DNA from: an uncultured Candidatus Saccharibacteria bacterium
Lineage (GTDB): Bacteria; Patescibacteriota; Dojkabacteria; B142; OLB20
Length of the DNA: 64,000 nucleotides
Assembly: GCA_964420145.1 (NCBI GenBank)
Contig: CAYQRB010000002.1
Location: 4,056-68,055 of the forward strand
Reading direction: 5' to 3'
Part shown: piece after piece, positions 1 to 64,000 of the stretch
How the letters are laid out: each line of letters opens with the position of its first letter
Numbering within the stretch: position 1 is the first letter of the stretch
Notes under the pieces: model-generated
Seen by the model: the letters and a program-made list of their open reading frames with translations, nothing else
What the model was told of the DNA's origin: nothing
The model's database searches: none
Translations under genes and position numbers: made by a program

Positions 1-2
1 TT

Positions 3-662
3 GAATATCTCCAATCTCAAGAAGGAAAAAGCTTTGAGCTTCTAGAGGGAGATTGTGGATTAATAAGCTTAAACACAACAGGTCATACCGTCGGTAAAAC
101 AAACACTAGTTGTAATAAACCAACTTCTCCGGCTATAACTACCGTAATACCTTCGATTACTCCCAGTATTGTAGACAACATCACAGGAAAGGTTATTATC
201 AATGCAATAAATCCAAATCCCTTAAAAGGAGACGAATGGATAGAGCTTAAAAATATTGATAATAAAGAATTAAATCTTTCCTCTTGGAAAATTACAGATG
301 AAAGTAAAAGTATATTTACAATTGGTGTACTAAACTTATTACCAGGACAAGTAGAGAGAGTATTTCCGAAGAGTATTTCCCTTAATAATGACGGGGATAT
401 AGTTACTCTCTATGATTCTCATAGTCAGATTATAGATACATTTCAATATGGTAAGACAACCAAGGGACAGATAGTAACAAAAGATAGTGTGTTTAGAGTA
501 ACAGATATTCTTTCTGAAGCAAATATAGAGCCTAAAGAACAAGAGAAGTCATCAACAGAAGAAACAGCTGTACCTATTAACCAATCTCCCATCACTAATA
601 CTAATTACAATAAATACTTTAAAAAACCAATATATTATAAATCTGAAGATTATACTCGTTAG
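3..662 (+). CDS. Lamin-tail domain (LTD) protein, C-terminal fragment; the 5' end lies upstream of the window
   Basis: Frame-3 ORF runs open from the window start to TAG at 660-662, followed directly by TAA. The translation contains GDEWIELKNIDNKELNLSSWKITDES...GQVERVF...NNDGDIVTLYD, which matches the lamin-tail domain pattern. An S/T/N-rich low-complexity region lies upstream. Confidence 0.6.
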   Translation, partial: EYLQSQEGKSFELLEGDCGLISLNTTGHTVGKTNTSCNKPTSPAITTVIPSITPSIVDNITGKVIINAINPNPLKGDEWIELKNIDNKELNLSSWKITDESKSIFTIGVLNLLPGQVERVFPKSISLNNDGDIVTLYDSHSQIIDTFQYGKTTKGQIVTKDSVFRVTDILSEANIEPKEQEKSSTEETAVPINQSPITNTNYNKYFKKPIYYKSEDYTR

Positions 663-694
663 TAATATACTGAGCTATATCAGGGCAGGAATTA

Positions 695-1540
695 TCATAG
701 GTCTGTGATTTTTATACAGTCATTTATAGATATATCACCAACCTTTGTACGAGTAAGTGCAAGTAACATAGCTGGCATATTAAGTTGGCTACCAATATCT
801 TCTGCTAGTTGTCGTATATATGTGCCTTTGGAGCTATTCACCTTCACTTTAATATAGGGGAATTTTTGTGTTTCGGGAAGTGAAGAAAGTTTTTTGCTTA
901 ATTTGGTCATTTTCTTTATAGGTAAATCTCCACTTTCCAAAAGCTCTATATTATGAATTGTTATATCTTTGGCAGGTATTTTTAAGGAAAATGACTTAGG
1001 GCGAGAGTCTTTATTTATCTGTACTAAGTTTAGCTGTTTATGATTATCTTGGTCATATGTAATTTGTTTCTCGTAGTTTTTATCACGCATTAATATCCTT
1101 AATTTTTTCCCTTCTACCTTGACCGAACTATAAACAGAGACATATTGTTTTTGTTTTCCAATAAATTTGTTCAAGGTTGGTTTAATATTTTTAATATCTT
1201 TAATTAAGTAACCAGTTTTAATCTCTGTGATTTCTCCTTCCGTATCTTGTGTGTCTGTGGCAATCCCCAGAATAATAGTAGTGATATATTCTTTATCAAA
1301 GTGCATTAATTTATCTGAAAGTTTTGTAGCTTTTCCAATTAAGTAGATCATCACACCATCGGCAAATACATCAAGAGCCCCTGCATGCCCAACTTTTCTG
1401 ATATCAAGCTGTTTTCTAATTCTATTTACAAGGTCATGAGAAGTAACATCAATAGGTTTGTTTATAGCGACTATTCCGGAAGGACGACCGTATTCATCCC
1501 TACTAATAATGTTGGTTTTATAGATATTAGAATCTTTCAT
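695..1540 (-). CDS. truB: tRNA pseudouridine(55) synthase TruB
   Basis: Contains the GHAGALD catalytic motif and is collinear with the TruB family. The tracked ORF extends to a GTG at 1633 and overlaps the PBP gene; the ATG at 1540 (MKDSNIYK...) is the more likely start. The gene ends in TGA. Confidence 0.85.
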   Translation of the reverse strand: MKDSNIYKTNIISRDEYGRPSGIVAINKPIDVTSHDLVNRIRKQLDIRKVGHAGALDVFADGVMIYLIGKATKLSDKLMHFDKEYITTIILGIATDTQDTEGEITEIKTGYLIKDIKNIKPTLNKFIGKQKQYVSVYSSVKVEGKKLRILMRDKNYEKQITYDQDNHKQLNLVQINKDSRPKSFSLKIPAKDITIHNIELLESGDLPIKKMTKLSKKLSSLPETQKFPYIKVKVNSSKGTYIRQLAEDIGSQLNMPAMLLALTRTKVGDISINDCIKITDL

Positions 1541-1568
1541 TAAATAATTATAACAAAATATGGAGAAG

Positions 1569-3716
1569 TTAATTGAAAGTGAATCTACTATTGGCGTAAT
1601 TTCGATAATTTTGTTCGAGGTCATAATATTCACGACTTATTCCTTTTATAAACAAATCGCCGTTAGCACGAATCTCTACTCCCTGTGGTAGATGGAAGGG
1701 GGTGGGTCCATACATATTGCCCGTAAGTTCCAAAAACTCTCCTACCCACGGTTTTACTGAAGTAAGACCAGTTGCTCCGTAACGCATAGGCGTATTATCG
1801 TTATTGATTAATATCCCAGCTACTATGATTTCAGGGGAGTATGCTATATAAAGTGTTTCTTTTTGAGACTCTGATGTACCAGTTTTTCCTGCTATATCTC
1901 TTCCGTCAAAAGAATATCCAGGGCCTCCCCTATTGCCGTTTAATATATCATTGACCAAATATATACCTCTGGGATCAGCAACCTGTTTGGTATCTATAGT
2001 TCTTTTAAATAAGATATTCCCTTTATGATCTGTTATTTTATCAATAGCTTCAGTTTTAGTAAGATAGCCGTTATTAGCAAATACACCATATGCTTGAGCG
2101 TGTTCGATAAGTTTCACCTCCCCTCCTCCAACAGCAAGAGAAACACCGTAACCTGCAGGGTTGTTCATAGTAGTATAACCCCAATCTTCTAGGGAGTTGA
2201 TAAAGTTGGATACACCAATTTGATCTAAAAGGGTTATAGCAGGGATGTTTCTAGATTGTACGAGCATATATCGACTAGAGTTTACACCTGAGAACTTCCC
2301 ATCGTAGTTTTTAGGCGTGTAGTTTCCAATTTTTATCGGAGAGTCTTTTAACGGCGCGTCAGGAGTAATAGAACCATTCATAAATGAGTGATAATAAATC
2401 ATCGGCTTCATAGTTGATCCATATGCTTGAAGTGTATCTACAACATTAACTTTAGGTTCAAATTTACAGTTTGCACCTATATGGCAACCTTCTGGAGATT
2501 CTTTTCCAAAGTAGTTGTATGATCCGACCATTGCCAAAATCTCTCCTGTTTTTGGATTTAAGACAACCATACCTGCATTATCTGCACCAAATTTCTGACC
2601 ATAAGTATCTACCGCTTTTCTTACTTGCTTCTCTGCTATGTTTTGTATTTCTAAATCGAGCGTTGTATAAATCCGTAGACCTTTTGTTTCTATATTTTCT
2701 AATCCAAAAGGTTCCCCGTTGTTGTAGGGCTTCCTTTGGAGTTGGTCTAGTGCATAGAAAACAAAATGAGGAGCATTGATTCTAAAAGACGGATCTTGGT
2801 AAATTAGTTGTTCTTCTCTTGCTGTTGTTATTATCTCTTTGTCTAGTTTTGGGAAGTCCTGCCCATATTGGCTTTCTATTTGGGAATTAATAAAGTTCAT
2901 ATTTGCTTCGAGTTGATTTAAAACATATTCCTTCCTTTGTTCGAGTAATGAAGCTGAGATTTCAGGATTAGTTGATTTAGTAGGAGATAACACAGAAGGA
3001 TTTTGAGGAATAGAAGCGAGAATAGCCATTTGTGCAAGAGTTAGGTCTTTTGGTTCTTTTCCAAAGTAGAAGTTAGAAGCTCTTGTTACCCCGTAGATAT
3101 TGCTACCACTAGGGACTATGGTGAAATACATTTCCAGTATTTCTTCTTTAGATCGTATTTGTTCTATTTTCATAGATAATAAAATCTCTTTTACTTTCCT
3201 TGAAATATCCACATCATCTGTAAGTGCAGTTTTGCGTATTAGCTGTTGGGTGATGGTACTTCCTCCACAGGTAATACCCTTGTGTTCAATATATTTGAGA
3301 CCACAACGAGCTATCGCTTCTGTATCTATCCCTTCGTGTTGGAAAAACTTTATATCTTCAGCAGCAAGGTAAGACCATATTAATAACGGGGGTATCTCTT
3401 CTAGGTCGACTGGATCTCTATCCTCATCATCAAACACACGGTATAGGAGTTTTCCGTTTCTATCATAGACCTCAGTAGCAACATCTTTGATACCAAAAGG
3501 TTTGTCGGGACTTGGCAGATCTTGGGAAATAGTTTGTAAATATACAAGTATGTATATGGCCGAAAAAATAAGAATAGATAGTATGGTTGTGGAGGTTATT
3601 AAAAATATTCTCTGGATCGAGTCAAATCGAGTATGTTTTGTCATCCGTACTGACTGTTGTTTTTTCTTGGGATGTTTTTTATTTGTGATTAGCTTGTAAC
3701 TTTTAGTGTATGTCAT
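1569..3716 (-). CDS. mrcA: Class A penicillin-binding protein (bifunctional glycosyltransferase/transpeptidase, PBP1A-like)
   Basis: N-terminal TM helix, then a GT51 domain (AAEDIKFFQHEGID...GGSTITQQLIRK). The C-terminal transpeptidase region is collinear with PBP1A. 715 aa. Confidence 0.85.
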   Translation of the reverse strand: MTYTKSYKLITNKKHPKKKQQSVRMTKHTRFDSIQRIFLITSTTILSILIFSAIYILVYLQTISQDLPSPDKPFGIKDVATEVYDRNGKLLYRVFDDEDRDPVDLEEIPPLLIWSYLAAEDIKFFQHEGIDTEAIARCGLKYIEHKGITCGGSTITQQLIRKTALTDDVDISRKVKEILLSMKIEQIRSKEEILEMYFTIVPSGSNIYGVTRASNFYFGKEPKDLTLAQMAILASIPQNPSVLSPTKSTNPEISASLLEQRKEYVLNQLEANMNFINSQIESQYGQDFPKLDKEIITTAREEQLIYQDPSFRINAPHFVFYALDQLQRKPYNNGEPFGLENIETKGLRIYTTLDLEIQNIAEKQVRKAVDTYGQKFGADNAGMVVLNPKTGEILAMVGSYNYFGKESPEGCHIGANCKFEPKVNVVDTLQAYGSTMKPMIYYHSFMNGSITPDAPLKDSPIKIGNYTPKNYDGKFSGVNSSRYMLVQSRNIPAITLLDQIGVSNFINSLEDWGYTTMNNPAGYGVSLAVGGGEVKLIEHAQAYGVFANNGYLTKTEAIDKITDHKGNILFKRTIDTKQVADPRGIYLVNDILNGNRGGPGYSFDGRDIAGKTGTSESQKETLYIAYSPEIIVAGILINNDNTPMRYGATGLTSVKPWVGEFLELTGNMYGPTPFHLPQGVEIRANGDLFIKGISREYYDLEQNYRNYANSRFTFN

Positions 3717-3929
3717 AGAAAGTTAATCCATATGTAGCTTTAGTGATGCAAAGCACATCTTAAACAAAGATTCTGGATAATATGGGAATAGCTATGCTTT
3801 ATAATAATATATCAATTGCTCCCCTGTCAAAGATAAAAACTAGAAAATTTAAACACATCTTTACCTTAATAAAGAGTATAGGGGAGTAATATTCTTGAGT
3901 AGAAAGTTTATTCTTTGTTATGATAAGTT

Positions 3930-5357
3930 ATGGATATAAATAGAATATTAAAACACGATTTTGTTGCGACACTTATTACGGCAGTTCTTTTAATTATCGG
4001 GACTCTTGTTATATATGGGGCAACCTTTAATACTACGGACAGTAATATCCTTGTAAAACAGCTGATCTTAATCACCCTTGGGCTATTTTTATATTTTTTG
4101 ATTATAACGATAGATATTGCGTGGTTTAGGGTTTTTTCGCTACATATGATTATGTATGTTTTTATTATTGGTACTTTGGTTTATGTTAATTTATTTGGTT
4201 CTAATATTGCAGAGACAAATAGATGGATAGATTTTGGGTTTTTTGCCTTCCAACCATCAGAGTATGCTAAAGTATTGATTCTCCTGTTTGTTTCTCTTAT
4301 CTTTAGTGGGGAGATATTACCAAACAAAGAAGATTTAGACAGAATAGAAATTTCGAAAGAAAAAAATCTCCCCTTTAGCAAGAAATTTGTATTAAACATC
4401 AAAAAATATTTACGGAGTGCAGATATTAAAGCTTTGTTTTTTGTCTTTTTATATGTATCCCCTATTATATTTTTAACATTTATACAACCTGCACTGGGAA
4501 ATACAATCATAATCACTTTACTAACTGCCTTGACTGTCTTTTTTTCATTAAAAAAAACAAGCCCTATAATAATAGTTTTACTCCACTCTCTCCTTTTCAC
4601 TATTTGGGTTTTAGGGTTTATCCATTTTGATTTCGTAAATAGTGAGTTTACTATAAGCTTTAATGCCGTTAAAACAATCCCTGTTATTGTTATCCCCATA
4701 ATGATTGTTACTATTGCTTACTTTCTTAAAACAAAAATCTGGCAAGTATTTCTAATACTGGGATTAGTAGTTATGGCTACATTATCTTTTTTTCTTGCAT
4801 GGAATAATATAAGTGAGTATCAAAGAGAGCGTGTAGTTACTTTTGTTTCTGGACCAGAGAGAGATCCTTTGGGAAGTGGTTTTCAAATAATACAGTCGAA
4901 AATTGCTATTGGATCGGGACAGCTTTTGGGTAGAGGATATTTACAAGGGACTCAGAGTAGTTTACATATTTTAACTCAAGCCCACACAGACTTTGCCTTT
5001 GCATCAATGAGTGAACAATTCGGCTTTGTCGGGGCAGTTTTACTCCTGACTATTTATATTTTTCTTATTTTAAGAATACTTAAAATCTCTAAAGAAATTA
5101 AATCGGGTTTTGGGAAAAATTTTTGTTTTGGAGCCGTAAGTTTACTTCTTATACACATATTTATCAATGTAGGAATGAATATTGGAAAACTCCCTGTTAC
5201 GGGGATTCCATTGCCGTTAGTTAGCTATGGGGGGAGTTCGGTATTGATGACCCTGATTGTACTAGGGATAGTTCAGTCGATCTATGCTTCACGGCGCCCC
5301 GTTGACATGGCTGATAGTTTGATGATAACATCCTTAAGAGGGAAAGAAATAGATTAA
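3930..5357 (+). CDS. SEDS-family peptidoglycan polymerase (RodA/FtsW family)
   Basis: Polytopic membrane protein with the conserved SEDS C-terminal block (GSGQLLGRGYLQGTQS...PLPLVSYGGSSVLMTLI). It is divergent from the class A PBP gene. Confidence 0.8.
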   Translation: MDINRILKHDFVATLITAVLLIIGTLVIYGATFNTTDSNILVKQLILITLGLFLYFLIITIDIAWFRVFSLHMIMYVFIIGTLVYVNLFGSNIAETNRWIDFGFFAFQPSEYAKVLILLFVSLIFSGEILPNKEDLDRIEISKEKNLPFSKKFVLNIKKYLRSADIKALFFVFLYVSPIIFLTFIQPALGNTIIITLLTALTVFFSLKKTSPIIIVLLHSLLFTIWVLGFIHFDFVNSEFTISFNAVKTIPVIVIPIMIVTIAYFLKTKIWQVFLILGLVVMATLSFFLAWNNISEYQRERVVTFVSGPERDPLGSGFQIIQSKIAIGSGQLLGRGYLQGTQSSLHILTQAHTDFAFASMSEQFGFVGAVLLLTIYIFLILRILKISKEIKSGFGKNFCFGAVSLLLIHIFINVGMNIGKLPVTGIPLPLVSYGGSSVLMTLIVLGIVQSIYASRRPVDMADSLMITSLRGKEID

Positions 5358-5378
5358 GTTACTAACTCTACAAATACA

Positions 5379-5693
5379 ATGGATAATTTTGCAATAGTAC
5401 AAATTAAAAATTCGCAATATAAAATATCAGAAGGGGATGTGATTTCTATTCCAAGGTTGGATAGTAAGACTGGTGATAAATATAAAATTGATCAAGTTTT
5501 ACTCACCGCCTTGAAAGATAAAGTAGAGGTAGGTAAGCCTTTTGTGGAAAAATCATTTGTAGAAACTGAGGTACTTGAGCATTACAGAGGAGAGAAAGTA
5601 CAGTCCTCTACATATAAAGCAAAATCTAGACAAAGAAGAAAGGTTGGGAACAGACAAGAGCTTACAAAAATTAAAATTATTAAAATTAATTAA
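5379..5693 (+). CDS. rplU: 50S ribosomal protein L21
   Basis: MDNFAIVQIKNSQYKISEGDVISIP... matches the L21 N-terminus. A basic C-terminal tail is present. Confidence 0.9.
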   Translation: MDNFAIVQIKNSQYKISEGDVISIPRLDSKTGDKYKIDQVLLTALKDKVEVGKPFVEKSFVETEVLEHYRGEKVQSSTYKAKSRQRRKVGNRQELTKIKIIKIN

Positions 5694-5998
5694 TGGCACA
5701 TACAAAGGCACAAGGAGCAGCAAACAGAACAGTCAATGTTGCGGGAAAAAGGCTTGGAATCAAAAAATCTGCAGGACAACAAGTGATCCCCGGTAATATT
5801 ATTGTTCGTCAAAAAGGAAGTGTTTTTCACCCCGGAGTAAATACCAAAATGGGTAAGGATTTTACTATCTTTGCAACTTCTAGTGGTACCGTAAATTTTA
5901 GAAAAATGACTGGTTCTCATCGTGATCAGAAGTATGTTGATGTTTTAGTTAAATCTGTGTTACCCCCCACTTCTTCTAAAGCCCCCAAAAAGTCTTAA
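5693..5998 (+). CDS. rpmA: 50S ribosomal protein L27
   Basis: MAHTKAQGAANRTVNVAGKRLGIK...RQKGSVFHPGVN..GKDFTIFA is the L27 signature. The gene starts in a TAATG overlap with rplU. Confidence 0.9.
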   Translation: MAHTKAQGAANRTVNVAGKRLGIKKSAGQQVIPGNIIVRQKGSVFHPGVNTKMGKDFTIFATSSGTVNFRKMTGSHRDQKYVDVLVKSVLPPTSSKAPKKS

Positions 5999-6048
5999 TT
6001 GATATAAACAACAACTTAGCAGATAATATATTTTTATTATGTTTTGCT

Positions 6049-6663
6049 ATGTATTTAAATACTGTATTAAATCTCACTAACTTTAATCAGCCTATAAAAC
6101 TTATTGTTGGACTTGGCAATGTTGGGGAAAAATATAATAAAACGAGACATAATACAGGATTCCTCTTCATAGATTATTTACTACATATTTTTCTCAAAAA
6201 ACAGGGTTTTGAAGTAGAGATAGAGACTAGGGATATGTATAAACTCTATAATTTAAAATTTCTAAACCTCAAGATTATGAAACCACAACTGATGATGAAT
6301 CGATCAGGGATTTCTCTACACCAATACTTAAAATATCAAAACTATTCTTTAGATGAGATTTTGGTAGTTCATGATGATTTAGATATTGGTTTTGGTAAAT
6401 ATAAATTACAATATAAAAAATCACCCGTACAACATAATGGAGTTATTTCTATCGAAAATCATCTGGCGGATAACAATTTTTATCGCTTGAGGATAGGAAT
6501 AGAAAACCGCAGTGATCGTGTGATACAAGGAGTTGATTATGTATTAATGCGTTTTTTAGAAACAGAAGAAAATCAATTAGAAACGATCTTTGAAGAGATC
6601 TGTTTAAAAGAGTTTAACTTTGTAAAGCCAGAGTATGATCCTCCAAAAGATCAGGATCTATAA
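6049..6663 (+). CDS. pth: Peptidyl-tRNA hydrolase
   Basis: IKLIVGLGNVGEKYNKTRHNTGF matches the Pth N-terminal motif. There is a short N-terminal extension relative to typical Pth. Confidence 0.85.
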   Translation: MYLNTVLNLTNFNQPIKLIVGLGNVGEKYNKTRHNTGFLFIDYLLHIFLKKQGFEVEIETRDMYKLYNLKFLNLKIMKPQLMMNRSGISLHQYLKYQNYSLDEILVVHDDLDIGFGKYKLQYKKSPVQHNGVISIENHLADNNFYRLRIGIENRSDRVIQGVDYVLMRFLETEENQLETIFEEICLKEFNFVKPEYDPPKDQDL

Positions 6664-7738
6664 GATTTTCATTTGACTTGTGTATTTTCTTGTTAGTTCC
6701 TCCAAAGTTTCTTTTGCGTGCACCAAAATCTAAAATTGCTCTTTTAAATTGAATAGAATCAAAATCGGGAAAATACACATTGGTGAAATATAGCTCTGAA
6801 TAAGCTGCTTCGTAGGCCATAATACCGCTGGTTCTGTACTCTCCTGATGTTCTTATAATAAGATCCGGGTTTGGTATATCATGAGTATCCAAATAACTTG
6901 CAAAAGATTTTTCATCGACTTCTTTTACCTGTTGAGAGATAATTTTGTTAACAGCTCTGATAATATCGTCTCTACCGTTGTAATCTAAGCAAAGAGAGAA
7001 ATTAAAATTAGTGTTTTTTTCAGTTTTTTGTTCGAAATCGTTCATCAGGTTGACGAGTTTCTTAGGTAAGCGATCTTTTCTTCCTATATGACGGAAACAG
7101 ATATTTTCTTTTTGGAACTTATATAACCAACCTTTGAGAGATTGTTCTAAGATTTTGAATATTTCATCAATTTCTTTTTTATCTCTTGCCCAGTTTTCTG
7201 TAGAAAATCCCCAAAGACTTAAATATTTGATATTTAGATCACGACATTCATCAAAAATCTTCTCTATTTTATCTTGTTGTAATGCTCTTCTATGACCTAT
7301 CCAAGGTAGCCAACCTTGTTCTCTTGCCCATCTTCGATTTCCATCAGGGATAATCACAACATGCTTGGGAATTTGATTTTCTCTATCTAATTTCAATATT
7401 TCACTAGTTAGGATTTCTTTGCTTAAGTTATAAAAGCTATCTGCTTCATCAACAAGTAGGGTTTTATCAGTTTTGAGAATAAATTTTTTAAATGGTTTTC
7501 CCGGAACTTGCCAAGAAAAACTCATCCCAGAGATTTTTACAGGGAAATATGCTTTTTGACACCAATTTAGAAGTTCTTGTAAGCGTTTTTCCTCTCCTTG
7601 AGCTATAATCTCTAAGCCATTATCTGAGTTTTTAGAAACATATCCTGTGAGACCGAGTGTTTGTGAAATGTTTACGATTCGTCGTCTAAGGTTTACTCCC
7701 TGGACTCTTCCGTAAATAGTGATCAAGATTTGATGCAT
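6614..7738 (-). CDS. uppS: Acylphosphatase-like domain fused to undecaprenyl-diphosphate synthase (UppS)
   Basis: N-terminus ITIYGRVQGVNLRR...GYVSKNSDNGLEIIAQGEE resembles the acylphosphatase signatures. C-terminus carries the cis-prenyltransferase motifs IIPDGNRRWA and IRTSGEYRTSG. The best start is the ATG at 7736-7738 (MHQILITIYGRVQGV); the tracked ORF runs on to 7840. Confidence 0.8.
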   Translation of the reverse strand: MHQILITIYGRVQGVNLRRRIVNISQTLGLTGYVSKNSDNGLEIIAQGEEKRLQELLNWCQKAYFPVKISGMSFSWQVPGKPFKKFILKTDKTLLVDEADSFYNLSKEILTSEILKLDRENQIPKHVVIIPDGNRRWAREQGWLPWIGHRRALQQDKIEKIFDECRDLNIKYLSLWGFSTENWARDKKEIDEIFKILEQSLKGWLYKFQKENICFRHIGRKDRLPKKLVNLMNDFEQKTEKNTNFNFSLCLDYNGRDDIIRAVNKIISQQVKEVDEKSFASYLDTHDIPNPDLIIRTSGEYRTSGIMAYEAAYSELYFTNVYFPDFDSIQFKRAILDFGARKRNFGGTNKKIHKSNENLIDPDLLEDHTLALQS

Positions 7739-7815
7739 ATTATGAAGGTATATAATTAAATCAGATGACATTATGTCATAAATCGCAATATAATATAAAG
7801 CCTTTGTATGTATAA

Positions 7816-9300
7816 ATGAAGAGAACAAAATTAAAAACAATTAATTTAAAGATATTATTGATTGTCTTTTTGATACTGGAATTAATTGTGGTTTTTGTTG
7901 TTATATTAAAACCACTAATAACCCTCCGTAGTAAATCTGTTATATTAAGTACAGGTGGCTATATAAATAACGATATAAATAACTGGGTTGAAGAGTTTGA
8001 TTATTATTCCAAGTTAAATAAATTAAGTTATAAAACCACCGATGATATATTAAGTTCTTCCTTGTTGAATTATAAAAACTACCGTAGCAATAGCTATAAA
8101 TTTCCTTTAATTTCTTTGCCTGAAATCGTTTTTGAGATTTCAGAAGAGAAAACGATAGATATTGATCCACCCATAGAGATAATAAAAAGTGAAAAGTTCC
8201 CGCAAGGAGAAAGATACGAGGTACAAAAAGGTGAAAGTGCTAAATACACATACAAAGAACTAACGATGATGACTAGAAAATATATAATGCCAGTATCAGA
8301 AGTCGTTTTTGAAAAAAATACTATAATTGCTGATGGAGGCGCTAACAGAGTACAACTAAATGATGGGTTAATTGATGAATTAAAAAGTATTCAAACAGGA
8401 GACTATGAAAGTAGCTATTATAGAAAACTTGAGCCTGCGGAAGTTAAAGTGTTAAGCAAGTTAGATATAAAAGGTGTTTCTTTTGATGTTTCGCAAGGAG
8501 AAATGATTTTAGTTGGGAAGGTAGAATTCCTTAATAAAAGCTGTTCAGAGCAAGTAGATTTGGAACTGGCTTTTGATCCGCAAACTCAACAATATTATTT
8601 CCCTGAACTAGGAACACTAAAACTGAAGGATTGTACAATATATACCCCAAAAGCAGTAGTATACGCCCCGATTGTTTATGGGCCTATAGAGGTAGTAACT
8701 TGTCAGGATTGTAAATATGCTCCAATTAACAAAACTACTGCACTTCCAAGCACATATATTCCCAATCTTATTGCTACTGGTTTACCAGGTGGTGGTATGT
8801 TGACTCCCGAGACAGTTACTGCCTTAAAAGCGATGTCTGAGGATGTACAGAGCAAAGGTATGACAGTTTTTATTACCTCTGCATATCGTTCGTATATACA
8901 ACAACAGTCCACTTTCAACTATTGGGTAAATAGAGAACTTAGTAGGGGTGCTCCTATGGAGCTTGCGAGGCAAAGAGCAAATATTTATTCTGCCACACCA
9001 GGACATTCTGAGCATCAATTAGGAACTACTCTAGATATTCGTTGTATTGGTTGTGATGCGTTTAGTAAAAATGTTACTAATACTCCTCTATATCAATATC
9101 TACAACAAAATGCACACGAGTACGGTTTTGTTATTTCTTACCCTCTAGGTAAACAGCACTTAACAGGTTATACTTACGAACCTTGGCATATCAGATATAT
9201 TGGAGTTGAGTTAGCAAGTGAGTTACAAGCAAGAGGTTATCAAAATATAGGTAATAATCAATATTTATCCGCATTTTTGCGTGAAAAAGGTTTATATTAA
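7816..9300 (+). CDS. D-Ala-D-Ala carboxypeptidase, VanY/M15B family, membrane-anchored with a large N-terminal domain
   Basis: N-terminal TM helix. The C-terminal block SAYRSYIQQQ...SEHQLGTTLDIR...EPWHIRYIG matches the VanY/M15 zinc peptidase motifs (SxHxxGxAxD, EPWH). Confidence 0.7.
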   Translation: MKRTKLKTINLKILLIVFLILELIVVFVVILKPLITLRSKSVILSTGGYINNDINNWVEEFDYYSKLNKLSYKTTDDILSSSLLNYKNYRSNSYKFPLISLPEIVFEISEEKTIDIDPPIEIIKSEKFPQGERYEVQKGESAKYTYKELTMMTRKYIMPVSEVVFEKNTIIADGGANRVQLNDGLIDELKSIQTGDYESSYYRKLEPAEVKVLSKLDIKGVSFDVSQGEMILVGKVEFLNKSCSEQVDLELAFDPQTQQYYFPELGTLKLKDCTIYTPKAVVYAPIVYGPIEVVTCQDCKYAPINKTTALPSTYIPNLIATGLPGGGMLTPETVTALKAMSEDVQSKGMTVFITSAYRSYIQQQSTFNYWVNRELSRGAPMELARQRANIYSATPGHSEHQLGTTLDIRCIGCDAFSKNVTNTPLYQYLQQNAHEYGFVISYPLGKQHLTGYTYEPWHIRYIGVELASELQARGYQNIGNNQYLSAFLREKGLY

Positions 9301-9305
9301 TAATA

Positions 9306-10409
9306 ATGCAAGAAATAAAAGAAAAAATAAAACTACAAGGAGAACGGATTTCAGATATTCAGAAGAAAAAAGATAGATCAGAAATTACTACAGAATTAGA
9401 AAATACAAAGCTTCTTGCTAATGACCAGTCTTTATGGGCTGATCAAGCTAATGCACAAAAGATTATGAAGAAAATAAGTGATCTCGGTGATGAGTTGGAT
9501 ATGTTAGATAGTATAGAAACGAAACTTACAGATATAGAAGTAATGGTAGAGTTACTAGAAGATAAAAGTACTGCTTCGAGTGGGCAAGATATTGAGGTAA
9601 TGAAAGAAATTAATTCTATGGTTAGCGAACTCGATAATATACTCAATAAAATAGAGATTACCACATTTTTAGGAGGAAAATTCGATCAAAGCGATGCGAT
9701 TCTCTCTATCCATGCAGGTCAAGGTGGTACAGAAGCAAATGATTGGAGTGAAATGCTAATGCGAATGTATCTTAAATATTTTCAAAAGCAGGGTTTTGAG
9801 AGTGAGATTACTAATATGATAAGAGGGAATGAAGCAGGGATTAATACAGTAACTATGGAAATCAAGGGACGGTTTGCTTACGGCTATTTAAAAAAGGAAT
9901 ATGGAACACATCGGCTTGTAAGAGTCTCCCCTTTTAATGCACAGGGTCTTAGGCAAACATCGTTTGCTTTGGTTGAAGTGATGCCTATTATAGAAAACGA
10001 TATTGATGTAAACCTAAATATGGACGAGATTGAATTTAGTGCAGTAAGATCTTCGGGTGCAGGAGGACAGAATGTAAATAAAGTGGCTACTGCTGTAAGG
10101 CTAGTACACATACCTACTGGTATTACCGTTTCTTGTTCTACAGAAAGAAGTCAATTACGCAACAAAGAATTTGCTTTGAATATGCTTAAAGGGAAGCTCT
10201 ACAATCTTGAACTAGAAAAGCAAGAAAAAGAACAGAAAGACTTAAAAGGAGAGCACAAAATTGCCGGCTGGGGTAATCAAATTCGCAACTATGTGCTACA
10301 CCCATACAAATTAGTAAAAGATTTGCGTACTGATGTAGAAAGTCAAAATCCTGAAGCTGTTTTGGATGGAAACCTTGAAGAATTTATAGAAGCCGAAATC
10401 CGTCTATAA
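9306..10409 (+). CDS. prfB: Peptide chain release factor 2, encoded without a programmed +1 frameshift
   Basis: SPF tripeptide (VRVSPFNAQG) and the GGQ motif (RSSGAGGQNVNK) are present. A single uninterrupted 367-aa ORF. Confidence 0.9.
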   Translation: MQEIKEKIKLQGERISDIQKKKDRSEITTELENTKLLANDQSLWADQANAQKIMKKISDLGDELDMLDSIETKLTDIEVMVELLEDKSTASSGQDIEVMKEINSMVSELDNILNKIEITTFLGGKFDQSDAILSIHAGQGGTEANDWSEMLMRMYLKYFQKQGFESEITNMIRGNEAGINTVTMEIKGRFAYGYLKKEYGTHRLVRVSPFNAQGLRQTSFALVEVMPIIENDIDVNLNMDEIEFSAVRSSGAGGQNVNKVATAVRLVHIPTGITVSCSTERSQLRNKEFALNMLKGKLYNLELEKQEKEQKDLKGEHKIAGWGNQIRNYVLHPYKLVKDLRTDVESQNPEAVLDGNLEEFIEAEIRL

Positions 10410-10437
10410 TCCTCTAAGGTCGTTTGAACTAAAAAAG

Positions 10438-10887
10438 TTACTTGTATAGTTTGTCTTCATAGGTAGATATTTTTTCTAACCTTCGTATATGCCGTGATTC
10501 CTCGCTAAAAGGGGTGTTCAACCATATTTCTATAATCTTAAAATCGGACTTAGGATTAAATGTTAAGCTGTCAAGGACTAAAATATTTGTATCATCGTCC
10601 GTGCGAGAAAGTTTTGCATGTGTTTCTGACTCACAATACCCTGCTCTCACACCTTTTACCTTATTTGTAGCTATACAGACTCCTATACCAGAACCACAGA
10701 TTATGATCCCTCTTGATTTCTCTTTCACTACTGTTTCGCCTAACATAAAGGCATAGTCAGGATAATCATCATCCCCATCGTATGTATGAGTACCTAAGTC
10801 TATTACTTGATAGTTTTTAGATAAAAGGAAGTTGTTAATCTCTTGTTTTGCATTAAAACCCTTGTGGTCAGAGGCAAGATAGATCAT
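10438..10887 (-). CDS. rpiB: Ribose-5-phosphate isomerase B (RpiB/LacAB family)
   Basis: IYLASDHKGF...DYPDYA...GIIICGSGIGVCIATNK matches RpiB motifs. Confidence 0.85.
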   Translation of the reverse strand: MIYLASDHKGFNAKQEINNFLLSKNYQVIDLGTHTYDGDDDYPDYAFMLGETVVKEKSRGIIICGSGIGVCIATNKVKGVRAGYCESETHAKLSRTDDDTNILVLDSLTFNPKSDFKIIEIWLNTPFSEESRHIRRLEKISTYEDKLYK

Positions 10888-10923
10888 AAGGAATTAAATA
10901 ATCTTTACTCAGTGTAACAGATA

Positions 10924-11550
10924 TTAAGAAATTGTTAAAAATTGTCCTGCAGTGATTAGTGCTTGGCTACCATCTGGAAGAAATCCAATACTAGTAGGAT
11001 TTGTTTCTAGTAATTTGTTCCATTGACTACCATCTCCATAGACTGCCTCTGCAATTTCCCACAGTGTATCGCCTAGTTGAACTTGGTAAGTTCCGGTGGT
11101 TATATCACCTTTTTTGTAATCAGTAGCCCTCCAAACTCCTGTTTGTGAAATTTTCTCAGCAGTTGTTTGCGCTCGTTTAAGGCCTGTTGGAGTAGAGGCC
11201 GTATCTCTTCTGATAGACTCCCCTCCTGCAATACTCCCTTCATCATCTTGGTTTTCTTTGTCCTTAGTGTCTCTATCATCTTGGGCTTTTTCTTCGTTCT
11301 TTTCCTGATTCTCTTGGTTATCTTTAATAAAATCTGGAAAGTTAATACTAACTCTATCTGAGAAAAATGGATAAAATACAAAAAATAATCCCAGAATAAT
11401 AAATACTGTTCCAATTAGTTGGAGGATCCAAGGTTTGATCCTAAGTCGTGAACTCTCGATATCTTTGATAACTGATTTTTCATAACTTTCTTTTGGTTCC
11501 TTTTTTGTTATCTTGTTACCAGGGTTGGATTTAGTAGACTCCTTTTTCAT
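10924..11550 (-). CDS. LysM domain membrane protein
   Basis: N-terminal TM helix, an acidic low-complexity linker, and a C-terminal LysM (YQVQLGDTLWEIAEAVYGDGSQWNKLLETNP). Confidence 0.7.
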   Translation of the reverse strand: MKKESTKSNPGNKITKKEPKESYEKSVIKDIESSRLRIKPWILQLIGTVFIILGLFFVFYPFFSDRVSINFPDFIKDNQENQEKNEEKAQDDRDTKDKENQDDEGSIAGGESIRRDTASTPTGLKRAQTTAEKISQTGVWRATDYKKGDITTGTYQVQLGDTLWEIAEAVYGDGSQWNKLLETNPTSIGFLPDGSQALITAGQFLTIS

Positions 11551-11661
11551 AGAACAATGATGAAAAGTAAGGTTTGGGGTAGTATAAGTATATAATATAA
11601 CAACTACTGTGTGTAAGTAAAGTGATAGGATTTCTAAGTGAATGTAGTTATTGATATTATC

Positions 11662-11690
11662 TTGCTAAATTTATCTCAAATTGCTAGAAT
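11662..11690 (+). promoter_or_regulatory. Putative sigma70-like promoter for rpsT
   Basis: TTGCTA (-35), a 17-nt spacer, then TAGAAT (-10), about 35 nt upstream of the rpsT ATG. Sequence pattern only. Confidence 0.25.
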
Positions 11691-11724
11691 CATAAGTGTT
11701 TTAATCCTAAAATAAATTACTGAA

Positions 11725-11994
11725 ATGGCAAATACGAAATCAGCAAAAAAAGCTATACGAGTTAGCTCAAGAAAGAAAAAGGTTAATATAGTGACAAAGA
11801 AGTCATATAGAGAAGCAAAGGCAGATGTTATGAAGGCTGTTTCTTCCAACGAACCACAAAAAGCCAAGAAATTATTAGTAAAGGCATATAGCGAAATAGA
11901 CACCGCAGCCAAAAAAGGTGTTCTCCATAAAAACACTGCCGATAGGTATAAATCAAGGTTAGCGATCCAGGTTAACAATCTAGGAGATAAGTAA
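11725..11994 (+). CDS. rpsT: 30S ribosomal protein S20
   Basis: MANTKSAKKAIRVSSRKKKVN... matches S20. 89 aa, basic. Confidence 0.9.
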   Translation: MANTKSAKKAIRVSSRKKKVNIVTKKSYREAKADVMKAVSSNEPQKAKKLLVKAYSEIDTAAKKGVLHKNTADRYKSRLAIQVNNLGDK

Positions 11995-12051
11995 GCAATT
12001 GAACATCTCTTGGTTTACTGTTAATATTGGAGAAATATATCGTACTTAACT

Positions 12052-12585
12052 ATGAAAGTTACTCAGTCTTTTGTAACGCCTTTTGTGGCATTGATTATTG
12101 GAAAAATACTAGGAATACTGTTTACCTCTGTGGTCTTTTCTCTAGATATTGGAATTGGAGATATATTCTCTTTATTCAAATTAATGATAGCTTTTGATGA
12201 GGACGAAAAGCTGATTCACCTATCCTCTTATTCTGATTTATTTATGTTTACTATCCTTAGTACAGGACTTGTAGCAAGTTTATTCTCTCAAGTTAACCTT
12301 ACTAGTCAACGGCTAACCAAAAAAGACCTTGAGCTCTATTTTCAAGGAGGGATTAAAAATATATTTCATACAGCAATGAGACTTTACGGACAGTCATTGT
12401 TTTGGTTTAGTTTTATCATTATAGCAAGTACTTATATTTTGTATAATGTACTTACTGGAAAAACCTATCTTTGGATATATTTGATTACACTGTTACTTAC
12501 CATATCTTTAGCGATGTACTTCTACTATGACTTCCACAAAGAAGTTCAGTTAGCTAAAAACAAATTATTCAAAAATGAGTTGTGA
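12052..12585 (+). CDS. Hypothetical integral membrane protein (about 4 TM helices)
   Basis: Hydrophobic segments only; no recognisable motif. Ends in TGA, overlapping the GTG start of the next gene. Confidence 0.4.
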   Translation: MKVTQSFVTPFVALIIGKILGILFTSVVFSLDIGIGDIFSLFKLMIAFDEDEKLIHLSSYSDLFMFTILSTGLVASLFSQVNLTSQRLTKKDLELYFQGGIKNIFHTAMRLYGQSLFWFSFIIIASTYILYNVLTGKTYLWIYLITLLLTISLAMYFYYDFHKEVQLAKNKLFKNEL

Positions 12586-13676
12586 ATACAGAAAATATTA
12601 AAATAGAAATTACACTAAAGTCACTGGTTCTAATAACTGTATTTATTTTAAGTATTGTTATCATCTGGCAACTAAGATTAGTCTTTTTCTTCTTGTTTTT
12701 TGCTTTTGTCCTCAACTCTGCCCTTAGGCCATATGTGGATTATTTTCAGACCAAAAGGATTCCTCGTGTTGTTTCTATAGCACTTATTTATATCATACTA
12801 TTCCTAGTATTTAGTATTGTGACGCTAACACTTTTTGGAGATACTGTCGAGCAACTCAAAAACTTGATAATGTTAATGCCACAGTTGATTTCAAATATCA
12901 TAGCTGAGCTGTTTAATATATTTCCCTTCCTTGAGGAAATAATTGATTTACAGGAGTTTCGTAGTGAGTTTATCCGTGAAATAACTAATTTTATCAGACT
13001 GATAGGAGGTGGATTGTTGGGAGCCTATACAATCATAAATTCTGCAGTTACAAGTATTGGAGGGGCTATCACTATAGTTATGCTCTCTATTTATATGCTG
13101 GTGCGTAAAAGAGAGGTTTATCTTAGTATAATTAATTTCTTACCGATCACAAAGGAAAGTAAGAAAGTTTATACTCAGAGGTTTAAGTTGGTAGAAGAAA
13201 AACTAGGAGAATGGGTAAGAGCTCAGATTTTCCTTATGGCTTTTATTGGTGTTTTCACCTGGTTTGGGCTAGTTACCCCAGTGATTTTTTTTGAAAATTA
13301 TAATATGAACCAATATGCATTACCTATTGCTTTCATAGCCGGTATTTTAGAAGCTATTCCAACTTTGGGACCGATATTGACGGCAATAATTGCTGTTATA
13401 ATAGCTATTGGTTCTGGGTCGAGTTTAGCAGTGGTGATATATGTGGTTTTACTCTTTTACCTTATCCAGCAACTCGAAGCCTCGGTAATCTTTCCTAATA
13501 TAATGGCCAAGGTGGTAGGAGTTGATCCCATTGTATCAATAATTAGTGTGATTGGTGCATATATACTTTTTGGAGTTTTGGGGGCTATTTTTATCATACC
13601 CATAATTGCAGTTGGAAGGATTCTAATTAGTCCTGAAATTGATAACCTTGTAAATAGTCCTCAAGAATCCGATTAG
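12582..13676 (+). CDS. AI-2E family transporter (PerM/UPF0118)
   Basis: Polytopic membrane protein with the C-terminal block LIQQLEASVIFPNIMAKVVGVDPIVSIISVIGAYILFGVLGAIFIIPIIAV, typical of AI-2E. GTG start. Terminal TAG is immediately followed by TAA. Confidence 0.75.
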   Translation: MNTENIKIEITLKSLVLITVFILSIVIIWQLRLVFFFLFFAFVLNSALRPYVDYFQTKRIPRVVSIALIYIILFLVFSIVTLTLFGDTVEQLKNLIMLMPQLISNIIAELFNIFPFLEEIIDLQEFRSEFIREITNFIRLIGGGLLGAYTIINSAVTSIGGAITIVMLSIYMLVRKREVYLSIINFLPITKESKKVYTQRFKLVEEKLGEWVRAQIFLMAFIGVFTWFGLVTPVIFFENYNMNQYALPIAFIAGILEAIPTLGPILTAIIAVIIAIGSGSSLAVVIYVVLLFYLIQQLEASVIFPNIMAKVVGVDPIVSIISVIGAYILFGVLGAIFIIPIIAVGRILISPEIDNLVNSPQESD

Positions 13677-13699
13677 TAAAAGTTCTCCCCTATTAGTTT

Positions 13700-15832
13700 T
13701 TAGAGAGTAGCTTTTTTCCCTGAAAGTTTCTCGTAAATATCACGCATTTCTGCTGCAAGTTCAAACTCCATCATATCAGCATAGACCAGCATTTGGGTAC
13801 GAATATCTTCTAGTAGTCTTTGTTGTTCGTTTTTCTTGATGATATTGTAGCTTTCGGCTCTTTTTAGGATGTCTAAATCCGCTTTAGGTAAAGTTTTCTC
13901 TGTCTTTGTTTTACCAACCAGTTGGGTACGGATTTCTTTTGTGATTGTTTTAGGAGTTATATGATGTTTAATATTATATTTATTTTGAATTTCTCTCCTA
14001 CGGAATGTTTCAGTTATTGCCTGATCCATACTTTCGGTAACTTTTTGTGCATACATTATAACTCTACCCTCACTATGTCTAGCAGCTCTCCCTATGATTT
14101 GAATTAAACTCGATGAAGTTCGTAGAAAGCCCTCTTTATCAGCATCGAGAATTGCTACCAAGGAAACTTCTGGTAAATCCAGACCCTCTCTTAAAAGATT
14201 GACGCCGACTAACACATCATATTTCCCAAGCCTGAGGTTTTTTAGGATTTCTACTCTCTCTAATGCATCTACATCTGAATGTATATATTGTACAGAGATT
14301 TTAATGTCTCTTAGATAATCAGTAAGGTCCTCAGCCATTTTTTTTGTGAGGGTAGTTATCAACACTCTTTGTTTTTTATTTATTGTATCTTGTATTTCGA
14401 TTAGTAAATCATCTACTTGATTCTTGGGGGAATAGTTTTTTTCTAGAATAGACATATTTGGATATTTCCGATTTTTTATGCTTTTAATTAGTTTCTCTTT
14501 ATGTTCTATGAGATCAGGACGCAGATCTATTCGAGGATCCAAGAGTCCTGTGGGCCGTATTAGTTGTTCTACAAAACCACGGTAAGAACTGGGCATATTT
14601 TTAGGTTTTATAGTGTTTACACTTTGCTTGCTTTTTTCTAGTTCAAAGTTACGAGGTGTTGCAGAAACATATATTGCCTGGTTGATTCTTTTGTAGAATT
14701 CCTCAATCTTTAAGGGACGGTTATCGAGTGCAGCTTTAAGCCTAAATCCGTACTCTACTAAAACTTCTTTGCGTGAGCGATCCCCATTATACATACCCTG
14801 TACTTGTGGTAGTGTCATATGTGACTCATCTATAAAAAGTAACCAATCATCAGGGAAATAGTCTAATAGAGTTGATGGAGGGGAACCAGCTGATCTTTTA
14901 TCGATATACCTCGAATAGTTTTCGATCCCAGAACAATAGCCTATTTGCTCAAGCATCTCTATATCGTAATTAACCCTTTCGTTTAATCTTTGTGCTTCAA
15001 CTATTTTCCTCTTTTTCTTAAAATCTGCTACTTCTTTTTTTAGATCATCTTTTATATTCGGAATTACTTGCTTTAAAGATTCAAAAGGGGTTACAAAATG
15101 TTTTGCGGGATATATCTTAAATTCTGATAGTTTTTTAATTACCTCTCCTGAGAGTGGGTTGATAAGTTTCAAAGATTCTATTATATCTCCAAAATATTCC
15201 ATCCTCAGTGCATAATCTCCAGAAGCTAAATAAACATCAATAACATCTCCTCTTATCCTGTAGAGGCCAGAGTAAAAATCATATTCACTTCGTTCGTATT
15301 GCATATCATTTAGTTGAGTTAAAAGCTTTGATCGCTTATAAGACATACCTGTTTTAATATCTCTACTTAGTGCAAAGTAGTCATCAGGGTTTCCTAACCC
15401 ATAAATACATGAAACTGAAGCGACTATAATTGTTGGGTGGTTACTTAGTAGAGATTGTGTTTCAGAATTCCGATTTCTCTCTATAAATTCATTAAGCGTT
15501 GATTCTTTTTATATATACTAGTCTCGTCTTGTGATATAGGCTTCTGGTTGATAATAGTCATAGTAAGAGACAAAATATTCTACTGCAGTCTCGGGAAAAT
15601 ATTCCCTAAATTCTGAATATAATTGGGCAGCTAATGTTTTATTGTGTGCAAGGACAAGAGTAGGTTTTTGTATATTGGCTATAATATTAGCCATAGTAAA
15701 AGTTTTCCCAGAGCCGGTAACTCCTATTAGTGTTTGATGTTCCAAACCGTTTTTAATACCTGCGCTTAAAATATCTATAGCTTGTTGTTGATCTCCTGCT
15801 GGTTTGTATTGACTTTTTAAGTGGTATTTCAT
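13700..15832 (-). pseudogene. uvrB: Excinuclease ABC subunit B (uvrB) interrupted by two in-frame stops (TAG at 15518-15520, TAA at 15509-15511); otherwise full-length and collinear
   Basis: N-piece (15518..15832) reads [19 protein letters not shown]...[10 protein letters not shown]...[12 protein letters not shown]. In the same frame it continues *YI*KESTLNEFIERNR...IIVASVSCIYGLGNPDDY...RGDVIDVY... (13700..15346). This aligns residue-for-residue with the UvrB block DT[FY]IEKDASINE: TAG sits on the Thr position and TAA on the Glu. Confidence 0.8.
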
Positions 15833-15838
15833 TATTTA

Positions 15839-16999
15839 CTAATTTTTAGGATTATTGTTAACTAACTGCTTCATAAACTCACTATAAAAGTGTAGATTGT
15901 GTATTGTTGCCAATCGGTAACCACTTCCCTCCCCTATTTTAAGTAAATATCGCAAAAATGCCCTAGATATTGTTTTACAAGCGATACAACCACATTTGGG
16001 GTCTATTGGCCCCTCATCAAACTCATATCGAGAGTGTTTAATTCGTAAAACAGAATATCTACTAAACTCACCATCTTCGTTGTTTTTACTAATATAAAGA
16101 TAGCCATGTCTGGCGTTTCTAGTAGGTAAAACTGTATCAAACATATCCCAGCCGATAGAGATTGCGTATTCGATATTATCTGGAGTTCCAACTCCTAGTG
16201 CATAGCGGAGTTTATTTTGTGGAATAATTTCAGAAAGAAAGTGTAATAACTCTTTAAAAAAACCACCTTTGTGAGTATAATCCCAACTTCGTTTGGTTTG
16301 TAGAGGAACTCCTCCAAATCCATAAATATCAAAACCAATATTTTCTAGAGCTTCTAGGCTTTTTTTTCGTTGTTCAAAATTATTTGCCCCCTGAATTACT
16401 GCTGTTAAAAGAGGTCGTTTAACTTTTGGGTTATTAAAATCATTCTCAGTTAATTGATTTAGTTCCAAAAAAGCTTTTTTAGAACGAATAGCCCACTGTG
16501 TCGTCCTCTCTACTGATTTTTTAATTTTTGAAAGGCTAGTATCCCCAAGCACTGGTTCATCTAAGACAACCCTAATGTCTGATCCAATCTGATGTTGAAT
16601 TTGTTGAGAGGTTTCAGGAGACAGAAATTTATAATCCCCACTTCGTAAGTCCTGAAAACTACACCCAGCATCAGTGATTTTATTAGTTTTGTTTGTAGTT
16701 CTGTTTATCAAAGAAAAGACCTGAAATCCACCACTGTCGGTTAATATAGGATTTTTCCATTTTGAGAATTTATGAAGTCCTCCTAGTTTGGCAATCTTGT
16801 CGCTTCCAAACTTCTGATCAAGGTGTAGAGTATTTGTTACAATTGCTTTCACCCCTGTTAATTCAAGATCTCGATAACTCAGGTTGCTTATTGTTCCATA
16901 GGTAGCATCGGGCATAAATACAGGGAAACTCAAATCGCCGTGTAGAGTTCTGATATATCCATATCTTTTGTTAGTTTGGTTGGTGTTAATACTTATCAT
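15839..16999 (-). CDS. tgt: Queuine tRNA-ribosyltransferase
   Basis: FMPDATYGT...ILTDSGGFQVFSL and the C-terminal zinc site CGCIACK...H. Terminal TAG is immediately followed by TAA. Confidence 0.9.
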   Translation of the reverse strand: MISINTNQTNKRYGYIRTLHGDLSFPVFMPDATYGTISNLSYRDLELTGVKAIVTNTLHLDQKFGSDKIAKLGGLHKFSKWKNPILTDSGGFQVFSLINRTTNKTNKITDAGCSFQDLRSGDYKFLSPETSQQIQHQIGSDIRVVLDEPVLGDTSLSKIKKSVERTTQWAIRSKKAFLELNQLTENDFNNPKVKRPLLTAVIQGANNFEQRKKSLEALENIGFDIYGFGGVPLQTKRSWDYTHKGGFFKELLHFLSEIIPQNKLRYALGVGTPDNIEYAISIGWDMFDTVLPTRNARHGYLYISKNNEDGEFSRYSVLRIKHSRYEFDEGPIDPKCGCIACKTISRAFLRYLLKIGEGSGYRLATIHNLHFYSEFMKQLVNNNPKN

Positions 17000-17002
17000 A
17001 AA

Positions 17003-17779
17003 TCAGAGATTTAATTTTTTCTGTAAATCAATCCAGTTTTCCAAAGTAAGCTCTCCTGCTCTTATGGTAGGACTTAAATTCAGAGTAGATAAAACTTCTA
17101 ACACATTGTTTTTTTCGTAATTTTTTAAATTACTCGCAACGATTTTTCGTGGAGAAGAAAAACCTGTGCGAATCAGAGACCAGAGTATTTCGTGATTAGA
17201 AACTTTTGGTTTAATATTCTTAAAAGTTATTATCTGTCCGTCAACTTTTGGTACTGGATAAAATGATTTGGCACTAATCACTTTATCTAGTTTTACATCA
17301 GAATAAATGTTTGCGAAATTGCTTAGTAATGTCGCTTTTGGAGGTTTGAAGGCATATTCTTGGGCTACTTCTTTCTGAATGATAAAGCTAATTTTATCAG
17401 GCTTATTTGTAGCAGTAAGTAAATTATAAATAATTTTTTTTGAGACATTATAGGGTAGTGAACCTATAACTTTGTATTTTTCCCTTTGAGTAATCCGGTT
17501 TAGATTTATTTTTAAAAAATCCTGGTTGATTATATTGACTTGCGGATATTTGGAACTTAGGTAATTAATTAAATTGCTATCTTTTTCTATTAAAACTAAA
17601 TTATTAACAACTTTAACTAGCTCATCGGTTAATGCACCTTGTCCTGGACCAATCTCTATTACTAAATCATTTTTTTGTAAATCCAATAATTTCAATAAGT
17701 CTTGAATAGCAGATTTGTTTTTAAGAAAGTTTTGTCCTAGGCTTTTCTTGAAGATGTGGAAACCATTTTTATTGTTCAC
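17003..17779 (-). CDS. rsmA: 16S rRNA (adenine1518/1519-N6)-dimethyltransferase RsmA/KsgA
   Basis: LGQNFL...VIEIGPGQGALT...LIEKD matches KsgA motifs. Ends in TGA. Confidence 0.85.
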   Translation of the reverse strand: MNNKNGFHIFKKSLGQNFLKNKSAIQDLLKLLDLQKNDLVIEIGPGQGALTDELVKVVNNLVLIEKDSNLINYLSSKYPQVNIINQDFLKINLNRITQREKYKVIGSLPYNVSKKIIYNLLTATNKPDKISFIIQKEVAQEYAFKPPKATLLSNFANIYSDVKLDKVISAKSFYPVPKVDGQIITFKNIKPKVSNHEILWSLIRTGFSSPRKIVASNLKNYEKNNVLEVLSTLNLSPTIRAGELTLENWIDLQKKLNL

Positions 17780-20700
17780 TTTGTATATATTTTTTTAATA
17801 GTGTAATAAATTCGGGAGTAAGATTAACTTTCTTTTCTATACTTTTTTTAGTTTTGTTATCTCCGTAAAAAATTATTAATTTTACTCTTCCCGGGTTCTG
17901 GATTATAGCGTCTTTTATACTTTGTAGTCTATTCTTATCATTTTCTTCCGAGATATCAATAACCATTGTATTTTGAGATTTAATCTTATCAGCTTTTGCC
18001 ACATCATTTATGACCAGACTAAGCTCATCATTGCGTGTACTCATCGAGGCTTCTATAAATATAACACTATTTTCAATAAGCTCTGAGCTGATTTTCTCAT
18101 AAGTATCAGGAAATATTACTCCATCTATTTTTCCCTCCTTATCTTCAAGTTCAACAAATGCCATAGCCTTTGAGCTTTTTTTGGTGTATATCTTTTTTAC
18201 TTTAGATAAAAATACGATTAGTTTTACCTTAGTACCAGATGATAGCTTTTTTACTTTCTCAAGTGTTGTGAAGTTATTAAGGAAGATTAGCCTGCTATAT
18301 TTATCAATAGGGTGTTTACTAAGATAAACTCCTAGTAGTTCTCTTTCCCAATTCAATTTTTCGCTATCAGTGTCTTGGATAGTATTTGGTAGGGAGGTTG
18401 CGTGTATTTTTATATCTTCTGGTGTTCCACCAAATAGCATAGCTTGTCCTCCTAGCGTTGCTTCTTCGTTCTTTTTCACTTTCAAAAGTATGGTTGGTAA
18501 TACTTCTAACAACTGATTTCTTGATCCGAACTTATCAAAAGCACCTACTTTGATAAGGTTTTCTATGTCTTTTTTAGATATATTTTTTCCACCTACTTGT
18601 ATAATGAACTCATCTAGATTTTGAAAAGTACCGTTTTTTTCTCGGGTGTATATTATATTATCTATTGATTTAGAGGAAACGCCTTTTATGCCAGCTAGTC
18701 CATATCGGATCATTTTATCATTTTCAATTTTAAAGTCAGATGTACTTTTGTTGATATCAGGAGGAAGTAGATTAATCCCCATTCGTTTTGCTTCTTTTAA
18801 ATCTCTTTCGAGTTTATCAATCGTATTGATATCGGTTTCTATGAGACCTGCTAAAAACTCGAGTGGGAAATGGGCTTTTAAGTAGGCAGTTTGATAGGCA
18901 ATTAGAGAGTATGCAGCGCTATGGGATTTATTAAAACCGTAATCTGCAAAAGGTTCTAAGTATGAAAAAATCTTCTCCGCTATTTCTTGCTTTTGGCCAT
19001 TTTTAACAGCTTTTTTGAAAAACAGTTCTTTTTCTTTTGCCATTACTTCTGGTTTTTTCTTCCCCATTGCTCGTCTAAGCATATCTGCTTCTCCGAGAGA
19101 GTAGTTGGCAAACTTTACAGCAATATTTATAACTTGTTCTTGATAGATTGCAAAACCAAAAGTATTTTTAAGAATTGGTTCTAAAGAAGGATGGATATAG
19201 TCAACTTTTTGCTTACCTTCCCTTCGAAGAATATAGTCAGGGATATATTTCATAGGTCCTGGTCGATATGCAGCATTTAAGAAAATCAGATCTTCAAATT
19301 TATTTGGTTTTAGGTCTTTTAGATATTTTTTCATTCCTTCGGACTCAAATTGAAAAATTCCTGTTGTATTACCTTTTTGGAATAGTTCGTAAGTCTTTGA
19401 ATCATCAAGAGGGAGTTTGTTTATCTTTATAGTTTTCCCTTGAGATCTTTTGATTTGTTTTAGTGTATTTTGTATAACTGTGAGGTTAGAAAGCCCTAAA
19501 AAATCAAACTTCATCAGTCCTAGATATTCAATATTGTGTCCTTCTACCTGCGTGATGAGCTTATCTCCACGCATTTCCTTTTGGATAGGCACATAGTTTG
19601 TAATGGGGGCTGGTGTTACTAGGTAGCCACAAGCGTGTGTGGATACATGTCTAGCAAGGTTTTCGAGTTTAGAAACATAAGAAGCTAGTTCTTCGAGTTC
19701 ATCTGAATTTTTGATAATATCATCAAATTCTTTTACCTCAGCTCTCATCTTTTCGATACTATACACTCTGCCAAATTTAACTATTACCATTTTAGAGAGT
19801 TGGTCGGCAATTTGTAGATCAATTCCCATAACTCTTGCAACATCTCTTATCGCAGCTTTTGTTTTTAGTCGTCCAAAAGTACCAATAAAGCTTGTATTAT
19901 CTACCCCGTATTTCTCTGACATATAGTGGAATAGCTCGTCTCTACGATCATCTTGGAAGTCTATATCAAAATCTGGTGGAGATGGTCTCTCGGGGTTTAA
20001 AAACCGTTCAAAGATTAAATCAAATTCAAAGGGGTCTAACTCTGTAATACCTAATATGTAAGATACCACACTTCCGGCTCCAGAACCCCTACCCGGTCCG
20101 ACCATAATACCTTGTGATCTTGCCCAGTCAACATAGTCTTCGACTACTAAAAAATAATCATCGTACCCTTTTTCGTGAATAGTTTTAAGTTCGTAGTCAA
20201 TCCGTTCTTGAAGTTCTGGTGTAAGCGTTTCGTATCGTTGGGGGAGTTTGGTAAAAACATTTGTTTTGAGCTTTTCTTGTGTTTTGTTGGGGGAGAGGGT
20301 TTGGTCGTATTTAGGCTGTACCCGCTCAAACATAATATTATACTCCTCTACACTATCAGCTAGCCTTTGTGTATTTGTAACTGCATCAGGATAATCTGAA
20401 AATAGTTTTTTGAGTTCATCAGTATTTTTAATGTAGAATTCAGTTGATCCATACTGTCTCCTCATCGGATCATCTAGTTTTTTCCCGTCATTTATACACC
20501 AAACTATTTCTTGAACTTTATGATCTTCCTGCTCTATGTAATGAGTATCACAGGTCGCAACATAGGAGATATTGAGATCTTGTGCTATTTTAATTTGTTT
20601 AGGTATTAGGTTATGTGATTCTTCAATACCATTTCTTTGGAGTTCTATATAGACTTCATCACATGATTTTTGGAGAAATTTAATCCAATCTATTGCCTTT

Positions 20701-21212
20701 TCTGTTTCTCCTAGAAGTAGGTATTGATTGAAATTACTTCCTAAACAACCACTTAAAGCAATAATCCCTTCTCCGTATTGAGAGAGAAGGTCTTTATCAA
20801 TTCTTGGCTTATAATAAAATCCTTCTATAAATGCCCTTGAAACAATTTTTAATAGATTATGATAACCAGTTTTGTTTTTAGCTAGAAGCGTGAGATGATA
20901 TCGCTTGTCATCAATCCCTGCTGTTTTGTCGAACCTAGTTCTTTTGGCAACATAAACCTCGCATCCGATGATTGGTTTGATTCCTTGATTTTTACACTCT
21001 TGCCAAAACTCAAATGATCCATACATTACTCCGTGATCGGTGAGTGCGGCAGAGTTCATACCGTATTCTTTCACTTTGGAAACATAGTCAGAAATTTTCG
21101 CAATTCCATCAAGTAGGGAGTACTCAGAGTGGGCATGCAGGTGTATGAAATTGGATCCCATAGAAACAAATTCGGTTAAGAAAATAACTATGAATAGAAA
21201 GAGTATACTCAA
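17769..21212 (-). CDS. dnaE: DNA polymerase III alpha subunit
   Basis: N-terminal PHP domain (HLHAHSEYSLLDGI). 1147 aa, collinear with DnaE, including the C-terminal OB region. Confidence 0.9.
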   Translation of the reverse strand: MSILFLFIVIFLTEFVSMGSNFIHLHAHSEYSLLDGIAKISDYVSKVKEYGMNSAALTDHGVMYGSFEFWQECKNQGIKPIIGCEVYVAKRTRFDKTAGIDDKRYHLTLLAKNKTGYHNLLKIVSRAFIEGFYYKPRIDKDLLSQYGEGIIALSGCLGSNFNQYLLLGETEKAIDWIKFLQKSCDEVYIELQRNGIEESHNLIPKQIKIAQDLNISYVATCDTHYIEQEDHKVQEIVWCINDGKKLDDPMRRQYGSTEFYIKNTDELKKLFSDYPDAVTNTQRLADSVEEYNIMFERVQPKYDQTLSPNKTQEKLKTNVFTKLPQRYETLTPELQERIDYELKTIHEKGYDDYFLVVEDYVDWARSQGIMVGPGRGSGAGSVVSYILGITELDPFEFDLIFERFLNPERPSPPDFDIDFQDDRRDELFHYMSEKYGVDNTSFIGTFGRLKTKAAIRDVARVMGIDLQIADQLSKMVIVKFGRVYSIEKMRAEVKEFDDIIKNSDELEELASYVSKLENLARHVSTHACGYLVTPAPITNYVPIQKEMRGDKLITQVEGHNIEYLGLMKFDFLGLSNLTVIQNTLKQIKRSQGKTIKINKLPLDDSKTYELFQKGNTTGIFQFESEGMKKYLKDLKPNKFEDLIFLNAAYRPGPMKYIPDYILRREGKQKVDYIHPSLEPILKNTFGFAIYQEQVINIAVKFANYSLGEADMLRRAMGKKKPEVMAKEKELFFKKAVKNGQKQEIAEKIFSYLEPFADYGFNKSHSAAYSLIAYQTAYLKAHFPLEFLAGLIETDINTIDKLERDLKEAKRMGINLLPPDINKSTSDFKIENDKMIRYGLAGIKGVSSKSIDNIIYTREKNGTFQNLDEFIIQVGGKNISKKDIENLIKVGAFDKFGSRNQLLEVLPTILLKVKKNEEATLGGQAMLFGGTPEDIKIHATSLPNTIQDTDSEKLNWERELLGVYLSKHPIDKYSRLIFLNNFTTLEKVKKLSSGTKVKLIVFLSKVKKIYTKKSSKAMAFVELEDKEGKIDGVIFPDTYEKISSELIENSVIFIEASMSTRNDELSLVINDVAKADKIKSQNTMVIDISEENDKNRLQSIKDAIIQNPGRVKLIIFYGDNKTKKSIEKKVNLTPEFITLLKKYIQSEQ

Positions 21213-21238
21213 TCTATCGCAACAGAATCAAAAAATAA

Positions 21239-21892
21239 TTAAATACTATTGGCGACTTTGAGCATATTCTTGGAGTGGAGTTCCCAGTTATGTTGTCCAT
21301 ATGCCCTAGAGAGGCTTACAAAATCCCAACCATACCTAGAGGCATATTGTCTCGATATTTTAGGAACAAGATCGCGAAAAGCAACTTCGTATGATGGGTA
21401 TTTTACTCCATTTAAATATCCAAAACAGTTGTATGAAAATGACTGCCTACATGAACCTGATTCTATAACCATAATAGCAAGAAGTACCCTATAATCTGCA
21501 TTGTTTTGCTCGGAAAGATCTACGATTATTGTTGCTATTTCTTCATTAGCAACAGGAGATTTCACTCTTTGTAAATGTGTTAGTGTTCTATTGATTTTAT
21601 CTTCTAACATCTTCCTACGAGCTTCTATCATAGCTTGTTCTTCGTTATATTGAGCTAGCGCTTCTTCTGCTACTGTGTAAACCTCTCTATTTGGAACAGG
21701 AATATAGAGGTCATTAACGGGAGAGTTAAAGTCATATTGGAAAAAAACATCACTTCTAGCACTAGCCTGATTGTGATTAACTAAGATAGACATAAAAATA
21801 GAAGATATAACAACCATAAAAGTTACCATATATCTTCCCCAGAAAATAAACCGGTCTAGATTTTTTTTATTACTAATCTCTTTTTTTAACAA
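21239..21892 (-). CDS. Hypothetical membrane-anchored protein; weak glucosaminidase (FlgJ-like) peptidoglycan hydrolase similarity
   Basis: N-terminal TM helix. C-terminal LLAIMVIESGSCRQSFSYNCFGY...YPSYEVAFRDLV loosely resembles the glucosaminidase-domain pattern (ESGwG...NlFGik). Confidence 0.4.
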   Translation of the reverse strand: MLKKEISNKKNLDRFIFWGRYMVTFMVVISSIFMSILVNHNQASARSDVFFQYDFNSPVNDLYIPVPNREVYTVAEEALAQYNEEQAMIEARRKMLEDKINRTLTHLQRVKSPVANEEIATIIVDLSEQNNADYRVLLAIMVIESGSCRQSFSYNCFGYLNGVKYPSYEVAFRDLVPKISRQYASRYGWDFVSLSRAYGQHNWELHSKNMLKVANSI

Positions 21893-22015
21893 GTTCGTAC
21901 CTAAATTAACATTAGAAAACTACGAAAGAACAATATAACAAAATTAAATAAGGCTTGCAATAAACCAAGAGCTAAGGAATAATGAAAGGTCATTAATTTA
22001 GACTATATACTACAA

Positions 22016-22897
22016 ATGAAAGTTAAAACAGTAATCATCCCCGCCGCAGGTTTCGGCACTAGATTTTTACCTTGGGTTAAAGAAGTTCCCAAAGAAATGC
22101 TCCCCTTAGTAAACAAACCAATCATCCAACATGTGGTAGAAGAATGCCTATCTGCTGGTTTGGAGAATATAGTTATTGTAGTGAGAGAGGGAAACAACAT
22201 TGTAGAAAATTATTTTAAGAAACCCACACCTGAGGTTTATGATCTTCTTCTAAGTGTAGGGAAAGAGTCGAGGTTTAGAGAAGTATCCGAAGTTTTGTCA
22301 TATAAGGAAGTAAAAATTGTAAAACAAAGAACAGATTTACCTTATGGTAATGGATCTCCTGTGTTATCAGCAATGTCTGAGGTTCCACAAGGAGAGCCTT
22401 TTGCTGTTTGTTTTGCAGACGATTTAGTATTATCAGAGAAAAGTGGAATAGGTCAATTACTTGAATATTTTGAATATAATGAGATTGATGGAGTAATTGG
22501 AGCTCAGGAAGTGGACAGAAGCAAGGTAAACAGGTATGGGATAATCAAACCCAAAGAGGTGGTTGATGAAAAGCATGGTCAGGTTGAATATATTGTAGAA
22601 AAGCCTAGTGCAGATAGCTCTCCAAGTAACTTAGTAACATATGGAAGGTATGTTTTGCCATACAAGGTTATGGAGGTTTTAAGTGAAGTTAATGTTGGTC
22701 TGGATCAAGAGCTTTGGCTTCCTGATGCTAATCACAGAGTCGCTCAGAGTAATAAAATAATGTATAAAGTTATTGATGGTGAGTGGTATACAACAGGTGA
22801 CCCAATAAATTACTATGAGGCTTTGACTAGGTTTTATCTAGCACACCAGGAGTATTCGGATAAAATTAGAGATATTATTTCGAACTTACCTACTTAA
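22016..22897 (+). CDS. galU: UTP-glucose-1-phosphate uridylyltransferase
   Basis: VIIPAAGFGTRFLPWVKEVPKEMLPLVNKPIIQHVVEE matches the GalU N-terminal motif. Confidence 0.85.
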   Translation: MKVKTVIIPAAGFGTRFLPWVKEVPKEMLPLVNKPIIQHVVEECLSAGLENIVIVVREGNNIVENYFKKPTPEVYDLLLSVGKESRFREVSEVLSYKEVKIVKQRTDLPYGNGSPVLSAMSEVPQGEPFAVCFADDLVLSEKSGIGQLLEYFEYNEIDGVIGAQEVDRSKVNRYGIIKPKEVVDEKHGQVEYIVEKPSADSSPSNLVTYGRYVLPYKVMEVLSEVNVGLDQELWLPDANHRVAQSNKIMYKVIDGEWYTTGDPINYYEALTRFYLAHQEYSDKIRDIISNLPT

Positions 22898-24070
22898 TAG
22901 TTTGATAATTTCTCGAAAAATATTATCCGAAGCATTTGGAGGAACCATAAGTTTTGCAGATTTTTGGACTATGCCTAATGGTTTCTTATTAAAGCCAGTT
23001 TTTTCCAGATAGTGGTTATAAACATCTTGAATTGCGATATAGATCTCATCAGGAGTTAGGTTGGTGTGTTGGATGACTATTTTCCCAAGCCCTATTTTTG
23101 AAACCATCTTTGCATTTAGCTCTTGTTCACTATTTGATGACCAAGGTATTGGTATAAGTATAGATAGAACCCCTGTTGTTAAAATTTCTGCGACAGTATT
23201 TGCTCCTGCTCTCGATAAAACCATATTTGCGCTATTTAGATAACTATAATATTTTTTACTATCCGCTATTTCTACTACCTTGTAGTTATTTTTTAAGTTA
23301 TCGGGCAGATTGTTTCTAAAAGCAACAGATTTCTGATAGTCGTTGGTTATGGTGGAGTTACCCGTTATATGAATAATATTCATTTTTTGTAGTAAGGTGG
23401 GCAGGATTTCTAGCAACCTCCAGTTAATTGTATTCGCACCTTGATTGCCACCCATAACTAGAAGGATTGGAAGATTATTATTAAAATTATATTTTTGAAT
23501 ATTTTTATCAAATAGTTCCTCTCTTAGAGGGAGACCGGTATAGACTATCTTCTTTTTGGGGAAATATTGTGAAGAATCTTCCCATGAGATACACACTATA
23601 TCTGAAAATTGCGCAATAACTCTATTGGTAAGACCCGATATGATTGTTTGTTCGTGAGTAATCACTTTTTTTCTAAAGAGCTTTGCTACTATAACGATAG
23701 GTAGAGCTATATGGCCTCCGAAAGAGAGTATCAGTTTGGGATTATACTTAATTATAATAAAAATAGAATTTATAAAACCATAAGGGATAAGGATAGTATT
23801 GTAAAGTACAGGAATCAGTGTTTTTAAAGTTACTTTTCGCCATAACTTTCCTGATTTAATTTCAACAAACGGAATATTGTTTTTTTTAACTGTTAAATAT
23901 TCAAGACTATAATTTTTATTTTGTGTTTGAGAGTATTTTGACCCAATCCAGAGTAAGTTGTTGAAACCATTTTTCTCTAGTATAGATTTGATAGCCATCG
24001 CTGGAGTAAAGTGCCCACCTATGATAGCAATTTTGGTTTGTTGTAGTTTTTCTTGTATTTCTTTATCCAT
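22886..24070 (-). CDS. murG: Undecaprenyldiphospho-muramoylpentapeptide beta-N-acetylglucosaminyltransferase MurG (GT28)
   Basis: N-terminal G-loop (IAIIGGHFTPAMAI) and C-terminal LLVMGGNQGANTIN...AGANTVAEI motifs. Adjacent to ftsW. Confidence 0.8.
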   Translation of the reverse strand: MDKEIQEKLQQTKIAIIGGHFTPAMAIKSILEKNGFNNLLWIGSKYSQTQNKNYSLEYLTVKKNNIPFVEIKSGKLWRKVTLKTLIPVLYNTILIPYGFINSIFIIIKYNPKLILSFGGHIALPIVIVAKLFRKKVITHEQTIISGLTNRVIAQFSDIVCISWEDSSQYFPKKKIVYTGLPLREELFDKNIQKYNFNNNLPILLVMGGNQGANTINWRLLEILPTLLQKMNIIHITGNSTITNDYQKSVAFRNNLPDNLKNNYKVVEIADSKKYYSYLNSANMVLSRAGANTVAEILTTGVLSILIPIPWSSNSEQELNAKMVSKIGLGKIVIQHTNLTPDEIYIAIQDVYNHYLEKTGFNKKPLGIVQKSAKLMVPPNASDNIFREIIKLLSR

Positions 24071-24125
24071 AGGACATTATAAAGCGTTACTACTATTTAT
24101 CAATAGGAGCTGTAGTAAATAAGTA

Positions 24126-25403
24126 TTAGTTAAAAATATCACTAATCCAATTTTTAGGATTTATTTTACTAAGTATACTGGTTTTGTGTTTTTTAAGTTT
24201 CTTTCGTGAAGTTGTACGAGGGATTTTCTCTTTTGATGTTGTTCTACTAATATTGAGTAAAAGACCGATTGCAGTTAAGTTTATAATAGTGGAGCTTCCC
24301 CCGTAACTTATAAAAGGCAAGGTGTTCCCGTTGATAGGTATCAACGCCACATTTGACGCAATATGTAGGGTAGCCTGTATTGTAATCCAAGTAGTGATAG
24401 ATATTGCCAAAAGATAGCCGAGTTTATCAGGTGCATTTTTAGCGATAGCGTATCCTCTATACAGGATAATAAAAAATGCTAGTACTAATAACACACTGCC
24501 AATAAATCCAAACTCTTCTGCAAAGATTGCAAAAATTGTATCACTAAATGCAGTATCACCGAGATAGTGGAATTTTTGTCTGGAATTACCAAAACCCACC
24601 CCCAATATGCCACCTGAGGCTACCGCAACTAGTATCTGTTTTAATTGATAACCTGCCCCATAAGGATCTTGTATTGCAGAATTAATCCAAAAATCTCGCC
24701 AATTAGTAAATCGTTCGAGTCTATAAGAAGCTGTTTTCATAGCTACAGTAAGTACCCCTATAAACATAAGCAATACGGAGCCCGATCCTATAAAATGAAG
24801 TAAGTCATTACCTGCTATAAAATAAACAATTAGACTAGTAGCTACTAAAATAAAAGTAGTATCTAGATCTGGCTCCATAAGAACCAATATAGAAACTACA
24901 AAAAGTGAAAACAAAAAAGGTAGGAGATCTTTGGTTAGATGTTTTGTGATATTTTCTCTTGTTATATTACTTACTTCTTTCCGTTTGGCAAGCCAACTAG
25001 ATAAGTATATTAAAAAACAGAGTTTAGCAATTTCTGATGGTTGCAAGTCAAAAAATCCAAAATCAATCCAACGCTTTATTGGGTCATTCCAGTTTAATAA
25101 TAAAACTACAATCAAGAGCAAAGTAGCAAACCCCAACATATATGGGGCTAGCTTGGGAAGTATACGGTAATCGATCTTAAACGCAATATATCCAGAAATC
25201 AATCCTATTGCAATCCAAATTAATTGTCTTATGAAGTAATGCTGAGGTTCAAATCCCAGTTTGAGTGCTACTAAAACACTTCCACTATATACCATTACAG
25301 CACCAAATGCTGTTAGTAAACTTATAGTCGCAAAGAGTGTAAAATCTAGAGTTTTGTCTGTTTTGGGTCGTTTGTGTTTTTGAAACATAGTTAATTCGTG
25401 CAA
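24126..25403 (-). CDS. ftsW: SEDS-family peptidoglycan polymerase, FtsW-like (second SEDS paralog in the window)
   Basis: RWIDFGFFDLQPSEIAKL...NTLPFISYGGSS blocks. Sits immediately upstream of murG, the classic ftsW-murG order. Confidence 0.8.
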   Translation of the reverse strand: MHELTMFQKHKRPKTDKTLDFTLFATISLLTAFGAVMVYSGSVLVALKLGFEPQHYFIRQLIWIAIGLISGYIAFKIDYRILPKLAPYMLGFATLLLIVVLLLNWNDPIKRWIDFGFFDLQPSEIAKLCFLIYLSSWLAKRKEVSNITRENITKHLTKDLLPFLFSLFVVSILVLMEPDLDTTFILVATSLIVYFIAGNDLLHFIGSGSVLLMFIGVLTVAMKTASYRLERFTNWRDFWINSAIQDPYGAGYQLKQILVAVASGGILGVGFGNSRQKFHYLGDTAFSDTIFAIFAEEFGFIGSVLLVLAFFIILYRGYAIAKNAPDKLGYLLAISITTWITIQATLHIASNVALIPINGNTLPFISYGGSSTIINLTAIGLLLNISRTTSKEKIPRTTSRKKLKKHKTSILSKINPKNWISDIFN

Positions 25404-25449
25404 ATAACTACCCCTAGTGTACTATAATATATTATATAAAAATATTAAA

Positions 25450-25683
25450 ATGGCACAAATAGATAGAGACATCAATATTTCTGTCCTTGCTATAAATTAT
25501 CCTGAAATAGTTGACTTTTTAATGCAAGAGTATGGTTTCCACTGTATAGGGTGTTTTGTCGCAGAGTTTGAAACACTAGAGGAAGGTGCTAGAGTACACG
25601 GGATCGTAGATGACGATTTTGACGAAATGCTTTTAGCTATTAATAACAAGGCAAAAGAAATAAGTAATAGCAAAACACCTTAA
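25450..25683 (+). CDS. DUF1858-like small redox protein (hybrid-cluster-protein-associated disulfide domain)
   Basis: INYPEIVDFLMQEYGFHCIGCFVAEFETLEEGARVHGIVDDDF fits the DUF1858 pattern. The ATG at 25450 is preferred over the GTG at 25417. Confidence 0.55.
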   Translation: MAQIDRDINISVLAINYPEIVDFLMQEYGFHCIGCFVAEFETLEEGARVHGIVDDDFDEMLLAINNKAKEISNSKTP

Positions 25684-25931
25684 AAAGGTAATTCCATTTT
25701 TTCCTCAGAGTCATTATCACTGGTATCATCGTCTTGATAGTTTAACTTGATCTCATTGATCTTCATCTCAATTCTCTTTAAATCCTTTTTAACCTCAGAG
25801 ACTAGTTTTGATGCTTCTTCATATTTTTTTACAGCTTCATCAAGCTCAATTTCCTCTTGATTATTAAAATATTGACTAATTTTTTCAAGTTCAGTGATTT
25901 TTTCTTGTAATTTTATTTTTTTATCAGCCAT
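25680..25931 (-). CDS. xseB: Exodeoxyribonuclease VII small subunit
   Basis: 83-aa helical, acidic protein with an XseB-like profile (FE..L..LEKI...LE...EL.L..A...YE.G..L). Directly downstream of xseA. Confidence 0.8.
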   Translation of the reverse strand: MADKKIKLQEKITELEKISQYFNNQEEIELDEAVKKYEEASKLVSEVKKDLKRIEMKINEIKLNYQDDDTSDNDSEEKMELPF

Positions 25932-25949
25932 TTCAAATTTTATAATAAA

Positions 25950-27212
25950 TTATTTTATCTTTTTGACTATAGATGTGATTTCGCCATCTTTTACTACTAG
26001 GTTTATTTGGTCACCTAGCGAAACTTTACTAATAGAACTTATTATATCTCCATTATTCTTTTTTATAATAGCATATCCTCGTTGAATAACATTTTTAGGA
26101 TTTAGAGAATTAAATAAGTGTTCATAATAAGATATTTCTTTTAACGAGTTTTTAATATATTGATCGAACCTGTCTAGTATAGAGGAAGTAGTAGCTACTC
26201 TGTGTTTATAATTATTTAGATAATTTATAATTTCAGTTTTGAAACTAAAACCATAATTATGAAAAATTGTATTTTGTTGATTTAAAATAGAAAGGATCTT
26301 GTCGTACAGGTTGTCTATATAGATTTCTTTCGTAGTAAGTGTAATTTGTTGTTTTATCAAATTATAGATTTGGTCCGTCTGTGTCGTGATAGCGGTAATA
26401 ACAGAGGTGGTATTAGAGATGAAGTAGTAGGCGGCCTGTGAGGGTGTAGATGCTCTTATATCTGCAGATAACTCAGCTATTGTGATATCCTTTTCGTGAC
26501 CTATTGCAACCATAGTTGTAGATTTGCTAGCAAAAATTGCTCTTGCCACTTTTTCATCATTAAAGGCGCTCAAGTCTTCTAAGCTCCCTCCTCCTCTAGT
26601 GAGCACAATGCAATCGTAATCAAATGTCTGTGCTGATTTAAGTGCGAAAACAACTTCTTTCACAGCCTGTTTTCCTTGTACTGCGACTGGGTATAGATCA
26701 ATATCTAAACAATTTGAATTTTCTTGAAGTATTTTGAGAAAGTCGGTTGAGGCTGCAGAACCTTTGGCTGTGATTAGTGCTATTTTGGTAACTAACCGTG
26801 GAAGCGGTCTTTTTCTCTAAACATCAAAGAGACCTTCTTTCTCTAGTTTGTTTTTTAAAATTTCAAGAGCTTTTGAAATAGCACCATCTCCAAGTGGTAG
26901 TATCTTATAGATTGAAATACTAAATTTACCGTAAGGAGAATATATTTGGGGCCGACCCCAAACAGCTACTTCTATTCCTTGCTCGATCATATTTAGTCCT
27001 TCGATTCTTGGTGCATATCCGCTAATACTCACTATTGCATTTTCCTGTTTATCTTTTAATACAATGTTAACCCCTTGTCCCTTGGATATTGAAAATTCTG
27101 TTACTTCTCCTTCTACTACTACTTCTCCGATAGTTTGTATTTGTAAGTTTACCAGGTCATTAAGTTGTTTAACTCCTAGTCTAAGGGTGGTGTTTGAATT
27201 AGATATATTCAT
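25950..27212 (-). pseudogene. xseA: Exodeoxyribonuclease VII large subunit (xseA) interrupted by a single in-frame TAG (26817-26819); otherwise full-length
   Basis: N-piece carries the OB fold (...VWGRPQIYSPYGKFSISIYKILPLGDGAISKALEILKNKLEKEGLFDV). In the same frame, after TAG, it continues RKRPLPRLVTKIALITAKGSAASTDFLKILQ...YPVAVQGKQA...LTRGGGSLEDLSAFNDEKVARAIF...GHEKDITIAELSADIRASTPS. This is collinear with E. coli XseA ([13 protein letters not shown]...). Confidence 0.8.
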
Positions 27213-27384
27213 AATTAGTCAAGTTTTCTAATATTATGATATCAGATTGTTTACTCTATATCTTTACATCAAATAGTATTTTACTATTTTTGAGTGCCAG
27301 GTATGCACATATAGATAAATACCAGTTTATTTGCCGATAGGGAAATCATAAGGTAAAATACAGTCACTTGTTAACTGTTGATTT

Positions 27385-29514
27385 ATGACTACTCAAAGCA
27401 AACTTTTAACTATAAAAGAAGGGTTTTCCACACTGAAAATAGAGCAGGTTTACAAAGATAGTGCATTAGTAAATATAGAGAGATGGCTAACTGGAGAGGA
27501 GTTCACAGAATATATCCCACAGATTGATTATCTGATTGAGTCAAGAAAATGGGATTTATTATTAGATTGTTTTTATCAAGTTGTCCCGTTTGGTACAGGA
27601 GGAAGACGAGGCCCAGTAGGTATCGGCCCCAACAGGATCAATATGTGGACTATACAAACATCAGCACAAGGGCATTCTCAATATTTACTAAAACAGTTCG
27701 GAGACGAGGCAAAAGAAAGAGGTGTGATTATAGCTTATGATGTTAGAGCGTATCTAAACGAAACAGAGTATGATAATAATAGACCAAACCCAGTATACGG
27801 ACTGGATTGTAAAACGCTAGCAATTAAAGCTTCCGAAGTCTATGTAGCCAATGGTATTTATGTCCGTATATTTTCTGAGATTACACCTACTCCCGAGCTT
27901 TCGTTTATGGTTCGTGAGCTAAATGCGGTTTCGGGGATTATGATTAGTGCGAGTCATAATCCACCTGATCACAATGGTCAAAAGGTCATAAACGAAACCG
28001 GCGGTCAGTTAGTCCCACCCTTTGATCAGAATCTTGTAGATGTTGTAGTAAACGAAGTTAAGCAGATACAGGTAGTAAATTATGAACTAGCTAGGAGAGA
28101 TAATTTAATAATTGATATAACAAAAGAACAACACGAAAAATATATAGAAGCTACTAAAAAGATTTCTCTTAATTCAAACTATAGGGGAATTAAGATTTTG
28201 TTCAGCCCATTACACGGAACTTCTGCCCACACAATACCACAAATACTCTCAGGGATGGGGTTTGACTGTATACTGGATAAGGCTTCCAGTGTACCTGATC
28301 CGCGATTTTCTACAGTAATGTTTAATATCCCAAATCCCGAGGTTATAGAATCTTTTTCCAATATTATTCCACAAGCAGAAGGAGTGGGAGCTGAGATTAT
28401 ATTATCTGCAGATCCTGATGCTGATCGCATTGGACTTATGTCTAGGGAGCTAGATAAGTGGAGGTTTTATACAGGGAATGAAATTGCGATATTAATTACT
28501 AAATATGTTCTTTCCGAACTCAAAGAAAATGGCAAGTTACTACCTAGTAACACATTGGTTAAAACTGTAGTTACTACAAATATGATTTCTGTTTTGGCAA
28601 AACATTATGGAGTAAAAATAGAATCAGATCTCTTGGTAGGTTTTAAATATATTGCAGAAGTAATGGATAACCTCGAGGTTTCAGGTAAAATCTCGGATTT
28701 TTTACTAGGTATGGAGGAAAGTCACGGATATACAGCAGGTAACTATATTCGCGAGAAAGACGCTTCTGTTCCTGCTATATTGATTTCAGAACTTGCCTCA
28801 AAGCTAAAAATGCAAAATATGACATTGGGTGAGTATTTGGATAATATTTATCAAGAATATGGATATTTCTTAAATTATCTAACAGAGATAAGGCTTCCCG
28901 GTGCAGAAGGAATGTCCTCTATTGCTAAAATCCAAAGCACTATTAGGGAACAAAAGCCACTCAAGTTTGGTGCTTTTGATGTTAAATCTATTATAGATCG
29001 CTGGGAGGGTGGTGACTTTTTGTCCCCTACTGACAAGGAATCTCGCAATGTATTAATAATTAATTTTGAACCGGGAGACTCTCTCCATCAACTACAAGTA
29101 GTTGTAAGGCCTTCTGGTACTGAGCCAAAGTTAAAAGTATATATTGAAATCGGTGCCAAGCCTGATTCATCCAAGACGCTAGATGACTTAAAGTTACTTT
29201 CTCAAGATTATAAAGATAAACTTGAAAAGGCAGTATTGACTTATATGTATAGTATAATTGGTATTAATTTCCCAGAGAGAGGATTTCTTTTGTTCTGGCA
29301 ACTCCCTGCACAAAGTAAGATGAAGTACTTTGAAATCGAACCAGAGATTGCTAATTTAAAATTAATAACAGACCTTACGGAGAGAAAGCAGAAACTGGAT
29401 AAGTTACTTGCGTTTTTGGGAGCTGATCCTGTTGTAAAAGTAGATAAGGCGTTTAGAGCAAGATATGAGACTGGTATTTTAGAATATTTGGACCTAATAA
29501 TTTTATATGACTAA
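27385..29514 (+). CDS. Alpha-D-phosphohexomutase (phosphoglucomutase/phosphomannomutase family) with a C-terminal extension
   Basis: Active-site motif GIMISASHNPPDHNG. 709 aa. Stop overlaps the start of the downstream helicase gene. Confidence 0.8.
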   Translation: MTTQSKLLTIKEGFSTLKIEQVYKDSALVNIERWLTGEEFTEYIPQIDYLIESRKWDLLLDCFYQVVPFGTGGRRGPVGIGPNRINMWTIQTSAQGHSQYLLKQFGDEAKERGVIIAYDVRAYLNETEYDNNRPNPVYGLDCKTLAIKASEVYVANGIYVRIFSEITPTPELSFMVRELNAVSGIMISASHNPPDHNGQKVINETGGQLVPPFDQNLVDVVVNEVKQIQVVNYELARRDNLIIDITKEQHEKYIEATKKISLNSNYRGIKILFSPLHGTSAHTIPQILSGMGFDCILDKASSVPDPRFSTVMFNIPNPEVIESFSNIIPQAEGVGAEIILSADPDADRIGLMSRELDKWRFYTGNEIAILITKYVLSELKENGKLLPSNTLVKTVVTTNMISVLAKHYGVKIESDLLVGFKYIAEVMDNLEVSGKISDFLLGMEESHGYTAGNYIREKDASVPAILISELASKLKMQNMTLGEYLDNIYQEYGYFLNYLTEIRLPGAEGMSSIAKIQSTIREQKPLKFGAFDVKSIIDRWEGGDFLSPTDKESRNVLIINFEPGDSLHQLQVVVRPSGTEPKLKVYIEIGAKPDSSKTLDDLKLLSQDYKDKLEKAVLTYMYSIIGINFPERGFLLFWQLPAQSKMKYFEIEPEIANLKLITDLTERKQKLDKLLAFLGADPVVKVDKAFRARYETGILEYLDLIILYD

Positions 29515-32500
29515 TTTCTCTAAAGAATACAAACGGCTTAATCCTGAGCAAAAACTGGCGGTAGATACTATAGAGGGTCCGGTTATGGTAGTAGCAGGCC
29601 CTGGTACAGGTAAGACTCAAACACTAGCCTTGAGGATCGCAAATATTTTACTAAAAACTCAAATTGACCCTAGAAATATACTCTGTCTCACTTTTACCGA
29701 AAGTGCAGCATTAGAAATGCTTACTCGCTTAAGGCGTTTTATTGGCCCAGATGCATATAAAGTTAGAATTTTTACATTTCACGCTTTTTGTGGATACCTT
29801 ATGTCCTCAAATCTCGAGAAATTCCCACAGATTACTGAAGATAACGAAAATATTGATGAAAGTGATAGATACGAAATTTTATTAAATATCTTGAAAACTC
29901 TACCTGTAAAAGACTCTTTAAGAAATATAAATAATGAGGGGACAAACATAAAAGATGTTAGTGAGGCAATTTCTAGTTTAAAAAAGGAAGGAGTATCACC
30001 AGAAAAACTTGGACTAATAATAGAGAAAGAAAAAGAATATCTAAAAAATACTAGAAAGTATTTTACCGAGTTTCTAGCAATCAATGCTAGGAAAATTACT
30101 GCTATTGATCAACAAAACTTGTATAACAATCTTTTATCCAGTGCTGATTCAACGAGTATATACACAAAAGGAGTAGCAGAGCTAATCAGAGAATATGAAG
30201 GTCAAAGCAGTACTCAATTTAAGAAAGGTGTTCGTAAGATATTTGAACGACTTGATAATTATAATTATTTCCCCAAGTTGGAATCTCTGAAAAATATATA
30301 TGAACGATATCAGGATGAACTTAGGAAAAGTAAGCAATATGATTTTGAGGATATGATTATGTTTGTATTGGATAGACTTATACAAGATCAAGATTTTCTC
30401 AGTAGTGTACAAGAGGAATTTCAATATATATTAGTTGACGAATACCAAGATACAAATGCTTCACAAAATGAAATAATTCAGCTTATCGGAAGTTTTTACG
30501 ATAATCCAAATCTCTTTGTAGTAGGTGATGATGATCAATCCATTTACCGTTTTCAGGGAGCAAATTTAGAAAATATTCTACAATTTTCCAGAAACTATAA
30601 AAACTCTCTTAATATCATAACCTTAAAAAATAATTATCGAAGTCAGCCGTATATTTTGCAAGCTTCAAGGAAGGTTATAGAGGACGCTGAAAACCGTTTA
30701 GAGGATGAATTCCCCGAAGTTGATAAAAATCTAGTACCTAACAGGAAAGCGATTTCTAAAAAGATAGAACTTGGTGTATATAATACACAAGAAAGTGAAA
30801 TAGCTGATATTGCTAGCAAGATAAAACTCTTATTAAAGGAAGGCACAGATCCAGGAGAGGTTGCTGTTATATTTGCCAAAAACGCAGATATGGAGCCTTT
30901 TGTAGAGATATTTACTAAGGAAAAAATTCCTTTTCAGGTATCAAGGTCGGGAGGTGTAGTTAATAATATACATATTAAAAATATTCTAATTCTTTTGGAA
31001 TATCTTCAAAATCCATATACAGAGGAGCTACTCTCTAGGATTTTATATATGCCTTATTTTGGTTTTGATAATCTTGATGTTTTTAAGATCATTAACTTTG
31101 CCTATCGTAAAAGATTAGATATTTACAGAATTTTAATTACGGATACATTGCTTTCTGAGTCAGGAGTTACTAATATTAAAGTTTTTCAAAACTTTCTTAA
31201 AGATATCTCAGATTGGCATAGAGAAATTGTTGTTATGCATCCAGCACAGTTTTTTCCTTTTATAATTAAAGAAGCAAAAATCCTGGAGTATTTAAGTAAA
31301 CTAGAAGACAATTATTTGGAGTTAAATAATTTTCATATTTTATACGATTTCTTAAAGAAACATTTAAGGGCTAATTCCAAATTCAACTTTGAAGATTTAG
31401 TAAGAAAAATTAATCTAATAAGTGAATATAAGCTAGGTGTTTTGAATAGAACTAATATTGTAGAAACATCCAAAGTAAATATTTTGACGGCACACAAGTC
31501 CAAAGGCCTAGAGTTTGAACATGTTTTTATCCCAGACTTATTAAGCAGTAAATGGGAAAAGTCCAGAGGTAAAGCTGGTTTGAAGCTACCTCAAAGTATC
31601 AATATTCACGACTACACTACAAATGAAATTGATGAAAGAATACGATTATTTTTTGTCGCATTAACTAGAGCTAAAGATAATATATATCTTTCTTATCCCC
31701 TACTTAATGGAGATGGTAAAGAAAATAAACCCAGTATGTTTATTTCAGTGATAACTCCGGAATTAATTGAGGAAAAGAGTTTTGATATATCCGAAAGTGA
31801 CCATAAAGAGCAACTTATACTTTCGCTTAGCGAGAGTGTAGATATATTTAGTGATAAAGGAAAGGTCTTTTTAAGTAGCCTTTTGGAAAATTTTGCATTA
31901 AGTCCTACAAGTTACAATAACTATAAAAAATGTCCTCATTGTTTTTTTCTTACAGATATTGTTCGTATACCTAGTGCTATGAGTATATCCTCTGTTTATG
32001 GAAGTGTAATACATAAGACTCTAAATCTCTTTTTAGGTAAATTTTATCGGACAAAAGTTCTACCTAGCATGCAAGTGTTAATCGATATGTATTTAACAGA
32101 GCTAAAAAAACAATTTCTTGATCCCAACCAAATCAGAGATCTAGAAGAAAAAGGAAAAGCTACACTAGAAGTTTTTTATAATGAAAAATTATCTTCTGTC
32201 AATTCAACCTCTCTAACAGAAATAGATTTTGGTAGATACAAAATTAATATTGATGGAGTTCCCATCAAAGGAAGAATAGATAGAATTGATTTTATGGACG
32301 AAGCTATAAACAGAGTCGAAGTAGTTGATTATAAAACAGGAATAGAAAATTCACAAAACACAAGTGTTACGAATAAAGGTCCTTATTATGTTCAGCTTTT
32401 GTTTTATAAACTACTAATAGAAAACTATCCTAAATACAACTGGGAAGTGAAATCAGGTAAAATAGTTTATGTAGAACCAAGTAAAATTGGAGAACCACAA

Positions 32501-32656
32501 AAGGATAGAGAGATGGTTTTGCCAGATGAAGATGTGAATTGGCTTAAAGTAGAACTTAAAGATACTTATTCTTCAATTATGAATATGGAGTTTGGTATTA
32601 AAAATAAAGGAGATTGTTATAATGAAGAATTACATAATATTGATTTTAAGTTTTAA
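29507..32656 (+). CDS. UvrD/PcrA-family helicase fused to a C-terminal PD-(D/E)XK (RecB/Cas4-like) nuclease domain (AddA-like)
   Basis: Walker A (AGPGTGKT), motif II (VDEYQDT) and motif VI region (TAHKSKGLEFEHVFI). C-terminus has a CPHC cysteine pair and GRIDRIDF...VVDYKTG nuclease motifs. 1049 aa. Confidence 0.8.
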   Translation: MTNFSKEYKRLNPEQKLAVDTIEGPVMVVAGPGTGKTQTLALRIANILLKTQIDPRNILCLTFTESAALEMLTRLRRFIGPDAYKVRIFTFHAFCGYLMSSNLEKFPQITEDNENIDESDRYEILLNILKTLPVKDSLRNINNEGTNIKDVSEAISSLKKEGVSPEKLGLIIEKEKEYLKNTRKYFTEFLAINARKITAIDQQNLYNNLLSSADSTSIYTKGVAELIREYEGQSSTQFKKGVRKIFERLDNYNYFPKLESLKNIYERYQDELRKSKQYDFEDMIMFVLDRLIQDQDFLSSVQEEFQYILVDEYQDTNASQNEIIQLIGSFYDNPNLFVVGDDDQSIYRFQGANLENILQFSRNYKNSLNIITLKNNYRSQPYILQASRKVIEDAENRLEDEFPEVDKNLVPNRKAISKKIELGVYNTQESEIADIASKIKLLLKEGTDPGEVAVIFAKNADMEPFVEIFTKEKIPFQVSRSGGVVNNIHIKNILILLEYLQNPYTEELLSRILYMPYFGFDNLDVFKIINFAYRKRLDIYRILITDTLLSESGVTNIKVFQNFLKDISDWHREIVVMHPAQFFPFIIKEAKILEYLSKLEDNYLELNNFHILYDFLKKHLRANSKFNFEDLVRKINLISEYKLGVLNRTNIVETSKVNILTAHKSKGLEFEHVFIPDLLSSKWEKSRGKAGLKLPQSINIHDYTTNEIDERIRLFFVALTRAKDNIYLSYPLLNGDGKENKPSMFISVITPELIEEKSFDISESDHKEQLILSLSESVDIFSDKGKVFLSSLLENFALSPTSYNNYKKCPHCFFLTDIVRIPSAMSISSVYGSVIHKTLNLFLGKFYRTKVLPSMQVLIDMYLTELKKQFLDPNQIRDLEEKGKATLEVFYNEKLSSVNSTSLTEIDFGRYKINIDGVPIKGRIDRIDFMDEAINRVEVVDYKTGIENSQNTSVTNKGPYYVQLLFYKLLIENYPKYNWEVKSGKIVYVEPSKIGEPQKDREMVLPDEDVNWLKVELKDTYSSIMNMEFGIKNKGDCYNEELHNIDFKF

Positions 32657-32659
32657 ATA

Positions 32660-33070
32660 ATGGAAAACCACACTGTAATTGTCCAATTTGATTACGACGA
32701 GAACTATGCAACAGTAGTAGATTTAATTTGCTTTAATCTAGGTGTTGATAGTGGGAAGTATTTCCGAACCATTAAAGATGCTCATACATATTTGACAATG
32801 ATTGATAAATCTAAAGAGTTTCCAGATATTGCTATAATTACTAACTATCTCGGTCGAAGCAGTATAGATGGTGAAGAAGTAGCTAAAAAATTAAAAATCA
32901 TAAGTCCTGATACTACCATTATCGCTTACACTGAAGATGACGAAGCGGATTGGGGTGATCATTTGGCTCTAAAATCAGGAGATGGGGAAGATAAGTCTCT
33001 TATTACTCTACTGGAAAAACTCACAAAAACCACTTTTAACTATGATAATTCCAAAGAGGTCTCTAACTAA
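32660..33070 (+). CDS. Small acidic protein, possible stand-alone CheY-like receiver fold lacking the canonical phospho-acceptor Asp
   Basis: Receiver-like pattern: VIVQFDYDE...PDIAIITNY...IDGEEVAKKLKIISPDTTIIAYTED. Begins 4 nt after the helicase gene. Weak similarity only. Confidence 0.35.
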   Translation: MENHTVIVQFDYDENYATVVDLICFNLGVDSGKYFRTIKDAHTYLTMIDKSKEFPDIAIITNYLGRSSIDGEEVAKKLKIISPDTTIIAYTEDDEADWGDHLALKSGDGEDKSLITLLEKLTKTTFNYDNSKEVSN

Positions 33071-33219
33071 TCAGATTCTTTTTATCTCTATTTTATAAGT
33101 GTCGTATATAATATATTTAAACTCTTTTTAATCATATTATGAGTAAGTTACAAGTTTTTACTAAAGGTTGGTGTGTTTTCTACAATATTCTTCTTGTATT
33201 CTAAGCGAATTTGTAACAA

Positions 33220-34197
33220 ATGATAGTGTTACCAGAAGATACTACAGATAGAAACTTAGCTATATCAAAAATGCAAAATATACCAAGTCCTTATTTAGAT
33301 GGTTGGTTAGAAGTCTCCAAAACACACTCGATTTATTATAGTTTGTATGGCAATCCCAAGGGACTGCCGGTAATTCGCCCACATGGTGGACCTGGCTCTT
33401 ACTCCAAACCTAAATATGCAAATCTCTATGACCTAGATAAATTTAATGTGATTTTCTTCGATCAACGAGGCTGTGGTAAATCTACCTCTGTCGTGCAAAC
33501 AAAGGAAAATACAACTCAGGATTTGGTTAATGATATCGAGAAGTTGCGTATACATCTGGGTATAGATTCTTGGTATATGTATGGACCAAGTTGGGGTAGT
33601 ACCCTTGTTTTGCTTTATGCTCAGCAATATCCCAAGAGAGTAAGGAGTATACTTTTGCAAGGAGTGTTTTTAGGAACCAAAAATGAGGATGACTGGGTCT
33701 ATAGATTCGGTGCAAATCAGATTTTTCCCGATTATTTTCAAGAGTTTTCAAACTTACTACCTGCTAGCAATAAAGAAAATCTTACAGAGTATTTTTATAA
33801 AATAGTGATAGGAGATGACAGAGAGCTACAAGAAAAACTTATCCCGATGTTTAACAAATGGGAAGGGTCTCTACTTTCTATAGAACCTCAGGCAGATGGT
33901 ATGGTTGATATTGAAGAAGAAATCAACTCTGCAAGAATTTATCTGCATTATAAGAGGAACAATTATTTTCTACGAGACGGAGAGATTTTATTTCCTGAAA
34001 ATATTGCGAAGATTAAAAACATACCGATGATGATAGTAAATGGACGCTATGATATGGTTACACCTATGATCACAGCTTGGCGACTTCACCAAGCTCTTCC
34101 CAAATCTAAACTAGAGATTGTTACTCTAGCAGGTCACCACGGATCGGATCCTCAACTTCATAAGGCCTTAAAAACCCTGTTAAGGTTTAAGTGGTAA
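33220..34197 (+). CDS. pip: Prolyl aminopeptidase (proline iminopeptidase, S33 alpha/beta hydrolase)
   Basis: GLPVIRPHGGPGSYS...NVIFFDQRGCGKST matches Pip family N-terminal motifs. GxSxG appears as GPSWGS. Confidence 0.75.
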   Translation: MIVLPEDTTDRNLAISKMQNIPSPYLDGWLEVSKTHSIYYSLYGNPKGLPVIRPHGGPGSYSKPKYANLYDLDKFNVIFFDQRGCGKSTSVVQTKENTTQDLVNDIEKLRIHLGIDSWYMYGPSWGSTLVLLYAQQYPKRVRSILLQGVFLGTKNEDDWVYRFGANQIFPDYFQEFSNLLPASNKENLTEYFYKIVIGDDRELQEKLIPMFNKWEGSLLSIEPQADGMVDIEEEINSARIYLHYKRNNYFLRDGEILFPENIAKIKNIPMMIVNGRYDMVTPMITAWRLHQALPKSKLEIVTLAGHHGSDPQLHKALKTLLRFKW

Positions 34198-34206
34198 AAG
34201 GTTATA

Positions 34207-35973
34207 TTATTCAACTAACACTCCGTTTGATTGCAATTCCCACAAGTATCTATAAATTCCTCCTTTTCTTTTAATCAGCTCTTCATGACTTCCTTCTTCT
34301 ATTATCCTTCCTTGTTCAAAAACAAGTATTCTATCAACTTTTTCTATGGTAGATAGGCGATGAGCAATAATAATCGTAGTTCTGTTTTTACTCAAACTCC
34401 AGAGTGCTTTTTGTATTTGTTTTTCAGATATGGAATCAAGATTACTTGTAGCCTCATCAAATATGATTATAGGGGTATCTGCCATAAATGCTCTGGCAAT
34501 CGCTAATCTTTGTTTCTGACCTCCTGAGAGTTTTATACCTCTCTCTCCTACCTGTGTATTATATTTCTCTGGTAATGTATTGATGAAGTCATAAAGATAT
34601 GCATTTTGAGAAGCAGTTATTAACTCATGGGGTTCGTATTTATCTGCTTTGGAATACCCAATATTGAATCCGATAGTATTATTAAAAAGCACAGCTTCTT
34701 GAGGAACCATTGATATTAGCTCACGAAGATCTTTTTTAGGGAAGTTTTTGATGTTGATACCATTGATAAGGATTTCTCCAGAAGTGGGGTCATAAAACCG
34801 CATAAGTAGTTTTATAAGTGTCGTTTTCCCTACTCCTGAGCTGCCAACTAGTGCAATGGATTCTCCCTGTTGTATTTCTAAGTTTAAACCCTCAAATACA
34901 CTATGGTTTTCATCATAACCAAACGATACATTATTGAAAGTTATTTTTAAGCCTGAAGTAGAGTTTTGTATCGTTTCCTGGTCTTGAGGGGAAAGTTTTT
35001 TGACTTTATCAATCACTACTATTTTTTCATCAAGTAATCCTAGATACGCTTTTAAGTCATTGAAGTTCTTAGCAACTTCTCTGAACTGAAAAACAAGATT
35101 TCGTATTTTTGGATAAAAAGTACTAGCAAAAGTTATTGCCATAACAAATTCTCCGGGGTTTATATATCCTTTGTTAAGATCATTAACTGCGAAAAGAATA
35201 GTGATTAGAAGGCCGATATTCACTAGACCCCCATTTACTAAATCGATCACCCTGAAAGTTTTCGTGTAGTTTATAAAACTTTCTTCCCAAATTTTAACTT
35301 TTTTCCCTAAACGAATTTGTTCGTATCTTTCTTGTGCAAAATACTTAACATTTTCAAATGCAATCATATTGTCTACTATTAACGCATTCACATCATCATC
35401 ACAATCATTAAAGGTTCTTCGTTTTCTTACATTGTGTTTAACTGTAAAATACATTGCAAAGACATTAATGAAGAAAACTATAACCGTGATGGTTATTAAC
35501 CGTGGATATATTGTTGAATAGATTATAATCAAAAAAATAAAATCAAGAATAATTCTTACTGCCCATATGTTAAGCTCGTCAAAAAAACTAATGAATGCTC
35601 CCTCCCCTCTTTTGAAAAGGCTAATTAGTTTACCTGATGATTTCTGAATATGATAATGAAAGTCTAAGTCATGAAGATGTTTGAAAATATCTGTTTTCAA
35701 TTTAGCAGATGTCCTGACTATAGTAATATCAGAAACATACATTGTAATGGTATCACCTAGGTAGGTAACCACAGTAACTACACAGATTAATAGTAGGGAG
35801 TTAAAGAGTTTTTCATTGTCTCCTTCAAGGGATGCGTTGACACCATTTCGAAGAAAAAGAGGCAAGAGGTTAGAAAGCAATGCCATTAGGGTGTTTAGCA
35901 GGATTGCAGATAAATAGAAATACTTAAATTTCCAAACATAAGAATAGAAGCGTTTAATGTACTTTATATCCAT
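34207..35973 (-). CDS. ABC transporter permease/ATPase (exporter, MsbA-like)
   Basis: Six N-terminal TM helices, then Walker A (GSSGVGKTT), the ABC signature LSGGQKQRLAIARAF and Walker B (IIIFDEATS). Confidence 0.85.
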   Translation of the reverse strand: MDIKYIKRFYSYVWKFKYFYLSAILLNTLMALLSNLLPLFLRNGVNASLEGDNEKLFNSLLLICVVTVVTYLGDTITMYVSDITIVRTSAKLKTDIFKHLHDLDFHYHIQKSSGKLISLFKRGEGAFISFFDELNIWAVRIILDFIFLIIIYSTIYPRLITITVIVFFINVFAMYFTVKHNVRKRRTFNDCDDDVNALIVDNMIAFENVKYFAQERYEQIRLGKKVKIWEESFINYTKTFRVIDLVNGGLVNIGLLITILFAVNDLNKGYINPGEFVMAITFASTFYPKIRNLVFQFREVAKNFNDLKAYLGLLDEKIVVIDKVKKLSPQDQETIQNSTSGLKITFNNVSFGYDENHSVFEGLNLEIQQGESIALVGSSGVGKTTLIKLLMRFYDPTSGEILINGINIKNFPKKDLRELISMVPQEAVLFNNTIGFNIGYSKADKYEPHELITASQNAYLYDFINTLPEKYNTQVGERGIKLSGGQKQRLAIARAFMADTPIIIFDEATSNLDSISEKQIQKALWSLSKNRTTIIIAHRLSTIEKVDRILVFEQGRIIEEGSHEELIKRKGGIYRYLWELQSNGVLVE

Positions 35974-35975
35974 AA

Positions 35976-36557
35976 TTAAATTGATATTGAGTCTTCGAAA
36001 CTTGTAGTAGTTTCTTGACCTAAGTTATTCTCACTACTGTGTTTATCACTAGTAGAGTGATTTTTTTCGGAGTTCTTTCTTTTACCTCTGGATTGATATA
36101 TACCTATAAAATTAGAAACAAACCCAGTAAGCAGTGAGGTTACAAACAACAGGAATGCTACTGTATAAAGATTATCAGTTAGTGAGGGAGATAACGCAAA
36201 ATTTATTTTCCAAAGGATAAGACCAGTTAGGAAATAAAATAAAAAAACATAATATATAGGTTGGAGTAAAACTATAAATAAAATTGATAGAAGAGGAACC
36301 AGGAGTACATCTTTTCTTGATTGAAAGAGATTGTTGAACTTGAAAATATAAACACAGATTAACCACGAAACTATATGTGAGAGTAAATAGAAAGTACTGA
36401 CTACATAAATATTTTGAAATCCGCCTTGTAGCATTAAAAATGGATCTTCTTCTATAAATACTCCAATATAGCTAAAAAATGCAAAAATTAGGATTAGTAG
36501 TAATCCGGGTAACATAAATCTAAAATATGAAATTGTAGATTTTAGTTTTGTTGACAT
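35976..36557 (-). CDS. Hypothetical integral membrane protein
   Basis: Several TM helices and an S/E-rich C-terminal tail. Tightly linked to the ABC exporter gene. Confidence 0.4.
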   Translation of the reverse strand: MSTKLKSTISYFRFMLPGLLLILIFAFFSYIGVFIEEDPFLMLQGGFQNIYVVSTFYLLSHIVSWLICVYIFKFNNLFQSRKDVLLVPLLSILFIVLLQPIYYVFLFYFLTGLILWKINFALSPSLTDNLYTVAFLLFVTSLLTGFVSNFIGIYQSRGKRKNSEKNHSTSDKHSSENNLGQETTTSFEDSISI

Positions 36558-38509
36558 GATCCGTATACTTTAGAGTTATTGGTTTGTGTAATTTTTTGTA
36601 ATTCTGAGATTATAATTTCATTTACAGGTTTAGAGGTCGTATCTATAGTAACTAGAACTGGCTCAACACTAATTGCTTCACAAATCCCAGTTTCTAAAAC
36701 CAGTTTTTTCTCACTAGATATCTCAACCCATTTTTTGTTTTGACATTCGTATAGTTTATAAGTGTCTTCTATTGTATTTATTTCTTGAGACCAGAAAGAT
36801 GGTGCGATATTGATTTCATCTCCTATAGAAAGTTTTGTTAAGAAGGTATTTTGAGAAAATATTTCTTTATTAAGTTTGGTAATAAAACTATTGATATCTG
36901 TTTGATGAAATTGTTTCTGGTCAAAATACTTAGATTCGACTTGAGAGATAGTGTCTGTTAAACCTTCCTGGTTTTTTATAGTTAGGTTAAGTTTAGAAAC
37001 CCCATTTATTTTAGTTGTGTTTAATTTTTCAGAGCCTGTTTTTATGGATAGTTGGCTATTTTGCCTGCAATCCGTAAACTTGGGAAGTAGTTCCTTGTAG
37101 TTATTTGTAATCTGACTTAGTTTGCCAGGATTAGATTTGGCTAAAGATTCTATTATCCTAGAATCGTCAAGTTCTTGTTTTGAGTATTTTTCAATATATT
37201 CTCTTTCAAATTCTAATAAAATCTCTGGATTTAACTGATCTTTCCCTTTTGAAGCAGTATGGAAATCCTCTACTATCTGGTTTGTACATATTTCGACTGC
37301 AGAGTTAAATTTGGAAAGGCCAGTTCTTAAGAATCGGTCTTTTTCTCTACGAGTTTCTGCTAGTTTGTTATATTGATCCAGTGACGATTTTATATTTTTT
37401 TGTTCTTCATTATACGAGGCTATTAGATTTGCATTTTTTTCGAGTTCAGTATCAATAACATCTAAAACCATAATATTTGCAGTTTTTTCTGCAAAAAGTT
37501 GTGCCAGAGATTGTTTTTTTTCAATCATCCTTAGTGATTTTTCTTGTATGAGGCGAACTTTACTATTACTTGCTTTTAAGAGTTTTAAAAATGTGAATAA
37601 TTGATTTGGATCCTCAAAGCCGTACCAAGAATGCTTTTGATCTAGGCTAAATGCAATTCCTCTTTGAGAATTTGATAATACCTCTTGTACTCCTTTACGA
37701 TCTAATATGTTTTGTTTTGTTAATACCTGATAATCTCTTTTTAATTCAGAGTCTATAAGCTCAAATTCTTGCTGTTCACTTTTCATTCTGGTTGTAAGGA
37801 AGTTTAGTTTCTGGATAATATCCCCAGATTTTTGACCAAGATCGGTGTTTTTTTTGCTGATTGAGGTGATACTATCTTGTAAGTGATTATATCTCAAGCT
37901 TTTTTCGTTAGAGAGATTGACAGATTGATCCATATATTTTCTAGCAATAGTGTAGTGTTCGTTTTGAGTTTTCTGTTCATTAGAAAGCATCTGAATGATA
38001 TCTGGTTCACAACGCATACCTTTATTTAGAATAGCTTCCAACACAGGATTAGAGTCATTTTGATTAACAAGGTTGGTTAAGGTGTTGACAGATTGCTGGT
38101 ATTCGTTTTCTTCCCGACAGCGGGTTAGGTAGGTGTTTATTTCTGTTTCTAGATCTGATGCTATTTTTGTCAAACGATCTACTTTTTTAAATTTTGCTAA
38201 TAATTTAGAGATGCTAGTATCCCCAGTTTGCTGATAGTATGAGCTGGATAGAGATCTGCAAATATCGTGCAAACCAGATATTTGAGATTCAAGTATTTCC
38301 AGATCATTTCTTGTAGGCTTGTCTATTTCGAGCACATTTTTATCTTCTATTGTTGTGTTCTTAGAGTATTGTGATTTTAGTTCTAAAAAAAGAGAATTAT
38401 ATTTGGGAGGCTCTATTTCGTCTAGAGTGAGAGCATGAACTTTAGATTCCGATACTATCGGACTAATCAACAAGTATGAAAATAACAATATAACAAATAA
38501 CCTATACAT
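36542..38509 (-). CDS. Large secreted/membrane-anchored coiled-coil protein of unknown function
   Basis: N-terminal signal/TM helix. 655 aa, Q/E/K/N-rich heptad-like sequence. No catalytic motif recognised. Confidence 0.45.
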   Translation of the reverse strand: MYRLFVILLFSYLLISPIVSESKVHALTLDEIEPPKYNSLFLELKSQYSKNTTIEDKNVLEIDKPTRNDLEILESQISGLHDICRSLSSSYYQQTGDTSISKLLAKFKKVDRLTKIASDLETEINTYLTRCREENEYQQSVNTLTNLVNQNDSNPVLEAILNKGMRCEPDIIQMLSNEQKTQNEHYTIARKYMDQSVNLSNEKSLRYNHLQDSITSISKKNTDLGQKSGDIIQKLNFLTTRMKSEQQEFELIDSELKRDYQVLTKQNILDRKGVQEVLSNSQRGIAFSLDQKHSWYGFEDPNQLFTFLKLLKASNSKVRLIQEKSLRMIEKKQSLAQLFAEKTANIMVLDVIDTELEKNANLIASYNEEQKNIKSSLDQYNKLAETRREKDRFLRTGLSKFNSAVEICTNQIVEDFHTASKGKDQLNPEILLEFEREYIEKYSKQELDDSRIIESLAKSNPGKLSQITNNYKELLPKFTDCRQNSQLSIKTGSEKLNTTKINGVSKLNLTIKNQEGLTDTISQVESKYFDQKQFHQTDINSFITKLNKEIFSQNTFLTKLSIGDEINIAPSFWSQEINTIEDTYKLYECQNKKWVEISSEKKLVLETGICEAISVEPVLVTIDTTSKPVNEIIISELQKITQTNNSKVYGSCQQN

Positions 38510-38540
38510 ATAAGGCAGATTGAAACAACATAGTATAAAA

Positions 38541-39131
38541 TTACTTTGACTTTATGTAAAGCGGGCTCTCTTTTATAAGTGCATCGAGAGTTAATGAGCC
38601 AATCCATCTTTTTAGCTCATTGCCTTGATTATCAATCAGAACAACAGTATGGGGAGTATCGACTTGATATTTATCTTTAGTTTGTGTGTCGGACTCATAG
38701 TTTACTTTTAGTATGAGTATTTCATCGGGAATAGTAGAAATATTGTTTAGGATATCAATATCGAGCTGTTTACAGCTTACACACCAATCTGCCATAAATA
38801 GTAATAGCACCTGATGATTTTCTGCTAGAGAGATATTCTCTTGTGAGTAATCTAGATATTTTTTATTTATCTCCCCATTCTTAACAAAGGTTGTAGGGAT
38901 GGCGGTAATATCTTCTGATATTGTTTGCTCTCTAGACTTTTTCTGATTTATGAAACTGTAGGTTAAAACCCCAATAATCAATATTACTATTATACCTGCA
39001 AAAATCATAATAGATTTTGACACTGCTGGTTGAGTGGTAGAGTTTTGCTTTTTTTGTGTATTTAATTGGGTATTTCCGTTTGACAAATTTTGTGTCTGTG
39101 TGGCGGTATTTATATCTTGTTGTTCGTTCAT
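38541..39131 (-). CDS. Membrane-anchored thioredoxin-fold protein (TlpA/DsbE-like, WCxxC)
   Basis: TM helix followed by LLLFMADWCVSCKQL, a CxxC redox motif in a thioredoxin-like context. Confidence 0.6.
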   Translation of the reverse strand: MNEQQDINTATQTQNLSNGNTQLNTQKKQNSTTQPAVSKSIMIFAGIIVILIIGVLTYSFINQKKSREQTISEDITAIPTTFVKNGEINKKYLDYSQENISLAENHQVLLLFMADWCVSCKQLDIDILNNISTIPDEILILKVNYESDTQTKDKYQVDTPHTVVLIDNQGNELKRWIGSLTLDALIKESPLYIKSK

Positions 39132-39192
39132 AATATTATTATAATAGCTTACATATATATTATTAACTATTTTTAATCATTAGTAAAAGTAT

Positions 39193-39672
39193 ATGAGTAG
39201 GGTTTTGATTTTGTATGCCACAATGTCAGGGAACACCGAAAAAGTAGCCTTACATATATCGCAAGAAATACCTAAAGTTTTGCCTGATAATGAAGTCGTC
39301 CTTATGGATATGATGGAAGCTACAGAGGATATATTTTTGGGATTTGACCTAATAGTTATAGGCTCCTCCACTTGGACGGATGGAGAGTTTAACCCTATAG
39401 CAGAGGAGTTTTTAGGTAGATTGAGCGAATCACAAATAGATTTTGCAATGAAGAAATTTGCAGTATTTGGACTTGGCGAATCGTATTATCCACGATTTTG
39501 TACTATTGTAGAAAAGACAACAGATTTAGTTAAGTCTAAAAATGGTGATGTGATTGGTGAGCAACTCAAACTAGATGGATATGTGGACGAAAATATGCTC
39601 GAGAGCATAACAGTATGGATTACCAATATAATACATATATTTCAAGGTACTGCAGACTTGCCAAGCAGTTAA
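39193..39672 (+). CDS. Flavodoxin
   Basis: ILYATMSGNTEKVALHIS matches the flavodoxin FMN-binding signature. 159 aa. Confidence 0.75.
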   Translation: MSRVLILYATMSGNTEKVALHISQEIPKVLPDNEVVLMDMMEATEDIFLGFDLIVIGSSTWTDGEFNPIAEEFLGRLSESQIDFAMKKFAVFGLGESYYPRFCTIVEKTTDLVKSKNGDVIGEQLKLDGYVDENMLESITVWITNIIHIFQGTADLPSS

Positions 39673-39683
39673 AGTATTTTTGG

Positions 39684-40238
39684 TTAGTATTTTTCTATAA
39701 AAATCAAAACAGTAGCAGGTTTTTTGTTTATATCTTCTGACTTTGTTATTTGTAGAATTAATTTTCTTCCATCTTTTTTTGCTTCCAGGGAAAGAGAGTC
39801 GCTTTTAGGATTAAGATCTGGAGTCTCTGTTGTAAACTCCCACCCTAGTATTTTAATATCTTGTATTAGTGCAAATGTTAAATAGCTATACGCTTCTTGT
39901 ACTACGATTTGTGTTTGGAAACTAGATGGATTATCAGAAAAACAATTTGATTGAATTGAAATTGTATTATCTAGCACAGGTAGGTCGCTGGGCCAATTTA
40001 GTGGTAGCTCTTCGGGAGAGTTTAGTGAGCAAACTTTGGATTTTCTCTCAACCTCAATCTCCGGAAGAGGAATTTCGATTTCTGTTTTTGTGGTATCGTT
40101 TGTAGAACTACTACGAGATTCTATATTACCTTTTTGGTGTTGGACAAAAATAGTAATTACTATAATAACAAAGAGTAGGAAGAGTATGATAGGAAATAGT
40201 TGCTTGATTAAGTTATCTTTCTTTGTCTTTTTTTGCAT
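39684..40238 (-). CDS. Hypothetical membrane-anchored protein
   Basis: Single N-terminal TM helix; no motif recognised. Confidence 0.35.
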   Translation of the reverse strand: MQKKTKKDNLIKQLFPIILFLLFVIIVITIFVQHQKGNIESRSSSTNDTTKTEIEIPLPEIEVERKSKVCSLNSPEELPLNWPSDLPVLDNTISIQSNCFSDNPSSFQTQIVVQEAYSYLTFALIQDIKILGWEFTTETPDLNPKSDSLSLEAKKDGRKLILQITKSEDINKKPATVLIFIEKY

Positions 40239-40936
40239 TGTAAGTATTTTTGTCTTGTGGGTTCAGGAAATCTTTCAATTGTATATCGTAACATGGTTCT
40301 AGGCATATCTATACAGTTTTTATCCAAAAACTTGGTAAGTACAGCCATATCTCTTTTTCCTATCTCTCTAAGCATCCAGCCAGAAGCTTTATGCATTAGG
40401 TCGTGTTTATGTGTTAGAAATATTTCTGCAAGTTTAATTGTATCTGTAAATTGATGGTGTTTGATATAGTGAAATGTGGCAATAATTGAAATTCTTTGAT
40501 GCCAAAGTTTTTGAGTATGAGCTAGTTTATATAGTAGTTTACGATCTTTATCCATTAAAAATTCTCCTAGAATCTCGGCAGAAACATCTACCAAATCCCA
40601 GTTGTTTACCTGATCCAAATATTTTAAATAAAAGTCTATTAGTTGTTTTCTTTCGTGTTCTATTTTTGTTTTTTGAAATTTATTAACTAAGATAATAAGT
40701 GAAGCAAGCCTATATTCGTGAACTTCGTCCATCACTACTTTTTGTAGCTCAGATAAAGAGATGTTTTGAAAATTTTTGGTAACAGCTCTTATCTTTGGTA
40801 CTGTAATACCTATAAATTTATCACCTTCGGCGTATTCCCCCTTTTGGGTTTTAAAAAATCTTTGAGAAAAAACCGCTTTTTGTGGATCTGCAAGTGATGA
40901 TAGTTTTTGGATAAGGTTAGTAGCCGTTTGATCCAT
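40208..40936 (-). CDS. DNA alkylation repair protein (AlkD/AlkC-like HEAT-repeat glycosylase family)
   Basis: ADPQKAVFSQRFFKTQKGEYAEGDKFIGITVPKIR fits the DNA_alkylation (PF08713) N-terminal pattern. All-helical, 242 aa. Confidence 0.7.
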   Translation of the reverse strand: MDQTATNLIQKLSSLADPQKAVFSQRFFKTQKGEYAEGDKFIGITVPKIRAVTKNFQNISLSELQKVVMDEVHEYRLASLIILVNKFQKTKIEHERKQLIDFYLKYLDQVNNWDLVDVSAEILGEFLMDKDRKLLYKLAHTQKLWHQRISIIATFHYIKHHQFTDTIKLAEIFLTHKHDLMHKASGWMLREIGKRDMAVLTKFLDKNCIDMPRTMLRYTIERFPEPTRQKYLQCKKRQRKIT

Positions 40937-40977
40937 TATAATTTATTCAAATCTTGGTCAAGATAATTTGTCTGATT

Positions 40978-41051
40978 TGGAGCAGGATACGAGAATCGAA
41001 CTCGCGACTCATCCTTGGGAAGGATGCGTATTACCTCTATACTAATCCTGC
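40978..41051 (-). tRNA. tRNA-Gly (anticodon CCC), CCA encoded
   Basis: Reverse complement GCAGGAT-TA-GTAT-AGAGGTA-ATAC-G-CATCC-TTCCCAA-GGATG-AGTC-GCGAG-TTCGATT-CTCGT-ATCCTGC-T-CCA folds as a canonical cloverleaf. Confidence 0.85.
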
Positions 41052-41067
41052 ATAGAAGGTATTATAC

Positions 41068-41904
41068 TTAAATTTGCTTAGGTATTGAAATATTAAAATA
41101 CTCACAAAAATCTAGGTATGAAATAGTTCGGTCTTGATCTTCCAGATAGTTTTTTAGTTTAAGATGACTATCTTGTTGATAAGGGAAACATTCCTTTGCT
41201 GTTGTTGTATTAAACTGAAAATTTAGTAAGGTGGTTCGTTGAGTTTCCAAGAATGACCTAAAATTGGTTTGAGTAGATGTATATCCTAGTTCCTGAGCTA
41301 ACTTAACAGTATTTATAAAAAACTCACTACTTCCTAGACTAGCCACATCTGCGTCTTGAATATATTGAGTCATGAGTTGTTGTCTGTTTTTGTCCCTCTC
41401 ATCCCACGGAGATCCTATTGGTCGATAAATCCCCTGATTTGTAATTTGTGTATGAGTAGAGAGGATTAACCATTGTATTAAATTCCCATCTGCAGGGGTC
41501 AGCCCTTGAGAGGTTAGTTGGTTGACTGCTAATCTACCGCTCTCTGCCTCGTTGTTAATGAGATTACTAGGATTTTCTAATACTGTATCATGATAGCAGG
41601 CTCCCATTATAACCAAAGCAAGTTCATCATCTGTGAGTTTTTCTTCTCCTATTGCATTTAAATTCATATAGATGATGTTGGTAACAACAGTTAGGGTATG
41701 CTCTAAATTATGATAAGGTTTTTCGGGTTTCCTTGTAATAATTTCAGCACTATCTTGTAGAGCAAAACCAACTAGATGGTTTTGATTTATAAGGTTTTCA
41801 AGTGCTTCTTGGATATTAACTCCTATTCCCTCAGGGTAAATACCAAAGATATTTTTGGGTTGTTCAAATACATTTTCTGACATAGTGTATTTTAGCAAAA
41901 ACAA
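41068..41904 (-). CDS. HD-domain metal-dependent phosphohydrolase
   Basis: H...HD spacing (YHNLEHTLTV ... ACYHDTV). 278 aa. Flanked by two tRNA-Gly genes. Confidence 0.55.
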   Translation of the reverse strand: MFLLKYTMSENVFEQPKNIFGIYPEGIGVNIQEALENLINQNHLVGFALQDSAEIITRKPEKPYHNLEHTLTVVTNIIYMNLNAIGEEKLTDDELALVIMGACYHDTVLENPSNLINNEAESGRLAVNQLTSQGLTPADGNLIQWLILSTHTQITNQGIYRPIGSPWDERDKNRQQLMTQYIQDADVASLGSSEFFINTVKLAQELGYTSTQTNFRSFLETQRTTLLNFQFNTTTAKECFPYQQDSHLKLKNYLEDQDRTISYLDFCEYFNISIPKQI

Positions 41905-42096
41905 GTGGATTTGATAAGATCAGTTGCAGGTTAATAAATGGAGAAAAGTGATTAGGTTTAACTATTCGGAAATAGCAAGATCTTGAGTGAGTTTTTATTT
42001 GGGATTAGGATTTAATTTTACAACAGTGAGGAAGATATAGATATTCAAGCCTTTTTAACTAAATGTGTACAGACATATAATGAAATCTGTATAGTT

Positions 42097-42172
42097 TGGA
42101 GCGGCGAACCGGGGTCGAACCGGCGACCTTCTCGTTGGCAACGAGACGTTCTACCAACTGAACTACCGCCGC
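42097..42172 (-). tRNA. tRNA-Gly (anticodon GCC), CCA encoded
   Basis: Reverse complement GCGGCGG-TA-GTTC-AGTTGGTA-GAAC-G-TCTCG-TTGCCAA-CGAGA-AGGTC-GCCGG-TTCGACC-CCGGT-TCGCCGC-T-CCA. Confidence 0.85.
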
Positions 42173-42525
42173 TTAGGTATGAATTATTATAGAAAGAACA
42201 TTGAAATTTTACTAGATTTGTTGATTATATACAATCGATTGATATTTTTCATACCCAATACGATAGTTTTTTATGCCAGTTTTGATCTTAAAGAATATTT
42301 CTTTTCCTAGTAGATTTCTTGTAAGATTTATCCCTGTATCCCCTATTGCCGTCCATGTACCTATAAGGTTTATATAGGTAGAAGAAATCACTATTCTTAC
42401 AATACAAGTTCCTTTTAACTTACTACATTTAAAATAGCTTGCATAATCATTAAAACTTATAAAGAGATTTGTATAATTTAGGTATAACAAAGATAGTCTA
42501 TACGATTGGGTTGTTGTGCAGAAGT

Positions 42526-43983
42526 CTATTTAATCAAATACTCATAAATATCTCTTTGTGGTAGCGTGGCTCCAGCTATTTCTTTGCCATAGATAATAAC
42601 CTTAGAAGCGTTAAGACCTAATCCTCCATACGGAAGAAACCCCCTTTCGGTTTTATGAAGATCTGTGTTATAGATAATACTTTCGTGTGTATGTAGACCC
42701 TTAGTAACTAAAGTTTTTATATATTCTGATTCTCCGAAAACTGTTACATACATAGCATTGGGTCTATATTGTGGGTTTTCAAAATATGTTGATAAGTCCG
42801 TATCGTCTTTGTATGGTTGGATCATAATAATTGGGGCAAAGTATTCTTTAAGAGCAGGGCCCAAAGATAGTGGTTTTATGAATACTGTCGGGTAAATCAT
42901 ATTCTTGCGAATATTAATATCTCCTCCGTAGATACAAAACTCTTTGTCTTTGTCTAAGATAGTAAGGGTTGGTAGTAATGCATCGGGATTACTATTTGGG
43001 CCGACAATTGTTTTCTTATCTTTATACTCTCCAACCAAAGGTTCAATTTCTTTTAGTTTTTTTAATAGTGCTGTTTTATATTTAGGCAAAACAGATTCTT
43101 GGACAAGGATAGAATTAGGGGCTGCACAATCTTGTCCTTGATTTTGGAGAGTTACTCTTAGTGTACTCTCAACAGCATTTTGTATATTAGCTGTGTTGGT
43201 AACAACAATAGGGTTATGACCAGCTCCGTTCAATATAAATAATTTTGGCTTGTATTGTTGATAAACCCTTTTTCCATTTATAGGATTCCCAGTAAAGATA
43301 ACAACATCAACGGCTGGTTGAGTTAATTTGTAGTATGAAGGTCGATCTCCCATAAAAACATTTAAATTTGGGAAAAACTTATCTAATTTCAATACCTCTT
43401 TTAACTTTGAAAAATGTACTTGGACGATCTCCGGGGGTCTAACATATGTACTTTCCGACATAAATGATGGGACGATACCAAAGCAAACCAGTGCATATAG
43501 TGGTTGGTTCAGTGGTAGAAATGTTACTATTTTATTTACTTTTTTCTTAAAATATTCCTTGTTTTGATCTAAATTATTTAAATGATCAATAGATCTATCT
43601 ATTTCATCCAGAATGACATTATATGTTTCAAAATTTTCTAAAGCTTTGACAATTTCTTTCTTATTAACTTTAAGATGTTTTGCAAATGTTTGTGCTGTAA
43701 GAAATACTTTGTTGAAATTAATTGGTAGTTGGGATCCTTGATCTAATTGATTTACTCTAAAGTCCACAGATACTTCTTGTCTAATCAAATCTGCGAATTT
43801 AGGTATTTCGGATCTTTCGATATGCTTAACGACTAAAGTTTCGAACTCATCTTCATATACTAGATTTGATATCCTTTTTCCTAAGTAGTTTTGAATATTA
43901 TCTTTTGTAGAATCTTGAAGACCAGAAAAATTAATGATATATAAATTTCTGCCACGATATACAAGTTTACCCGGAGTGATCAT
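42526..43983 (-). CDS. Divergent aldehyde dehydrogenase superfamily protein (ALDH/LuxC-like acyl-CoA reductase)
   Basis: FTGNP..., ILNGAGHNPIVV (ELGG-like), the catalytic Cys context NQGQDCAAPNSILVQES and C-terminal PYGGLGLNASK. 485 aa. Confidence 0.6.
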   Translation of the reverse strand: MITPGKLVYRGRNLYIINFSGLQDSTKDNIQNYLGKRISNLVYEDEFETLVVKHIERSEIPKFADLIRQEVSVDFRVNQLDQGSQLPINFNKVFLTAQTFAKHLKVNKKEIVKALENFETYNVILDEIDRSIDHLNNLDQNKEYFKKKVNKIVTFLPLNQPLYALVCFGIVPSFMSESTYVRPPEIVQVHFSKLKEVLKLDKFFPNLNVFMGDRPSYYKLTQPAVDVVIFTGNPINGKRVYQQYKPKLFILNGAGHNPIVVTNTANIQNAVESTLRVTLQNQGQDCAAPNSILVQESVLPKYKTALLKKLKEIEPLVGEYKDKKTIVGPNSNPDALLPTLTILDKDKEFCIYGGDINIRKNMIYPTVFIKPLSLGPALKEYFAPIIMIQPYKDDTDLSTYFENPQYRPNAMYVTVFGESEYIKTLVTKGLHTHESIIYNTDLHKTERGFLPYGGLGLNASKVIIYGKEIAGATLPQRDIYEYLIK

Positions 43984-44008
43984 TTGAATTATAACTGAAG
44001 ATATAAAA

Positions 44009-44087
44009 TGGTGGGCCCTCTAGGACTCGAACCTAGATACATCAGATAAAGAATCTGTTACTTTCCCTATTTTTAAGCTAAAGACCC
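44009..44087 (-). tRNA. Atypical tRNA, apparent anticodon CUU (Lys); possibly degenerate
   Basis: Reverse complement GGGTCTT-TA-GCTT-(11-nt D-loop)-AAGT-A-ACAGA-TTCTTTA-TCTGA-TGTAT-CTAGG-TTCGAGT-CCTAG-AGGGCCC-A-CCA. The T-arm is perfect. The acceptor has two G·U pairs, the anticodon stem an A·A mismatch, and position 37 is U. Confidence 0.5.
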
Positions 44088-44223
44088 ACTTAATTCTGAA
44101 GGTAAGGGTATGCTACGATATAATCTATTGTTTAGTCAAGAGTAAAATTATATTTTAATCGTTGGTTGTGGTTGTTATTTATCGCAATCTACATTAAAAT
44201 TAACCATCTTTCAAAAACTCACT

Positions 44224-46191
44224 ATGGCACAATCATTTGATCTTATAGGACAAAGAAATATTCGTATTGAAAAAGCTAATAAGCTTAGGAAAATCGGAAT
44301 TAACCCCTACCCTTCTGTTTCCAGAAGAAATACAAGTACGCAAGAAGCTAGGGCTAGTTTTGAGGATAATGATGGAAAAAGCGTGGTAGTTGCAGGGAGA
44401 TTAATGTCTTGGAGGGAGCATGGTGGAGTAGTTTTTGGAAATGTTCAAGACCAAAGTGGATCTATCCAGCTATACATAAAGTCTGAAGTAATAGAAAAAA
44501 CGAACCCCAAAAAAGGAAATATAGGTTTTGAAGACCTACATCTCTTAGATATTGGTGATATTGTAGAGGCTGTGGGATCTGTTACTAAAACCCAAAAAGG
44601 GGAGATTTCTATTTTGGTATATGAACTACGACTTTTAACTAAGTCGATTAGGCCTCTACCCGACAAACGGAAAGGTTTACAGGATAAAGAGAAAATCTAC
44701 CGCCAAAGATATCTGGATATGATTATGAATCCTGATAAAAGATGGAGGTTTGTTAAAACAGCAGAGATTGTTTTTGCCATTAGAGAGTTTTTAAATAGTA
44801 AAGGTTTTTTAGAAATCAAAACACCAATCATTCAGCCATCTTACGGGGGTACACTTGCAAAACCTTTTCAAACACATGTAAATGCATTAAATACTGATTA
44901 TTATCTTGCTATTTCTCACGAACTGTACTTAAAAAGGCTTATCACTGCTGGTTTCGAAAATGTTTATAACATAACTGGGTATTTTAGAAATGAAGGAATT
45001 GATCGTACTCATAATCCAGAGTTCCAAATGGTTGAAACTATGACTGCTTTCAAAAACTATGAGTATAATATGGATTTAATTGAAGATTTATACAAGTATG
45101 TAGCTACCAAGGTTTTCAATAAAACAGAATTTGAGATAGCAGGACATTCTATAGACTTTAGTAAAGATTGGCCCAGGATTAAAATGATAGATGCTGTTAA
45201 AACATATGCCAGACACGATTTTAATAAGATTCAAACTATAGCAGAAGCACACAAGATACTCTCCCTAGAAGGGATAAACTCAAAACCAAAAACGATTTCA
45301 GAGTCAATGGTAGAGATTTTTAAGGAAAAAGTTGAAAGTAAGTTAATAGAGCCGACCTTTATTTATGGTCATCCAGTGGAAATTTCTCCATTAGCCAAAC
45401 GAATGGATTCTGACTCTCGGTTTGTAGAACGATTTGAGATTTTTATTGGAGGAATAGAAGGAGGAGATAACTGGACTGAGTTAAATGATCCAGTAGAGTT
45501 ATTTGCTAGGTTCAAAGATCAATTTGACCGTAGAGATAATGGAGATGAAGAAGCCCACCCAATGGATATTGACTTCTTAGAAACTATGGAATACGGAATG
45601 CCTCCAACAACCGGTCTAGGGCCAGGCATTGAAAGGTTGGCTATGATGCTTACTGATACAGAATACATAGATGATGTATTGTTTTTCCCTATGATGCGTC
45701 CTGCACAAATTACAAAGTCTCAGACGGAAATATATGGGGAAAAATATGTACAAGGTTCAACCAAAAGCTCGAAGCAAGATTTTAGTAAAAAGATGGTGAT
45801 TGTAGTAAATAAAGAAGTTAAAGGCTGGCAGTTAACCAACACCATTGCTCATATCTCAGCATATTTAGGCAATAAAATCCCACAAGCTCAATTTCAGTCC
45901 AGGGATAAGTTTATTCTCAAAGACGGAGAAATTAACTCCAACTCCCAATATGGGATTGTTACTCTAACCGCAGGACCCGCTCAACTCAAAAACTTGCTAG
46001 AAAGGATAGAAGAAACAGGGCTTCCTCATCTGGTTTTTGTAGATGAAATGATAGAGATGGGTAACGACGATGAACTCAGTGATAACCTATCACAAAAAGC
46101 TAAATCAGAACTGAATTATCTAGGAATTGGAGTGTTTGGAAATGTTGATGAAGTTGAGAAACTTACAAAAAAATTTAGCCTGTACAAATAA
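44224..46191 (+). CDS. lysS: Lysine-tRNA ligase (class II) with a roughly 160-aa C-terminal extension
   Basis: N-terminal OB anticodon-binding domain, class II motifs (...FRNEGIDRTHNPEFQMVE...GLGPGIERLAMMLTDT...FPMMRP), then an extra KKMVIVVNKEVKGWQLTNTIAHISAYLG... domain. Confidence 0.9.
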   Translation: MAQSFDLIGQRNIRIEKANKLRKIGINPYPSVSRRNTSTQEARASFEDNDGKSVVVAGRLMSWREHGGVVFGNVQDQSGSIQLYIKSEVIEKTNPKKGNIGFEDLHLLDIGDIVEAVGSVTKTQKGEISILVYELRLLTKSIRPLPDKRKGLQDKEKIYRQRYLDMIMNPDKRWRFVKTAEIVFAIREFLNSKGFLEIKTPIIQPSYGGTLAKPFQTHVNALNTDYYLAISHELYLKRLITAGFENVYNITGYFRNEGIDRTHNPEFQMVETMTAFKNYEYNMDLIEDLYKYVATKVFNKTEFEIAGHSIDFSKDWPRIKMIDAVKTYARHDFNKIQTIAEAHKILSLEGINSKPKTISESMVEIFKEKVESKLIEPTFIYGHPVEISPLAKRMDSDSRFVERFEIFIGGIEGGDNWTELNDPVELFARFKDQFDRRDNGDEEAHPMDIDFLETMEYGMPPTTGLGPGIERLAMMLTDTEYIDDVLFFPMMRPAQITKSQTEIYGEKYVQGSTKSSKQDFSKKMVIVVNKEVKGWQLTNTIAHISAYLGNKIPQAQFQSRDKFILKDGEINSNSQYGIVTLTAGPAQLKNLLERIEETGLPHLVFVDEMIEMGNDDELSDNLSQKAKSELNYLGIGVFGNVDEVEKLTKKFSLYK

Positions 46192-46303
46192 ACTTATACA
46201 AGTAAATGTCCTATCAATACGGTTTATAGTAATAACTCTTGTGGCGAGTATTGATCAAAAAATGGTCATTTATTTATATGATGAGATTGGGCAGTTTTAG
46301 TTA

Positions 46304-46615
46304 TTACTTAAGCAATCTCCATCTGTTCGCAAATACCGTCATGCTTGCTTTAGCTTCTCCTTCATTGTTTAGGTAAGCGTCAGCTTCTGGTCTGCCTTCA
46401 ACCATTACATAATCACCCTTCTTTACCTGACCTGCCTTTTCAAAAGATTTGTTGAATATCAGGATATTATAAAAACTTGTGCGTTCTTGTTTGTCTGTAC
46501 CAAGATATTCATTAACCGCAACTGCAAACTTAGCATAGTTTTTTCCTTCTTTGCTAGCAAGAAGTTCGCCGTCTTTGGTAGCGCGTCCTAGCACGATTAG
46601 TTGTTGCATGGACAT
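46304..46615 (-). CDS. ssb: Single-stranded DNA-binding protein (short; OB fold without the acidic tail)
   Basis: LIVLGRATKDGELLASKEGKNYAKFAVAVNE...TSFYNILIFNK...GDYVMVEGRP matches the SSB OB-fold pattern. 103 aa. Confidence 0.75.
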   Translation of the reverse strand: MSMQQLIVLGRATKDGELLASKEGKNYAKFAVAVNEYLGTDKQERTSFYNILIFNKSFEKAGQVKKGDYVMVEGRPEADAYLNNEGEAKASMTVFANRWRLLK

Positions 46616-46715
46616 AATTAAAAATATAAAAAATAAATTAGCTAATTTTAACCAGTAGTTCTGGCAAATTTCTGAAATAAGGTAAAAATAGAAAATTTAT
46701 AATTTAAGGAGAAAA

Positions 46716-47375
46716 CTATTCTATTATGTTTTTTAGTTCTGTTATGTCTGTACTCCAAGTTCGCCTGTTTGACCACTCAAGACCTTTGAATTGTAGTTTA
46801 TATTTATCGGCTGGTTTTGTAACAGAACCAAGGTAAACAAAGGTCTTTTTTTCTATATTAGCCTTTTGAATAGCAAGCAACATCATCCCCATCCCGTAGT
46901 TTTTATTAAACTCTACAAGATCATAGAACGGATACGCATAATGCAAAATTTTCCCGGTTTCAAAACATATCGCATATCCTACTTTCTTACTATTAAAACT
47001 ATAGATTAAAAGCGAATTATAATTACTCTTAAATGGGTTTGTAAGGAGTTCTCTGGCTTTATTAACCGTGAAAGTGCGACTACCAAACTTTGTCTCATAG
47101 AAATATTTTGCTAGTTTTGATATTTCCCAATCATAATCTTCAAAAGACAATGGTAATGTTTGAGTAGTCACCTCCAACCCTTCGATATGTTTTAACACCC
47201 TCTTGTTCTCACTACTTAACTCAAACTCTGACAACCGTATTCGTAGAGATCTGGTTTGGTTCATAACACCTTTGTTTATCCGTGTAAACACATAGCCATC
47301 AGCATATTTTTTTTCTATAGTATTTTGTGAGAGATCACTAAGAACGATTTGATCAGTCTTGTAGTAGCTAGACAT
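46716..47375 (-). CDS. Aminoacyl-tRNA-protein transferase-like protein (ATE/Bpt family, GNAT-like fold)
   Basis: C-terminal ...SVYSF...FVYLGSVTKPADKYKLQFKGLEW resembles the ATE_C/Bpt pattern (YlGY....kmrYK..F.P.E). Confidence 0.5.
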   Translation of the reverse strand: MSSYYKTDQIVLSDLSQNTIEKKYADGYVFTRINKGVMNQTRSLRIRLSEFELSSENKRVLKHIEGLEVTTQTLPLSFEDYDWEISKLAKYFYETKFGSRTFTVNKARELLTNPFKSNYNSLLIYSFNSKKVGYAICFETGKILHYAYPFYDLVEFNKNYGMGMMLLAIQKANIEKKTFVYLGSVTKPADKYKLQFKGLEWSNRRTWSTDITELKNIIE

Positions 47376-47462
47376 TGTAGTTAGAGTAAATATAGATTTA
47401 TTAGATTATCACAATAAATCATAAAGAGTGTAAACCTTTTTGTCTTTTAAGTTTATTTAAAA

Positions 47463-50033
47463 TTAGGATTCATTTTTTCCTACCTTTAGTTTTTCTATTT
47501 CTTCAGCCAGCATTTGCATATATAGAGTATATCCAATTTGCTTGATATTCCCGTGTTGCTGTTTACCTAAAAGGTTTCCTGCTCCTCGTATTTCGAGATC
47601 TCTAGAGGCAAGCTTAAAGCCTGCCCCGAACTCATTGATTTCTTTCATTGCCTGTAGTCTTCGTTTGTATTTCCTTCTTTCACGAAATTTCTTGATAGAA
47701 TCGGCATCAGTCGTCTGTAATTCAGGCATTATTTCTGTCTTGTCTATATCCTCCCCATCATAAAAAAAGTATGCAAACGCCTGTTTGTCACTTCTGCCCA
47801 CTCTTCCTCTGAGTTGATACATTTGGCCTAAGCCAAAGTTTTGTGCGTGTTCGATTATGATGGTGTTTACATTTGGCATATCTATACCATTTTCAATAAT
47901 CGTGGTACAGACAAGGATATCATATAATTTATCATAAAAGTCAGATACATTTTTCTTTAAAGTTTGTGGAAGCATTTGACCGTGTGCATATATTATCCTA
48001 GCTTTGGGTACAAGCCTTTTTAGTCTAGTGACTGTTGATTGAATAGTTTTGATTTTATTGTGTAGATAGTAAACCTGCCCTCCTCTAGCTAACTCATACT
48101 CTAGTGCCTCTTTAATTTTATCATTACTGATTTTAGTTACTATATTTTTCACAATTTTTCTGCCCTGGGGAGGTGTTTGTATTATAGAAATATCTTGTAT
48201 ACTAGAAAGTGCCATAGATAAACTTCTAGGGATTGGTGTCGCAGACATAGAAAGTACATGAACTCCGATTTCTAGTTGTTTTAGTTTCTCTTTTTGTTTA
48301 ACTCCAAATTTTTGCTCTTCATCAATTACTATAAGTCCTAGTTTTTTGAATTTAATATCACTAGAGAGCAGTCGATGTGTCCCTATTACTATGTCTATTT
48401 TGCCCTGTGCGATTTTTTCTATGGTATTTTTTTCACTACCCAAACTTATTCTAGAAAGTGAAGCAACTTTGATGTTAAACGGAGAGAACCTGTCTATAAA
48501 GACTTTTTCGTGTTGTGCGGTTAAAACGGTTGTCGGACAAAGTACGGCAACTTGATATCCGTTTTCTACCATTTTGTAGGTTGCTCTCATTGCTATCTCT
48601 GTTTTACCATAACCTACATCCCCAACGATTATCCTGTTCATTGGACTATTTTTCCCTAAGTCTTTGAGAATATCTTTTTCTGTCTGTTTTTGATCTGTGG
48701 TTATTTCATAGGGGAAAGTATCAACAAAATCTTGATACTTTCCTGGGCTTAGGGTATCTATTGAGATAGTTTTTGCTAATTCCCTTTTTGCATAAAGTGC
48801 AATCAGTTCTTTTGCCATCTCGTATATAGATTCTTTGGTTTTGTTACGGATATTCTCCCAATCTGTCTTCCCAAGTCTTGTAATTTCAGGCTCTTGTTCA
48901 TCAACACTAATATATTTAGTTAGTTTGTCTATTTGTGTAAGTGGAACATATAACTCATCATCTTCTGCATACCCAATTAAGACATAATCTTCCCGTATAA
49001 TCTTTTTTATCTTTTCCCCTACTCCTGTACGGATTTCTTGTGTATATTGCTCTTGTGTAATACCTTTATATATCCCTACTCCGTGTTCCTCGTGAACAAT
49101 AAAATCTCCGATTTCTATTTCTCCTTCAAGATTTGCCAGAATTTTTCTAGCTCTCTCAGATGAGAGTTTCTTTGCTTCTGCACCTAAGAAAATCGTTCCA
49201 AACAGTTCTTTATCTGAGAGAATTAGTAATTTCAATATATTTGACTGAAACCCAGAGTCAATATAGTCACTTTTGGATAAATATTTTTGTAAATTATCAG
49301 GAAGTAAATCCTTATTCCTTGAAAAGATTCTGACATAATAGCCACTCTTTTCTTTTTCGTTAATTTCATGAGATAAGATATCGAGGCGATTATAAAAAAG
49401 AGTCGGATATTCAAAGTCAAATGATACTAATGATTTACTTGGAAATGAATCCAAACTATCTCCACCAAAGATTAGAATTGTATTTTGCGGTTCCAAATGA
49501 GGATTGGAAATAAATATTTGCTCTAATTGGGATTTAAAATCCAATTTAGAAATATCTCCTAGTAGAAAAAATTGAACCTCTCCCATAGAATTGCCATAAA
49601 TTTCGTCGTAGAGTACGGCTGATTCTATAGTTTCTCCAAAAAACGAGACTCTCACTGGATGATCTAATCCAGGAGGCCAAAATCTTAAAACATCACCTTT
49701 TATAGTAAAATCACAAATATCTTCTACCCTATTAGTTTTTTGATAACCATACTCAATAATTGATCGTATTAGCGAGGTTGCCTTTGTTTCCTTAAACATA
49801 ACGAGTAAAAGGCTATCTAGATATTTTCTTAAATCAGGACTATCACGGCGGAGAGAAATTATCCCTTTATCTAGGTCTTTAGATAACATAACAAGTAAAT
49901 CTTCATAAAGGGATGGGGTAATTCCATCTATTTCAAGTATTGGTAAGTATTTATCACTAAGAGATTTATCAGTTAGCCTTGTTAATAAATCTAAATACGC
50001 AGGGTGTTTTTTGATATATTTGGAAAATACCAT
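47463..50033 (-). CDS. mfd: Transcription-repair coupling factor Mfd, N-terminally short form
   Basis: UvrB-homology D1b (GDVLRFWPPG...VRVSFFGETIESA), RID-like DFIVHEEHGVGIYKGI and the RecG-like translocase motifs (GDVGYGKTEIAMRA...DEEQKFGV). 856 aa against about 1100-1150 typical. Confidence 0.85.
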   Translation of the reverse strand: MVFSKYIKKHPAYLDLLTRLTDKSLSDKYLPILEIDGITPSLYEDLLVMLSKDLDKGIISLRRDSPDLRKYLDSLLLVMFKETKATSLIRSIIEYGYQKTNRVEDICDFTIKGDVLRFWPPGLDHPVRVSFFGETIESAVLYDEIYGNSMGEVQFFLLGDISKLDFKSQLEQIFISNPHLEPQNTILIFGGDSLDSFPSKSLVSFDFEYPTLFYNRLDILSHEINEKEKSGYYVRIFSRNKDLLPDNLQKYLSKSDYIDSGFQSNILKLLILSDKELFGTIFLGAEAKKLSSERARKILANLEGEIEIGDFIVHEEHGVGIYKGITQEQYTQEIRTGVGEKIKKIIREDYVLIGYAEDDELYVPLTQIDKLTKYISVDEQEPEITRLGKTDWENIRNKTKESIYEMAKELIALYAKRELAKTISIDTLSPGKYQDFVDTFPYEITTDQKQTEKDILKDLGKNSPMNRIIVGDVGYGKTEIAMRATYKMVENGYQVAVLCPTTVLTAQHEKVFIDRFSPFNIKVASLSRISLGSEKNTIEKIAQGKIDIVIGTHRLLSSDIKFKKLGLIVIDEEQKFGVKQKEKLKQLEIGVHVLSMSATPIPRSLSMALSSIQDISIIQTPPQGRKIVKNIVTKISNDKIKEALEYELARGGQVYYLHNKIKTIQSTVTRLKRLVPKARIIYAHGQMLPQTLKKNVSDFYDKLYDILVCTTIIENGIDMPNVNTIIIEHAQNFGLGQMYQLRGRVGRSDKQAFAYFFYDGEDIDKTEIMPELQTTDADSIKKFRERRKYKRRLQAMKEINEFGAGFKLASRDLEIRGAGNLLGKQQHGNIKQIGYTLYMQMLAEEIEKLKVGKNES

Positions 50034-50055
50034 ATTACGAATCTCTAACCTATAA

Positions 50056-51006
50056 TTATTTTGTACTTTCTACTCTTACCCATAACTCATCAAGTGATTT
50101 ATGTCGTATTTTCTGCTGGTAAAAAATTACTAGCCACATATAGAGTCTGAGTGGGTAAAGGGTAAGTGACCATATCATCTCCTTCATTGAAGTAGCGTAT
50201 TTAATAGGAAACCAGAAATAACCAAGTTCTTTCCAAAAATTTCTAACCTTCGTATCTTTTGTAATTACGCCATATTTCCATAATTGAACATATCCTCCCA
50301 CAGCTCTGAGTTTCTGTTTGTACCAGTCACGAAGATTTGTGGGGTATCCCACATAGACTTTAGCATCTGGAATATATTCTAGCTTCCCTCCTTTGACCAA
50401 TAATACATATGATAAATACGCATCATCTACCAAAGTATCTTCGGGGAGTTGAAGTTGGAAGTTACGCATAGCGAGAGCATACCCACTTAGAACAAAAAAA
50501 TTGTTTTTAGAGCCAATAAATACTTGTGATTTCCCCGTCTTAACGCCTTTTAATGTCGTTAGGCGCTTATGATGTGCAGCATCTGCCAAAAGGTGTGATA
50601 TATACCCAAAGAACTGATTTCGCTTATTAGTAGACACTGGCCTACCCGTCACTCCCATAACCTTTGAGTTGCGAAATGGAGCTGTTAAAAGTTTTAAATT
50701 ATTTTTTCCAAAATACACATCCCCATCTGTTAAAACCAAAACCTTCCCTTTAGCTTTTTTAAATGCTTGATTTAAGGCGGTAGGCTTCCCTTTGAAGGAG
50801 TCTATAAGCTGAGTCCATTTTATATTTGGATATTTAGATATTGTTTTTTTCGCCACCTTGTTGGTAGCTTTGTCAGGAATAACTGTAATTAACTGGAATG
50901 GTTGAGTATACCCAGAGTATACAGGATCACATATTGCTTCGATAGCTTTTTTTATTGTATTTTCTTCTCTATAAGCAGTGATGATTACTGAAAGCTCCAT
51001 TTTCAC
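50056..51006 (-). CDS. Family 2 glycosyltransferase
   Basis: LSVIITAYREENTIKKAIEAI (GT2 N-terminal motif) and a DGD (DxD-like) region. Confidence 0.7.
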   Translation of the reverse strand: MKMELSVIITAYREENTIKKAIEAICDPVYSGYTQPFQLITVIPDKATNKVAKKTISKYPNIKWTQLIDSFKGKPTALNQAFKKAKGKVLVLTDGDVYFGKNNLKLLTAPFRNSKVMGVTGRPVSTNKRNQFFGYISHLLADAAHHKRLTTLKGVKTGKSQVFIGSKNNFFVLSGYALAMRNFQLQLPEDTLVDDAYLSYVLLVKGGKLEYIPDAKVYVGYPTNLRDWYKQKLRAVGGYVQLWKYGVITKDTKVRNFWKELGYFWFPIKYATSMKEMIWSLTLYPLRLYMWLVIFYQQKIRHKSLDELWVRVESTK

Positions 51007-51056
51007 AAAAAGTTAATTGAGCAGATATTATACCGTTAAAGGGTGGAAATAGGTAA

Positions 51057-51440
51057 TTATTTGATGAGCGGTAATTGTTGTGTTTTTTTTGATTTTATCT
51101 TAAGGGTCTTTCTTCTTTTGTTTGAAGGCATTTTTATCCCTTTTTTACTACATAACTCATGTAATTTCCACATATAGAGTCTTCCTTTGTTTACATCTTG
51201 TGTTGGATAATCAAGTGTGAAAGTTAATGCCTGTTCCATAAGACTTCTGGGTAAGTCTTTGGCTAATTTTATATAAAGAGCTTTATGTTTGGGATCATGA
51301 AGTTGATGAGAAATTCTAACACCATAGTCTTGAAATTCTTCCTTTAGGTATTTTGAGTTTTGCGTCATCCGCTCTACAAAATCATATTTAGTAAGTATTG
51401 TAGAAGCCTTAGAAAACTCCCTATTCTTGTGATTTGTCAT
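51057..51440 (-). CDS. Hypothetical basic protein (last gene of the mpl operon)
   Basis: 127 aa with a K/R-rich C-terminal tail. Begins 3 nt after mpl. Confidence 0.35.
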   Translation of the reverse strand: MTNHKNREFSKASTILTKYDFVERMTQNSKYLKEEFQDYGVRISHQLHDPKHKALYIKLAKDLPRSLMEQALTFTLDYPTQDVNKGRLYMWKLHELCSKKGIKMPSNKRRKTLKIKSKKTQQLPLIK

Positions 51441-51442
51441 AG

Positions 51443-52891
51443 TTAGGTGATAGAAAAATATTTAACTAGGTTATCTATCATACCTCGGAATCCGTGACTA
51501 CCCATAAATATTATTATTTTATGTTTGTCAGGACCTAGTTCGATATATTTAACCAGAAGCTTTAGTAGTACATCATCATCAGGGACTATGGTTATATTGG
51601 AGTAATACTGTTTTAACCTATCCGAAAGTTCTTGTTCGTTAAATCTATACAACTCTGTTTTAGGTAGTCTAGTGAATCGAGGGAAAATAATCTCATTAAC
51701 ATCTTCAAAGGCATTTTCGTATGTTGCTAAAGAAGCCTCTGTTCTGTTTCCTGTGTTTGGCTCAAATATTACATATATCTCGCTATCTGGATAATCTCCT
51801 TTTAGTGCCTTTATACTTCCTCTTGCTTTGGGAGGAGAGCTTCCGAAATCATCTATTATGATGAAGTTTCGGTTTTGATACTTAATCTCAAGTCGTCTTT
51901 TTATTCCTTTGAACTCAGCAATTGCTTCTTGTATTCTTTCCTTTTTTATACCAAATTCATAGGCCAGAGCAGTAGAGGCAAGAAGATTTTCCTCGTTAAA
52001 CTCACCGATTATTTTCCGTTCATAAGGGATAATCTCAAGATCTGCAACATCTCTATCAAGCTTTATGAAAGTAGGTAGCGGTTTAGAAGTATTTTCTAAA
52101 TACCAATGTGGTTGTATATAGGCTTTATCTTTGTTTGCGGAATAATAAATAACCCGACAATCTATATTTTGAGTGATTTCTACTACGGTTTTATCATTGG
52201 CGTTGGCGATTATAATTCCACTTTGCGGGATCATATCAATAAGTTTTTCAAAATTTGCTATATACTCTGCTTGTGTAGGAAATAAATCAGGATGTTCCCA
52301 TTGGCAAGAATTTATGACTAGATATTTGGGGTTATAATAGAAAAACTTTGAAGTTCTATCGTCTAGGGAGGTTAGGTACTCATCGCCTTCTACAATTGAG
52401 TATTTGGTGTTTTGAGTTTTGGCTTTTGTTGTTTCTTTCATTTCTGGAGAAACTCCTCCATACATATAGCTTATTTCTATTTTGGCTTTTTCAAACATAG
52501 ATACCAGTGCTGCAGTTATTGTAGTTTTGCCGTATGTACCAGTAACCACTATCGATTCGTTTGTTATCACATATTCTGATAATACAGACGGATAAGATTT
52601 GATGGGAATACCTAAACGAAAGGCTTCTTGATATTCAAGGTTCTTTTCACCTTTGAGACCTTGTACAATGACAAGATCGGGATGGTTGCCATCTTCATCT
52701 GTGAGGCGTTCTGCTTTATAACCGATTGCTATCTGGATATCATATTTCTCAAGATATGTACTAATAGGAGGAAAAAATCCTTTATCACTACCTGTTATTT
52801 TAACACCATTGTATTTAAACATAACGGCCAATCCAGAAGTTACAACTCCGCATATTCCTATAAAATGAACCCATTCAGGTAGTTTTTTCAT
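51443..52891 (-). CDS. mpl: UDP-N-acetylmuramate:L-alanyl-gamma-D-glutamyl-meso-diaminopimelate ligase (Mpl; MurC paralog)
   Basis: HFIGICGVVTSGLAVMF..GVKITGSDKGFFPPISTYLEKYDIQIAIGY, TGTYGKTTITA and VEGDEYLTSLDDRTSKFFYYNPKYLVINSCQWEHPDLF align block-for-block with E. coli Mpl (GSDxxxYPPMST..., ADEYDCAFFDKRSKF...). Confidence 0.8.
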   Translation of the reverse strand: MKKLPEWVHFIGICGVVTSGLAVMFKYNGVKITGSDKGFFPPISTYLEKYDIQIAIGYKAERLTDEDGNHPDLVIVQGLKGEKNLEYQEAFRLGIPIKSYPSVLSEYVITNESIVVTGTYGKTTITAALVSMFEKAKIEISYMYGGVSPEMKETTKAKTQNTKYSIVEGDEYLTSLDDRTSKFFYYNPKYLVINSCQWEHPDLFPTQAEYIANFEKLIDMIPQSGIIIANANDKTVVEITQNIDCRVIYYSANKDKAYIQPHWYLENTSKPLPTFIKLDRDVADLEIIPYERKIIGEFNEENLLASTALAYEFGIKKERIQEAIAEFKGIKRRLEIKYQNRNFIIIDDFGSSPPKARGSIKALKGDYPDSEIYVIFEPNTGNRTEASLATYENAFEDVNEIIFPRFTRLPKTELYRFNEQELSDRLKQYYSNITIVPDDDVLLKLLVKYIELGPDKHKIIIFMGSHGFRGMIDNLVKYFSIT

Positions 52892-53666
52892 TTGTAATAT
52901 AACTAAGGCTTATATTTTTTAATCTTCGTACACCATTATCTTCTAGTTGATTCATATAGCCTTCATATGCCCAGTTTCTTCCATCTTTAATCTCAGTCCA
53001 TACTTGTTTATCTAGTGTTGCGCTACTATCAGAAATTATGATTTTACCAAATCGTAGTCCGTTTTCTTCGTTATATCCTTTGATCGAGTGGATATACTCG
53101 ATTTCACTAACATTATTATCTATCACAGTTACTTCTGAAACTATCATAAGATGATGTGAATTTTTTCGAAGTCCCTTGCTACGAATAAAATCTCCCGGTC
53201 TTATCTCATTGATATTGTTTATTGGTCTCGTATTATCACTATTAGTAAGAGTGTTTGCTCCAATCTGCTCCACAGGTCTTAGTGCTCGTTTTAGTTTTTG
53301 TAACAAACTGTTATTTTTGAATTTAAGATAAGTTATGAGTGGATTTTTTCCTTCCTGTTTAAGCCAAAAGTTGTACACATGAGAAACAAGGCCAGAGCAG
53401 TCTATACCTATATGGTTGTCAATCATAAATTGACGAATTTCATCAGCAGATAATTTAGAGAGATCTATTCCTTTGAGTTGGGCGTGAACTTTGACTTCTC
53501 TGGAAATTTCACCAGGATCGCCTTTTCCGACCAAAACCCTTAATCCCGCTCTTTGTGTCTTTGGATTAATAAAATATGGACAAATAATTTGCTTCCCTCC
53601 AAGTGGTAGATGAGAGTACTCTTCTATTACTTTTTTAGCACTTTCTGGCAGAGTGTATGTTACCAT
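52875..53666 (-). CDS. NlpC/P60-like papain-fold hydrolase (putative Cys/His)
   Basis: IGIDCSGLVSHVY (the DCSG catalytic Cys context) followed about 75 aa later by KNSHHLMIVSEV. Weak but consistent. Confidence 0.5.
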   Translation of the reverse strand: MVTYTLPESAKKVIEEYSHLPLGGKQIICPYFINPKTQRAGLRVLVGKGDPGEISREVKVHAQLKGIDLSKLSADEIRQFMIDNHIGIDCSGLVSHVYNFWLKQEGKNPLITYLKFKNNSLLQKLKRALRPVEQIGANTLTNSDNTRPINNINEIRPGDFIRSKGLRKNSHHLMIVSEVTVIDNNVSEIEYIHSIKGYNEENGLRFGKIIISDSSATLDKQVWTEIKDGRNWAYEGYMNQLEDNGVRRLKNISLSYITNEKTT

Positions 53667-53667
53667 T

Positions 53668-55113
53668 TTACAATTGATGATATTTAATTGCGTTTAATGC
53701 TTCAATAATCCAGGGTGATATCTCTCCAGAATTATCTATGGCACTCTGGTTTAGTTGGATTCTTGTAATCTCTTCACCCTTTTTTACAATTCTTCCTGCT
53801 ATAGGAGTTAAAACTAATATTCCTTGCTTATCCATAAAATCAATACTTACAGCATATTTTTGAAACAAAAGAGATTTATCCCGATCCTCATCAAGGAAGA
53901 TTGTTGTGGATTCTACTTCGTCCGTGTAGCGATTGATTGCCGCATTATCTCCTTGAAGTCTGTAGACACCCATATTAACTTGATGATTTATCACAATATC
54001 ATTTTCTGCTCGTATAAACACCTGTGAATAGTTATCTGGTTCTATATTTCTATTATTATATTCAGCAGGTTTGTGATAAATATCCAAATTAAAAAACTCC
54101 AGCAAATGCAATGCAGAAAGTGGAATCTCGCCTTTTAATAACTGTATCTTTGTATACATAGGTACTGATGCTGTTTGTCTTGCATTTATCTCAATAATAA
54201 CGCAGTCTCCATTTTCTCTTACAATAAAATCAACTCCAAACATCCCTTTGAAGCCTTTCTTATACATAAGATTTCCGATAATCTCAATTTTTTTCAATAT
54301 ATTTTCATAGCTACTGATATTAGCTCTAATAGACCAATCATTGCCAATTGTTGCTCCTTTGGTGGCTCCAAGACCTTTGTCGCCAGTCAGCTGGAGACTG
54401 AGACCACCGACAAAAATACCGGCTTTAGTAGCACAAGCATTTATGGTATAGATTTTACCCTCCACAAAGCTCGCAAACTTTACTGTTTTTTGTGAATTTT
54501 CTACTTGGAGTTTATCAAACTCTTCTTCGGTTTCTATAATATGCGTACCTGAGCCAGTATGTCCCCTAGCAAATTGAACAACAAACTTTTCTCCTAGTTT
54601 TTGTACCACTTGTAGAAAAGTTACCTGGTCAAACCGACTAATCAAGCTGTGGGGAAATGGTACATATTGTGCAAATTCTTGATACTGTGTCAGCTTCTCC
54701 TCAAACAAACGACTAGTGGAGACATCATTGTTTATAGTATTTAACTTTTGAGATTGTATGTTTTTCACAAACGCTGATGATACTTTGAATGTTTGAGCAA
54801 AATTGGTTTCTTTTTTATATTTTCCTAAATAATCAAGTACGGATTGTTCTTTTAGGAGAACTCTAGCTCCCCCTGAAAATGTATTGATTGAACCATTTTC
54901 ATCTTCAAGACAGAAATAATGTACTCCTGTATCATCAAAATGTTTGAGGTACTGAGTTTTTAGAATATGAACAATGTGATAGTTGGGCAAAACACCACAT
55001 AAACCCATTGCTCTTTCTGGGTCTCGTACAAAATAATATAAGTTTTTTTCGGTTAGAAACTCTTTTAATAAATCGATGGTATTTTGTAGTTCACTTCCCA
55101 TTTTTATATACAT
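53668..55113 (-). CDS. ATP-grasp ligase with an extra N-terminal domain
   Basis: Glycine-rich loop KFVVQFARGHTGSGTHII and C-terminal GMFGVDFIVRENGDCVIIEINAR (ATP-grasp Mg/ATP site). 481 aa. Confidence 0.65.
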   Translation of the reverse strand: MYIKMGSELQNTIDLLKEFLTEKNLYYFVRDPERAMGLCGVLPNYHIVHILKTQYLKHFDDTGVHYFCLEDENGSINTFSGGARVLLKEQSVLDYLGKYKKETNFAQTFKVSSAFVKNIQSQKLNTINNDVSTSRLFEEKLTQYQEFAQYVPFPHSLISRFDQVTFLQVVQKLGEKFVVQFARGHTGSGTHIIETEEEFDKLQVENSQKTVKFASFVEGKIYTINACATKAGIFVGGLSLQLTGDKGLGATKGATIGNDWSIRANISSYENILKKIEIIGNLMYKKGFKGMFGVDFIVRENGDCVIIEINARQTASVPMYTKIQLLKGEIPLSALHLLEFFNLDIYHKPAEYNNRNIEPDNYSQVFIRAENDIVINHQVNMGVYRLQGDNAAINRYTDEVESTTIFLDEDRDKSLLFQKYAVSIDFMDKQGILVLTPIAGRIVKKGEEITRIQLNQSAIDNSGEISPWIIEALNAIKYHQL

Positions 55114-55606
55114 ATATTTTATTGTTCTCAGATTTTAATGGCTTTCTATCTTTAAATTGAAAAGTGTTAGTTATTATAATTGTATTTTCTGGCATTTCTT
55201 TCGCAATTTTATGTGAAAGTTGATTCATAACTTTTGGATAAAGATATAGGAATACCCCATCATATCCTTTATAACTAATTTTTAAAAAATCATTTCTAAT
55301 TATATGAAGTTGTTTGTATCCACCCAGAAGTTTTTTAAGATATATTATAAAGACTAAGATAGGGTTAAACTCAACTGCTGTTACTTCATAACCAGCCTTT
55401 GCTAAAGCTATTGCGATCCTTCCATCTCCAGCTCCAAGCTCTAGGATGTGTTGTACTTTATACTTTTCTAATACATCCAACATAGTTTGCATACTTTTCT
55501 TAGAGGTTGGATAATACGGTGCGCTTATTTTAAAGGCTTTAAACCAATAAAAAAAATAGAGGGTATAAATAATAGTAATAAACAGTAGAAAAAGAAGTTC
55601 TATCAT
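55091..55606 (-). CDS. Class I SAM-dependent methyltransferase with an N-terminal TM helix
   Basis: Motif I ILELGAGDGRIAIALAKAGYEVTAVE. Overlaps both neighbouring genes. Confidence 0.7.
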   Translation of the reverse strand: MIELLFLLFITIIYTLYFFYWFKAFKISAPYYPTSKKSMQTMLDVLEKYKVQHILELGAGDGRIAIALAKAGYEVTAVEFNPILVFIIYLKKLLGGYKQLHIIRNDFLKISYKGYDGVFLYLYPKVMNQLSHKIAKEMPENTIIITNTFQFKDRKPLKSENNKIYVYKNGK

Positions 55607-56517
55607 AATCCACTAAATAATAAGATTGGATTTGTAAAACTATACCCTGCTTGTAAAGCTTTTTGAAGTCCTGAATAAGCAAGTATGGAGTTATAACTAT
55701 ACTCTCCGATATCATAAGAGCTTATTTTAGATTTTGCTTCTATCAGTTCAGTGTCAGAAATTACCCATCCAGAACCGTGGCTTTGATTTATAACCTCTAC
55801 TATCTTTCTTTTTCTATGTGCTACTTTATCAGTAATTGCATCTGCCAAACTAGAGTTTAAGGATTGAAAACTGGAATCAAAAACCTTTGCTATTGAGTAA
55901 ACTTTTTCAGTCTGGCAAATATGTATTTGTACTGGTATGTTTAACTCTGAAAAACCTGAGGCTATGCCCAGTGCACTTGTTCCACTACTAGTGGGGATAA
56001 AGATTGCATCAGTATGTTGACTACTTTTGATAATTTCATATGCGATACTTTTGTATCCTTGTGGTGCGTATTCATCAGTAGAACCTCTCAAACTAGTAAA
56101 ATCGGGATTATTGCTTAAAAACTTTATAAGATCTGATCTAGGTTTAGGGCTTTTTGATAATGTGATATTTTGAGTTCCTTTTATAATGTCGTTTATACGA
56201 TTTAGTTTTTCTTGGTGAATAGAGTCACTTACAAAAACACATAGCTTTAGTTTGTATAGTTTGGCAATAAAGGATGCAGAGATTGCAGCATTACCTGAAG
56301 ACGAAATTGCAAATTTTGTTTTACCATCTTGTAGATGCCTCGCAATTTGGTAAGATAACCCCCTATCTTTAAATGATCCAGTTGGGTTACGAGTTTCGTC
56401 TTTGATAATCGCAGTATAATTATCATTAGAAATTGTGTGAGTAGGTGTATTTCCCTGTCCAAAGTTGATCTGGTATTCCTTTCTAATCTCAGGATAGTTA
56501 TGCCAAAATGTGTTCAT
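55603..56517 (-). CDS. Fold-type II PLP-dependent enzyme (threonine synthase-like)
   Basis: PLP-lysine motif NPTGSFKDRG and a glycine-rich phosphate loop (SSGNAAIS). 304 aa. Confidence 0.7.
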   Translation of the reverse strand: MNTFWHNYPEIRKEYQINFGQGNTPTHTISNDNYTAIIKDETRNPTGSFKDRGLSYQIARHLQDGKTKFAISSSGNAAISASFIAKLYKLKLCVFVSDSIHQEKLNRINDIIKGTQNITLSKSPKPRSDLIKFLSNNPDFTSLRGSTDEYAPQGYKSIAYEIIKSSQHTDAIFIPTSSGTSALGIASGFSELNIPVQIHICQTEKVYSIAKVFDSSFQSLNSSLADAITDKVAHRKRKIVEVINQSHGSGWVISDTELIEAKSKISSYDIGEYSYNSILAYSGLQKALQAGYSFTNPILLFSGL

Positions 56518-56604
56518 AAGAAATTTTGTTACAAGGTAGTATAATTATCGTTAGATTATCTACTATAATAGAGTAGATTAATTTTAATTATTAGACAATT
56601 ATTT

Positions 56605-56793
56605 ATGGATTTAAATATTATAACTCAAGGTCAATCATATACATGTGCGGAGTGTAAAAACAACTCTAAACTTGATGAAAATCTATCGGTTGGTGATGTT
56701 GTAGAGTGTGAGTTTTGTGGAATTGAATATGAAATTGCTTCTAGTGATGGCAATGGAAATTTTACCTTAACACTATTAGAAGAAGAAAAGTAA
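56605..56793 (+). CDS. LysW-like zinc-ribbon small protein (amino-group carrier protein family resemblance)
   Basis: YTCAECKNNSKLDENLSVGDVVECEFCGIEYEIA...LLEEEK, compared with LysW CPECGAELRLENPELGELVVCEDCGAELEV...EEDWGE. Has CxxC..CxxC and an acidic C-terminus, but ends in K rather than E. Confidence 0.45.
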   Translation: MDLNIITQGQSYTCAECKNNSKLDENLSVGDVVECEFCGIEYEIASSDGNGNFTLTLLEEEK

Positions 56794-56815
56794 AGTAAAT
56801 GTTGTTTTTAAATAA

Positions 56816-56845
56816 AAGAGTCCATTATCTTGGGCTTTTTTATTT
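56816..56845 (+). terminator. Possible intrinsic terminator after the LysW-like gene
   Basis: AAGAGTCC-(8-nt loop)-GGGCTTTT: an 8-bp stem with two G·U pairs, followed by a T-run. Confidence 0.3.
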
Positions 56846-56899
56846 GCTATTACACAAGAACTTTTTGTATCATATATGTAACATCCCCAGAAGTTTCCT

Positions 56900-56971
56900 G
56901 CTAGGGTAGCTCAATGGTAGAGCAATGGTATCGTAAACCATAGGTTGAGAGTTCGAGTCTCTCCTCTAGCT
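56900..56971 (+). tRNA. tRNA-Thr (anticodon CGU), CCA not encoded
   Basis: GCTAGGG-TA-GCTC-AATGGTA-GAGC-A-ATGGT-ATCGTAA-ACCAT-AGGTT-GAGAG-TTCGAGT-CTCTC-CTCTAGC-T. Confidence 0.85.
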
Positions 56972-57002
56972 GTCTTAAGTTATAATTTTAACAATTTGTA
57001 AG

Positions 57003-58049
57003 ATGTTTAATCCTCAATTCACAATAAATAATAAAGTGCTTACCAATATAGTGAAAATCGAAAAACTCTTGGTAAGTATAGAATTACTAGAAATTTCTAC
57101 AACACAAAGCTTAAAGTTAAAGGCAAATACAAAAGTATTAAACATTTTTCATTTTGCTCATATGATTTCTTATAATCTTTCTCTCAATGACGCAGAGAAA
57201 ATCAGTGAAGGAAAACTCTACAATCAGGAAAATATAAATAATATTCTTCTTAATAATTTACGCAATTCTCATGAGTTTATAAGGTCTAGTCTCCAAGATG
57301 AGTATATTGATATTGACTCCAGTATTCTTTTACATATTAACAAAATCCTTTTATCTAACTGGAAGGAAGTTTGGGATGTCAAATTTAGAAACCCACAACT
57401 TATAGAAGATACGCAATGGAACGATTGGGTAAAGCTTACCGACAGGACTATTGAACCATTAACACTTCAAGATGAACTAAAATCAGCATTTGATTGGTAT
57501 AAGATTTCAGCACAAAGGGTTTATGTTTTGATTAGAGTTTCTGCTCTCATATTTAGACTGATCCAGCTCGCACCTTTTTCTTATTTAAATAAATTCACAA
57601 TTATCTCTGCTGTTGATTTCCTTTTCAAAAAATATGGATATTCAAGTAATGACTACTTATCTGTTTTCCGCTTATTTGATACTCATAACTCAAACTTTAT
57701 GGCTATAATCGAAAAAATCAATATAGAAAACCAAAATGATATTACTGTTTGGATTGAGTCTTTTACCGACGCACTGCATAGTGAGCTTCTATCACTTATG
57801 GAAGATGTAAAATCAATTGCTTTGGACGGTACTTCTTCGAAAAAAACTTTTCTTGACTTAAATAAACGACAACTAAAAATATTGAAATACTTACAAACAA
57901 TCCCTACCGTTAAACGGGAAGATTATGTACAAGTTATGGATGTGTCGACTATGACAGCCTTTAGGGATTTAAATGACCTGGTGACAAAAAAGCTCTTAAA
58001 AGTTGATGGTAGAGGAAGATCCACCAAGTATATGCTTATAAATCGTTAA
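57003..58049 (+). CDS. Fic/DOC-fold-like protein with a degenerate active-site motif and a C-terminal winged-helix domain
   Basis: The region where the Fic motif HPFxDGNGR would sit reads LAPFSYLNKF (His/Asp/Gly/Arg absent). The C-terminus is wHTH-like (LNKRQLKILKYL...DYVQVMDVSTMTAFRDLNDLV...GRGRSTKY). Confidence 0.5.
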   Translation: MFNPQFTINNKVLTNIVKIEKLLVSIELLEISTTQSLKLKANTKVLNIFHFAHMISYNLSLNDAEKISEGKLYNQENINNILLNNLRNSHEFIRSSLQDEYIDIDSSILLHINKILLSNWKEVWDVKFRNPQLIEDTQWNDWVKLTDRTIEPLTLQDELKSAFDWYKISAQRVYVLIRVSALIFRLIQLAPFSYLNKFTIISAVDFLFKKYGYSSNDYLSVFRLFDTHNSNFMAIIEKINIENQNDITVWIESFTDALHSELLSLMEDVKSIALDGTSSKKTFLDLNKRQLKILKYLQTIPTVKREDYVQVMDVSTMTAFRDLNDLVTKKLLKVDGRGRSTKYMLINR

Positions 58050-58062
58050 CACTTTATATTTT

Positions 58063-59604
58063 CTAATTAAGAATTTTGCGTAAATTCTCAAGGCTTTTTT
58101 TGTTTTTTATAACAGTACGAAGTTCCTCATCAGTTGCTTTTTTAACTCCTTCGATATTACCAAAAGCCTGTAAGAGACGCTTTTTAGAAACACTCCCAAT
58201 ACCTGGAATATCATCTAGAATTGAAGATGTTTGTCCATAGGAGCGGAGTTTCCGATGATAATTGATAGCAAACCGATGAGATTCATCTCTGATCCTTTGT
58301 ATTAAAAATAAGCCTTCAGAACCATATTGTAGTTTTTTCTGTGAAAAACCCAGCTCACCTTGATTATCTTTTATTGTAAAAATATCTTCATTTCTTTTTG
58401 CCAAACCGATGATTGCAATATCTATGTCTAAATTTAGTAAAACCCTATAGGCGGATCCAAGTTGACCTTTTCCACCATCTACAATAATGAGATCTGGTCT
58501 TACACTAAAACTAATATCATCTCTTTTATCTTTATGCAAAAATCTTCGTGCTAGAACTTCACTCATCATTGCAAAATCATCGGGGGTATCTTTTGTTTTA
58601 ATCTTGAACTTGCGATATAAGTTGTTTTGAGGGATTCCATCTACAAACACAACCATTGAAGCGACTGCATTTGTCCCTTGTATATTAGAAATATCAAAAC
58701 ACTCGATTTTAAAATCTTTTTTTAATTTCAAACCAAACTGTGGTAGTTTTGCAATTATTTGAGTTAATGCACGCTTAGATCTTTCTGTCTTCTGTTCTAA
58801 AAAAGAAGTTTCATCAGTTTCAACCGATTCCACCGTAACTCGTTGTTTAATATATTCAATATCTTTAATTTTATTTCTTATCCTTCCTGCATTTTCATAA
58901 TCAAGGTTTTTAGAATATTCTTCCATTTCAGCTCTTAGATTCACCATTATTTGTTGGTGGTCTTTTGTGAAAAAATCAATAATTCCTTTAATATTTTTAT
59001 AATAATTTTTTTTCGAGATGTAACCAGCACAGGGACCAGGACAGAGTCCAAGTTGGTAATACAGACATGGTTGTGGGTCGGATGACACTGTTTTTAGTTT
59101 TCCTGTCTTTGGGTCTTTTATTTCTTTGATGATGCGGTTACATGTCCTATATGGATATACTTTACGAAGCCTGGATAGTATATTTTTAACAGGCATAGTG
59201 TAATGATAAGGGCCAAGATAGATTGCGTTTTTCTTTTTTTTATTTCGAACTACTAGAGGACTTGGAAAGTCTTCACTTTTGTCTATCATTATCCATATAT
59301 AGTTTTTGTCATCTTTTAAATCACGATTATATTTAGGTCTATATTTTTTAATAAGGTTGGTTTCTAAGATAAAAGCTTCTAGCTCAGAATCGGTAACAAT
59401 ATGCTCTATTTGAAAAATATTCTCTACTAGTATGCGTAGATGAGGATCTCTTTGTTTTTTTATAAAATAGCTACTCACTCGTTTGTGTAGATTTTTAGCT
59501 TTTCCAACATAGATAACTTTACCTTTCTGGTCTTTGTATAGATAACAGCCAGGACTAACCGGGAGGTTTTGTAAAACTTTGGAAACAACTAGTGGTTCAA
59601 TCAC
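58063..59604 (-). CDS. uvrC: Excinuclease ABC subunit C
   Basis: N-terminal GIY-YIG (GCYLYKDQKGKVIYVGKAKNLHKRVSSYF), central UvrBC domain, C-terminal RNaseH-like and HhH (GIGSVSKKRLLQAFG). GTG start. Confidence 0.85.
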   Translation of the reverse strand: MIEPLVVSKVLQNLPVSPGCYLYKDQKGKVIYVGKAKNLHKRVSSYFIKKQRDPHLRILVENIFQIEHIVTDSELEAFILETNLIKKYRPKYNRDLKDDKNYIWIMIDKSEDFPSPLVVRNKKKKNAIYLGPYHYTMPVKNILSRLRKVYPYRTCNRIIKEIKDPKTGKLKTVSSDPQPCLYYQLGLCPGPCAGYISKKNYYKNIKGIIDFFTKDHQQIMVNLRAEMEEYSKNLDYENAGRIRNKIKDIEYIKQRVTVESVETDETSFLEQKTERSKRALTQIIAKLPQFGLKLKKDFKIECFDISNIQGTNAVASMVVFVDGIPQNNLYRKFKIKTKDTPDDFAMMSEVLARRFLHKDKRDDISFSVRPDLIIVDGGKGQLGSAYRVLLNLDIDIAIIGLAKRNEDIFTIKDNQGELGFSQKKLQYGSEGLFLIQRIRDESHRFAINYHRKLRSYGQTSSILDDIPGIGSVSKKRLLQAFGNIEGVKKATDEELRTVIKNKKSLENLRKILN

Positions 59605-59810
59605 TTTGAGACTTCTTCAATAAGTGCTCTTCTAAAAATATCAAGTTTTTTATCGTGAACAAAAATCCTACCACATTGACACTCTTTAATCTCAGTTCCG
59701 TCTATCTTTTTATCAATTATTTTTGCTTTTCCCAAACTTTGAGTACAACCAGGACACATCTTTTTTTGTATTAAGATAGTTTGTAAAGGGGTTATCAGTT
59801 TTTTTATCAT
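59601..59810 (-). CDS. Small zinc-ribbon protein (CxxC...CxC), hypothetical
   Basis: MCPGCTQS...ECQCGR. 69 aa. Stop overlaps the uvrC GTG start. Confidence 0.35.
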   Translation of the reverse strand: MIKKLITPLQTILIQKKMCPGCTQSLGKAKIIDKKIDGTEIKECQCGRIFVHDKKLDIFRRALIEEVSK

Positions 59811-59867
59811 AGCTGTAAGGAAATAAATCTGATACCATTATACTTATAAAGGTCAAAAACACCAATT

Positions 59868-60968
59868 ATGAACATAGAGTTAATCATAACAGTTATTATT
59901 CTGGCGGTCTTGCTTTCTTTTCTGCTGGCTTTCCCAATTATTAGTTTCTTGTATAAATTTAAAATTGTGCGAAATTTAGATGTTGATTTTTCTGTTTTAA
60001 TAGAATCTCGAAAACACAAAGTAGGAACCCCAATTATGGGAGGGTTAATAGTGATACTAACTGTTATAATTTTAAACTTGATCTTAAATTTTAATAAATT
60101 AACAGCTGTCCCCATACTACTTTTTGTTACCCTGGCTATTATTGGGGGATTTGATGATATATTAAATTTGTTTGGACAGAAACGAAAGGTTCGAACCCTT
60201 AGTAGAACAATGAAGCTAATACAGGTACATAAACAATCCCTAACCAGGGTTAAGCTTGTTTTTGCACTACCGTGGATAGTATTCCAACGAGTTATGCATA
60301 TATTTGAATCTAATCCGGGAAAGGGATTGTTTGCACATGAACGAATCTTTTTTCAAATCTCTACTGCACTAATTTTCATATTGTGGTTTGTACGAGTAGT
60401 TCCCGAGCCAGATACTATTCAGTTCCCTCTTTTAGGGGTTATTTCAATAGGGATATTAATAATACCGTTACTACTTATAATCTTTCTAGGTCTTATTAAT
60501 GCAGTGAATTTCTCTGACGGATTGGATGGTCTTTCTGCTGGAATGTTGTTAAATGCTTATATAGGCTTTTTAGCTATAGCTTATTTTGAAAACAACACTA
60601 GTATTGCCATATTAGTAGCTACTGTTATTGGTGGTCTAATCACATATCTTTATTTCAATATTCCTCCTGCGAGGGTGCAGATGGGAGATATAGGAACATA
60701 TTCTTTAGGTGGTCTATTGGCAATAGTTGGGATCATTTTAGGTAAGCCATTACTGATATTTATAATTTGTTTTCCTTTTGTGGTAGAGGTATCAAGTACC
60801 CTACTACAAGGGATTGTAAGAAGACTGTTTGGAAGAAGATTATTTAAAATGGCCCCACTACATCATCATTTTGAAATGATGGGTTGGTCTGAAGAAAAAG
60901 TTGTTATGCGATTTTGGCTTTTCTCTAGTATTTGTACCTTGTTTGGAATTTGGGTGTATTTTTGGTAA
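59868..60968 (+). CDS. mraY: Phospho-N-acetylmuramoyl-pentapeptide transferase
   Basis: KHKVGTPIMGG, GGFDDILN, NAVNFSDGLDGLSAG and MAPLHHHFEMMGW motifs. There is a roughly 25-30 aa insertion between the DD and NxxDGLDGL blocks relative to E. coli MraY. The ATG may sit 1 nt upstream of the tracked start. Confidence 0.85.
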   Translation: MNIELIITVIILAVLLSFLLAFPIISFLYKFKIVRNLDVDFSVLIESRKHKVGTPIMGGLIVILTVIILNLILNFNKLTAVPILLFVTLAIIGGFDDILNLFGQKRKVRTLSRTMKLIQVHKQSLTRVKLVFALPWIVFQRVMHIFESNPGKGLFAHERIFFQISTALIFILWFVRVVPEPDTIQFPLLGVISIGILIIPLLLIIFLGLINAVNFSDGLDGLSAGMLLNAYIGFLAIAYFENNTSIAILVATVIGGLITYLYFNIPPARVQMGDIGTYSLGGLLAIVGIILGKPLLIFIICFPFVVEVSSTLLQGIVRRLFGRRLFKMAPLHHHFEMMGWSEEKVVMRFWLFSSICTLFGIWVYFW

Positions 60969-61024
60969 ACCTTTGTTATAATAACGCATTCCATACACGA
61001 TGGATATTTTGTTCTTTGTAAAAT

Positions 61025-61100
61025 GCCGAGGTAGCTCAGTTGGTAGAGCACCCGCCTGAAGAGCGGGGTGTCGACAGTTCAAGTCTGTCCCTCGGCACCA
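61025..61100 (+). tRNA. tRNA-Phe (anticodon GAA), CCA encoded
   Basis: GCCGAGG-TA-GCTC-AGTTGGTA-GAGC-A-CCCGC-CTGAAGA-GCGGG-GTGTC-GACAG-TTCAAGT-CTGTC-CCTCGGC-A-CCA. Confidence 0.9.
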
Positions 61101-61139
61101 GATTATATTTAAAGTTTCGATTACCAGAGAAGTTTATTA

Positions 61140-61216
61140 GGGTGCTTAGCTCAGCTGGTTAGAGCGACTCGTTTACACCGAGTAGGTCGGGGGTTCGACT
61201 CCCTCAGCACCCACCA
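61140..61216 (+). tRNA. tRNA-Val (anticodon UAC), CCA encoded
   Basis: GGGTGCT-TA-GCTC-AGCTGGTTA-GAGC-G-ACTCG-TTTACAC-CGAGT-AGGTC-GGGGG-TTCGACT-CCCTC-AGCACCC-A-CCA. Confidence 0.9.
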
Positions 61217-61310
61217 TTATAGAAATTAAAACAAAATTCTCAACTTTCCTGTTTTTACACCCGCTGATTTTCTAATTTCTTAAAGGTAACAACCTGTTTT
61301 ATTTGTTTGT

Positions 61311-61385
61311 TTTTGGGGTCGGAAGCGACCCAACTCCGAAGTGTGATACCCCACCACACACTTCGGGTGTTGCCTTCGGCAAAAA
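61311..61385 (+). other. GC-rich element of three consecutive hairpins (unclassified; possible small structured RNA or recombination site)
   Basis: GGGTCG-GAAG-CGACCC; then CCGAAGTGTG-(11-nt loop)-CACACTTCGG, a 10-bp perfect stem; then TTGCC-TTC-GGCAA. No U-tract follows any of them. Local GC is far above the flanking AT-rich DNA. Confidence 0.3.
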
Positions 61386-61432
61386 CTCTACCTAATTTAC
61401 ACAAAATATAAAAGTTATGCTACTATTTAAAT

Positions 61433-63421
61433 ATGGACGATGCATATTTTGGAAATAAAAAGGTTTGTATAACTCAAAGGCGTTATCTTGGCTCTAAAAC
61501 CAGGCTACTTTCATTTATTGATAATATCATTGAGCAAGAAAAGATAGAGTTTGATTCTTTTGCTGATATCTTTGCTGGAACTGGAACTGTTGCTAATCAT
61601 TTCCATAATCGCTCAAAAATCATTGTTAATGACATTTTAGATTCAAACTCTCATATCTACTCTGCCTTTTTTGGTGAAGACGAAATCAGAGAACAAAAAT
61701 TAAAGGAAAGATTAAAATATTATAACGATATTGAAGTTAAGCAATATGACGAAAATTATTTTTCAAAAAACTTTTCAAATACCTACTTTGATGCAGAAAA
61801 TGCAAAAAGGATAGGAATTATTAGAGATGACATCGAAAAGTTATTTGAAGAAAGAATAATCACACATAGAGAGAAATCGTATCTACTCACATCACTTATA
61901 TACGCTCTTGATAGAATTGCCAATACAGTCGGGCATTATGATGCATACAGAAAAATTGATATTCCGAGCAAAAAATTATTTTTACTGCCTCTTGATATAA
62001 CAAACTCGCAGTTCACTGCTGAAATCTACAAAAATGATGCGAATGAATTGGTAAAGAAAATTAAAGCAGATGTTGTTTATATTGACCCACCATATAATTC
62101 ACGCCAATACTCTGATGCATATCATTTACTAGAAAACATAACTACTTGGAAAAAAGAAAAAGTTTTTGGTGTAGCCAAAAAAATTAACCGCTCTCATATT
62201 AAAAGTAAATACAATATGAAATCGGCTGGCGTTGCCTTTAGTGATTTGATAGACAACATTAGTGCAAAATATATCCTCGTGTCTTATAACGATATGGGGA
62301 CATCGGGCAACGCCCGATCACAATCACGAATAAGCGACCACGAAATTTTATCGGCACTAAAACGGCGAGGAGAAGTTCAGATTTATGAAACAGATTTTAA
62401 ACAATTTACCACTGGTAAATCAAACAAGGACGACTTAAAAGAACGCATATTTTTATGCAAAATAGATGTTGAGACAAAAGCAAATAGTAAAATAATTGCG
62501 TCAAAAAATAATCCTGTTCAAAGTGGTTTTGTTAAATCACCGCTTAATTACACTGGTGGAAAACATAAACTTTTGCCACAAATAACAAAATTGTTCCCGA
62601 ATGATATTAAAACTTTTTATGATGTATTCTCAGGCGGTGCAAATGTCGGTATAAATGCAACCGCACGAAATATAATCTGCATTGAAAAAAATCGCTATGT
62701 AGTAAATCTACTAAAACTCATTCAAAATGATAATTTTGAGAATTTGAACCAAAAAGTACTTGATATCATAGATGATTTTGGATTAAGCCAGAGTTATATC
62801 AAAGGCTACGACCATTATGGCGTTGATAGTTCGTCGGGATTAGGTCAATACAATAAAGAAGCTTTCTTAAAACTTCGCAATGAATTTAATAAAGAAAAAA
62901 CTAGAATTGATTTATTGCTAGTGCTTATTCTGTATTCTTTCAACAATCAGATTAGATTTAATTCAAAGGGCGATTTTAACTTGCCAGTTGGCAAACGAGA
63001 TTATAACGGCAGTTCAAGAAAGAATATCGCCGCCTTTAATCAAATATCAAACGAGAAAAAAATAGTATTCAAAAGTTGTGATTTCCGTGATGTTGAAAAA
63101 ATGTCATTAGTAAAAAACGATTTTATCTATCTTGACCCACCGTATCTGTTAGGTCTTGCTAGTTATAACGAAATGAGGGGCTGGACAGAAAAAGATGAAA
63201 AAGACTTATATGCATTACTTGCAAAGTTAGACAGAAAAGGCATTCGCTTTGCCTTGTCCAATGTCTTGGAACACAAAGGCAATGTTAATGAAATAATGAA
63301 AAATTGGGCAGAAAAATATAAATATAATGTTCATAAATTAGATTATCATTATAAAAACTCGAATTATCACTCCAGTGCAAAGAACAATAAGACAATAGAG
63401 GTACTTATTACAAATTACTGA
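61433..63421 (+). CDS. Fused tandem D12-class (Dam-like) N6-adenine DNA methyltransferase (two MTase domains, type IIS-style M subunit)
   Basis: Domain 1 has YLGSKTRLL, FAGTGTV and VVYIDPPYNSRQY. Domain 2 has NYTGGKHKLL, DVFSGGANV and FIYLDPPYLLGLASY. Two complete D12/DPPY modules, as in M.FokI/M.AlwI-type enzymes that methylate both strands of an asymmetric site. Confidence 0.85.
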   Translation: MDDAYFGNKKVCITQRRYLGSKTRLLSFIDNIIEQEKIEFDSFADIFAGTGTVANHFHNRSKIIVNDILDSNSHIYSAFFGEDEIREQKLKERLKYYNDIEVKQYDENYFSKNFSNTYFDAENAKRIGIIRDDIEKLFEERIITHREKSYLLTSLIYALDRIANTVGHYDAYRKIDIPSKKLFLLPLDITNSQFTAEIYKNDANELVKKIKADVVYIDPPYNSRQYSDAYHLLENITTWKKEKVFGVAKKINRSHIKSKYNMKSAGVAFSDLIDNISAKYILVSYNDMGTSGNARSQSRISDHEILSALKRRGEVQIYETDFKQFTTGKSNKDDLKERIFLCKIDVETKANSKIIASKNNPVQSGFVKSPLNYTGGKHKLLPQITKLFPNDIKTFYDVFSGGANVGINATARNIICIEKNRYVVNLLKLIQNDNFENLNQKVLDIIDDFGLSQSYIKGYDHYGVDSSSGLGQYNKEAFLKLRNEFNKEKTRIDLLLVLILYSFNNQIRFNSKGDFNLPVGKRDYNGSSRKNIAAFNQISNEKKIVFKSCDFRDVEKMSLVKNDFIYLDPPYLLGLASYNEMRGWTEKDEKDLYALLAKLDRKGIRFALSNVLEHKGNVNEIMKNWAEKYKYNVHKLDYHYKNSNYHSSAKNNKTIEVLITNY

Positions 63422-63442
63422 TTTTTATGGCATAATGAGGCC

Positions 63443-64000
63443 ATGCTGAAAGCGTGGTCAATTACAACAACTGTTAGAAACCCAGAGCGACTGCGTGATT
63501 TTTTGGTTGCTCTAAAACCACTTGAAAATACAACTTGGGACAATTCAAATCAAGAAAGTTATCAAAAACTTTTAATCAAAAATCGCTTGTATGGTTTTGG
63601 TAATACGCAATTCTACAACAGACTAACTCCAAGTATTATAAGTATTATCAATGATACAGACAGTAGAATTGATGATGAAACAATAAACGAAATTATTAGA
63701 TTAAAAAACTATACCGACTTCGCAATGCGTGGTCGTCAATCGTTAAACCCTCTAACAAAGTTTGGCTTTGTGATTATTGACAATGGTATAGTTAAGATTA
63801 CGAAACTTGGTAAAAAACTTATAGCCAGTGAAAAAGATTCTGGCGATGTTTTCCTCAAATCGTTTATTAAGTGGCAGATACCAAACCCAGCAAATAACGA
63901 TTTTGCTGATAATGGTGATTATGATGTTGTACCTTTTGTAGCAACTCTTAAATTGATAAGAGAAGTTAATAAAATTGAGGCAGAGTGCGGGAATAACCCA
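63443..64000 (+). CDS. AlwI/PleI/MlyI/N.BstNBI-family type IIS restriction endonuclease, N-terminal part (3' end beyond the window)
   Basis: MLKAWSITTTVRNPERLRDFL...YGFGNTQFYNRL...RGRQSLNPLTKFGFVIIDNGIVKITKLGKKL...GDVFLKSFIKWQIPNP matches the N.BstNBI N-terminus (SPRSPEKI...TRDRVAPMKTYGFVFVD..GYLRITEAGKML...KDVFLKQLVKWQYPS). The ORF is open to the window end. Confidence 0.75.
   Translation, partial: MLKAWSITTTVRNPERLRDFLVALKPLENTTWDNSNQESYQKLLIKNRLYGFGNTQFYNRLTPSIISIINDTDSRIDDETINEIIRLKNYTDFAMRGRQSLNPLTKFGFVIIDNGIVKITKLGKKLIASEKDSGDVFLKSFIKWQIPNPANNDFADNGDYDVVPFVATLKLIREVNKIEAECGNNP

Follow-up and report, generated by a model that had tools for sequence, protein, structure and literature searches.

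The uvrB gene of this bacterium is interrupted by two in-frame stop codons in its deposited MAG, and these stops are probably a local error, of sequencing or of assembly, in the record rather than a property of the organism. They are most likely sequence error because they lie within an 84-nt patch of nine substitutions that is absent from seven near-identical assemblies. Recoding of the stops is excluded because TAA and TAG serve as ordinary terminators within the window (the whole 64,000-nt stretch of DNA that was analysed), and gradual decay is excluded because the rest of uvrB is unchanged. A second repair gene in the window, xseA, is also split by a stop that is found in this assembly only.

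Identity and reading frame of uvrB

The uvrB described here is an ordinary UvrB gene, carried by a bacterium of the Candidatus Dojkabacteria (CPR). When the read-through product was used as a protein query, the matches were UvrB proteins of Candidatus Dojkabacteria (WS6, CPR), the top ones being full-length proteins of 710-714 aa with 98% and 95% identity, together with a 548-aa match at 100% identity that is the window's own record, from a single 68,254-nt NCBI contig. P0122, an intact allele of 710 aa from the same strain, gives 945 bits against the NCBIfam model NF003673 and 930 bits against TIGR00631, for which the UvrB equivalog cut-offs are 743 and 750, respectively. P0122 is in this respect a full-length member of the family, and the window gene has the DNA sequence of P0122 save for the nine patch substitutions. 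All the relatives share the arrangement dnaE-rsmA-tgt-uvrB, with a convergently oriented AI-2E transporter gene after it. The original prediction had placed uvrB in an operon with overlapping boundaries, and there is indeed an overlap of 11 nt between dnaE and rsmA, but this is the sole overlap in the cluster: uvrB starts 6 nt past the tgt stop and does not overlap tgt.

Translation of the minus strand from 15832 to 13700 gives one UvrB-like frame from end to end, containing exactly two internal stops with 6 nt between them (Table 1). Mechanical ORF calling divides this frame into 15518..15832 (104 aa) and 13700..15346 (548 aa), so that the earlier description of two ORFs in the same frame, parted by a TAG and a TAA six nucleotides from one another, is borne out. 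The same is true of the claim that the gene contains no indels, since its length matches that of the strain's intact orthologue (710 aa), with 0 indels between them. As deposited, uvrB does not provide the uninterrupted frame that a UvrB protein with its helicase motifs, beta-hairpin and C-terminal UVR domain would need, being cut at codons 105 and 108. The cuts fall in the stretch past the conserved YYQPEAY motif, and the next ATG, GTG or TTG is codon 163.

Other parts of the original description have to be modified. The stops were held to fall at conserved residues, which is correct for codon 105, where Leu is present in 104 of 116 homologues, but not for codon 108, which is variable in the same set (E in 76, A in 22, S in 15 and D in 3). 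Thr and Glu, as in an E. coli-type UvrB, had been expected at the two positions, whereas this species has Leu (TTG) and Ser (TCA). The statement that there are no other lesions in the gene needs some qualification, as the stops are surrounded by seven more private substitutions, four of which are missense.

Table 1. Positions within the window of the two interrupted genes, their premature stops and the uvrB patch.
Feature	Position	Strand	Description
uvrB (excinuclease ABC subunit B)	13700..15832	-	711 codons including terminator; two in-frame stops, both private to this assembly
Private-substitution patch	15449..15532	-	84 nt with nine window-private substitutions; differs from 7/7 loci
TAG, codon 105 of uvrB	15518..15520	-	TTG (Leu) in relatives; private T>A, coding strand, at 15519
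TAA, codon 108 of uvrB	15509..15511	-	TCA (Ser) in relatives; private C>A, coding strand, at 15510
xseA (exodeoxyribonuclease VII large subunit)	25950..27212	-	420 codons; split into ORFs 26817..27212 and 25950..26663
Private TAG in xseA	26817..26819	-	G>T transversion, coding strand, at 26819; GAG (Glu) in five fetched relatives

Private substitutions and the independent assemblies

Is it the organism that has changed, or the record of it? The material for an answer comes from Logan assemblies of many SRA runs, from which DNA was fetched around exact-match proteins to give 29 independently assembled loci, each with 99% identity or more to the window. Jointly these loci span all 64,000 nt, with 0 indels relative to the window, and the window differs from every covering locus at exactly 10 positions. 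Nine of these lie within 84 nt of uvrB (15449-15532), and the tenth, at 26819 in xseA, is the only private difference outside that patch. At each of the nine uvrB sites the window differs from 7 of 7 covering loci, and at 26819 from 10 of 10. The other base is thus carried by every locus that covers each site, and the differences are private to one assembly, as would be the case with a local error. A single Logan contig, SRR22101537_265977, reproduces window positions 3700-48509 except for the ten private sites.

Outside the patch, all 2,049 nt of uvrB agree exactly with the strain's intact allele. The relatives have an intact 710-aa UvrB with the sense codons TTG and TCA at the positions of the two stops, and those that are ~92-93% identical in DNA keep the ancestral bases at the nine sites, save for two transitions in one locus (L011). 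The alignment with the uvrB genes of close relatives that had been proposed as a check was run, and it shows all of them to be intact, with neither shared nor extra lesions of decay. For xseA the situation is similar, in that the gene is intact, at 420 aa, in the five fetched relatives; the read-through product of the window gene gives 313 bits against TIGR00237, where the cut-off is 180.

The fragment proteins tell the same story from the side of the databases. All four uvrB and xseA fragments are found on one NCBI contig only within a collection of 15 billion proteins, and the exact sequences of the intact neighbouring genes are present in NCBI plus Logan, on 6-10 contigs. Exact look-up of both uvrB fragment proteins in assembled contigs gave no second assembly with the stops, and a degenerate 40-nt pattern, in either its stop or its sense version, gave 0 matches in the GTDB species-representative genomes and JGI metagenome contigs. 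The exact look-up also missed the ORF at 34207-35973, but this reflects the later start (559 aa) chosen by gene callers and is not a lesion.

The loci also provide some information on the strain itself. Essentially one Dojkabacteria strain (loci L005-L033) recurs in separate assemblies of well over a dozen SRA runs belonging to several accession series, and several of these loci are at least 99.9% identical to the window, with most of the remaining differences being the ten private sites. Elsewhere in the window, the comparison of 43613-46217 with positions 14797-17402 of L012, a strain that is otherwise near-identical, shows an abrupt fall in identity from 99.7% to 92.3% over a lysyl-tRNA synthetase-like gene, the product of which is 655 aa here and 693 aa in L012, suggesting a segment that has recombined or that varies between strains.

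The substitutions in the uvrB patch, given from the 5' end of the gene with their positions in the window, are P101T (15532), L105stop (15519), I107I (15512), S108stop (15510), S111S (15500), V116F (15487), Y120N (15475), A124E (15462) and L128L (15449), which amounts to two nonsense, four missense and three synonymous changes. None of the four missense residues is ever seen at its column in 116 homologues: the ancestral P, Y and A are found in 105, 110 and 108 of the 116, respectively, and the fourth column is variable although F never occurs there. The changes look unselected because they comprise two nonsense codons, four residues that are not seen in homologues and three silent substitutions.

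All nine patch changes are transversions and eight of them are to A on the coding strand. With the xseA site included, the ten private differences are all transversions, which on the coding strand consist of four C>A, four T>A and two G>T; each is a change of purine to T on one strand or the other, and for eight of the nine in the patch that strand is the plus strand. Natural polymorphism among the same strains comprises 120 transitions to 26 transversions, and the contrast between the private differences (0 transitions to 10 transversions) and an earlier count of the natural ones (119 to 24) has a Fisher p of 9e-8. Through this excess of transversions, and through missense products that are unseen in homologues, the pattern is unlike natural variation, which again is a feature of local error. 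A contrast to the all-transversion patch in uvrB is provided by a transition-rich tract in mfd (48153-48528, minus strand), which differs from L012 and L014 at 38 positions in ~375 nt, mostly by transitions, and sits within an otherwise near-identical 15 kb; it looks like a natural tract of between-strain recombination.

The placement of the changes is equally skewed, given that uniform placement over 64 kb would put nine of the ten sites into an 84-nt interval with a probability of the order of 1e-21. The occurrence of stops is less surprising. In the AT-rich uvrB gene 11.4% of C>A, T>A and G>T changes create stops, and the stops need no special explanation because three among ten such changes has p ~0.10. 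The spacing of the patch sites is quasi-regular, with gaps of 13, 7, 2, 10, 13, 12, 13 and 13 (post hoc p ~0.005), and fits no specific explanation, whether the changes are read as artefact or as real mutation.

Origin of the stops

In the most likely sequence of events, some 84 bases of uvrB (15449-15532) would carry substitution errors at a density of roughly 10%, two of which would happen to convert TTG to TAG and TCA to TAA, and a lone further error at 26819 would convert GAG to TAG in xseA. The likeliest origin is a consensus derived from poorly supported sequence at the uvrB spot, for example from the poor-quality end of one short read that spans a local drop in coverage or from a local error of the assembler, either of which might be expected to give a density of ~10% with sharp edges. 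The organism itself would then have a normal 710-aa UvrB in the conserved dnaE-rsmA-tgt-uvrB cluster, in addition to uvrC and mfd. Against the error reading are (i) that assemblers normally want more than one read per path, (ii) that a long contig (68 kb) argues against very low coverage overall, and (iii) that both private events are nonsense changes in DNA-repair genes, which is somewhat unlikely for random errors. The rough joint chance of two random errors both being nonsense and both falling in repair genes, judged post hoc, is well below 5%.

The last of these points is shared with the reading in which the substitutions are real and very recent, having arisen in uvrB of the sampled population through a single clustered mutation event on one DNA strand, with a separate G>T nonsense change in xseA. 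One route would be error-prone synthesis across several successive apurinic sites or bulky purine adducts, in which adenine is placed opposite every lesion. The 'A-rule' describes such insertion of adenine opposite non-instructive (abasic) lesions, with SOS-type G:C>T:A and A:T>T:A transversions as the outcome, and the strand-coordinated spectrum of the patch, where eight of nine changes are purine to T on the plus strand, is what general knowledge of this rule predicts. The deposited sequence is, moreover, a consensus, and the two events would both be losses of function in DNA-repair genes (uvrB and xseA). The same purine-to-T spectrum is, however, equally expected from in-vitro copying of a damaged template or from base-calling bias, and none of the ten variants is present in any other assembly of the strain. 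There is also no other private substitution in 64 kb, so that the lineage would have diverged by about zero generations and yet have gained ten transversions, and bacteria show bursts of nine substitutions within 84 nt only extremely rarely. A real clustered event is considered unlikely. In its more specific form, where all ten transversions are real, one strand-coordinated shower (purine to T, about one per 10-13 nt over 84 nt) destroyed uvrB and xseA acquired its nonsense change independently, the proposal has a distinctly slim chance of being right.

A different kind of real change is that of an ordinary pseudogene, a uvrB that would have lost its function and be eroding as selection on it relaxed. 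The two nonsense changes and the four radical missense ones would be in keeping with this. Decay would not, though, be confined to 84 nt and leave the remaining 2,049 nt unchanged from the intact allele, nor is it suggested by a gene with 0 frameshifts that is intact in every relative; with the patch removed, the comparison with L001 gives 23 synonymous and 10 non-synonymous differences, which is to say mostly synonymous ones. The halves of the gene outside the patch, for which a comparison of dN/dS had been proposed, are identical to the intact allele and have zero private divergence to enter into such a ratio. Lesions spread along the gene, frameshifts and lesions shared with relatives are all absent from uvrB, and the pseudogene reading is very improbable.

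The least credible of the readings, and one to which hardly any probability attaches, is that the stops are decoded by reassignment, a suppressor tRNA or programmed readthrough to give a full-length UvrB. The frame is perfectly collinear across both stops, and some CPR lineages do use an altered code, with UGA read as Gly in Gracilibacteria and Absconditabacteria. Within the window, though, 38 of 50 intact ORFs have TAA as their terminator and 5 have TAG, and the only three in-frame stops in 64 kb are all private to this assembly. Neither codon recurs at conserved sense positions in the way that reassignment would produce. Identical strains have plain TTG, TCA and GAG at these places, so that three different amino acids would be needed, and recoding offers no account of the seven accompanying private substitutions. 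The six tRNAs of the window (Gly x2, Lys, Thr, Phe and Val) include no suppressor and no stop-reading anticodon. The only release factor gene in the window is prfB. This gene, for release factor 2 (9306-10409, plus strand), is a single uninterrupted ORF of 367 aa with 439 bits against TIGR00020, and is here without the programmed +1 frameshift site that is present in many bacteria. The original prediction had left open whether the stops reflect recent inactivation or are not real, through sequencing error or readthrough. Sequence error is favoured by stops that are private and lie in a patch of nine transversions, and readthrough finds no support in the ordinary TTG and TCA codons of the orthologues.

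Three further sources of the patch were considered and rejected. Templated mutation or gene conversion, for instance from the UvrB-like module of mfd, was addressed through a donor search in the window, which returned only chance matches of at most 14 nt. Adenine mutagenesis of the DGR type does not agree with nine sites that are invariant in relatives save for the two L011 transitions, or with a patch in which one change is G>T. Long-read errors at methylation motifs, suggested by an AlwI-type R-M system nearby, are not in accord with a patch that has no GATC and with 0 indels in 64 kb. The putative R-M region lies towards the end of the window, where 61433-63421 (plus strand) encodes a 662-aa protein with two matches to D12-class N6-adenine methyltransferases. 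In L024-L027 the gene for a 603-aa AlwI-family restriction endonuclease comes after that for the 662-aa methyltransferase, and the region from 61433-63421 onward appears to be a type IIS-like R-M system that runs off the window end.

Consequences and comparison with known systems

What then can be said of NER in this organism? Neither uvrC (58063-59604) nor mfd (47463-50033) is damaged in the window, in agreement with the original prediction that both are retained. The accompanying proposal that NER is crippled, should the stops be real, finds no support at the level of the organism, as every other assembly of the same strain or species has an intact UvrB that scores above the NCBIfam cut-offs. 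A normal UvrABC pathway is almost certainly present in the organism, and therefore no inference on NER loss in the Dojkabacteria can be drawn. The uvrB interruption is neither a new recoding event nor evidence for such a loss.

With error as the favoured reading, the interruption has little biological consequence and its value lies in the caution that it brings to public MAG records. In this public MAG two repair genes are split into four fragment proteins, which already form singleton clusters in protein databases, and these four spurious entries are traceable to ten bases. Errors of this kind can be exposed by independent assemblies of the same strain, without recourse to reads. If, on the other hand, the changes were real, the sampled population would truly be without NER and exonuclease VII, and the loss of repair genes would have been caught within about zero generations, in a population that is otherwise identical to strains from many samples. 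It would also represent a rare natural case of clustered translesion mutagenesis in an uncultured episymbiont, which would be modestly interesting.

The interruptions resemble several known phenomena to differing degrees. In common with the recent nonsense pseudogenes that affect repair genes in reduced or host-dependent bacteria, they are premature stops, here in uvrB and xseA of a small-genome CPR bacterium; they differ in having no shared or extra lesions or frameshifts, in the restriction of the uvrB changes to one patch and in the intactness of all conspecific assemblies. With CPR stop reassignment (genetic code 25, UGA=Gly) they share the presence of in-frame stops at sense positions of conserved genes, but the codons here are TAG and TAA rather than TGA, both regularly end genes across the window, and identical strains lack them at these sites. 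The substitution classes and strand coordination match those of translesion-synthesis clusters made under the 'A-rule', a comparison that draws on general knowledge, although in-vitro copying of damaged DNA gives the same signature.

The closest likeness is to local assembly errors in MAGs, which are described as frequent and as propagating wrong protein sequences, with 13 of them recorded in one 1.13-Mb CPR genome (Chen et al. 2020, Genome Res 30:315, PMC7111523). The pattern observed here, which is purely of substitutions, all of them transversions, and quasi-regular, does not seem to be among the error types specifically described in that paper, where the criterion for error is that no read perfectly supports the consensus; the likeness drawn here rests on the comparison of assemblies. 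In other respects the correspondence is close. As with the errors reported there, a short stretch of consensus departs from the population and corrupts a coding gene in the public record, the anomaly is private to one assembly, as local MAG errors are, and the rate is comparable, with 2 events per 64 kb here set beside the 13 per 1.13 Mb of the published genome.

Follow-up and report, generated by a model that had tools for sequence, protein, structure and literature searches.

An in-frame TAG in the xseA gene of a Dojkabacteria bacterium, private to one assembly and probably artefactual

We analysed a 64,000-base stretch of a Dojkabacteria contig (the window) in which xseA, the gene for the large subunit of exodeoxyribonuclease VII (ExoVII), is interrupted by one in-frame TAG. 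This TAG is probably a base-call, consensus or template-damage artefact, and the true gene would be intact and functional, as judged from comparison with sequences of the same strain. On this reading the locus would be an ordinary functional xseA-xseB operon of a bacterium of the Dojkabacteria (candidate division WS6, Patescibacteria), and the true xseA product would be a 420-aa ExoVII large subunit with a DNA-binding OB fold, a catalytic domain and an XseB-binding coiled coil. Glu132 has become a stop in one deposited assembly through one G-to-T change (GAG to TAG, coding strand, window position 26819). Its likeliest source is a miscalled base, a wrong consensus or one damaged template molecule, which would have got into that assembly where coverage was thin, and an 84-bp burst of purine-to-T changes in uvrB would have the same origin.

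The xseA-xseB locus

The features of the locus are as follows.

25950..27212, minus strand: xseA (exodeoxyribonuclease VII large subunit), 420 codons plus stop, broken at codon 132 (translation and Pfam)
26817..26819, minus strand: in-frame TAG at codon 132 of xseA; the T at 26819 is the sole base unlike the conspecific GAG
26820..27212, minus strand: XseA N-terminal fragment, aa 1-131, OB-fold DNA-binding domain (PF13742)
25950..26816, minus strand: xseA open frame past the TAG, aa 133-420, with the catalytic domain, the XseB-binding coiled coil and the C-terminal segment (PF02601)
26661..26663, minus strand: GTG at codon 184, the first in-frame ATG, GTG or TTG after the TAG (ORF list and sequence)
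25680..25931, minus strand: xseB (small subunit), intact, 83 aa (PF02609)

An earlier note on this DNA had described the gene as xseA with a lone in-frame TAG that separates its OB fold from its catalytic domain, and both translation and domain matches agree. The frame from 27212 to 25950 contains 420 codons and exactly one internal stop in conceptual translation, lying on the minus strand in the context GAA GGT CTC TTT GAT GTT TAG AGA AAA AGA CCG CTT CCA. Residues 1-131 matched the OB-fold family PF13742 at aa 13-104 (E = 1.3e-10), while the piece starting directly 3' of the TAG matched PF02601, Exonuc_VII_L, over profile positions 6-314 of 315 (E = 2.8e-66); the TAG sits in the linker, with the OB fold on one side and the catalytic domain on the other. 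The best protein matches were ExoVII large subunits from Candidatus Dojkabacteria (WS6), within the Patescibacteria/CPR lineage, and the intact form of the protein (P0123, described below) scored 314.8 bits on the NCBIfam model TIGR00237 for xseA (cutoff 180). A six-frame scan of the window found xseA to be the sole gene with two long same-frame stretches split by a single TAG. The downstream xseB, which the same note had called intact, proved to be so: the product of 25931..25680 matched PF02609 above the Pfam cutoff (E = 3.6e-7), and a cluster look-up placed the identical protein on 12 contigs of the collection. Its score on TIGR01280 was 32.4 bits, slightly below the 35-bit cutoff.

The locus resembles that of E. 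coli, in which XseA carries an OB fold, a catalytic domain, a helical XseB-binding region and a C-terminal segment in the same order (PMC3439923, PMC10835039), the OB fold being the DNA-binding domain. Both share the RGGG...GHxxD motif and an adjacent xseB. Residues D157, R206, H239 and D242 were invariant in our alignment of homologues (A1), and from this motif and the similar numbering we take them as the counterparts of E. coli D155, R205, H238 and D241, which nuclease activity requires (PMC3439923); E. coli XseA itself lies outside the alignment. The difference from the family lies in the frame, as conspecific and related sequences are uninterrupted and codon 132 is TAG in one assembly only. 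The uninterrupted frame expected of XseA is broken in the window and unbroken in all eight same-strain contigs fetched, and the locus is a standard XseA/XseB member in every tested respect but the interrupted frame of this one record.

Same-strain contigs and the spectrum of private changes

P0123 is a 420-aa XseA that agrees with the conceptual protein of the window at the 419 other residues and carries Glu at position 132. Its contig count and longest contig match those recorded in the cluster look-up for the identical XseB. We read 17 contigs for P0123 and fetched eight of the loci (L082-L089), which are Logan contigs from eight different sequencing runs. All eight xseA genes differed from that of the window at gene position 394 (window 26819) alone, where the fetched loci have G (GAG, Glu) and the window has T (TAG). 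In L082, 21,262 of 21,263 nucleotides were identical to the window and the sole mismatch was base 26819. Codon 132 is GGG in a 91%-identical relative (L001), and among the more distant homologues of alignment A1 residue 132 is E, G, S, T, D or A, a variable linker position. By these comparisons the ancestral codon 132 is GAG (Glu). The earlier note had placed the TAG one mutational step from a sense codon, which holds; the codons it proposed, CAG or TAY, are not those found in the eight same-strain contigs or in the relative. As an outcome counting against it, the note had named read evidence for a sense codon at the site, and such a codon was in effect found, GAG, in other assemblies rather than in the MAG's own reads.

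The truncated XseA products (131 aa and 237 aa) were on record from one NCBI contig (68,254 bp) only, and by cluster look-up no Logan contig carried them. An exact look-up of both xseA fragments in the contig index returned no match, and the JGI metagenome contigs, scanned for the xseA site with either base, likewise gave none.

We extended the comparison to the whole window using 20 same-strain loci (L082-L101), which span all 64,000 bases at a mean depth of 3.9 independent contigs. At positions with a depth of at least 4, there were 10 at which every locus disagreed with the window, namely 26819 and nine within 15449-15532. The latter fall within uvrB, as listed here.

13700..15832, minus strand: uvrB, a gene of 710 codons in the conspecific contigs that the window shows interrupted by TAG at 15518-15520 and TAA at 15509-15511
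15449..15532: nine window-private substitutions in 84 bp (comparison with fetched loci)

The private uvrB positions are 15449, 15462, 15475, 15487, 15500, 15510, 15512, 15519 and 15532. Through them codons 105 and 108 become stops (TAG and TAA); four of the changes are missense (P101T, V116F, Y120N and A124E) and three are synonymous, in accord with the earlier report of a second DNA-repair gene carrying a lesion. UvrB is intact at 710 aa in the conspecific contigs, and both uvrB fragments were on record only from the NCBI contig that holds the truncated XseA. Read on the plus strand, the nine changes are G>T (four), A>T (four) and C>A (one), with eight of the nine being purine to T. The derived segment folds more weakly than the ancestral one (-17.9 vs -25.2 kcal/mol), and hairpin perfection was rejected as the source of the cluster on this ground. 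For a templated origin within the window, by gene conversion or template switching, the matches listed, all for the ancestral segment, were chance ones of 9-15 nt only, and judged from these no donor was identified in the window.

Each of the ten private changes is a transversion that yields T:A (A:T>T:A at four sites, G:C>T:A at six). Natural polymorphism in the same contigs comprises 130 sites with 112 transitions and 18 transversions (86% transitions), and the two spectra differ sharply (Fisher p = 2.3e-8), so that the private changes stem from a process other than the one behind natural variation here. With three nonsense, four missense and three synonymous effects among the ten, no selective filtering was seen, and no common sequence motif, such as a methylation motif, was seen at the ten sites. 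A purine-to-T spectrum is expected when A is inserted opposite abasic purine sites or 8-oxoG, be it in vivo or on a damaged template molecule, and its fit to real in vivo damage counts against an artefact. In favour of one, late cycles of older Illumina chemistry are documented to miscall G, and then A and C, as T (PMC2745764). The ten changes resemble consensus errors and interrupted genes of MAGs in being singletons of one assembly, in their dense local burst, in their unnatural spectrum and in showing no trace of selection. They are unlike such errors in that there were no indels and in that the rest of the 64 kb was free of errors against the other assemblies, so that the presumed errors would be extremely localised. 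We infer that the nature of the change is technical rather than biological.

Several observations on the population accompany this comparison. The strain is near-clonal over at least nine sequencing runs (accessions SRR14... to SRR35...), and several same-strain contigs were 100.000% identical to the window across 4-22 kb. Two contigs of run SRR23814903 were more divergent, with 88 differences in L093 and 40 in L098. Those of L093 were bunched in tracts, such as 10394-11013 and 14285-18987, which suggests recombination.

Alternative readings of the TAG

The gene around the TAG is under purifying selection, as estimated from divergence against the 91%-identical relative, where dN/dS was 0.086 for the whole gene, with 0.090 in codons 1-131 and 0.085 in codons 133-420. 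More than 100 homologues from Dojkabacteria and other Patescibacteria were full length. Progressive decay, or a decaying pseudogene, was rejected: there is a single substitution, dN/dS is low on both sides of it, the homologues are intact, and the partner gene xseB is undamaged, its product being the same as in conspecific contigs. The earlier note had named progressive decay in orthologues as an outcome that would count against it, and none was seen. That note had also considered expression of the gene by readthrough or as a split protein, and neither fared well. A functional split gene, with the OB-fold and catalytic domains made as two polypeptides that assemble with XseB, is suggested by a stop placed exactly in the inter-domain linker. 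It is nonetheless highly improbable, as the frame offers no ATG, GTG or TTG from the TAG up to codon 184, and translation resumed at the GTG there would give 237 aa that lack the invariant Asp157 (taken as the essential D155 of E. coli). The domain severed would be the one that binds DNA in the E. coli enzyme, and none of 120 listed homologues is split in this way, apart from the fragment of this contig itself. Since no start precedes codon 184 and a restart loses Asp157, xseA as written would give an OB-fold fragment by itself, with no active nuclease. Full-length XseA could come from the written sequence through programmed readthrough or reassignment of TAG (a suppressor tRNA, pyrrolysine or an altered code), which would restore a perfect protein, residue 132 being a variable linker position. 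We give this hardly any credence. With 32-35% G+C, the window has a high coding density when read with the standard bacterial code, and the stops of its 65 long open frames are TAA (42), TGA (13) and TAG (10). The genes ending in TAG include tgt, uvrC, an aldehyde dehydrogenase (Aldedh) and an AI-2E transporter, with lengths equal to the gene calls in same-strain contigs. None of the six tRNAs of the window has a CUA anticodon; as TAG ends real genes and no such tRNA is present in the window, TAG is an ordinary stop here, and a genetic-code change or suppressor tRNA was rejected. Internal TAG codons were found in the window in xseA and uvrB only, the latter three codons from a TAA. An in-frame TAG conserved at codon 132, as expected under readthrough or reassignment, is absent even within the strain. 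RF2 is the sole release factor in the window, a point on the side of readthrough, but with RF2 only the window's release factor says nothing on UAG. There is thus no support for programmed readthrough, for an altered code, for a conserved split gene or for progressive decay, given a private TAG, its use as a normal terminator, no tRNA-CUA in the window and a dN/dS of 0.086.

That E132* (GAG>TAG) is a genuine nonsense mutation of very recent date, fixed or prevalent in the population sampled by this MAG, is a more serious rival, although we regard it as doubtful. The mutation would be a fresh null allele that yields the OB-fold fragment and no active ExoVII, and the uvrB knockout may share its origin, in a strand-coordinated burst of mutations caused by DNA damage. 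In its favour, the deposited consensus carries the change. Two further points also count against an artefact: at 68 kb the contig is long, which suggests adequate rather than generally poor coverage, and both private events struck DNA-repair genes, which by our own count make up ~16% of the window (chance of two independent hits ~0.03, calculated post hoc), a hint of biology. Eight of the nine uvrB changes are purine to T on the same strand, as would be expected for lesions in single-stranded DNA bypassed with A, and a stop is not an unlikely outcome, as G>T would make one at 17% of the G positions in xseA. The allele is, however, missing from all eight fetched contigs of an otherwise identical strain, and no neutral private changes accompany it elsewhere in the 64 kb. 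Nine substitutions with two stops in 84 bp are unlike ordinary mutation and drift, and the spectrum is unlike the natural polymorphism of the population. In an extended form, a natural sub-lineage of the near-clonal strain would have lost nucleotide-excision repair (uvrB) and ExoVII (xseA) almost simultaneously through a strand-coordinated purine-to-T burst at single-stranded lesions bypassed with A. This is unlikely; if true, the double loss would mark the birth of a repair-deficient, potentially mutator CPR lineage. An artefact in the one assembly is still the reading we prefer for both loci.

Annotation and other genes of the window

Reassigned or read-through stops are known from amber-recoded phages, from Pyl-decoding organisms and from the CPR groups Gracilibacteria and Absconditabacteria, in which UGA encodes Gly. 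As some CPR lineages use altered codes, recoding readily comes to mind when a CPR gene contains an in-frame stop. All that the present case shares with such systems is that a conserved gene of a CPR bacterium is broken by a stop in its frame; it differs in that TAG is a terminator, that the in-frame TAG is neither conserved nor found across genes, and that the window holds no cognate tRNA. The main value of the result is one of quality control: the same-strain assemblies show a private one-base change. For annotation, xseA should be given as intact, or at most as a strain-specific null allele, and its TAG should not count as genome decay, repair loss or stop-codon readthrough in Dojkabacteria. 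The same holds for the uvrB of this contig.

Other genes of the window were noted in passing. The release factor gene prfB (RF2; 9306-10409, plus strand; TIGR00020, 439 bits) is one unbroken ORF of 367 codons and lacks the programmed +1 frameshift common to many bacteria. A 1049-aa UvrD-helicase/PD-(D/E)XK nuclease (AddA-like; 29507-33070, plus strand) ends in TAA and is followed by a same-frame ORF of 136 aa that had no Pfam match; this arrangement is not a lesion, since the same two-gene layout occurs in the 91%-identical relative. A 655-aa class II aminoacyl-tRNA synthetase (44224-46191, plus strand; tRNA_anti-codon and tRNA-synt_2) also matched DUF2000, an uncharacterised family, in the precomputed Pfam results for the identical Logan protein. 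At 61433-64000 (plus strand), two D12-class N6-adenine methyltransferase stretches lie in a 662-aa protein; after its TGA comes, in the same frame, an AlwI-type restriction endonuclease (603 aa in L100), and the two genes look like a type IIS restriction-modification system. Position 62836 showed a synonymous TCG/TCT difference against the sole other contig covering the site.

What the first reader, a model, noticed from the sequence alone, without database searches (positions are those of the whole stretch)
51057..56517. Six-gene translationally coupled operon: ThrC-like PLP enzyme, TM-anchored SAM MTase, large ATP-grasp ligase, NlpC/P60-like, Mpl, small basic protein
Every junction overlaps or is within 3 nt (55603/55606, 55091/55113, 53666/53668, 52875/52891, 51440/51443), so the genes are co-expressed. 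Mpl (murein peptide ligase) and an NlpC/P60-type peptidase are a known peptidoglycan-peptide recycling pair. Adding a fold-type II PLP enzyme (the racemase/dehydratase/synthase fold) and a 481-aa ATP-grasp ligase suggests a pathway that makes and ligates a non-canonical amino acid into a muropeptide. This would parallel the racemase plus ATP-grasp logic of D-Asp or D-Ser incorporation systems. That is inference from domain content only. The methyltransferase with a TM helix is unexplained.
Basis: partly seen in the sequence, partly recalled or inferred. Interest (0 to 1): 0.6.

Follow-up and report, generated by a model that had tools for sequence, protein, structure and literature searches.

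The report
Lysine-tailed carrier module beside cell-wall genes
The six genes are real, but the conserved unit is a different, undescribed four-protein set (a tiny LysW-like carrier protein that always ends in lysine, a threonine-synthase-like enzyme, an ATP-dependent ligase and a cytoplasmic cysteine peptidase) that sits among cell-wall precursor genes in several lineages of ultra-small CPR bacteria and probably makes a cell-wall building block on a protein carrier.

Summary
All six ORFs and their junctions are as described, in a Candidatus Dojkabacteria (CPR) genome. Tight junctions are normal throughout this window, so they say little about function. Synteny over 80 related loci (407 genomes hold an ATP-grasp relative) redraws the unit. 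It is complete in 32 of 35 loci with full flanks. ATP-grasp and P60 are fused in Magasanikbacteria. In other CPR phyla the pair directly precedes mraY, with murB, a MurC-type ligase, the carrier and the PLP gene around it. The 'Mpl', the small basic protein and GT2 form a separate block, joined to the core only in close relatives. The ligase scores higher as MurC than Mpl, below both cutoffs. All of roughly 100 carrier homologs whose C-terminus is present end in Lys; canonical LysW uses a C-terminal Glu. The PLP enzyme is ThrC-derived with a remodelled phosphate site. Best reading: a carrier-tethered amino-acid tailoring cycle feeding peptidoglycan precursor synthesis. The chemistry is inferred. 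No description was found in the literature searched.

The parts
56605..56793 (+). LysW-like zinc-ribbon carrier protein, 62 aa, tail ...LLEEEK; divergent from the PLP gene (87-nt spacer)
   Evidence: PF21344 Zn_ribbon_LysW 32.2 bits, above its cutoff of 27. Best solved match is Thermus LysW 3wwl, E=0.002, over the globular domain only. Present next to the PLP gene in 32/35 full-flank loci. Every homolog whose C-terminus is present ends in Lys.
55603..56517 (-). Fold-type II PLP enzyme derived from threonine synthase, but not a bona fide ThrC
   Evidence: PALP E=1e-37. ThrC equivalogs score 43-96 bits against cutoffs of 167-421. The family profile aligns full-length to ThrC 2zsj at E=1e-31. SFKDR Lys50 is invariant; ThrC's N-P-x-R block and the STGNT threonine are replaced. 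Present in 33/35 loci.
55091..55606 (-). Membrane-anchored class I SAM methyltransferase, N-methyltransferase-like; optional and limited to Dojkabacteria
   Evidence: Weak matches to Erm/KsgA and to archaeal protein-lysine N-MTase. Invariant P-[FY]-[YV]-P-[ST] motif after the TM helix, GxGDG, ExNP and NTF. Present in 17/35 loci and absent outside Dojkabacteria.
53668..55113 (-). ATP-grasp carboxylate-amine ligase, proposed loader of the carrier
52875..53666 (-). Cytoplasmic NlpC/P60 cysteine peptidase with an extra conserved N-terminal region, proposed unloader
51443..52891 (-). MurC/Mpl-family UDP-MurNAc ligase; an associated block, not core
   Evidence: MurC 239.6 bits, Mpl 185.2 bits, both below cutoff. 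Walker motif GTYGKTT present. JGI names its orthologs Mpl; NCBI names them 'Mur ligase family protein'. Adjacent to the core only in L001, L002 and L004 among Dojkabacteria, but near the carrier/PLP pair in other CPR phyla.
51057..51440 (-). Small basic protein of unknown function that travels with the Mur ligase
   Evidence: No Pfam, NCBIfam or PHROG match. It is 54% identical to the ORF following the ligase in WS6 OLB20, where the ligase is far from the module.
50056..51006 (-). Family 2 glycosyltransferase, part of the ligase block
   Evidence: Glyco_tranf_2_3 E=9e-16. Follows the ligase and small protein in L001, L002, L004 and in OLB20.
46716..47375 (-). Weak ATE_C/Fem-like (aminoacyl-tRNA transferase fold) protein, a recurrent neighbour
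   Evidence: It is 37% identical to the gene that precedes the MurC-type ligase in Uhrbacteria L055, and it recurs in 19 loci. The Pfam ATE_C match is only E=0.014 here and 3e-5 in L055, so the family call is tentative.
59868..60968 (+). MraY, genomic context
   Evidence: A MraY homolog directly follows ATP-grasp/P60 in 32 of 80 loci, with overlapping stop and start codons in L041, L051 and L071. Pfam Glycos_transf_4 in L081.

Best explanation
Core claim (about 0.55): the functional unit is a four-protein, carrier-based amino-acid tailoring module dedicated to peptidoglycan precursor synthesis. It consists of a small acidic LysW-like zinc-ribbon protein whose invariant C-terminal lysine is the working end, an ATP-grasp ligase that makes an amide bond on that tail, a ThrC-derived PLP enzyme that carries out the chemistry, and a cytoplasmic NlpC/P60 peptidase that breaks the bond and releases the product. 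Dojkabacteria add a membrane-anchored N-methyltransferase. The MurC-type ligase, small basic protein and GT2 are a neighbouring cell-wall block, not part of the cycle.

Preferred chemistry (inference, about 0.2-0.25 on its own): the terminal lysine is itself the cargo. It is held through its alpha-amino group, like the last intermediate of the LysW lysine pathway. The PLP enzyme forms an aminoacrylate or vinylglycine-type intermediate from a hydroxy-amino acid that is probably not phosphorylated, and the carrier's free epsilon-amine adds to it. This mirrors the way CysM and the ThrC-like MetM use a carrier's C-terminal thiocarboxylate. P60 then removes the modified C-terminal lysine, matching the Glu-then-diamino-acid regiochemistry of YkfC-type enzymes. 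The ATP-grasp reloads free lysine. The product would be a lysine-derived diamino-dicarboxylic acid that a DAP-type MurE could place at stem-peptide position 3.

Shown: gene content, co-conservation, the fusion, folds, catalytic residues, the invariant tail and the cell-wall gene context. Inferred: every chemical step, the order of steps and the product. The confidence value given (0.5) is for the core claim.
For: Co-conservation: P60 follows the ATP-grasp in 32/35 loci with at least 8 kb on both sides, the PLP gene is present in 33/35, and the carrier in 32/35. This holds across Dojkabacteria down to about 30% identity and in Magasanikbacteria, Uhrbacteria, Colwellbacteria and Parcubacteria, with rearranged gene orders.
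Fusion: P0116 (666 aa) is ATP-grasp (E=3e-36) plus P60 (E=3e-35, with the GVDCSG motif). That is the architecture expected of a make-and-break pair acting on one bond, as in glutathionylspermidine synthetase/amidase (own knowledge).
Carrier: it passes the LysW globular-domain model and best matches Thermus LysW in the PDB. In roughly 100 sequences, every visible C-terminus is Lys, while the preceding residues vary (EEEK, DEGK, EMMK, DMIK, DREK, QTSK, KDSK). The carrier gene is always next to the PLP gene, even where ATP-grasp/P60 lie 4-6 kb away.
Ligase: all ATP-grasp catalytic residues are invariant. The nearest structures are amino-acid and peptide ligases, including PylC, which acylates a lysine epsilon-amine, and the gamma-glutamyl ligase BesA.
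Peptidase: a genuine NlpC/P60 fold with an intact Cys/His pair, no signal peptide, nearest to enzymes that cleave at Glu-diamino-acid or D-Ala-diamino-acid bonds.
PLP enzyme: ThrC-derived, with Lys50 retained but the positions of ThrC's phosphate-binding residues changed. There is a precedent for a ThrC homolog working with a small carrier protein, a hydrolase and an ATP-dependent activator: MetM, MetO, Mec and MoeZ (bioRxiv 10.1101/2024.10.14.618325).
Cell-wall link: ATP-grasp, P60 and mraY have overlapping stop/start codons in L041, L051 and L071. murB is divergent upstream. Uhrbacteria L055 reads ATE_C-like, MurC-type ligase, carrier, PLP, ATP-grasp, P60, MraY, FtsW. MurE beside the module passes the DAP-type equivalog cutoff and keeps the Arg of the DNPR-type motif as EDPR.
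Against: No biochemical data exist, and no protein-protein or tail-in-active-site modelling could be run. The ATP-grasp is structurally nearer to free amino-acid ligases than to LysX, RimK or TTL, which act on protein C-termini. That fits loading onto the lysine epsilon-amine at least as well as reloading lysine onto the C-terminus. No fold-type II PLP enzyme is known to use a protein lysine as a nucleophile (own knowledge). Three of 35 full-flank loci lack parts of the set. The module occurs in only about 407 species-level genomes, so it cannot be a general CPR solution for DAP supply. Whether these genomes lack dap, murI, alr or ddl genes could not be tested, so the metabolic need is assumed. 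The residue numbering for ThrC phosphate binding comes from memory. A membrane-anchored methyltransferase and the NUDIX fusions are not explained by the cycle.
Confidence: 0.5

Rival explanations
1. Epsilon-amine tether for making a D-amino acid. The ATP-grasp attaches a free L-amino acid through its carboxyl group (alpha-carboxyl of Ala, or gamma-carboxyl of Glu as BesA does) to the epsilon-amine of the carrier's terminal lysine. The PLP enzyme, which now sees a free alpha-amine, epimerises it. The P60 peptidase hydrolyses only the D-form, releasing D-Ala or D-Glu for MurF/Ddl or MurD. ATP use and stereoselective release make the racemisation directional.
For: PylC (acylates a lysine epsilon-amine) and BesA (gamma-glutamyl ligase) are among the closest structures and sequences. 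P60's nearest relatives cleave D-Ala-to-diamino-acid crosslinks (MepS) and gamma-D-Glu-diamino-acid bonds. The PLP family has the S-S-G-N motif, with near-invariant Ser74 at the position of the re-face base of fold-II serine racemases (residue role from own knowledge). Serine and aspartate racemases are significant profile hits. Tethered L-Glu to D-Glu epimerisation has a precedent in cell-wall synthesis, MurD2/MurL (PMC8788868, listed; details from own knowledge). Genomic coupling to murC, murB and mraY.
Against: The enzyme is clearly closer to ThrC (113 bits) than to racemases (78 bits or less). A Ser at that motif position also occurs in non-racemase CysK/CBS enzymes (own knowledge). The model does not explain why the lysine must be the very last residue. 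The absence of MurI, Alr or Ddl in these genomes was not shown.
Confidence: 0.2
2. The PLP enzyme makes a non-canonical (D-)amino acid as a free metabolite, the ATP-grasp ligates it directly onto a UDP-MurNAc-peptide (as D-Asp ligase does in enterococci), and P60 together with an Mpl-type ligase recycles murein peptides. The zinc-ribbon protein is an accessory or regulatory subunit.
For: Cell-wall gene context. JGI annotates the ligase clade as Mpl. NUDIX domains fused to or beside the ATP-grasp would suit a UDP-linked substrate. P60 resembles cytoplasmic muropeptide-trimming enzymes. A scavenging lifestyle is plausible for CPR bacteria (own knowledge).
Against: The ligase is not co-conserved with P60 or the ATP-grasp within Dojkabacteria. 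It scores higher as MurC than Mpl. MurE and MurF are present next to the module. The model leaves unexplained a carrier homolog with an invariant terminal Lys that is co-conserved in 32/35 loci, and an ATP-grasp/P60 fusion, which would be futile if one builds and the other degrades stem peptides.
Confidence: 0.13
3. A regulatory tail cycle rather than a biosynthetic one. The zinc-ribbon protein is a regulator or adaptor of the precursor-synthesis machinery, and its C-terminal residue is removed and re-added, or decorated, like the tubulin detyrosination/tyrosination cycle (ATP-grasp TTL plus a papain-like peptidase). The PLP enzyme is a separate metabolic enzyme that happens to share its promoter region.
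For: The same two enzyme classes (ATP-grasp ligase and papain-fold cysteine peptidase) act on an acidic tail with one encoded terminal residue in the tubulin system (own knowledge). The ATP-grasp/P60 fusion. The invariant terminal Lys.
Confidence: 0.07
4. Unrelated housekeeping genes packed together by genome compaction: a true ThrC, an rRNA or protein methyltransferase, a Ddl-like ligase, a wall hydrolase and MurC.
For: Tight junctions are universal in this window, including between clearly unrelated genes. The ligase, small-protein and GT2 part really is an independent block.
Against: The four core genes stay together across several CPR phyla despite rearrangements, and two of them are fused. 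The PLP enzyme fails every ThrC equivalog cutoff by a wide margin. No Ddl model matches the ATP-grasp.
Confidence: 0.03

Closest known systems
LysW/AmCP amino-group carrier system (LysW, LysX, LysZ, LysY, LysJ, LysK) of Thermus, Sulfolobus and Thermococcus
   Same: A small acidic zinc-ribbon carrier that is homologous in its globular domain, an ATP-grasp loader and a hydrolase that releases the product. Substrate chemistry takes place on a protein tail. The last LysW intermediate is carrier-bound lysine.
   Different: Canonical LysW uses the C-terminal Glu as the attachment point (PMC12998189). Here the only invariant tail residue is a C-terminal Lys. The loader is not of the RimK/LysX type. 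The releasing enzyme is an NlpC/P60 cysteine peptidase, not an M20 metallopeptidase. No kinase, reductase or aminotransferase was found in the flanks surveyed, and a single ThrC-like PLP enzyme takes their place. The context is cell-wall precursor genes rather than amino-acid biosynthesis.
Sulfur-carrier systems CysO/CysM/Mec+/MoeZ and MetO/MetM/Mec/MoeZ
   Same: The same four roles: a small carrier whose C-terminus is the reactive group, a fold-type II PLP enzyme (MetM is ThrC-like), a hydrolase that frees the amino acid, and an ATP-dependent enzyme that recharges the carrier.
   Different: Those carriers are ubiquitin-like beta-grasp proteins ending in Gly-Gly thiocarboxylate, the activator is E1-like, the hydrolase is a JAMM metalloprotease, and the chemistry is sulfur transfer. 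None of these proteins is homologous to the carrier, ligase or peptidase here.
Glutathionylspermidine synthetase/amidase and the tubulin tyrosine ligase/vasohibin cycle
   Same: An ATP-grasp-type ligase paired with, or fused to, a papain-fold cysteine amidase that makes and breaks the same amide bond. In tubulin the bond is at an acidic protein tail with one encoded terminal residue.
YkfC/MepS-type NlpC/P60 enzymes with Mpl in murein peptide recycling
   Same: The P60 fold and catalytic residues, a cytoplasmic location as for YkfC, and a MurC/Mpl-family ligase nearby in this window.
   Different: P60 is coupled to the ATP-grasp, not to the ligase. It has a conserved extra N-terminal region in place of SH3b domains. 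The ligase is not demonstrably Mpl.
Threonine synthase (ThrC)
   Same: Full-length homology and the PLP-lysine motif.
   Different: Scores are far below all equivalog cutoffs. The N-P-x-R block and the STGNT threonine are replaced. The N-terminal ThrC domain is largely absent (304 aa against about 350).

Membership tests
LysW / amino-group carrier protein | Zinc-ribbon globular domain (two CxxC knuckles) homologous to LysW | tested here: met
   PF21344 32.2 bits against a cutoff of 27. Best PDB match is Thermus LysW 3wwl, E=0.002, residues 13-48.
LysW / amino-group carrier protein | C-terminal Glu whose carboxyl carries the substrate amino group | tested here: not met
   The tail ends in Lys in every homolog whose C-terminus is present. 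No acidic position in the tail is invariant. The NCBIfam LysW equivalog TIGR01206 scores 24.3 against a cutoff of 53.2. The canonical attachment to a C-terminal Glu is stated in PMC12998189.
LysW / amino-group carrier protein | Partner enzymes LysX (RimK-type), LysZ, LysY, LysJ and LysK in the same cluster | tested here: not met
Threonine synthase | Score above curated equivalog cutoff | tested here: not met
   Best is NF006205 at 96.4 bits against 358. TIGR00260 scores 43.3 against 167.1.
Threonine synthase | Residues that bind the O-phosphohomoserine phosphate (Arg of the NPxR block, Thr of STGNT, and others) | tested here: not met
   In the profile alignment to 2zsj and 6cgq, the NPYR block aligns to S-T-D-E-x-A and STGNT aligns to SSGNA. 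The functional role of those residues is recalled from the ThrC literature and was not re-derived here.
Threonine synthase | Fold-type II PLP enzyme with a Schiff-base Lys in S-F-K-D-R | tested here: met
   K50 and R52 are invariant in 26 sequences. PALP E=1e-37.
Mpl (UDP-MurNAc:tripeptide ligase) | Score above the TIGR01081 cutoff and higher than MurC | tested here: not met
   Mpl scores 185.2 against a cutoff of 388.7 and covers only model positions 2-360 of 448. MurC scores 239.6 over its full length.
Mpl (UDP-MurNAc:tripeptide ligase) | Accepts L-Ala-gamma-D-Glu-mDAP as substrate | not testable with these tools
   Needs an enzyme assay.
MurC (UDP-MurNAc:L-Ala ligase) | Three Mur ligase domains, P-loop, and a score above the TIGR01082 cutoff | tested here: inconclusive
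   All three domains and GTYGKTT are present. The score is 239.6 against a cutoff of 335.1. All CPR relatives tested score similarly low. It is the only MurC-type gene in the 64-kb window, but the rest of the genome was not available.
NlpC/P60 (C40) peptidase | Papain-like fold with a catalytic Cys-His | tested here: met
NlpC/P60 (C40) peptidase | Secreted wall hydrolase (signal peptide, wall-binding domains) | tested here: not met
   There is no N-terminal hydrophobic segment, and it is fused to the C-terminus of a cytoplasmic ATP-grasp in P0116.
ATP-grasp carboxylate-amine ligase | ATP-grasp fold with a conserved Lys, the Mg-binding E-x-N and a catalytic Arg | tested here: met
D-Ala-D-Ala ligase (Ddl) | Match to Ddl models, or closest structural class | tested here: not met
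CysO/MetO-type sulfur carrier systems | Beta-grasp carrier ending in Gly-Gly, with an E1-like activator | tested here: not met
   The carrier is a zinc ribbon ending in Lys and the activator is an ATP-grasp. The resemblance is in logic only.

The most novel reading that the evidence does not exclude
Several CPR lineages use a previously unrecognised type of protein-carrier pathway, a LysW homolog with 'inverted' chemistry whose C-terminal lysine is the tether or cargo in place of glutamate. The pathway is worked by a ThrC-derived PLP enzyme, an ATP-grasp loader and an NlpC/P60 unloader. It would make a peptidoglycan-specific amino acid, either a lysine-derived diamino-dicarboxylate replacing meso-DAP or a D-amino acid, and so define a new branch of cell-wall precursor biosynthesis and possibly a new peptidoglycan chemotype.
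Probability: 0.35. Interest if true: 0.85.

Novelty: new variant of a known kind. Interest (0 to 1): 0.68.

Why it matters
CPR (Patescibacteria) bacteria are a large, almost uncultured part of bacterial diversity with minimal metabolism. How they obtain the unusual amino acids of their cell wall is, to my knowledge, unsettled; my searches found nothing on it. A conserved module embedded in the mraY/murB/murC cluster gives a concrete, testable candidate for that supply route. It would also extend the LysW carrier idea, so far known for lysine, arginine and a few Streptomyces metabolites, to cell-wall synthesis and to a carrier that works through a terminal lysine. It would add a new job for a cytoplasmic NlpC/P60 peptidase and for a threonine-synthase-like enzyme. 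In practice it warns that 'threonine synthase', 'Mpl' and 'hypothetical protein' labels in these genomes are misleading, and it supplies four small soluble proteins that can be tested in vitro without culturing the organism.

Tried and rejected
- Canonical LysW lysine/arginine pathway: rejected. The tail ends in Lys, not Glu; no LysZ, LysY, LysJ or LysK appeared in the flanks annotated; the ligase is not RimK-type.
- Bona fide ThrC: rejected on cutoffs and on substrate-site residues.
- Ddl replacement: no family support, and Ddl is only a mid-rank structural match.
- Exposing a LysW-like terminal Glu by removing the Lys: rejected, because the penultimate residue is Glu, Gly, Met, Ile, Ser or Tyr depending on the lineage.
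- RiPP or secondary-metabolite scaffold: considered unlikely, given vertical-looking conservation across phyla inside the division/cell-wall cluster.
- Carrier fusions to enzymes: the long hits in the exhaustive search (P0368, P0372, P0381, P0384, P0388) looked spurious; the two I fetched (P0372, P0384) are FG-GAP-like repeat matches.
- ATE_C/Fem-like neighbour: recurrent (19 loci), but the family assignment is too weak to build on.
- Promoter and terminator scans: uninformative, at background level.
- Literature: eight searches found no description of the module. Iyer et al. 2009 is not held.
- AlphaFold-database fold search: unavailable.

Full report
**The observation**

The window has about 33% G+C and comes from a Candidatus Dojkabacteria (WS6, CPR) genome. 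The ATP-grasp protein is 100% identical to a database cluster, and most of its named relatives are labelled Dojkabacteria.

Tight junctions are the norm in this genome, even between unrelated genes: KsgA and DnaE overlap by 11 nt, and TGT and KsgA are 3 nt apart. The same-strand string also runs on through GT2, Mfd and a further gene. Promoter and terminator scans are at background level. So the arrangement is real, but on its own it is weak evidence for a functional unit.

**Family assignments**

- **55603-56517:** a fold-type II PLP enzyme, closest to threonine synthases but far below every curated cutoff (96 bits against 358; TIGR00260 43 against 167).
- **55091-55606:** a class I SAM methyltransferase behind one N-terminal TM helix.
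- **53668-55113:** an ATP-grasp (ATP-grasp_3, above cutoff).
- **52875-53666:** below threshold for NlpC/P60 by sequence.
- **51443-52891:** a three-domain Mur ligase that scores 239.6 bits on MurC and 185.2 on Mpl, below both cutoffs.
- **51057-51440:** no match to any family.
- **56605-56793 (+):** It passes Pfam's model for the LysW globular zinc ribbon.

**What is conserved**

A profile of the ATP-grasp found relatives in 407 species-level genomes, and 80 loci were fetched. I mapped the window's proteins onto them, added a motif search and inspected the loci by hand.

Among the 35 loci with at least 8 kb on both sides:

| Feature | Loci |
|---|---|
| P60 gene directly follows the ATP-grasp | 32 of 35 |
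| PLP gene present | 33 of 35 |
| Small zinc-ribbon (carrier) gene next to the PLP gene | 32 of 35 |
| Methyltransferase present | 17 of 35 (Dojkabacteria only) |

The Mur ligase, small basic protein and GT2 follow P60 only in the closest relatives (L001, L002, L004). In WS6 OLB20 the ligase lies elsewhere, next to nrdR. It is still followed by a homolog of the small basic protein (54% identity) and a GT2.

Gene order differs between lineages while the set stays together:

- In three Dojkabacteria loci (L010, L014, L031) the carrier directly precedes the ATP-grasp and P60, with the PLP gene divergent.
- In Magasanikbacteria, Parcubacteria and relatives the order is murB (divergent), ATP-grasp, P60, mraY, a MurC-type ligase, carrier (divergent), PLP.
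- An Uhrbacteria locus (L055) reads ATE_C-like, MurC-type ligase, carrier, PLP, ATP-grasp, P60, MraY, FtsW.
- ATP-grasp, P60 and mraY have overlapping stop and start codons in L041, L051 and L071.
- In Magasanikbacteria the ATP-grasp and P60 are one 666-aa protein. I verified this by pairwise alignment: E=3e-36 and 3e-35, with the catalytic GVDCSG motif present.
- Another lineage fuses a NUDIX domain to the ATP-grasp.

**The carrier**

The 44 carrier sequences first collected end in [IVL][IV]EEEK (Dojkabacteria) or [IV][IV]DEGK (other phyla). A Dojkabacteria subclade has a longer, divergent version with tails such as EPSEMMK, EPSDMIK, EPSDREK and TVLEK.

An exhaustive HMMER search of 1.84 billion representatives found 45 hits. 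Every small full-length protein among them ends in Lys (EEEK, ESEK, QTSK, KDSK, EEYK and others), and no canonical LysW was retrieved. The long hits looked spurious; the two I fetched are repeat matches.

The terminal Lys is the only invariant tail residue. The best solved match is Thermus LysW, over the globular domain only. In canonical LysW the substrate is attached to the C-terminal Glu, loaded by LysX and processed by LysZ, LysY, LysJ and LysK (PMC12998189). This family is a LysW homolog with a different working end.

**The enzymes**

- **PLP enzyme.** The family profile aligns end to end with short ThrC structures (E=1e-31) and keeps the Schiff-base lysine. ThrC's N-P-x-R block and the threonine of STGNT are replaced. 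As I recall the ThrC literature, these residues bind the substrate phosphate.
- **Methyltransferase.** The family has an invariant P-[FY]-[YV]-P-[ST] motif after the TM helix and an invariant N-T-F. Its nearest families are N-methyltransferases.

**Cell-wall context**

The window also encodes a class A PBP, two FtsW/RodA homologs, UppS, a VanY-type carboxypeptidase, MurG and MraY. Related Dojkabacteria loci carry MurF and a MurE that passes the DAP-type equivalog cutoff and has EDPR, retaining the arginine of the DNPR-type motif. The standard stem-peptide pathway therefore exists, and position 3 is probably a diamino-dicarboxylate.

**Interpretation**

Four component types are co-conserved among precursor genes, and two of them are fused:

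1. a carrier with a reactive C-terminus;
2. an ATP-dependent ligase;
3. a fold-II PLP enzyme;
4. a hydrolase.

The same logic operates in the LysW pathway and in the sulfur-carrier systems. The ThrC-like MetM works with the carrier MetO, the hydrolase Mec and the activator MoeZ (bioRxiv 10.1101/2024.10.14.618325).

I conclude that this is a carrier-tethered amino-acid tailoring cycle serving peptidoglycan precursor synthesis. The preferred chemistry and its nearest alternative are both inferences:

- **Preferred:** the terminal lysine is the cargo. The PLP enzyme alkylates its epsilon-amine, P60 clips off the modified lysine, and the ATP-grasp reloads free lysine.
- **Nearest alternative:** an amino acid is tethered to the lysine epsilon-amine, epimerised to the D-form and released.

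- The peptidoglycan link is supported.
- The six-gene unit, the Mpl call and the Mpl/P60 pairing are not supported.
- The racemase-plus-ligase idea survives only as a rival.
- Eight literature searches found no description of the module.

**Limits**

- There is no biochemistry and no complex modelling.
- I had no access to the rest of this genome or the related genomes, so I could not show whether a second MurC exists or whether the dap, murI, alr or ddl genes are missing.

Noticed in passing
window 13700-15832 (-): uvrB is split. A 104-aa N-terminal ORF (15518-15832, with the Walker A motif GSGKT) and a 548-aa ORF (13700-15346, starting in the UvrB interaction domain) are separated by about 170 nt with no ORF that joins them. 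This could be a frameshift, a pseudogene or an assembly error.
   Followed up: partly
window 44224-46191 (+); also L086 19340-21287: A class IIb aminoacyl-tRNA synthetase (Asp/Lys/Asn type) is fused to a C-terminal DUF2000 domain. The same pairing, as separate genes, lies about 8 kb from the Mur ligase in WS6 OLB20. In the window it sits next to the ATE_C/Fem-like gene, on the opposite strand.
   Followed up: no
window 46716-47375 (-): A 219-aa protein with a weak ATE_C (aminoacyl-tRNA protein transferase/Fem-like) match recurs in 19 of the loci. It includes the gene directly upstream of the MurC-type ligase in Uhrbacteria L055 and a gene between MraY and the carrier in Magasanikbacteria L081. 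It may be a tRNA-dependent branch-peptide transferase or another loader.
   Followed up: partly
window 6614-7840 (-): An acylphosphatase domain is fused to the N-terminus of undecaprenyl-diphosphate synthase (UppS).
   Followed up: no
window 61433-63421 (+): A 662-aa protein combines a Cons_hypoth95 (RsmD-like) methyltransferase region with a D12-class N6-adenine DNA methyltransferase.
   Followed up: no
window 57003-58049 (+): A 348-aa protein with only a C-terminal DeoR-type HTH lies on the same strand just after the carrier gene. It keeps that position in many Dojkabacteria loci (L001-L015, L028, L031) and could be a regulator of the module.
   Followed up: partly
L084 3434-5158; L081 9953-10507: A NUDIX hydrolase domain is fused to the ATP-grasp in one CPR lineage and encoded as a separate gene near the carrier/PLP pair in Magasanikbacteria. 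This hints at a nucleotide-linked substrate or a clean-up step.
   Followed up: partly
L041 9712-11142; L050 14938-16407: The MurC-type ligase in one Dojkabacteria subclade is only 26-30% identical to the window's ligase, whereas ligases of other CPR phyla are 34-38% identical. CPR bacteria may hold two MurC/Mpl-like clades.
   Followed up: partly
L069 17162-18844; L081 13163-14974; L068: An Elp3-like radical-SAM protein (with a GNAT domain in L069) sits just downstream of the PLP gene in three Magasanikbacteria-type loci.
   Followed up: no
window 36542-38509 (-) and 35976-36557 (-): A 655-aa and a 193-aa ORF have no Pfam match at E<=1e-6. They overlap by 16 nt and lie just upstream of an ABC transporter gene on the same strand.
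   Followed up: no
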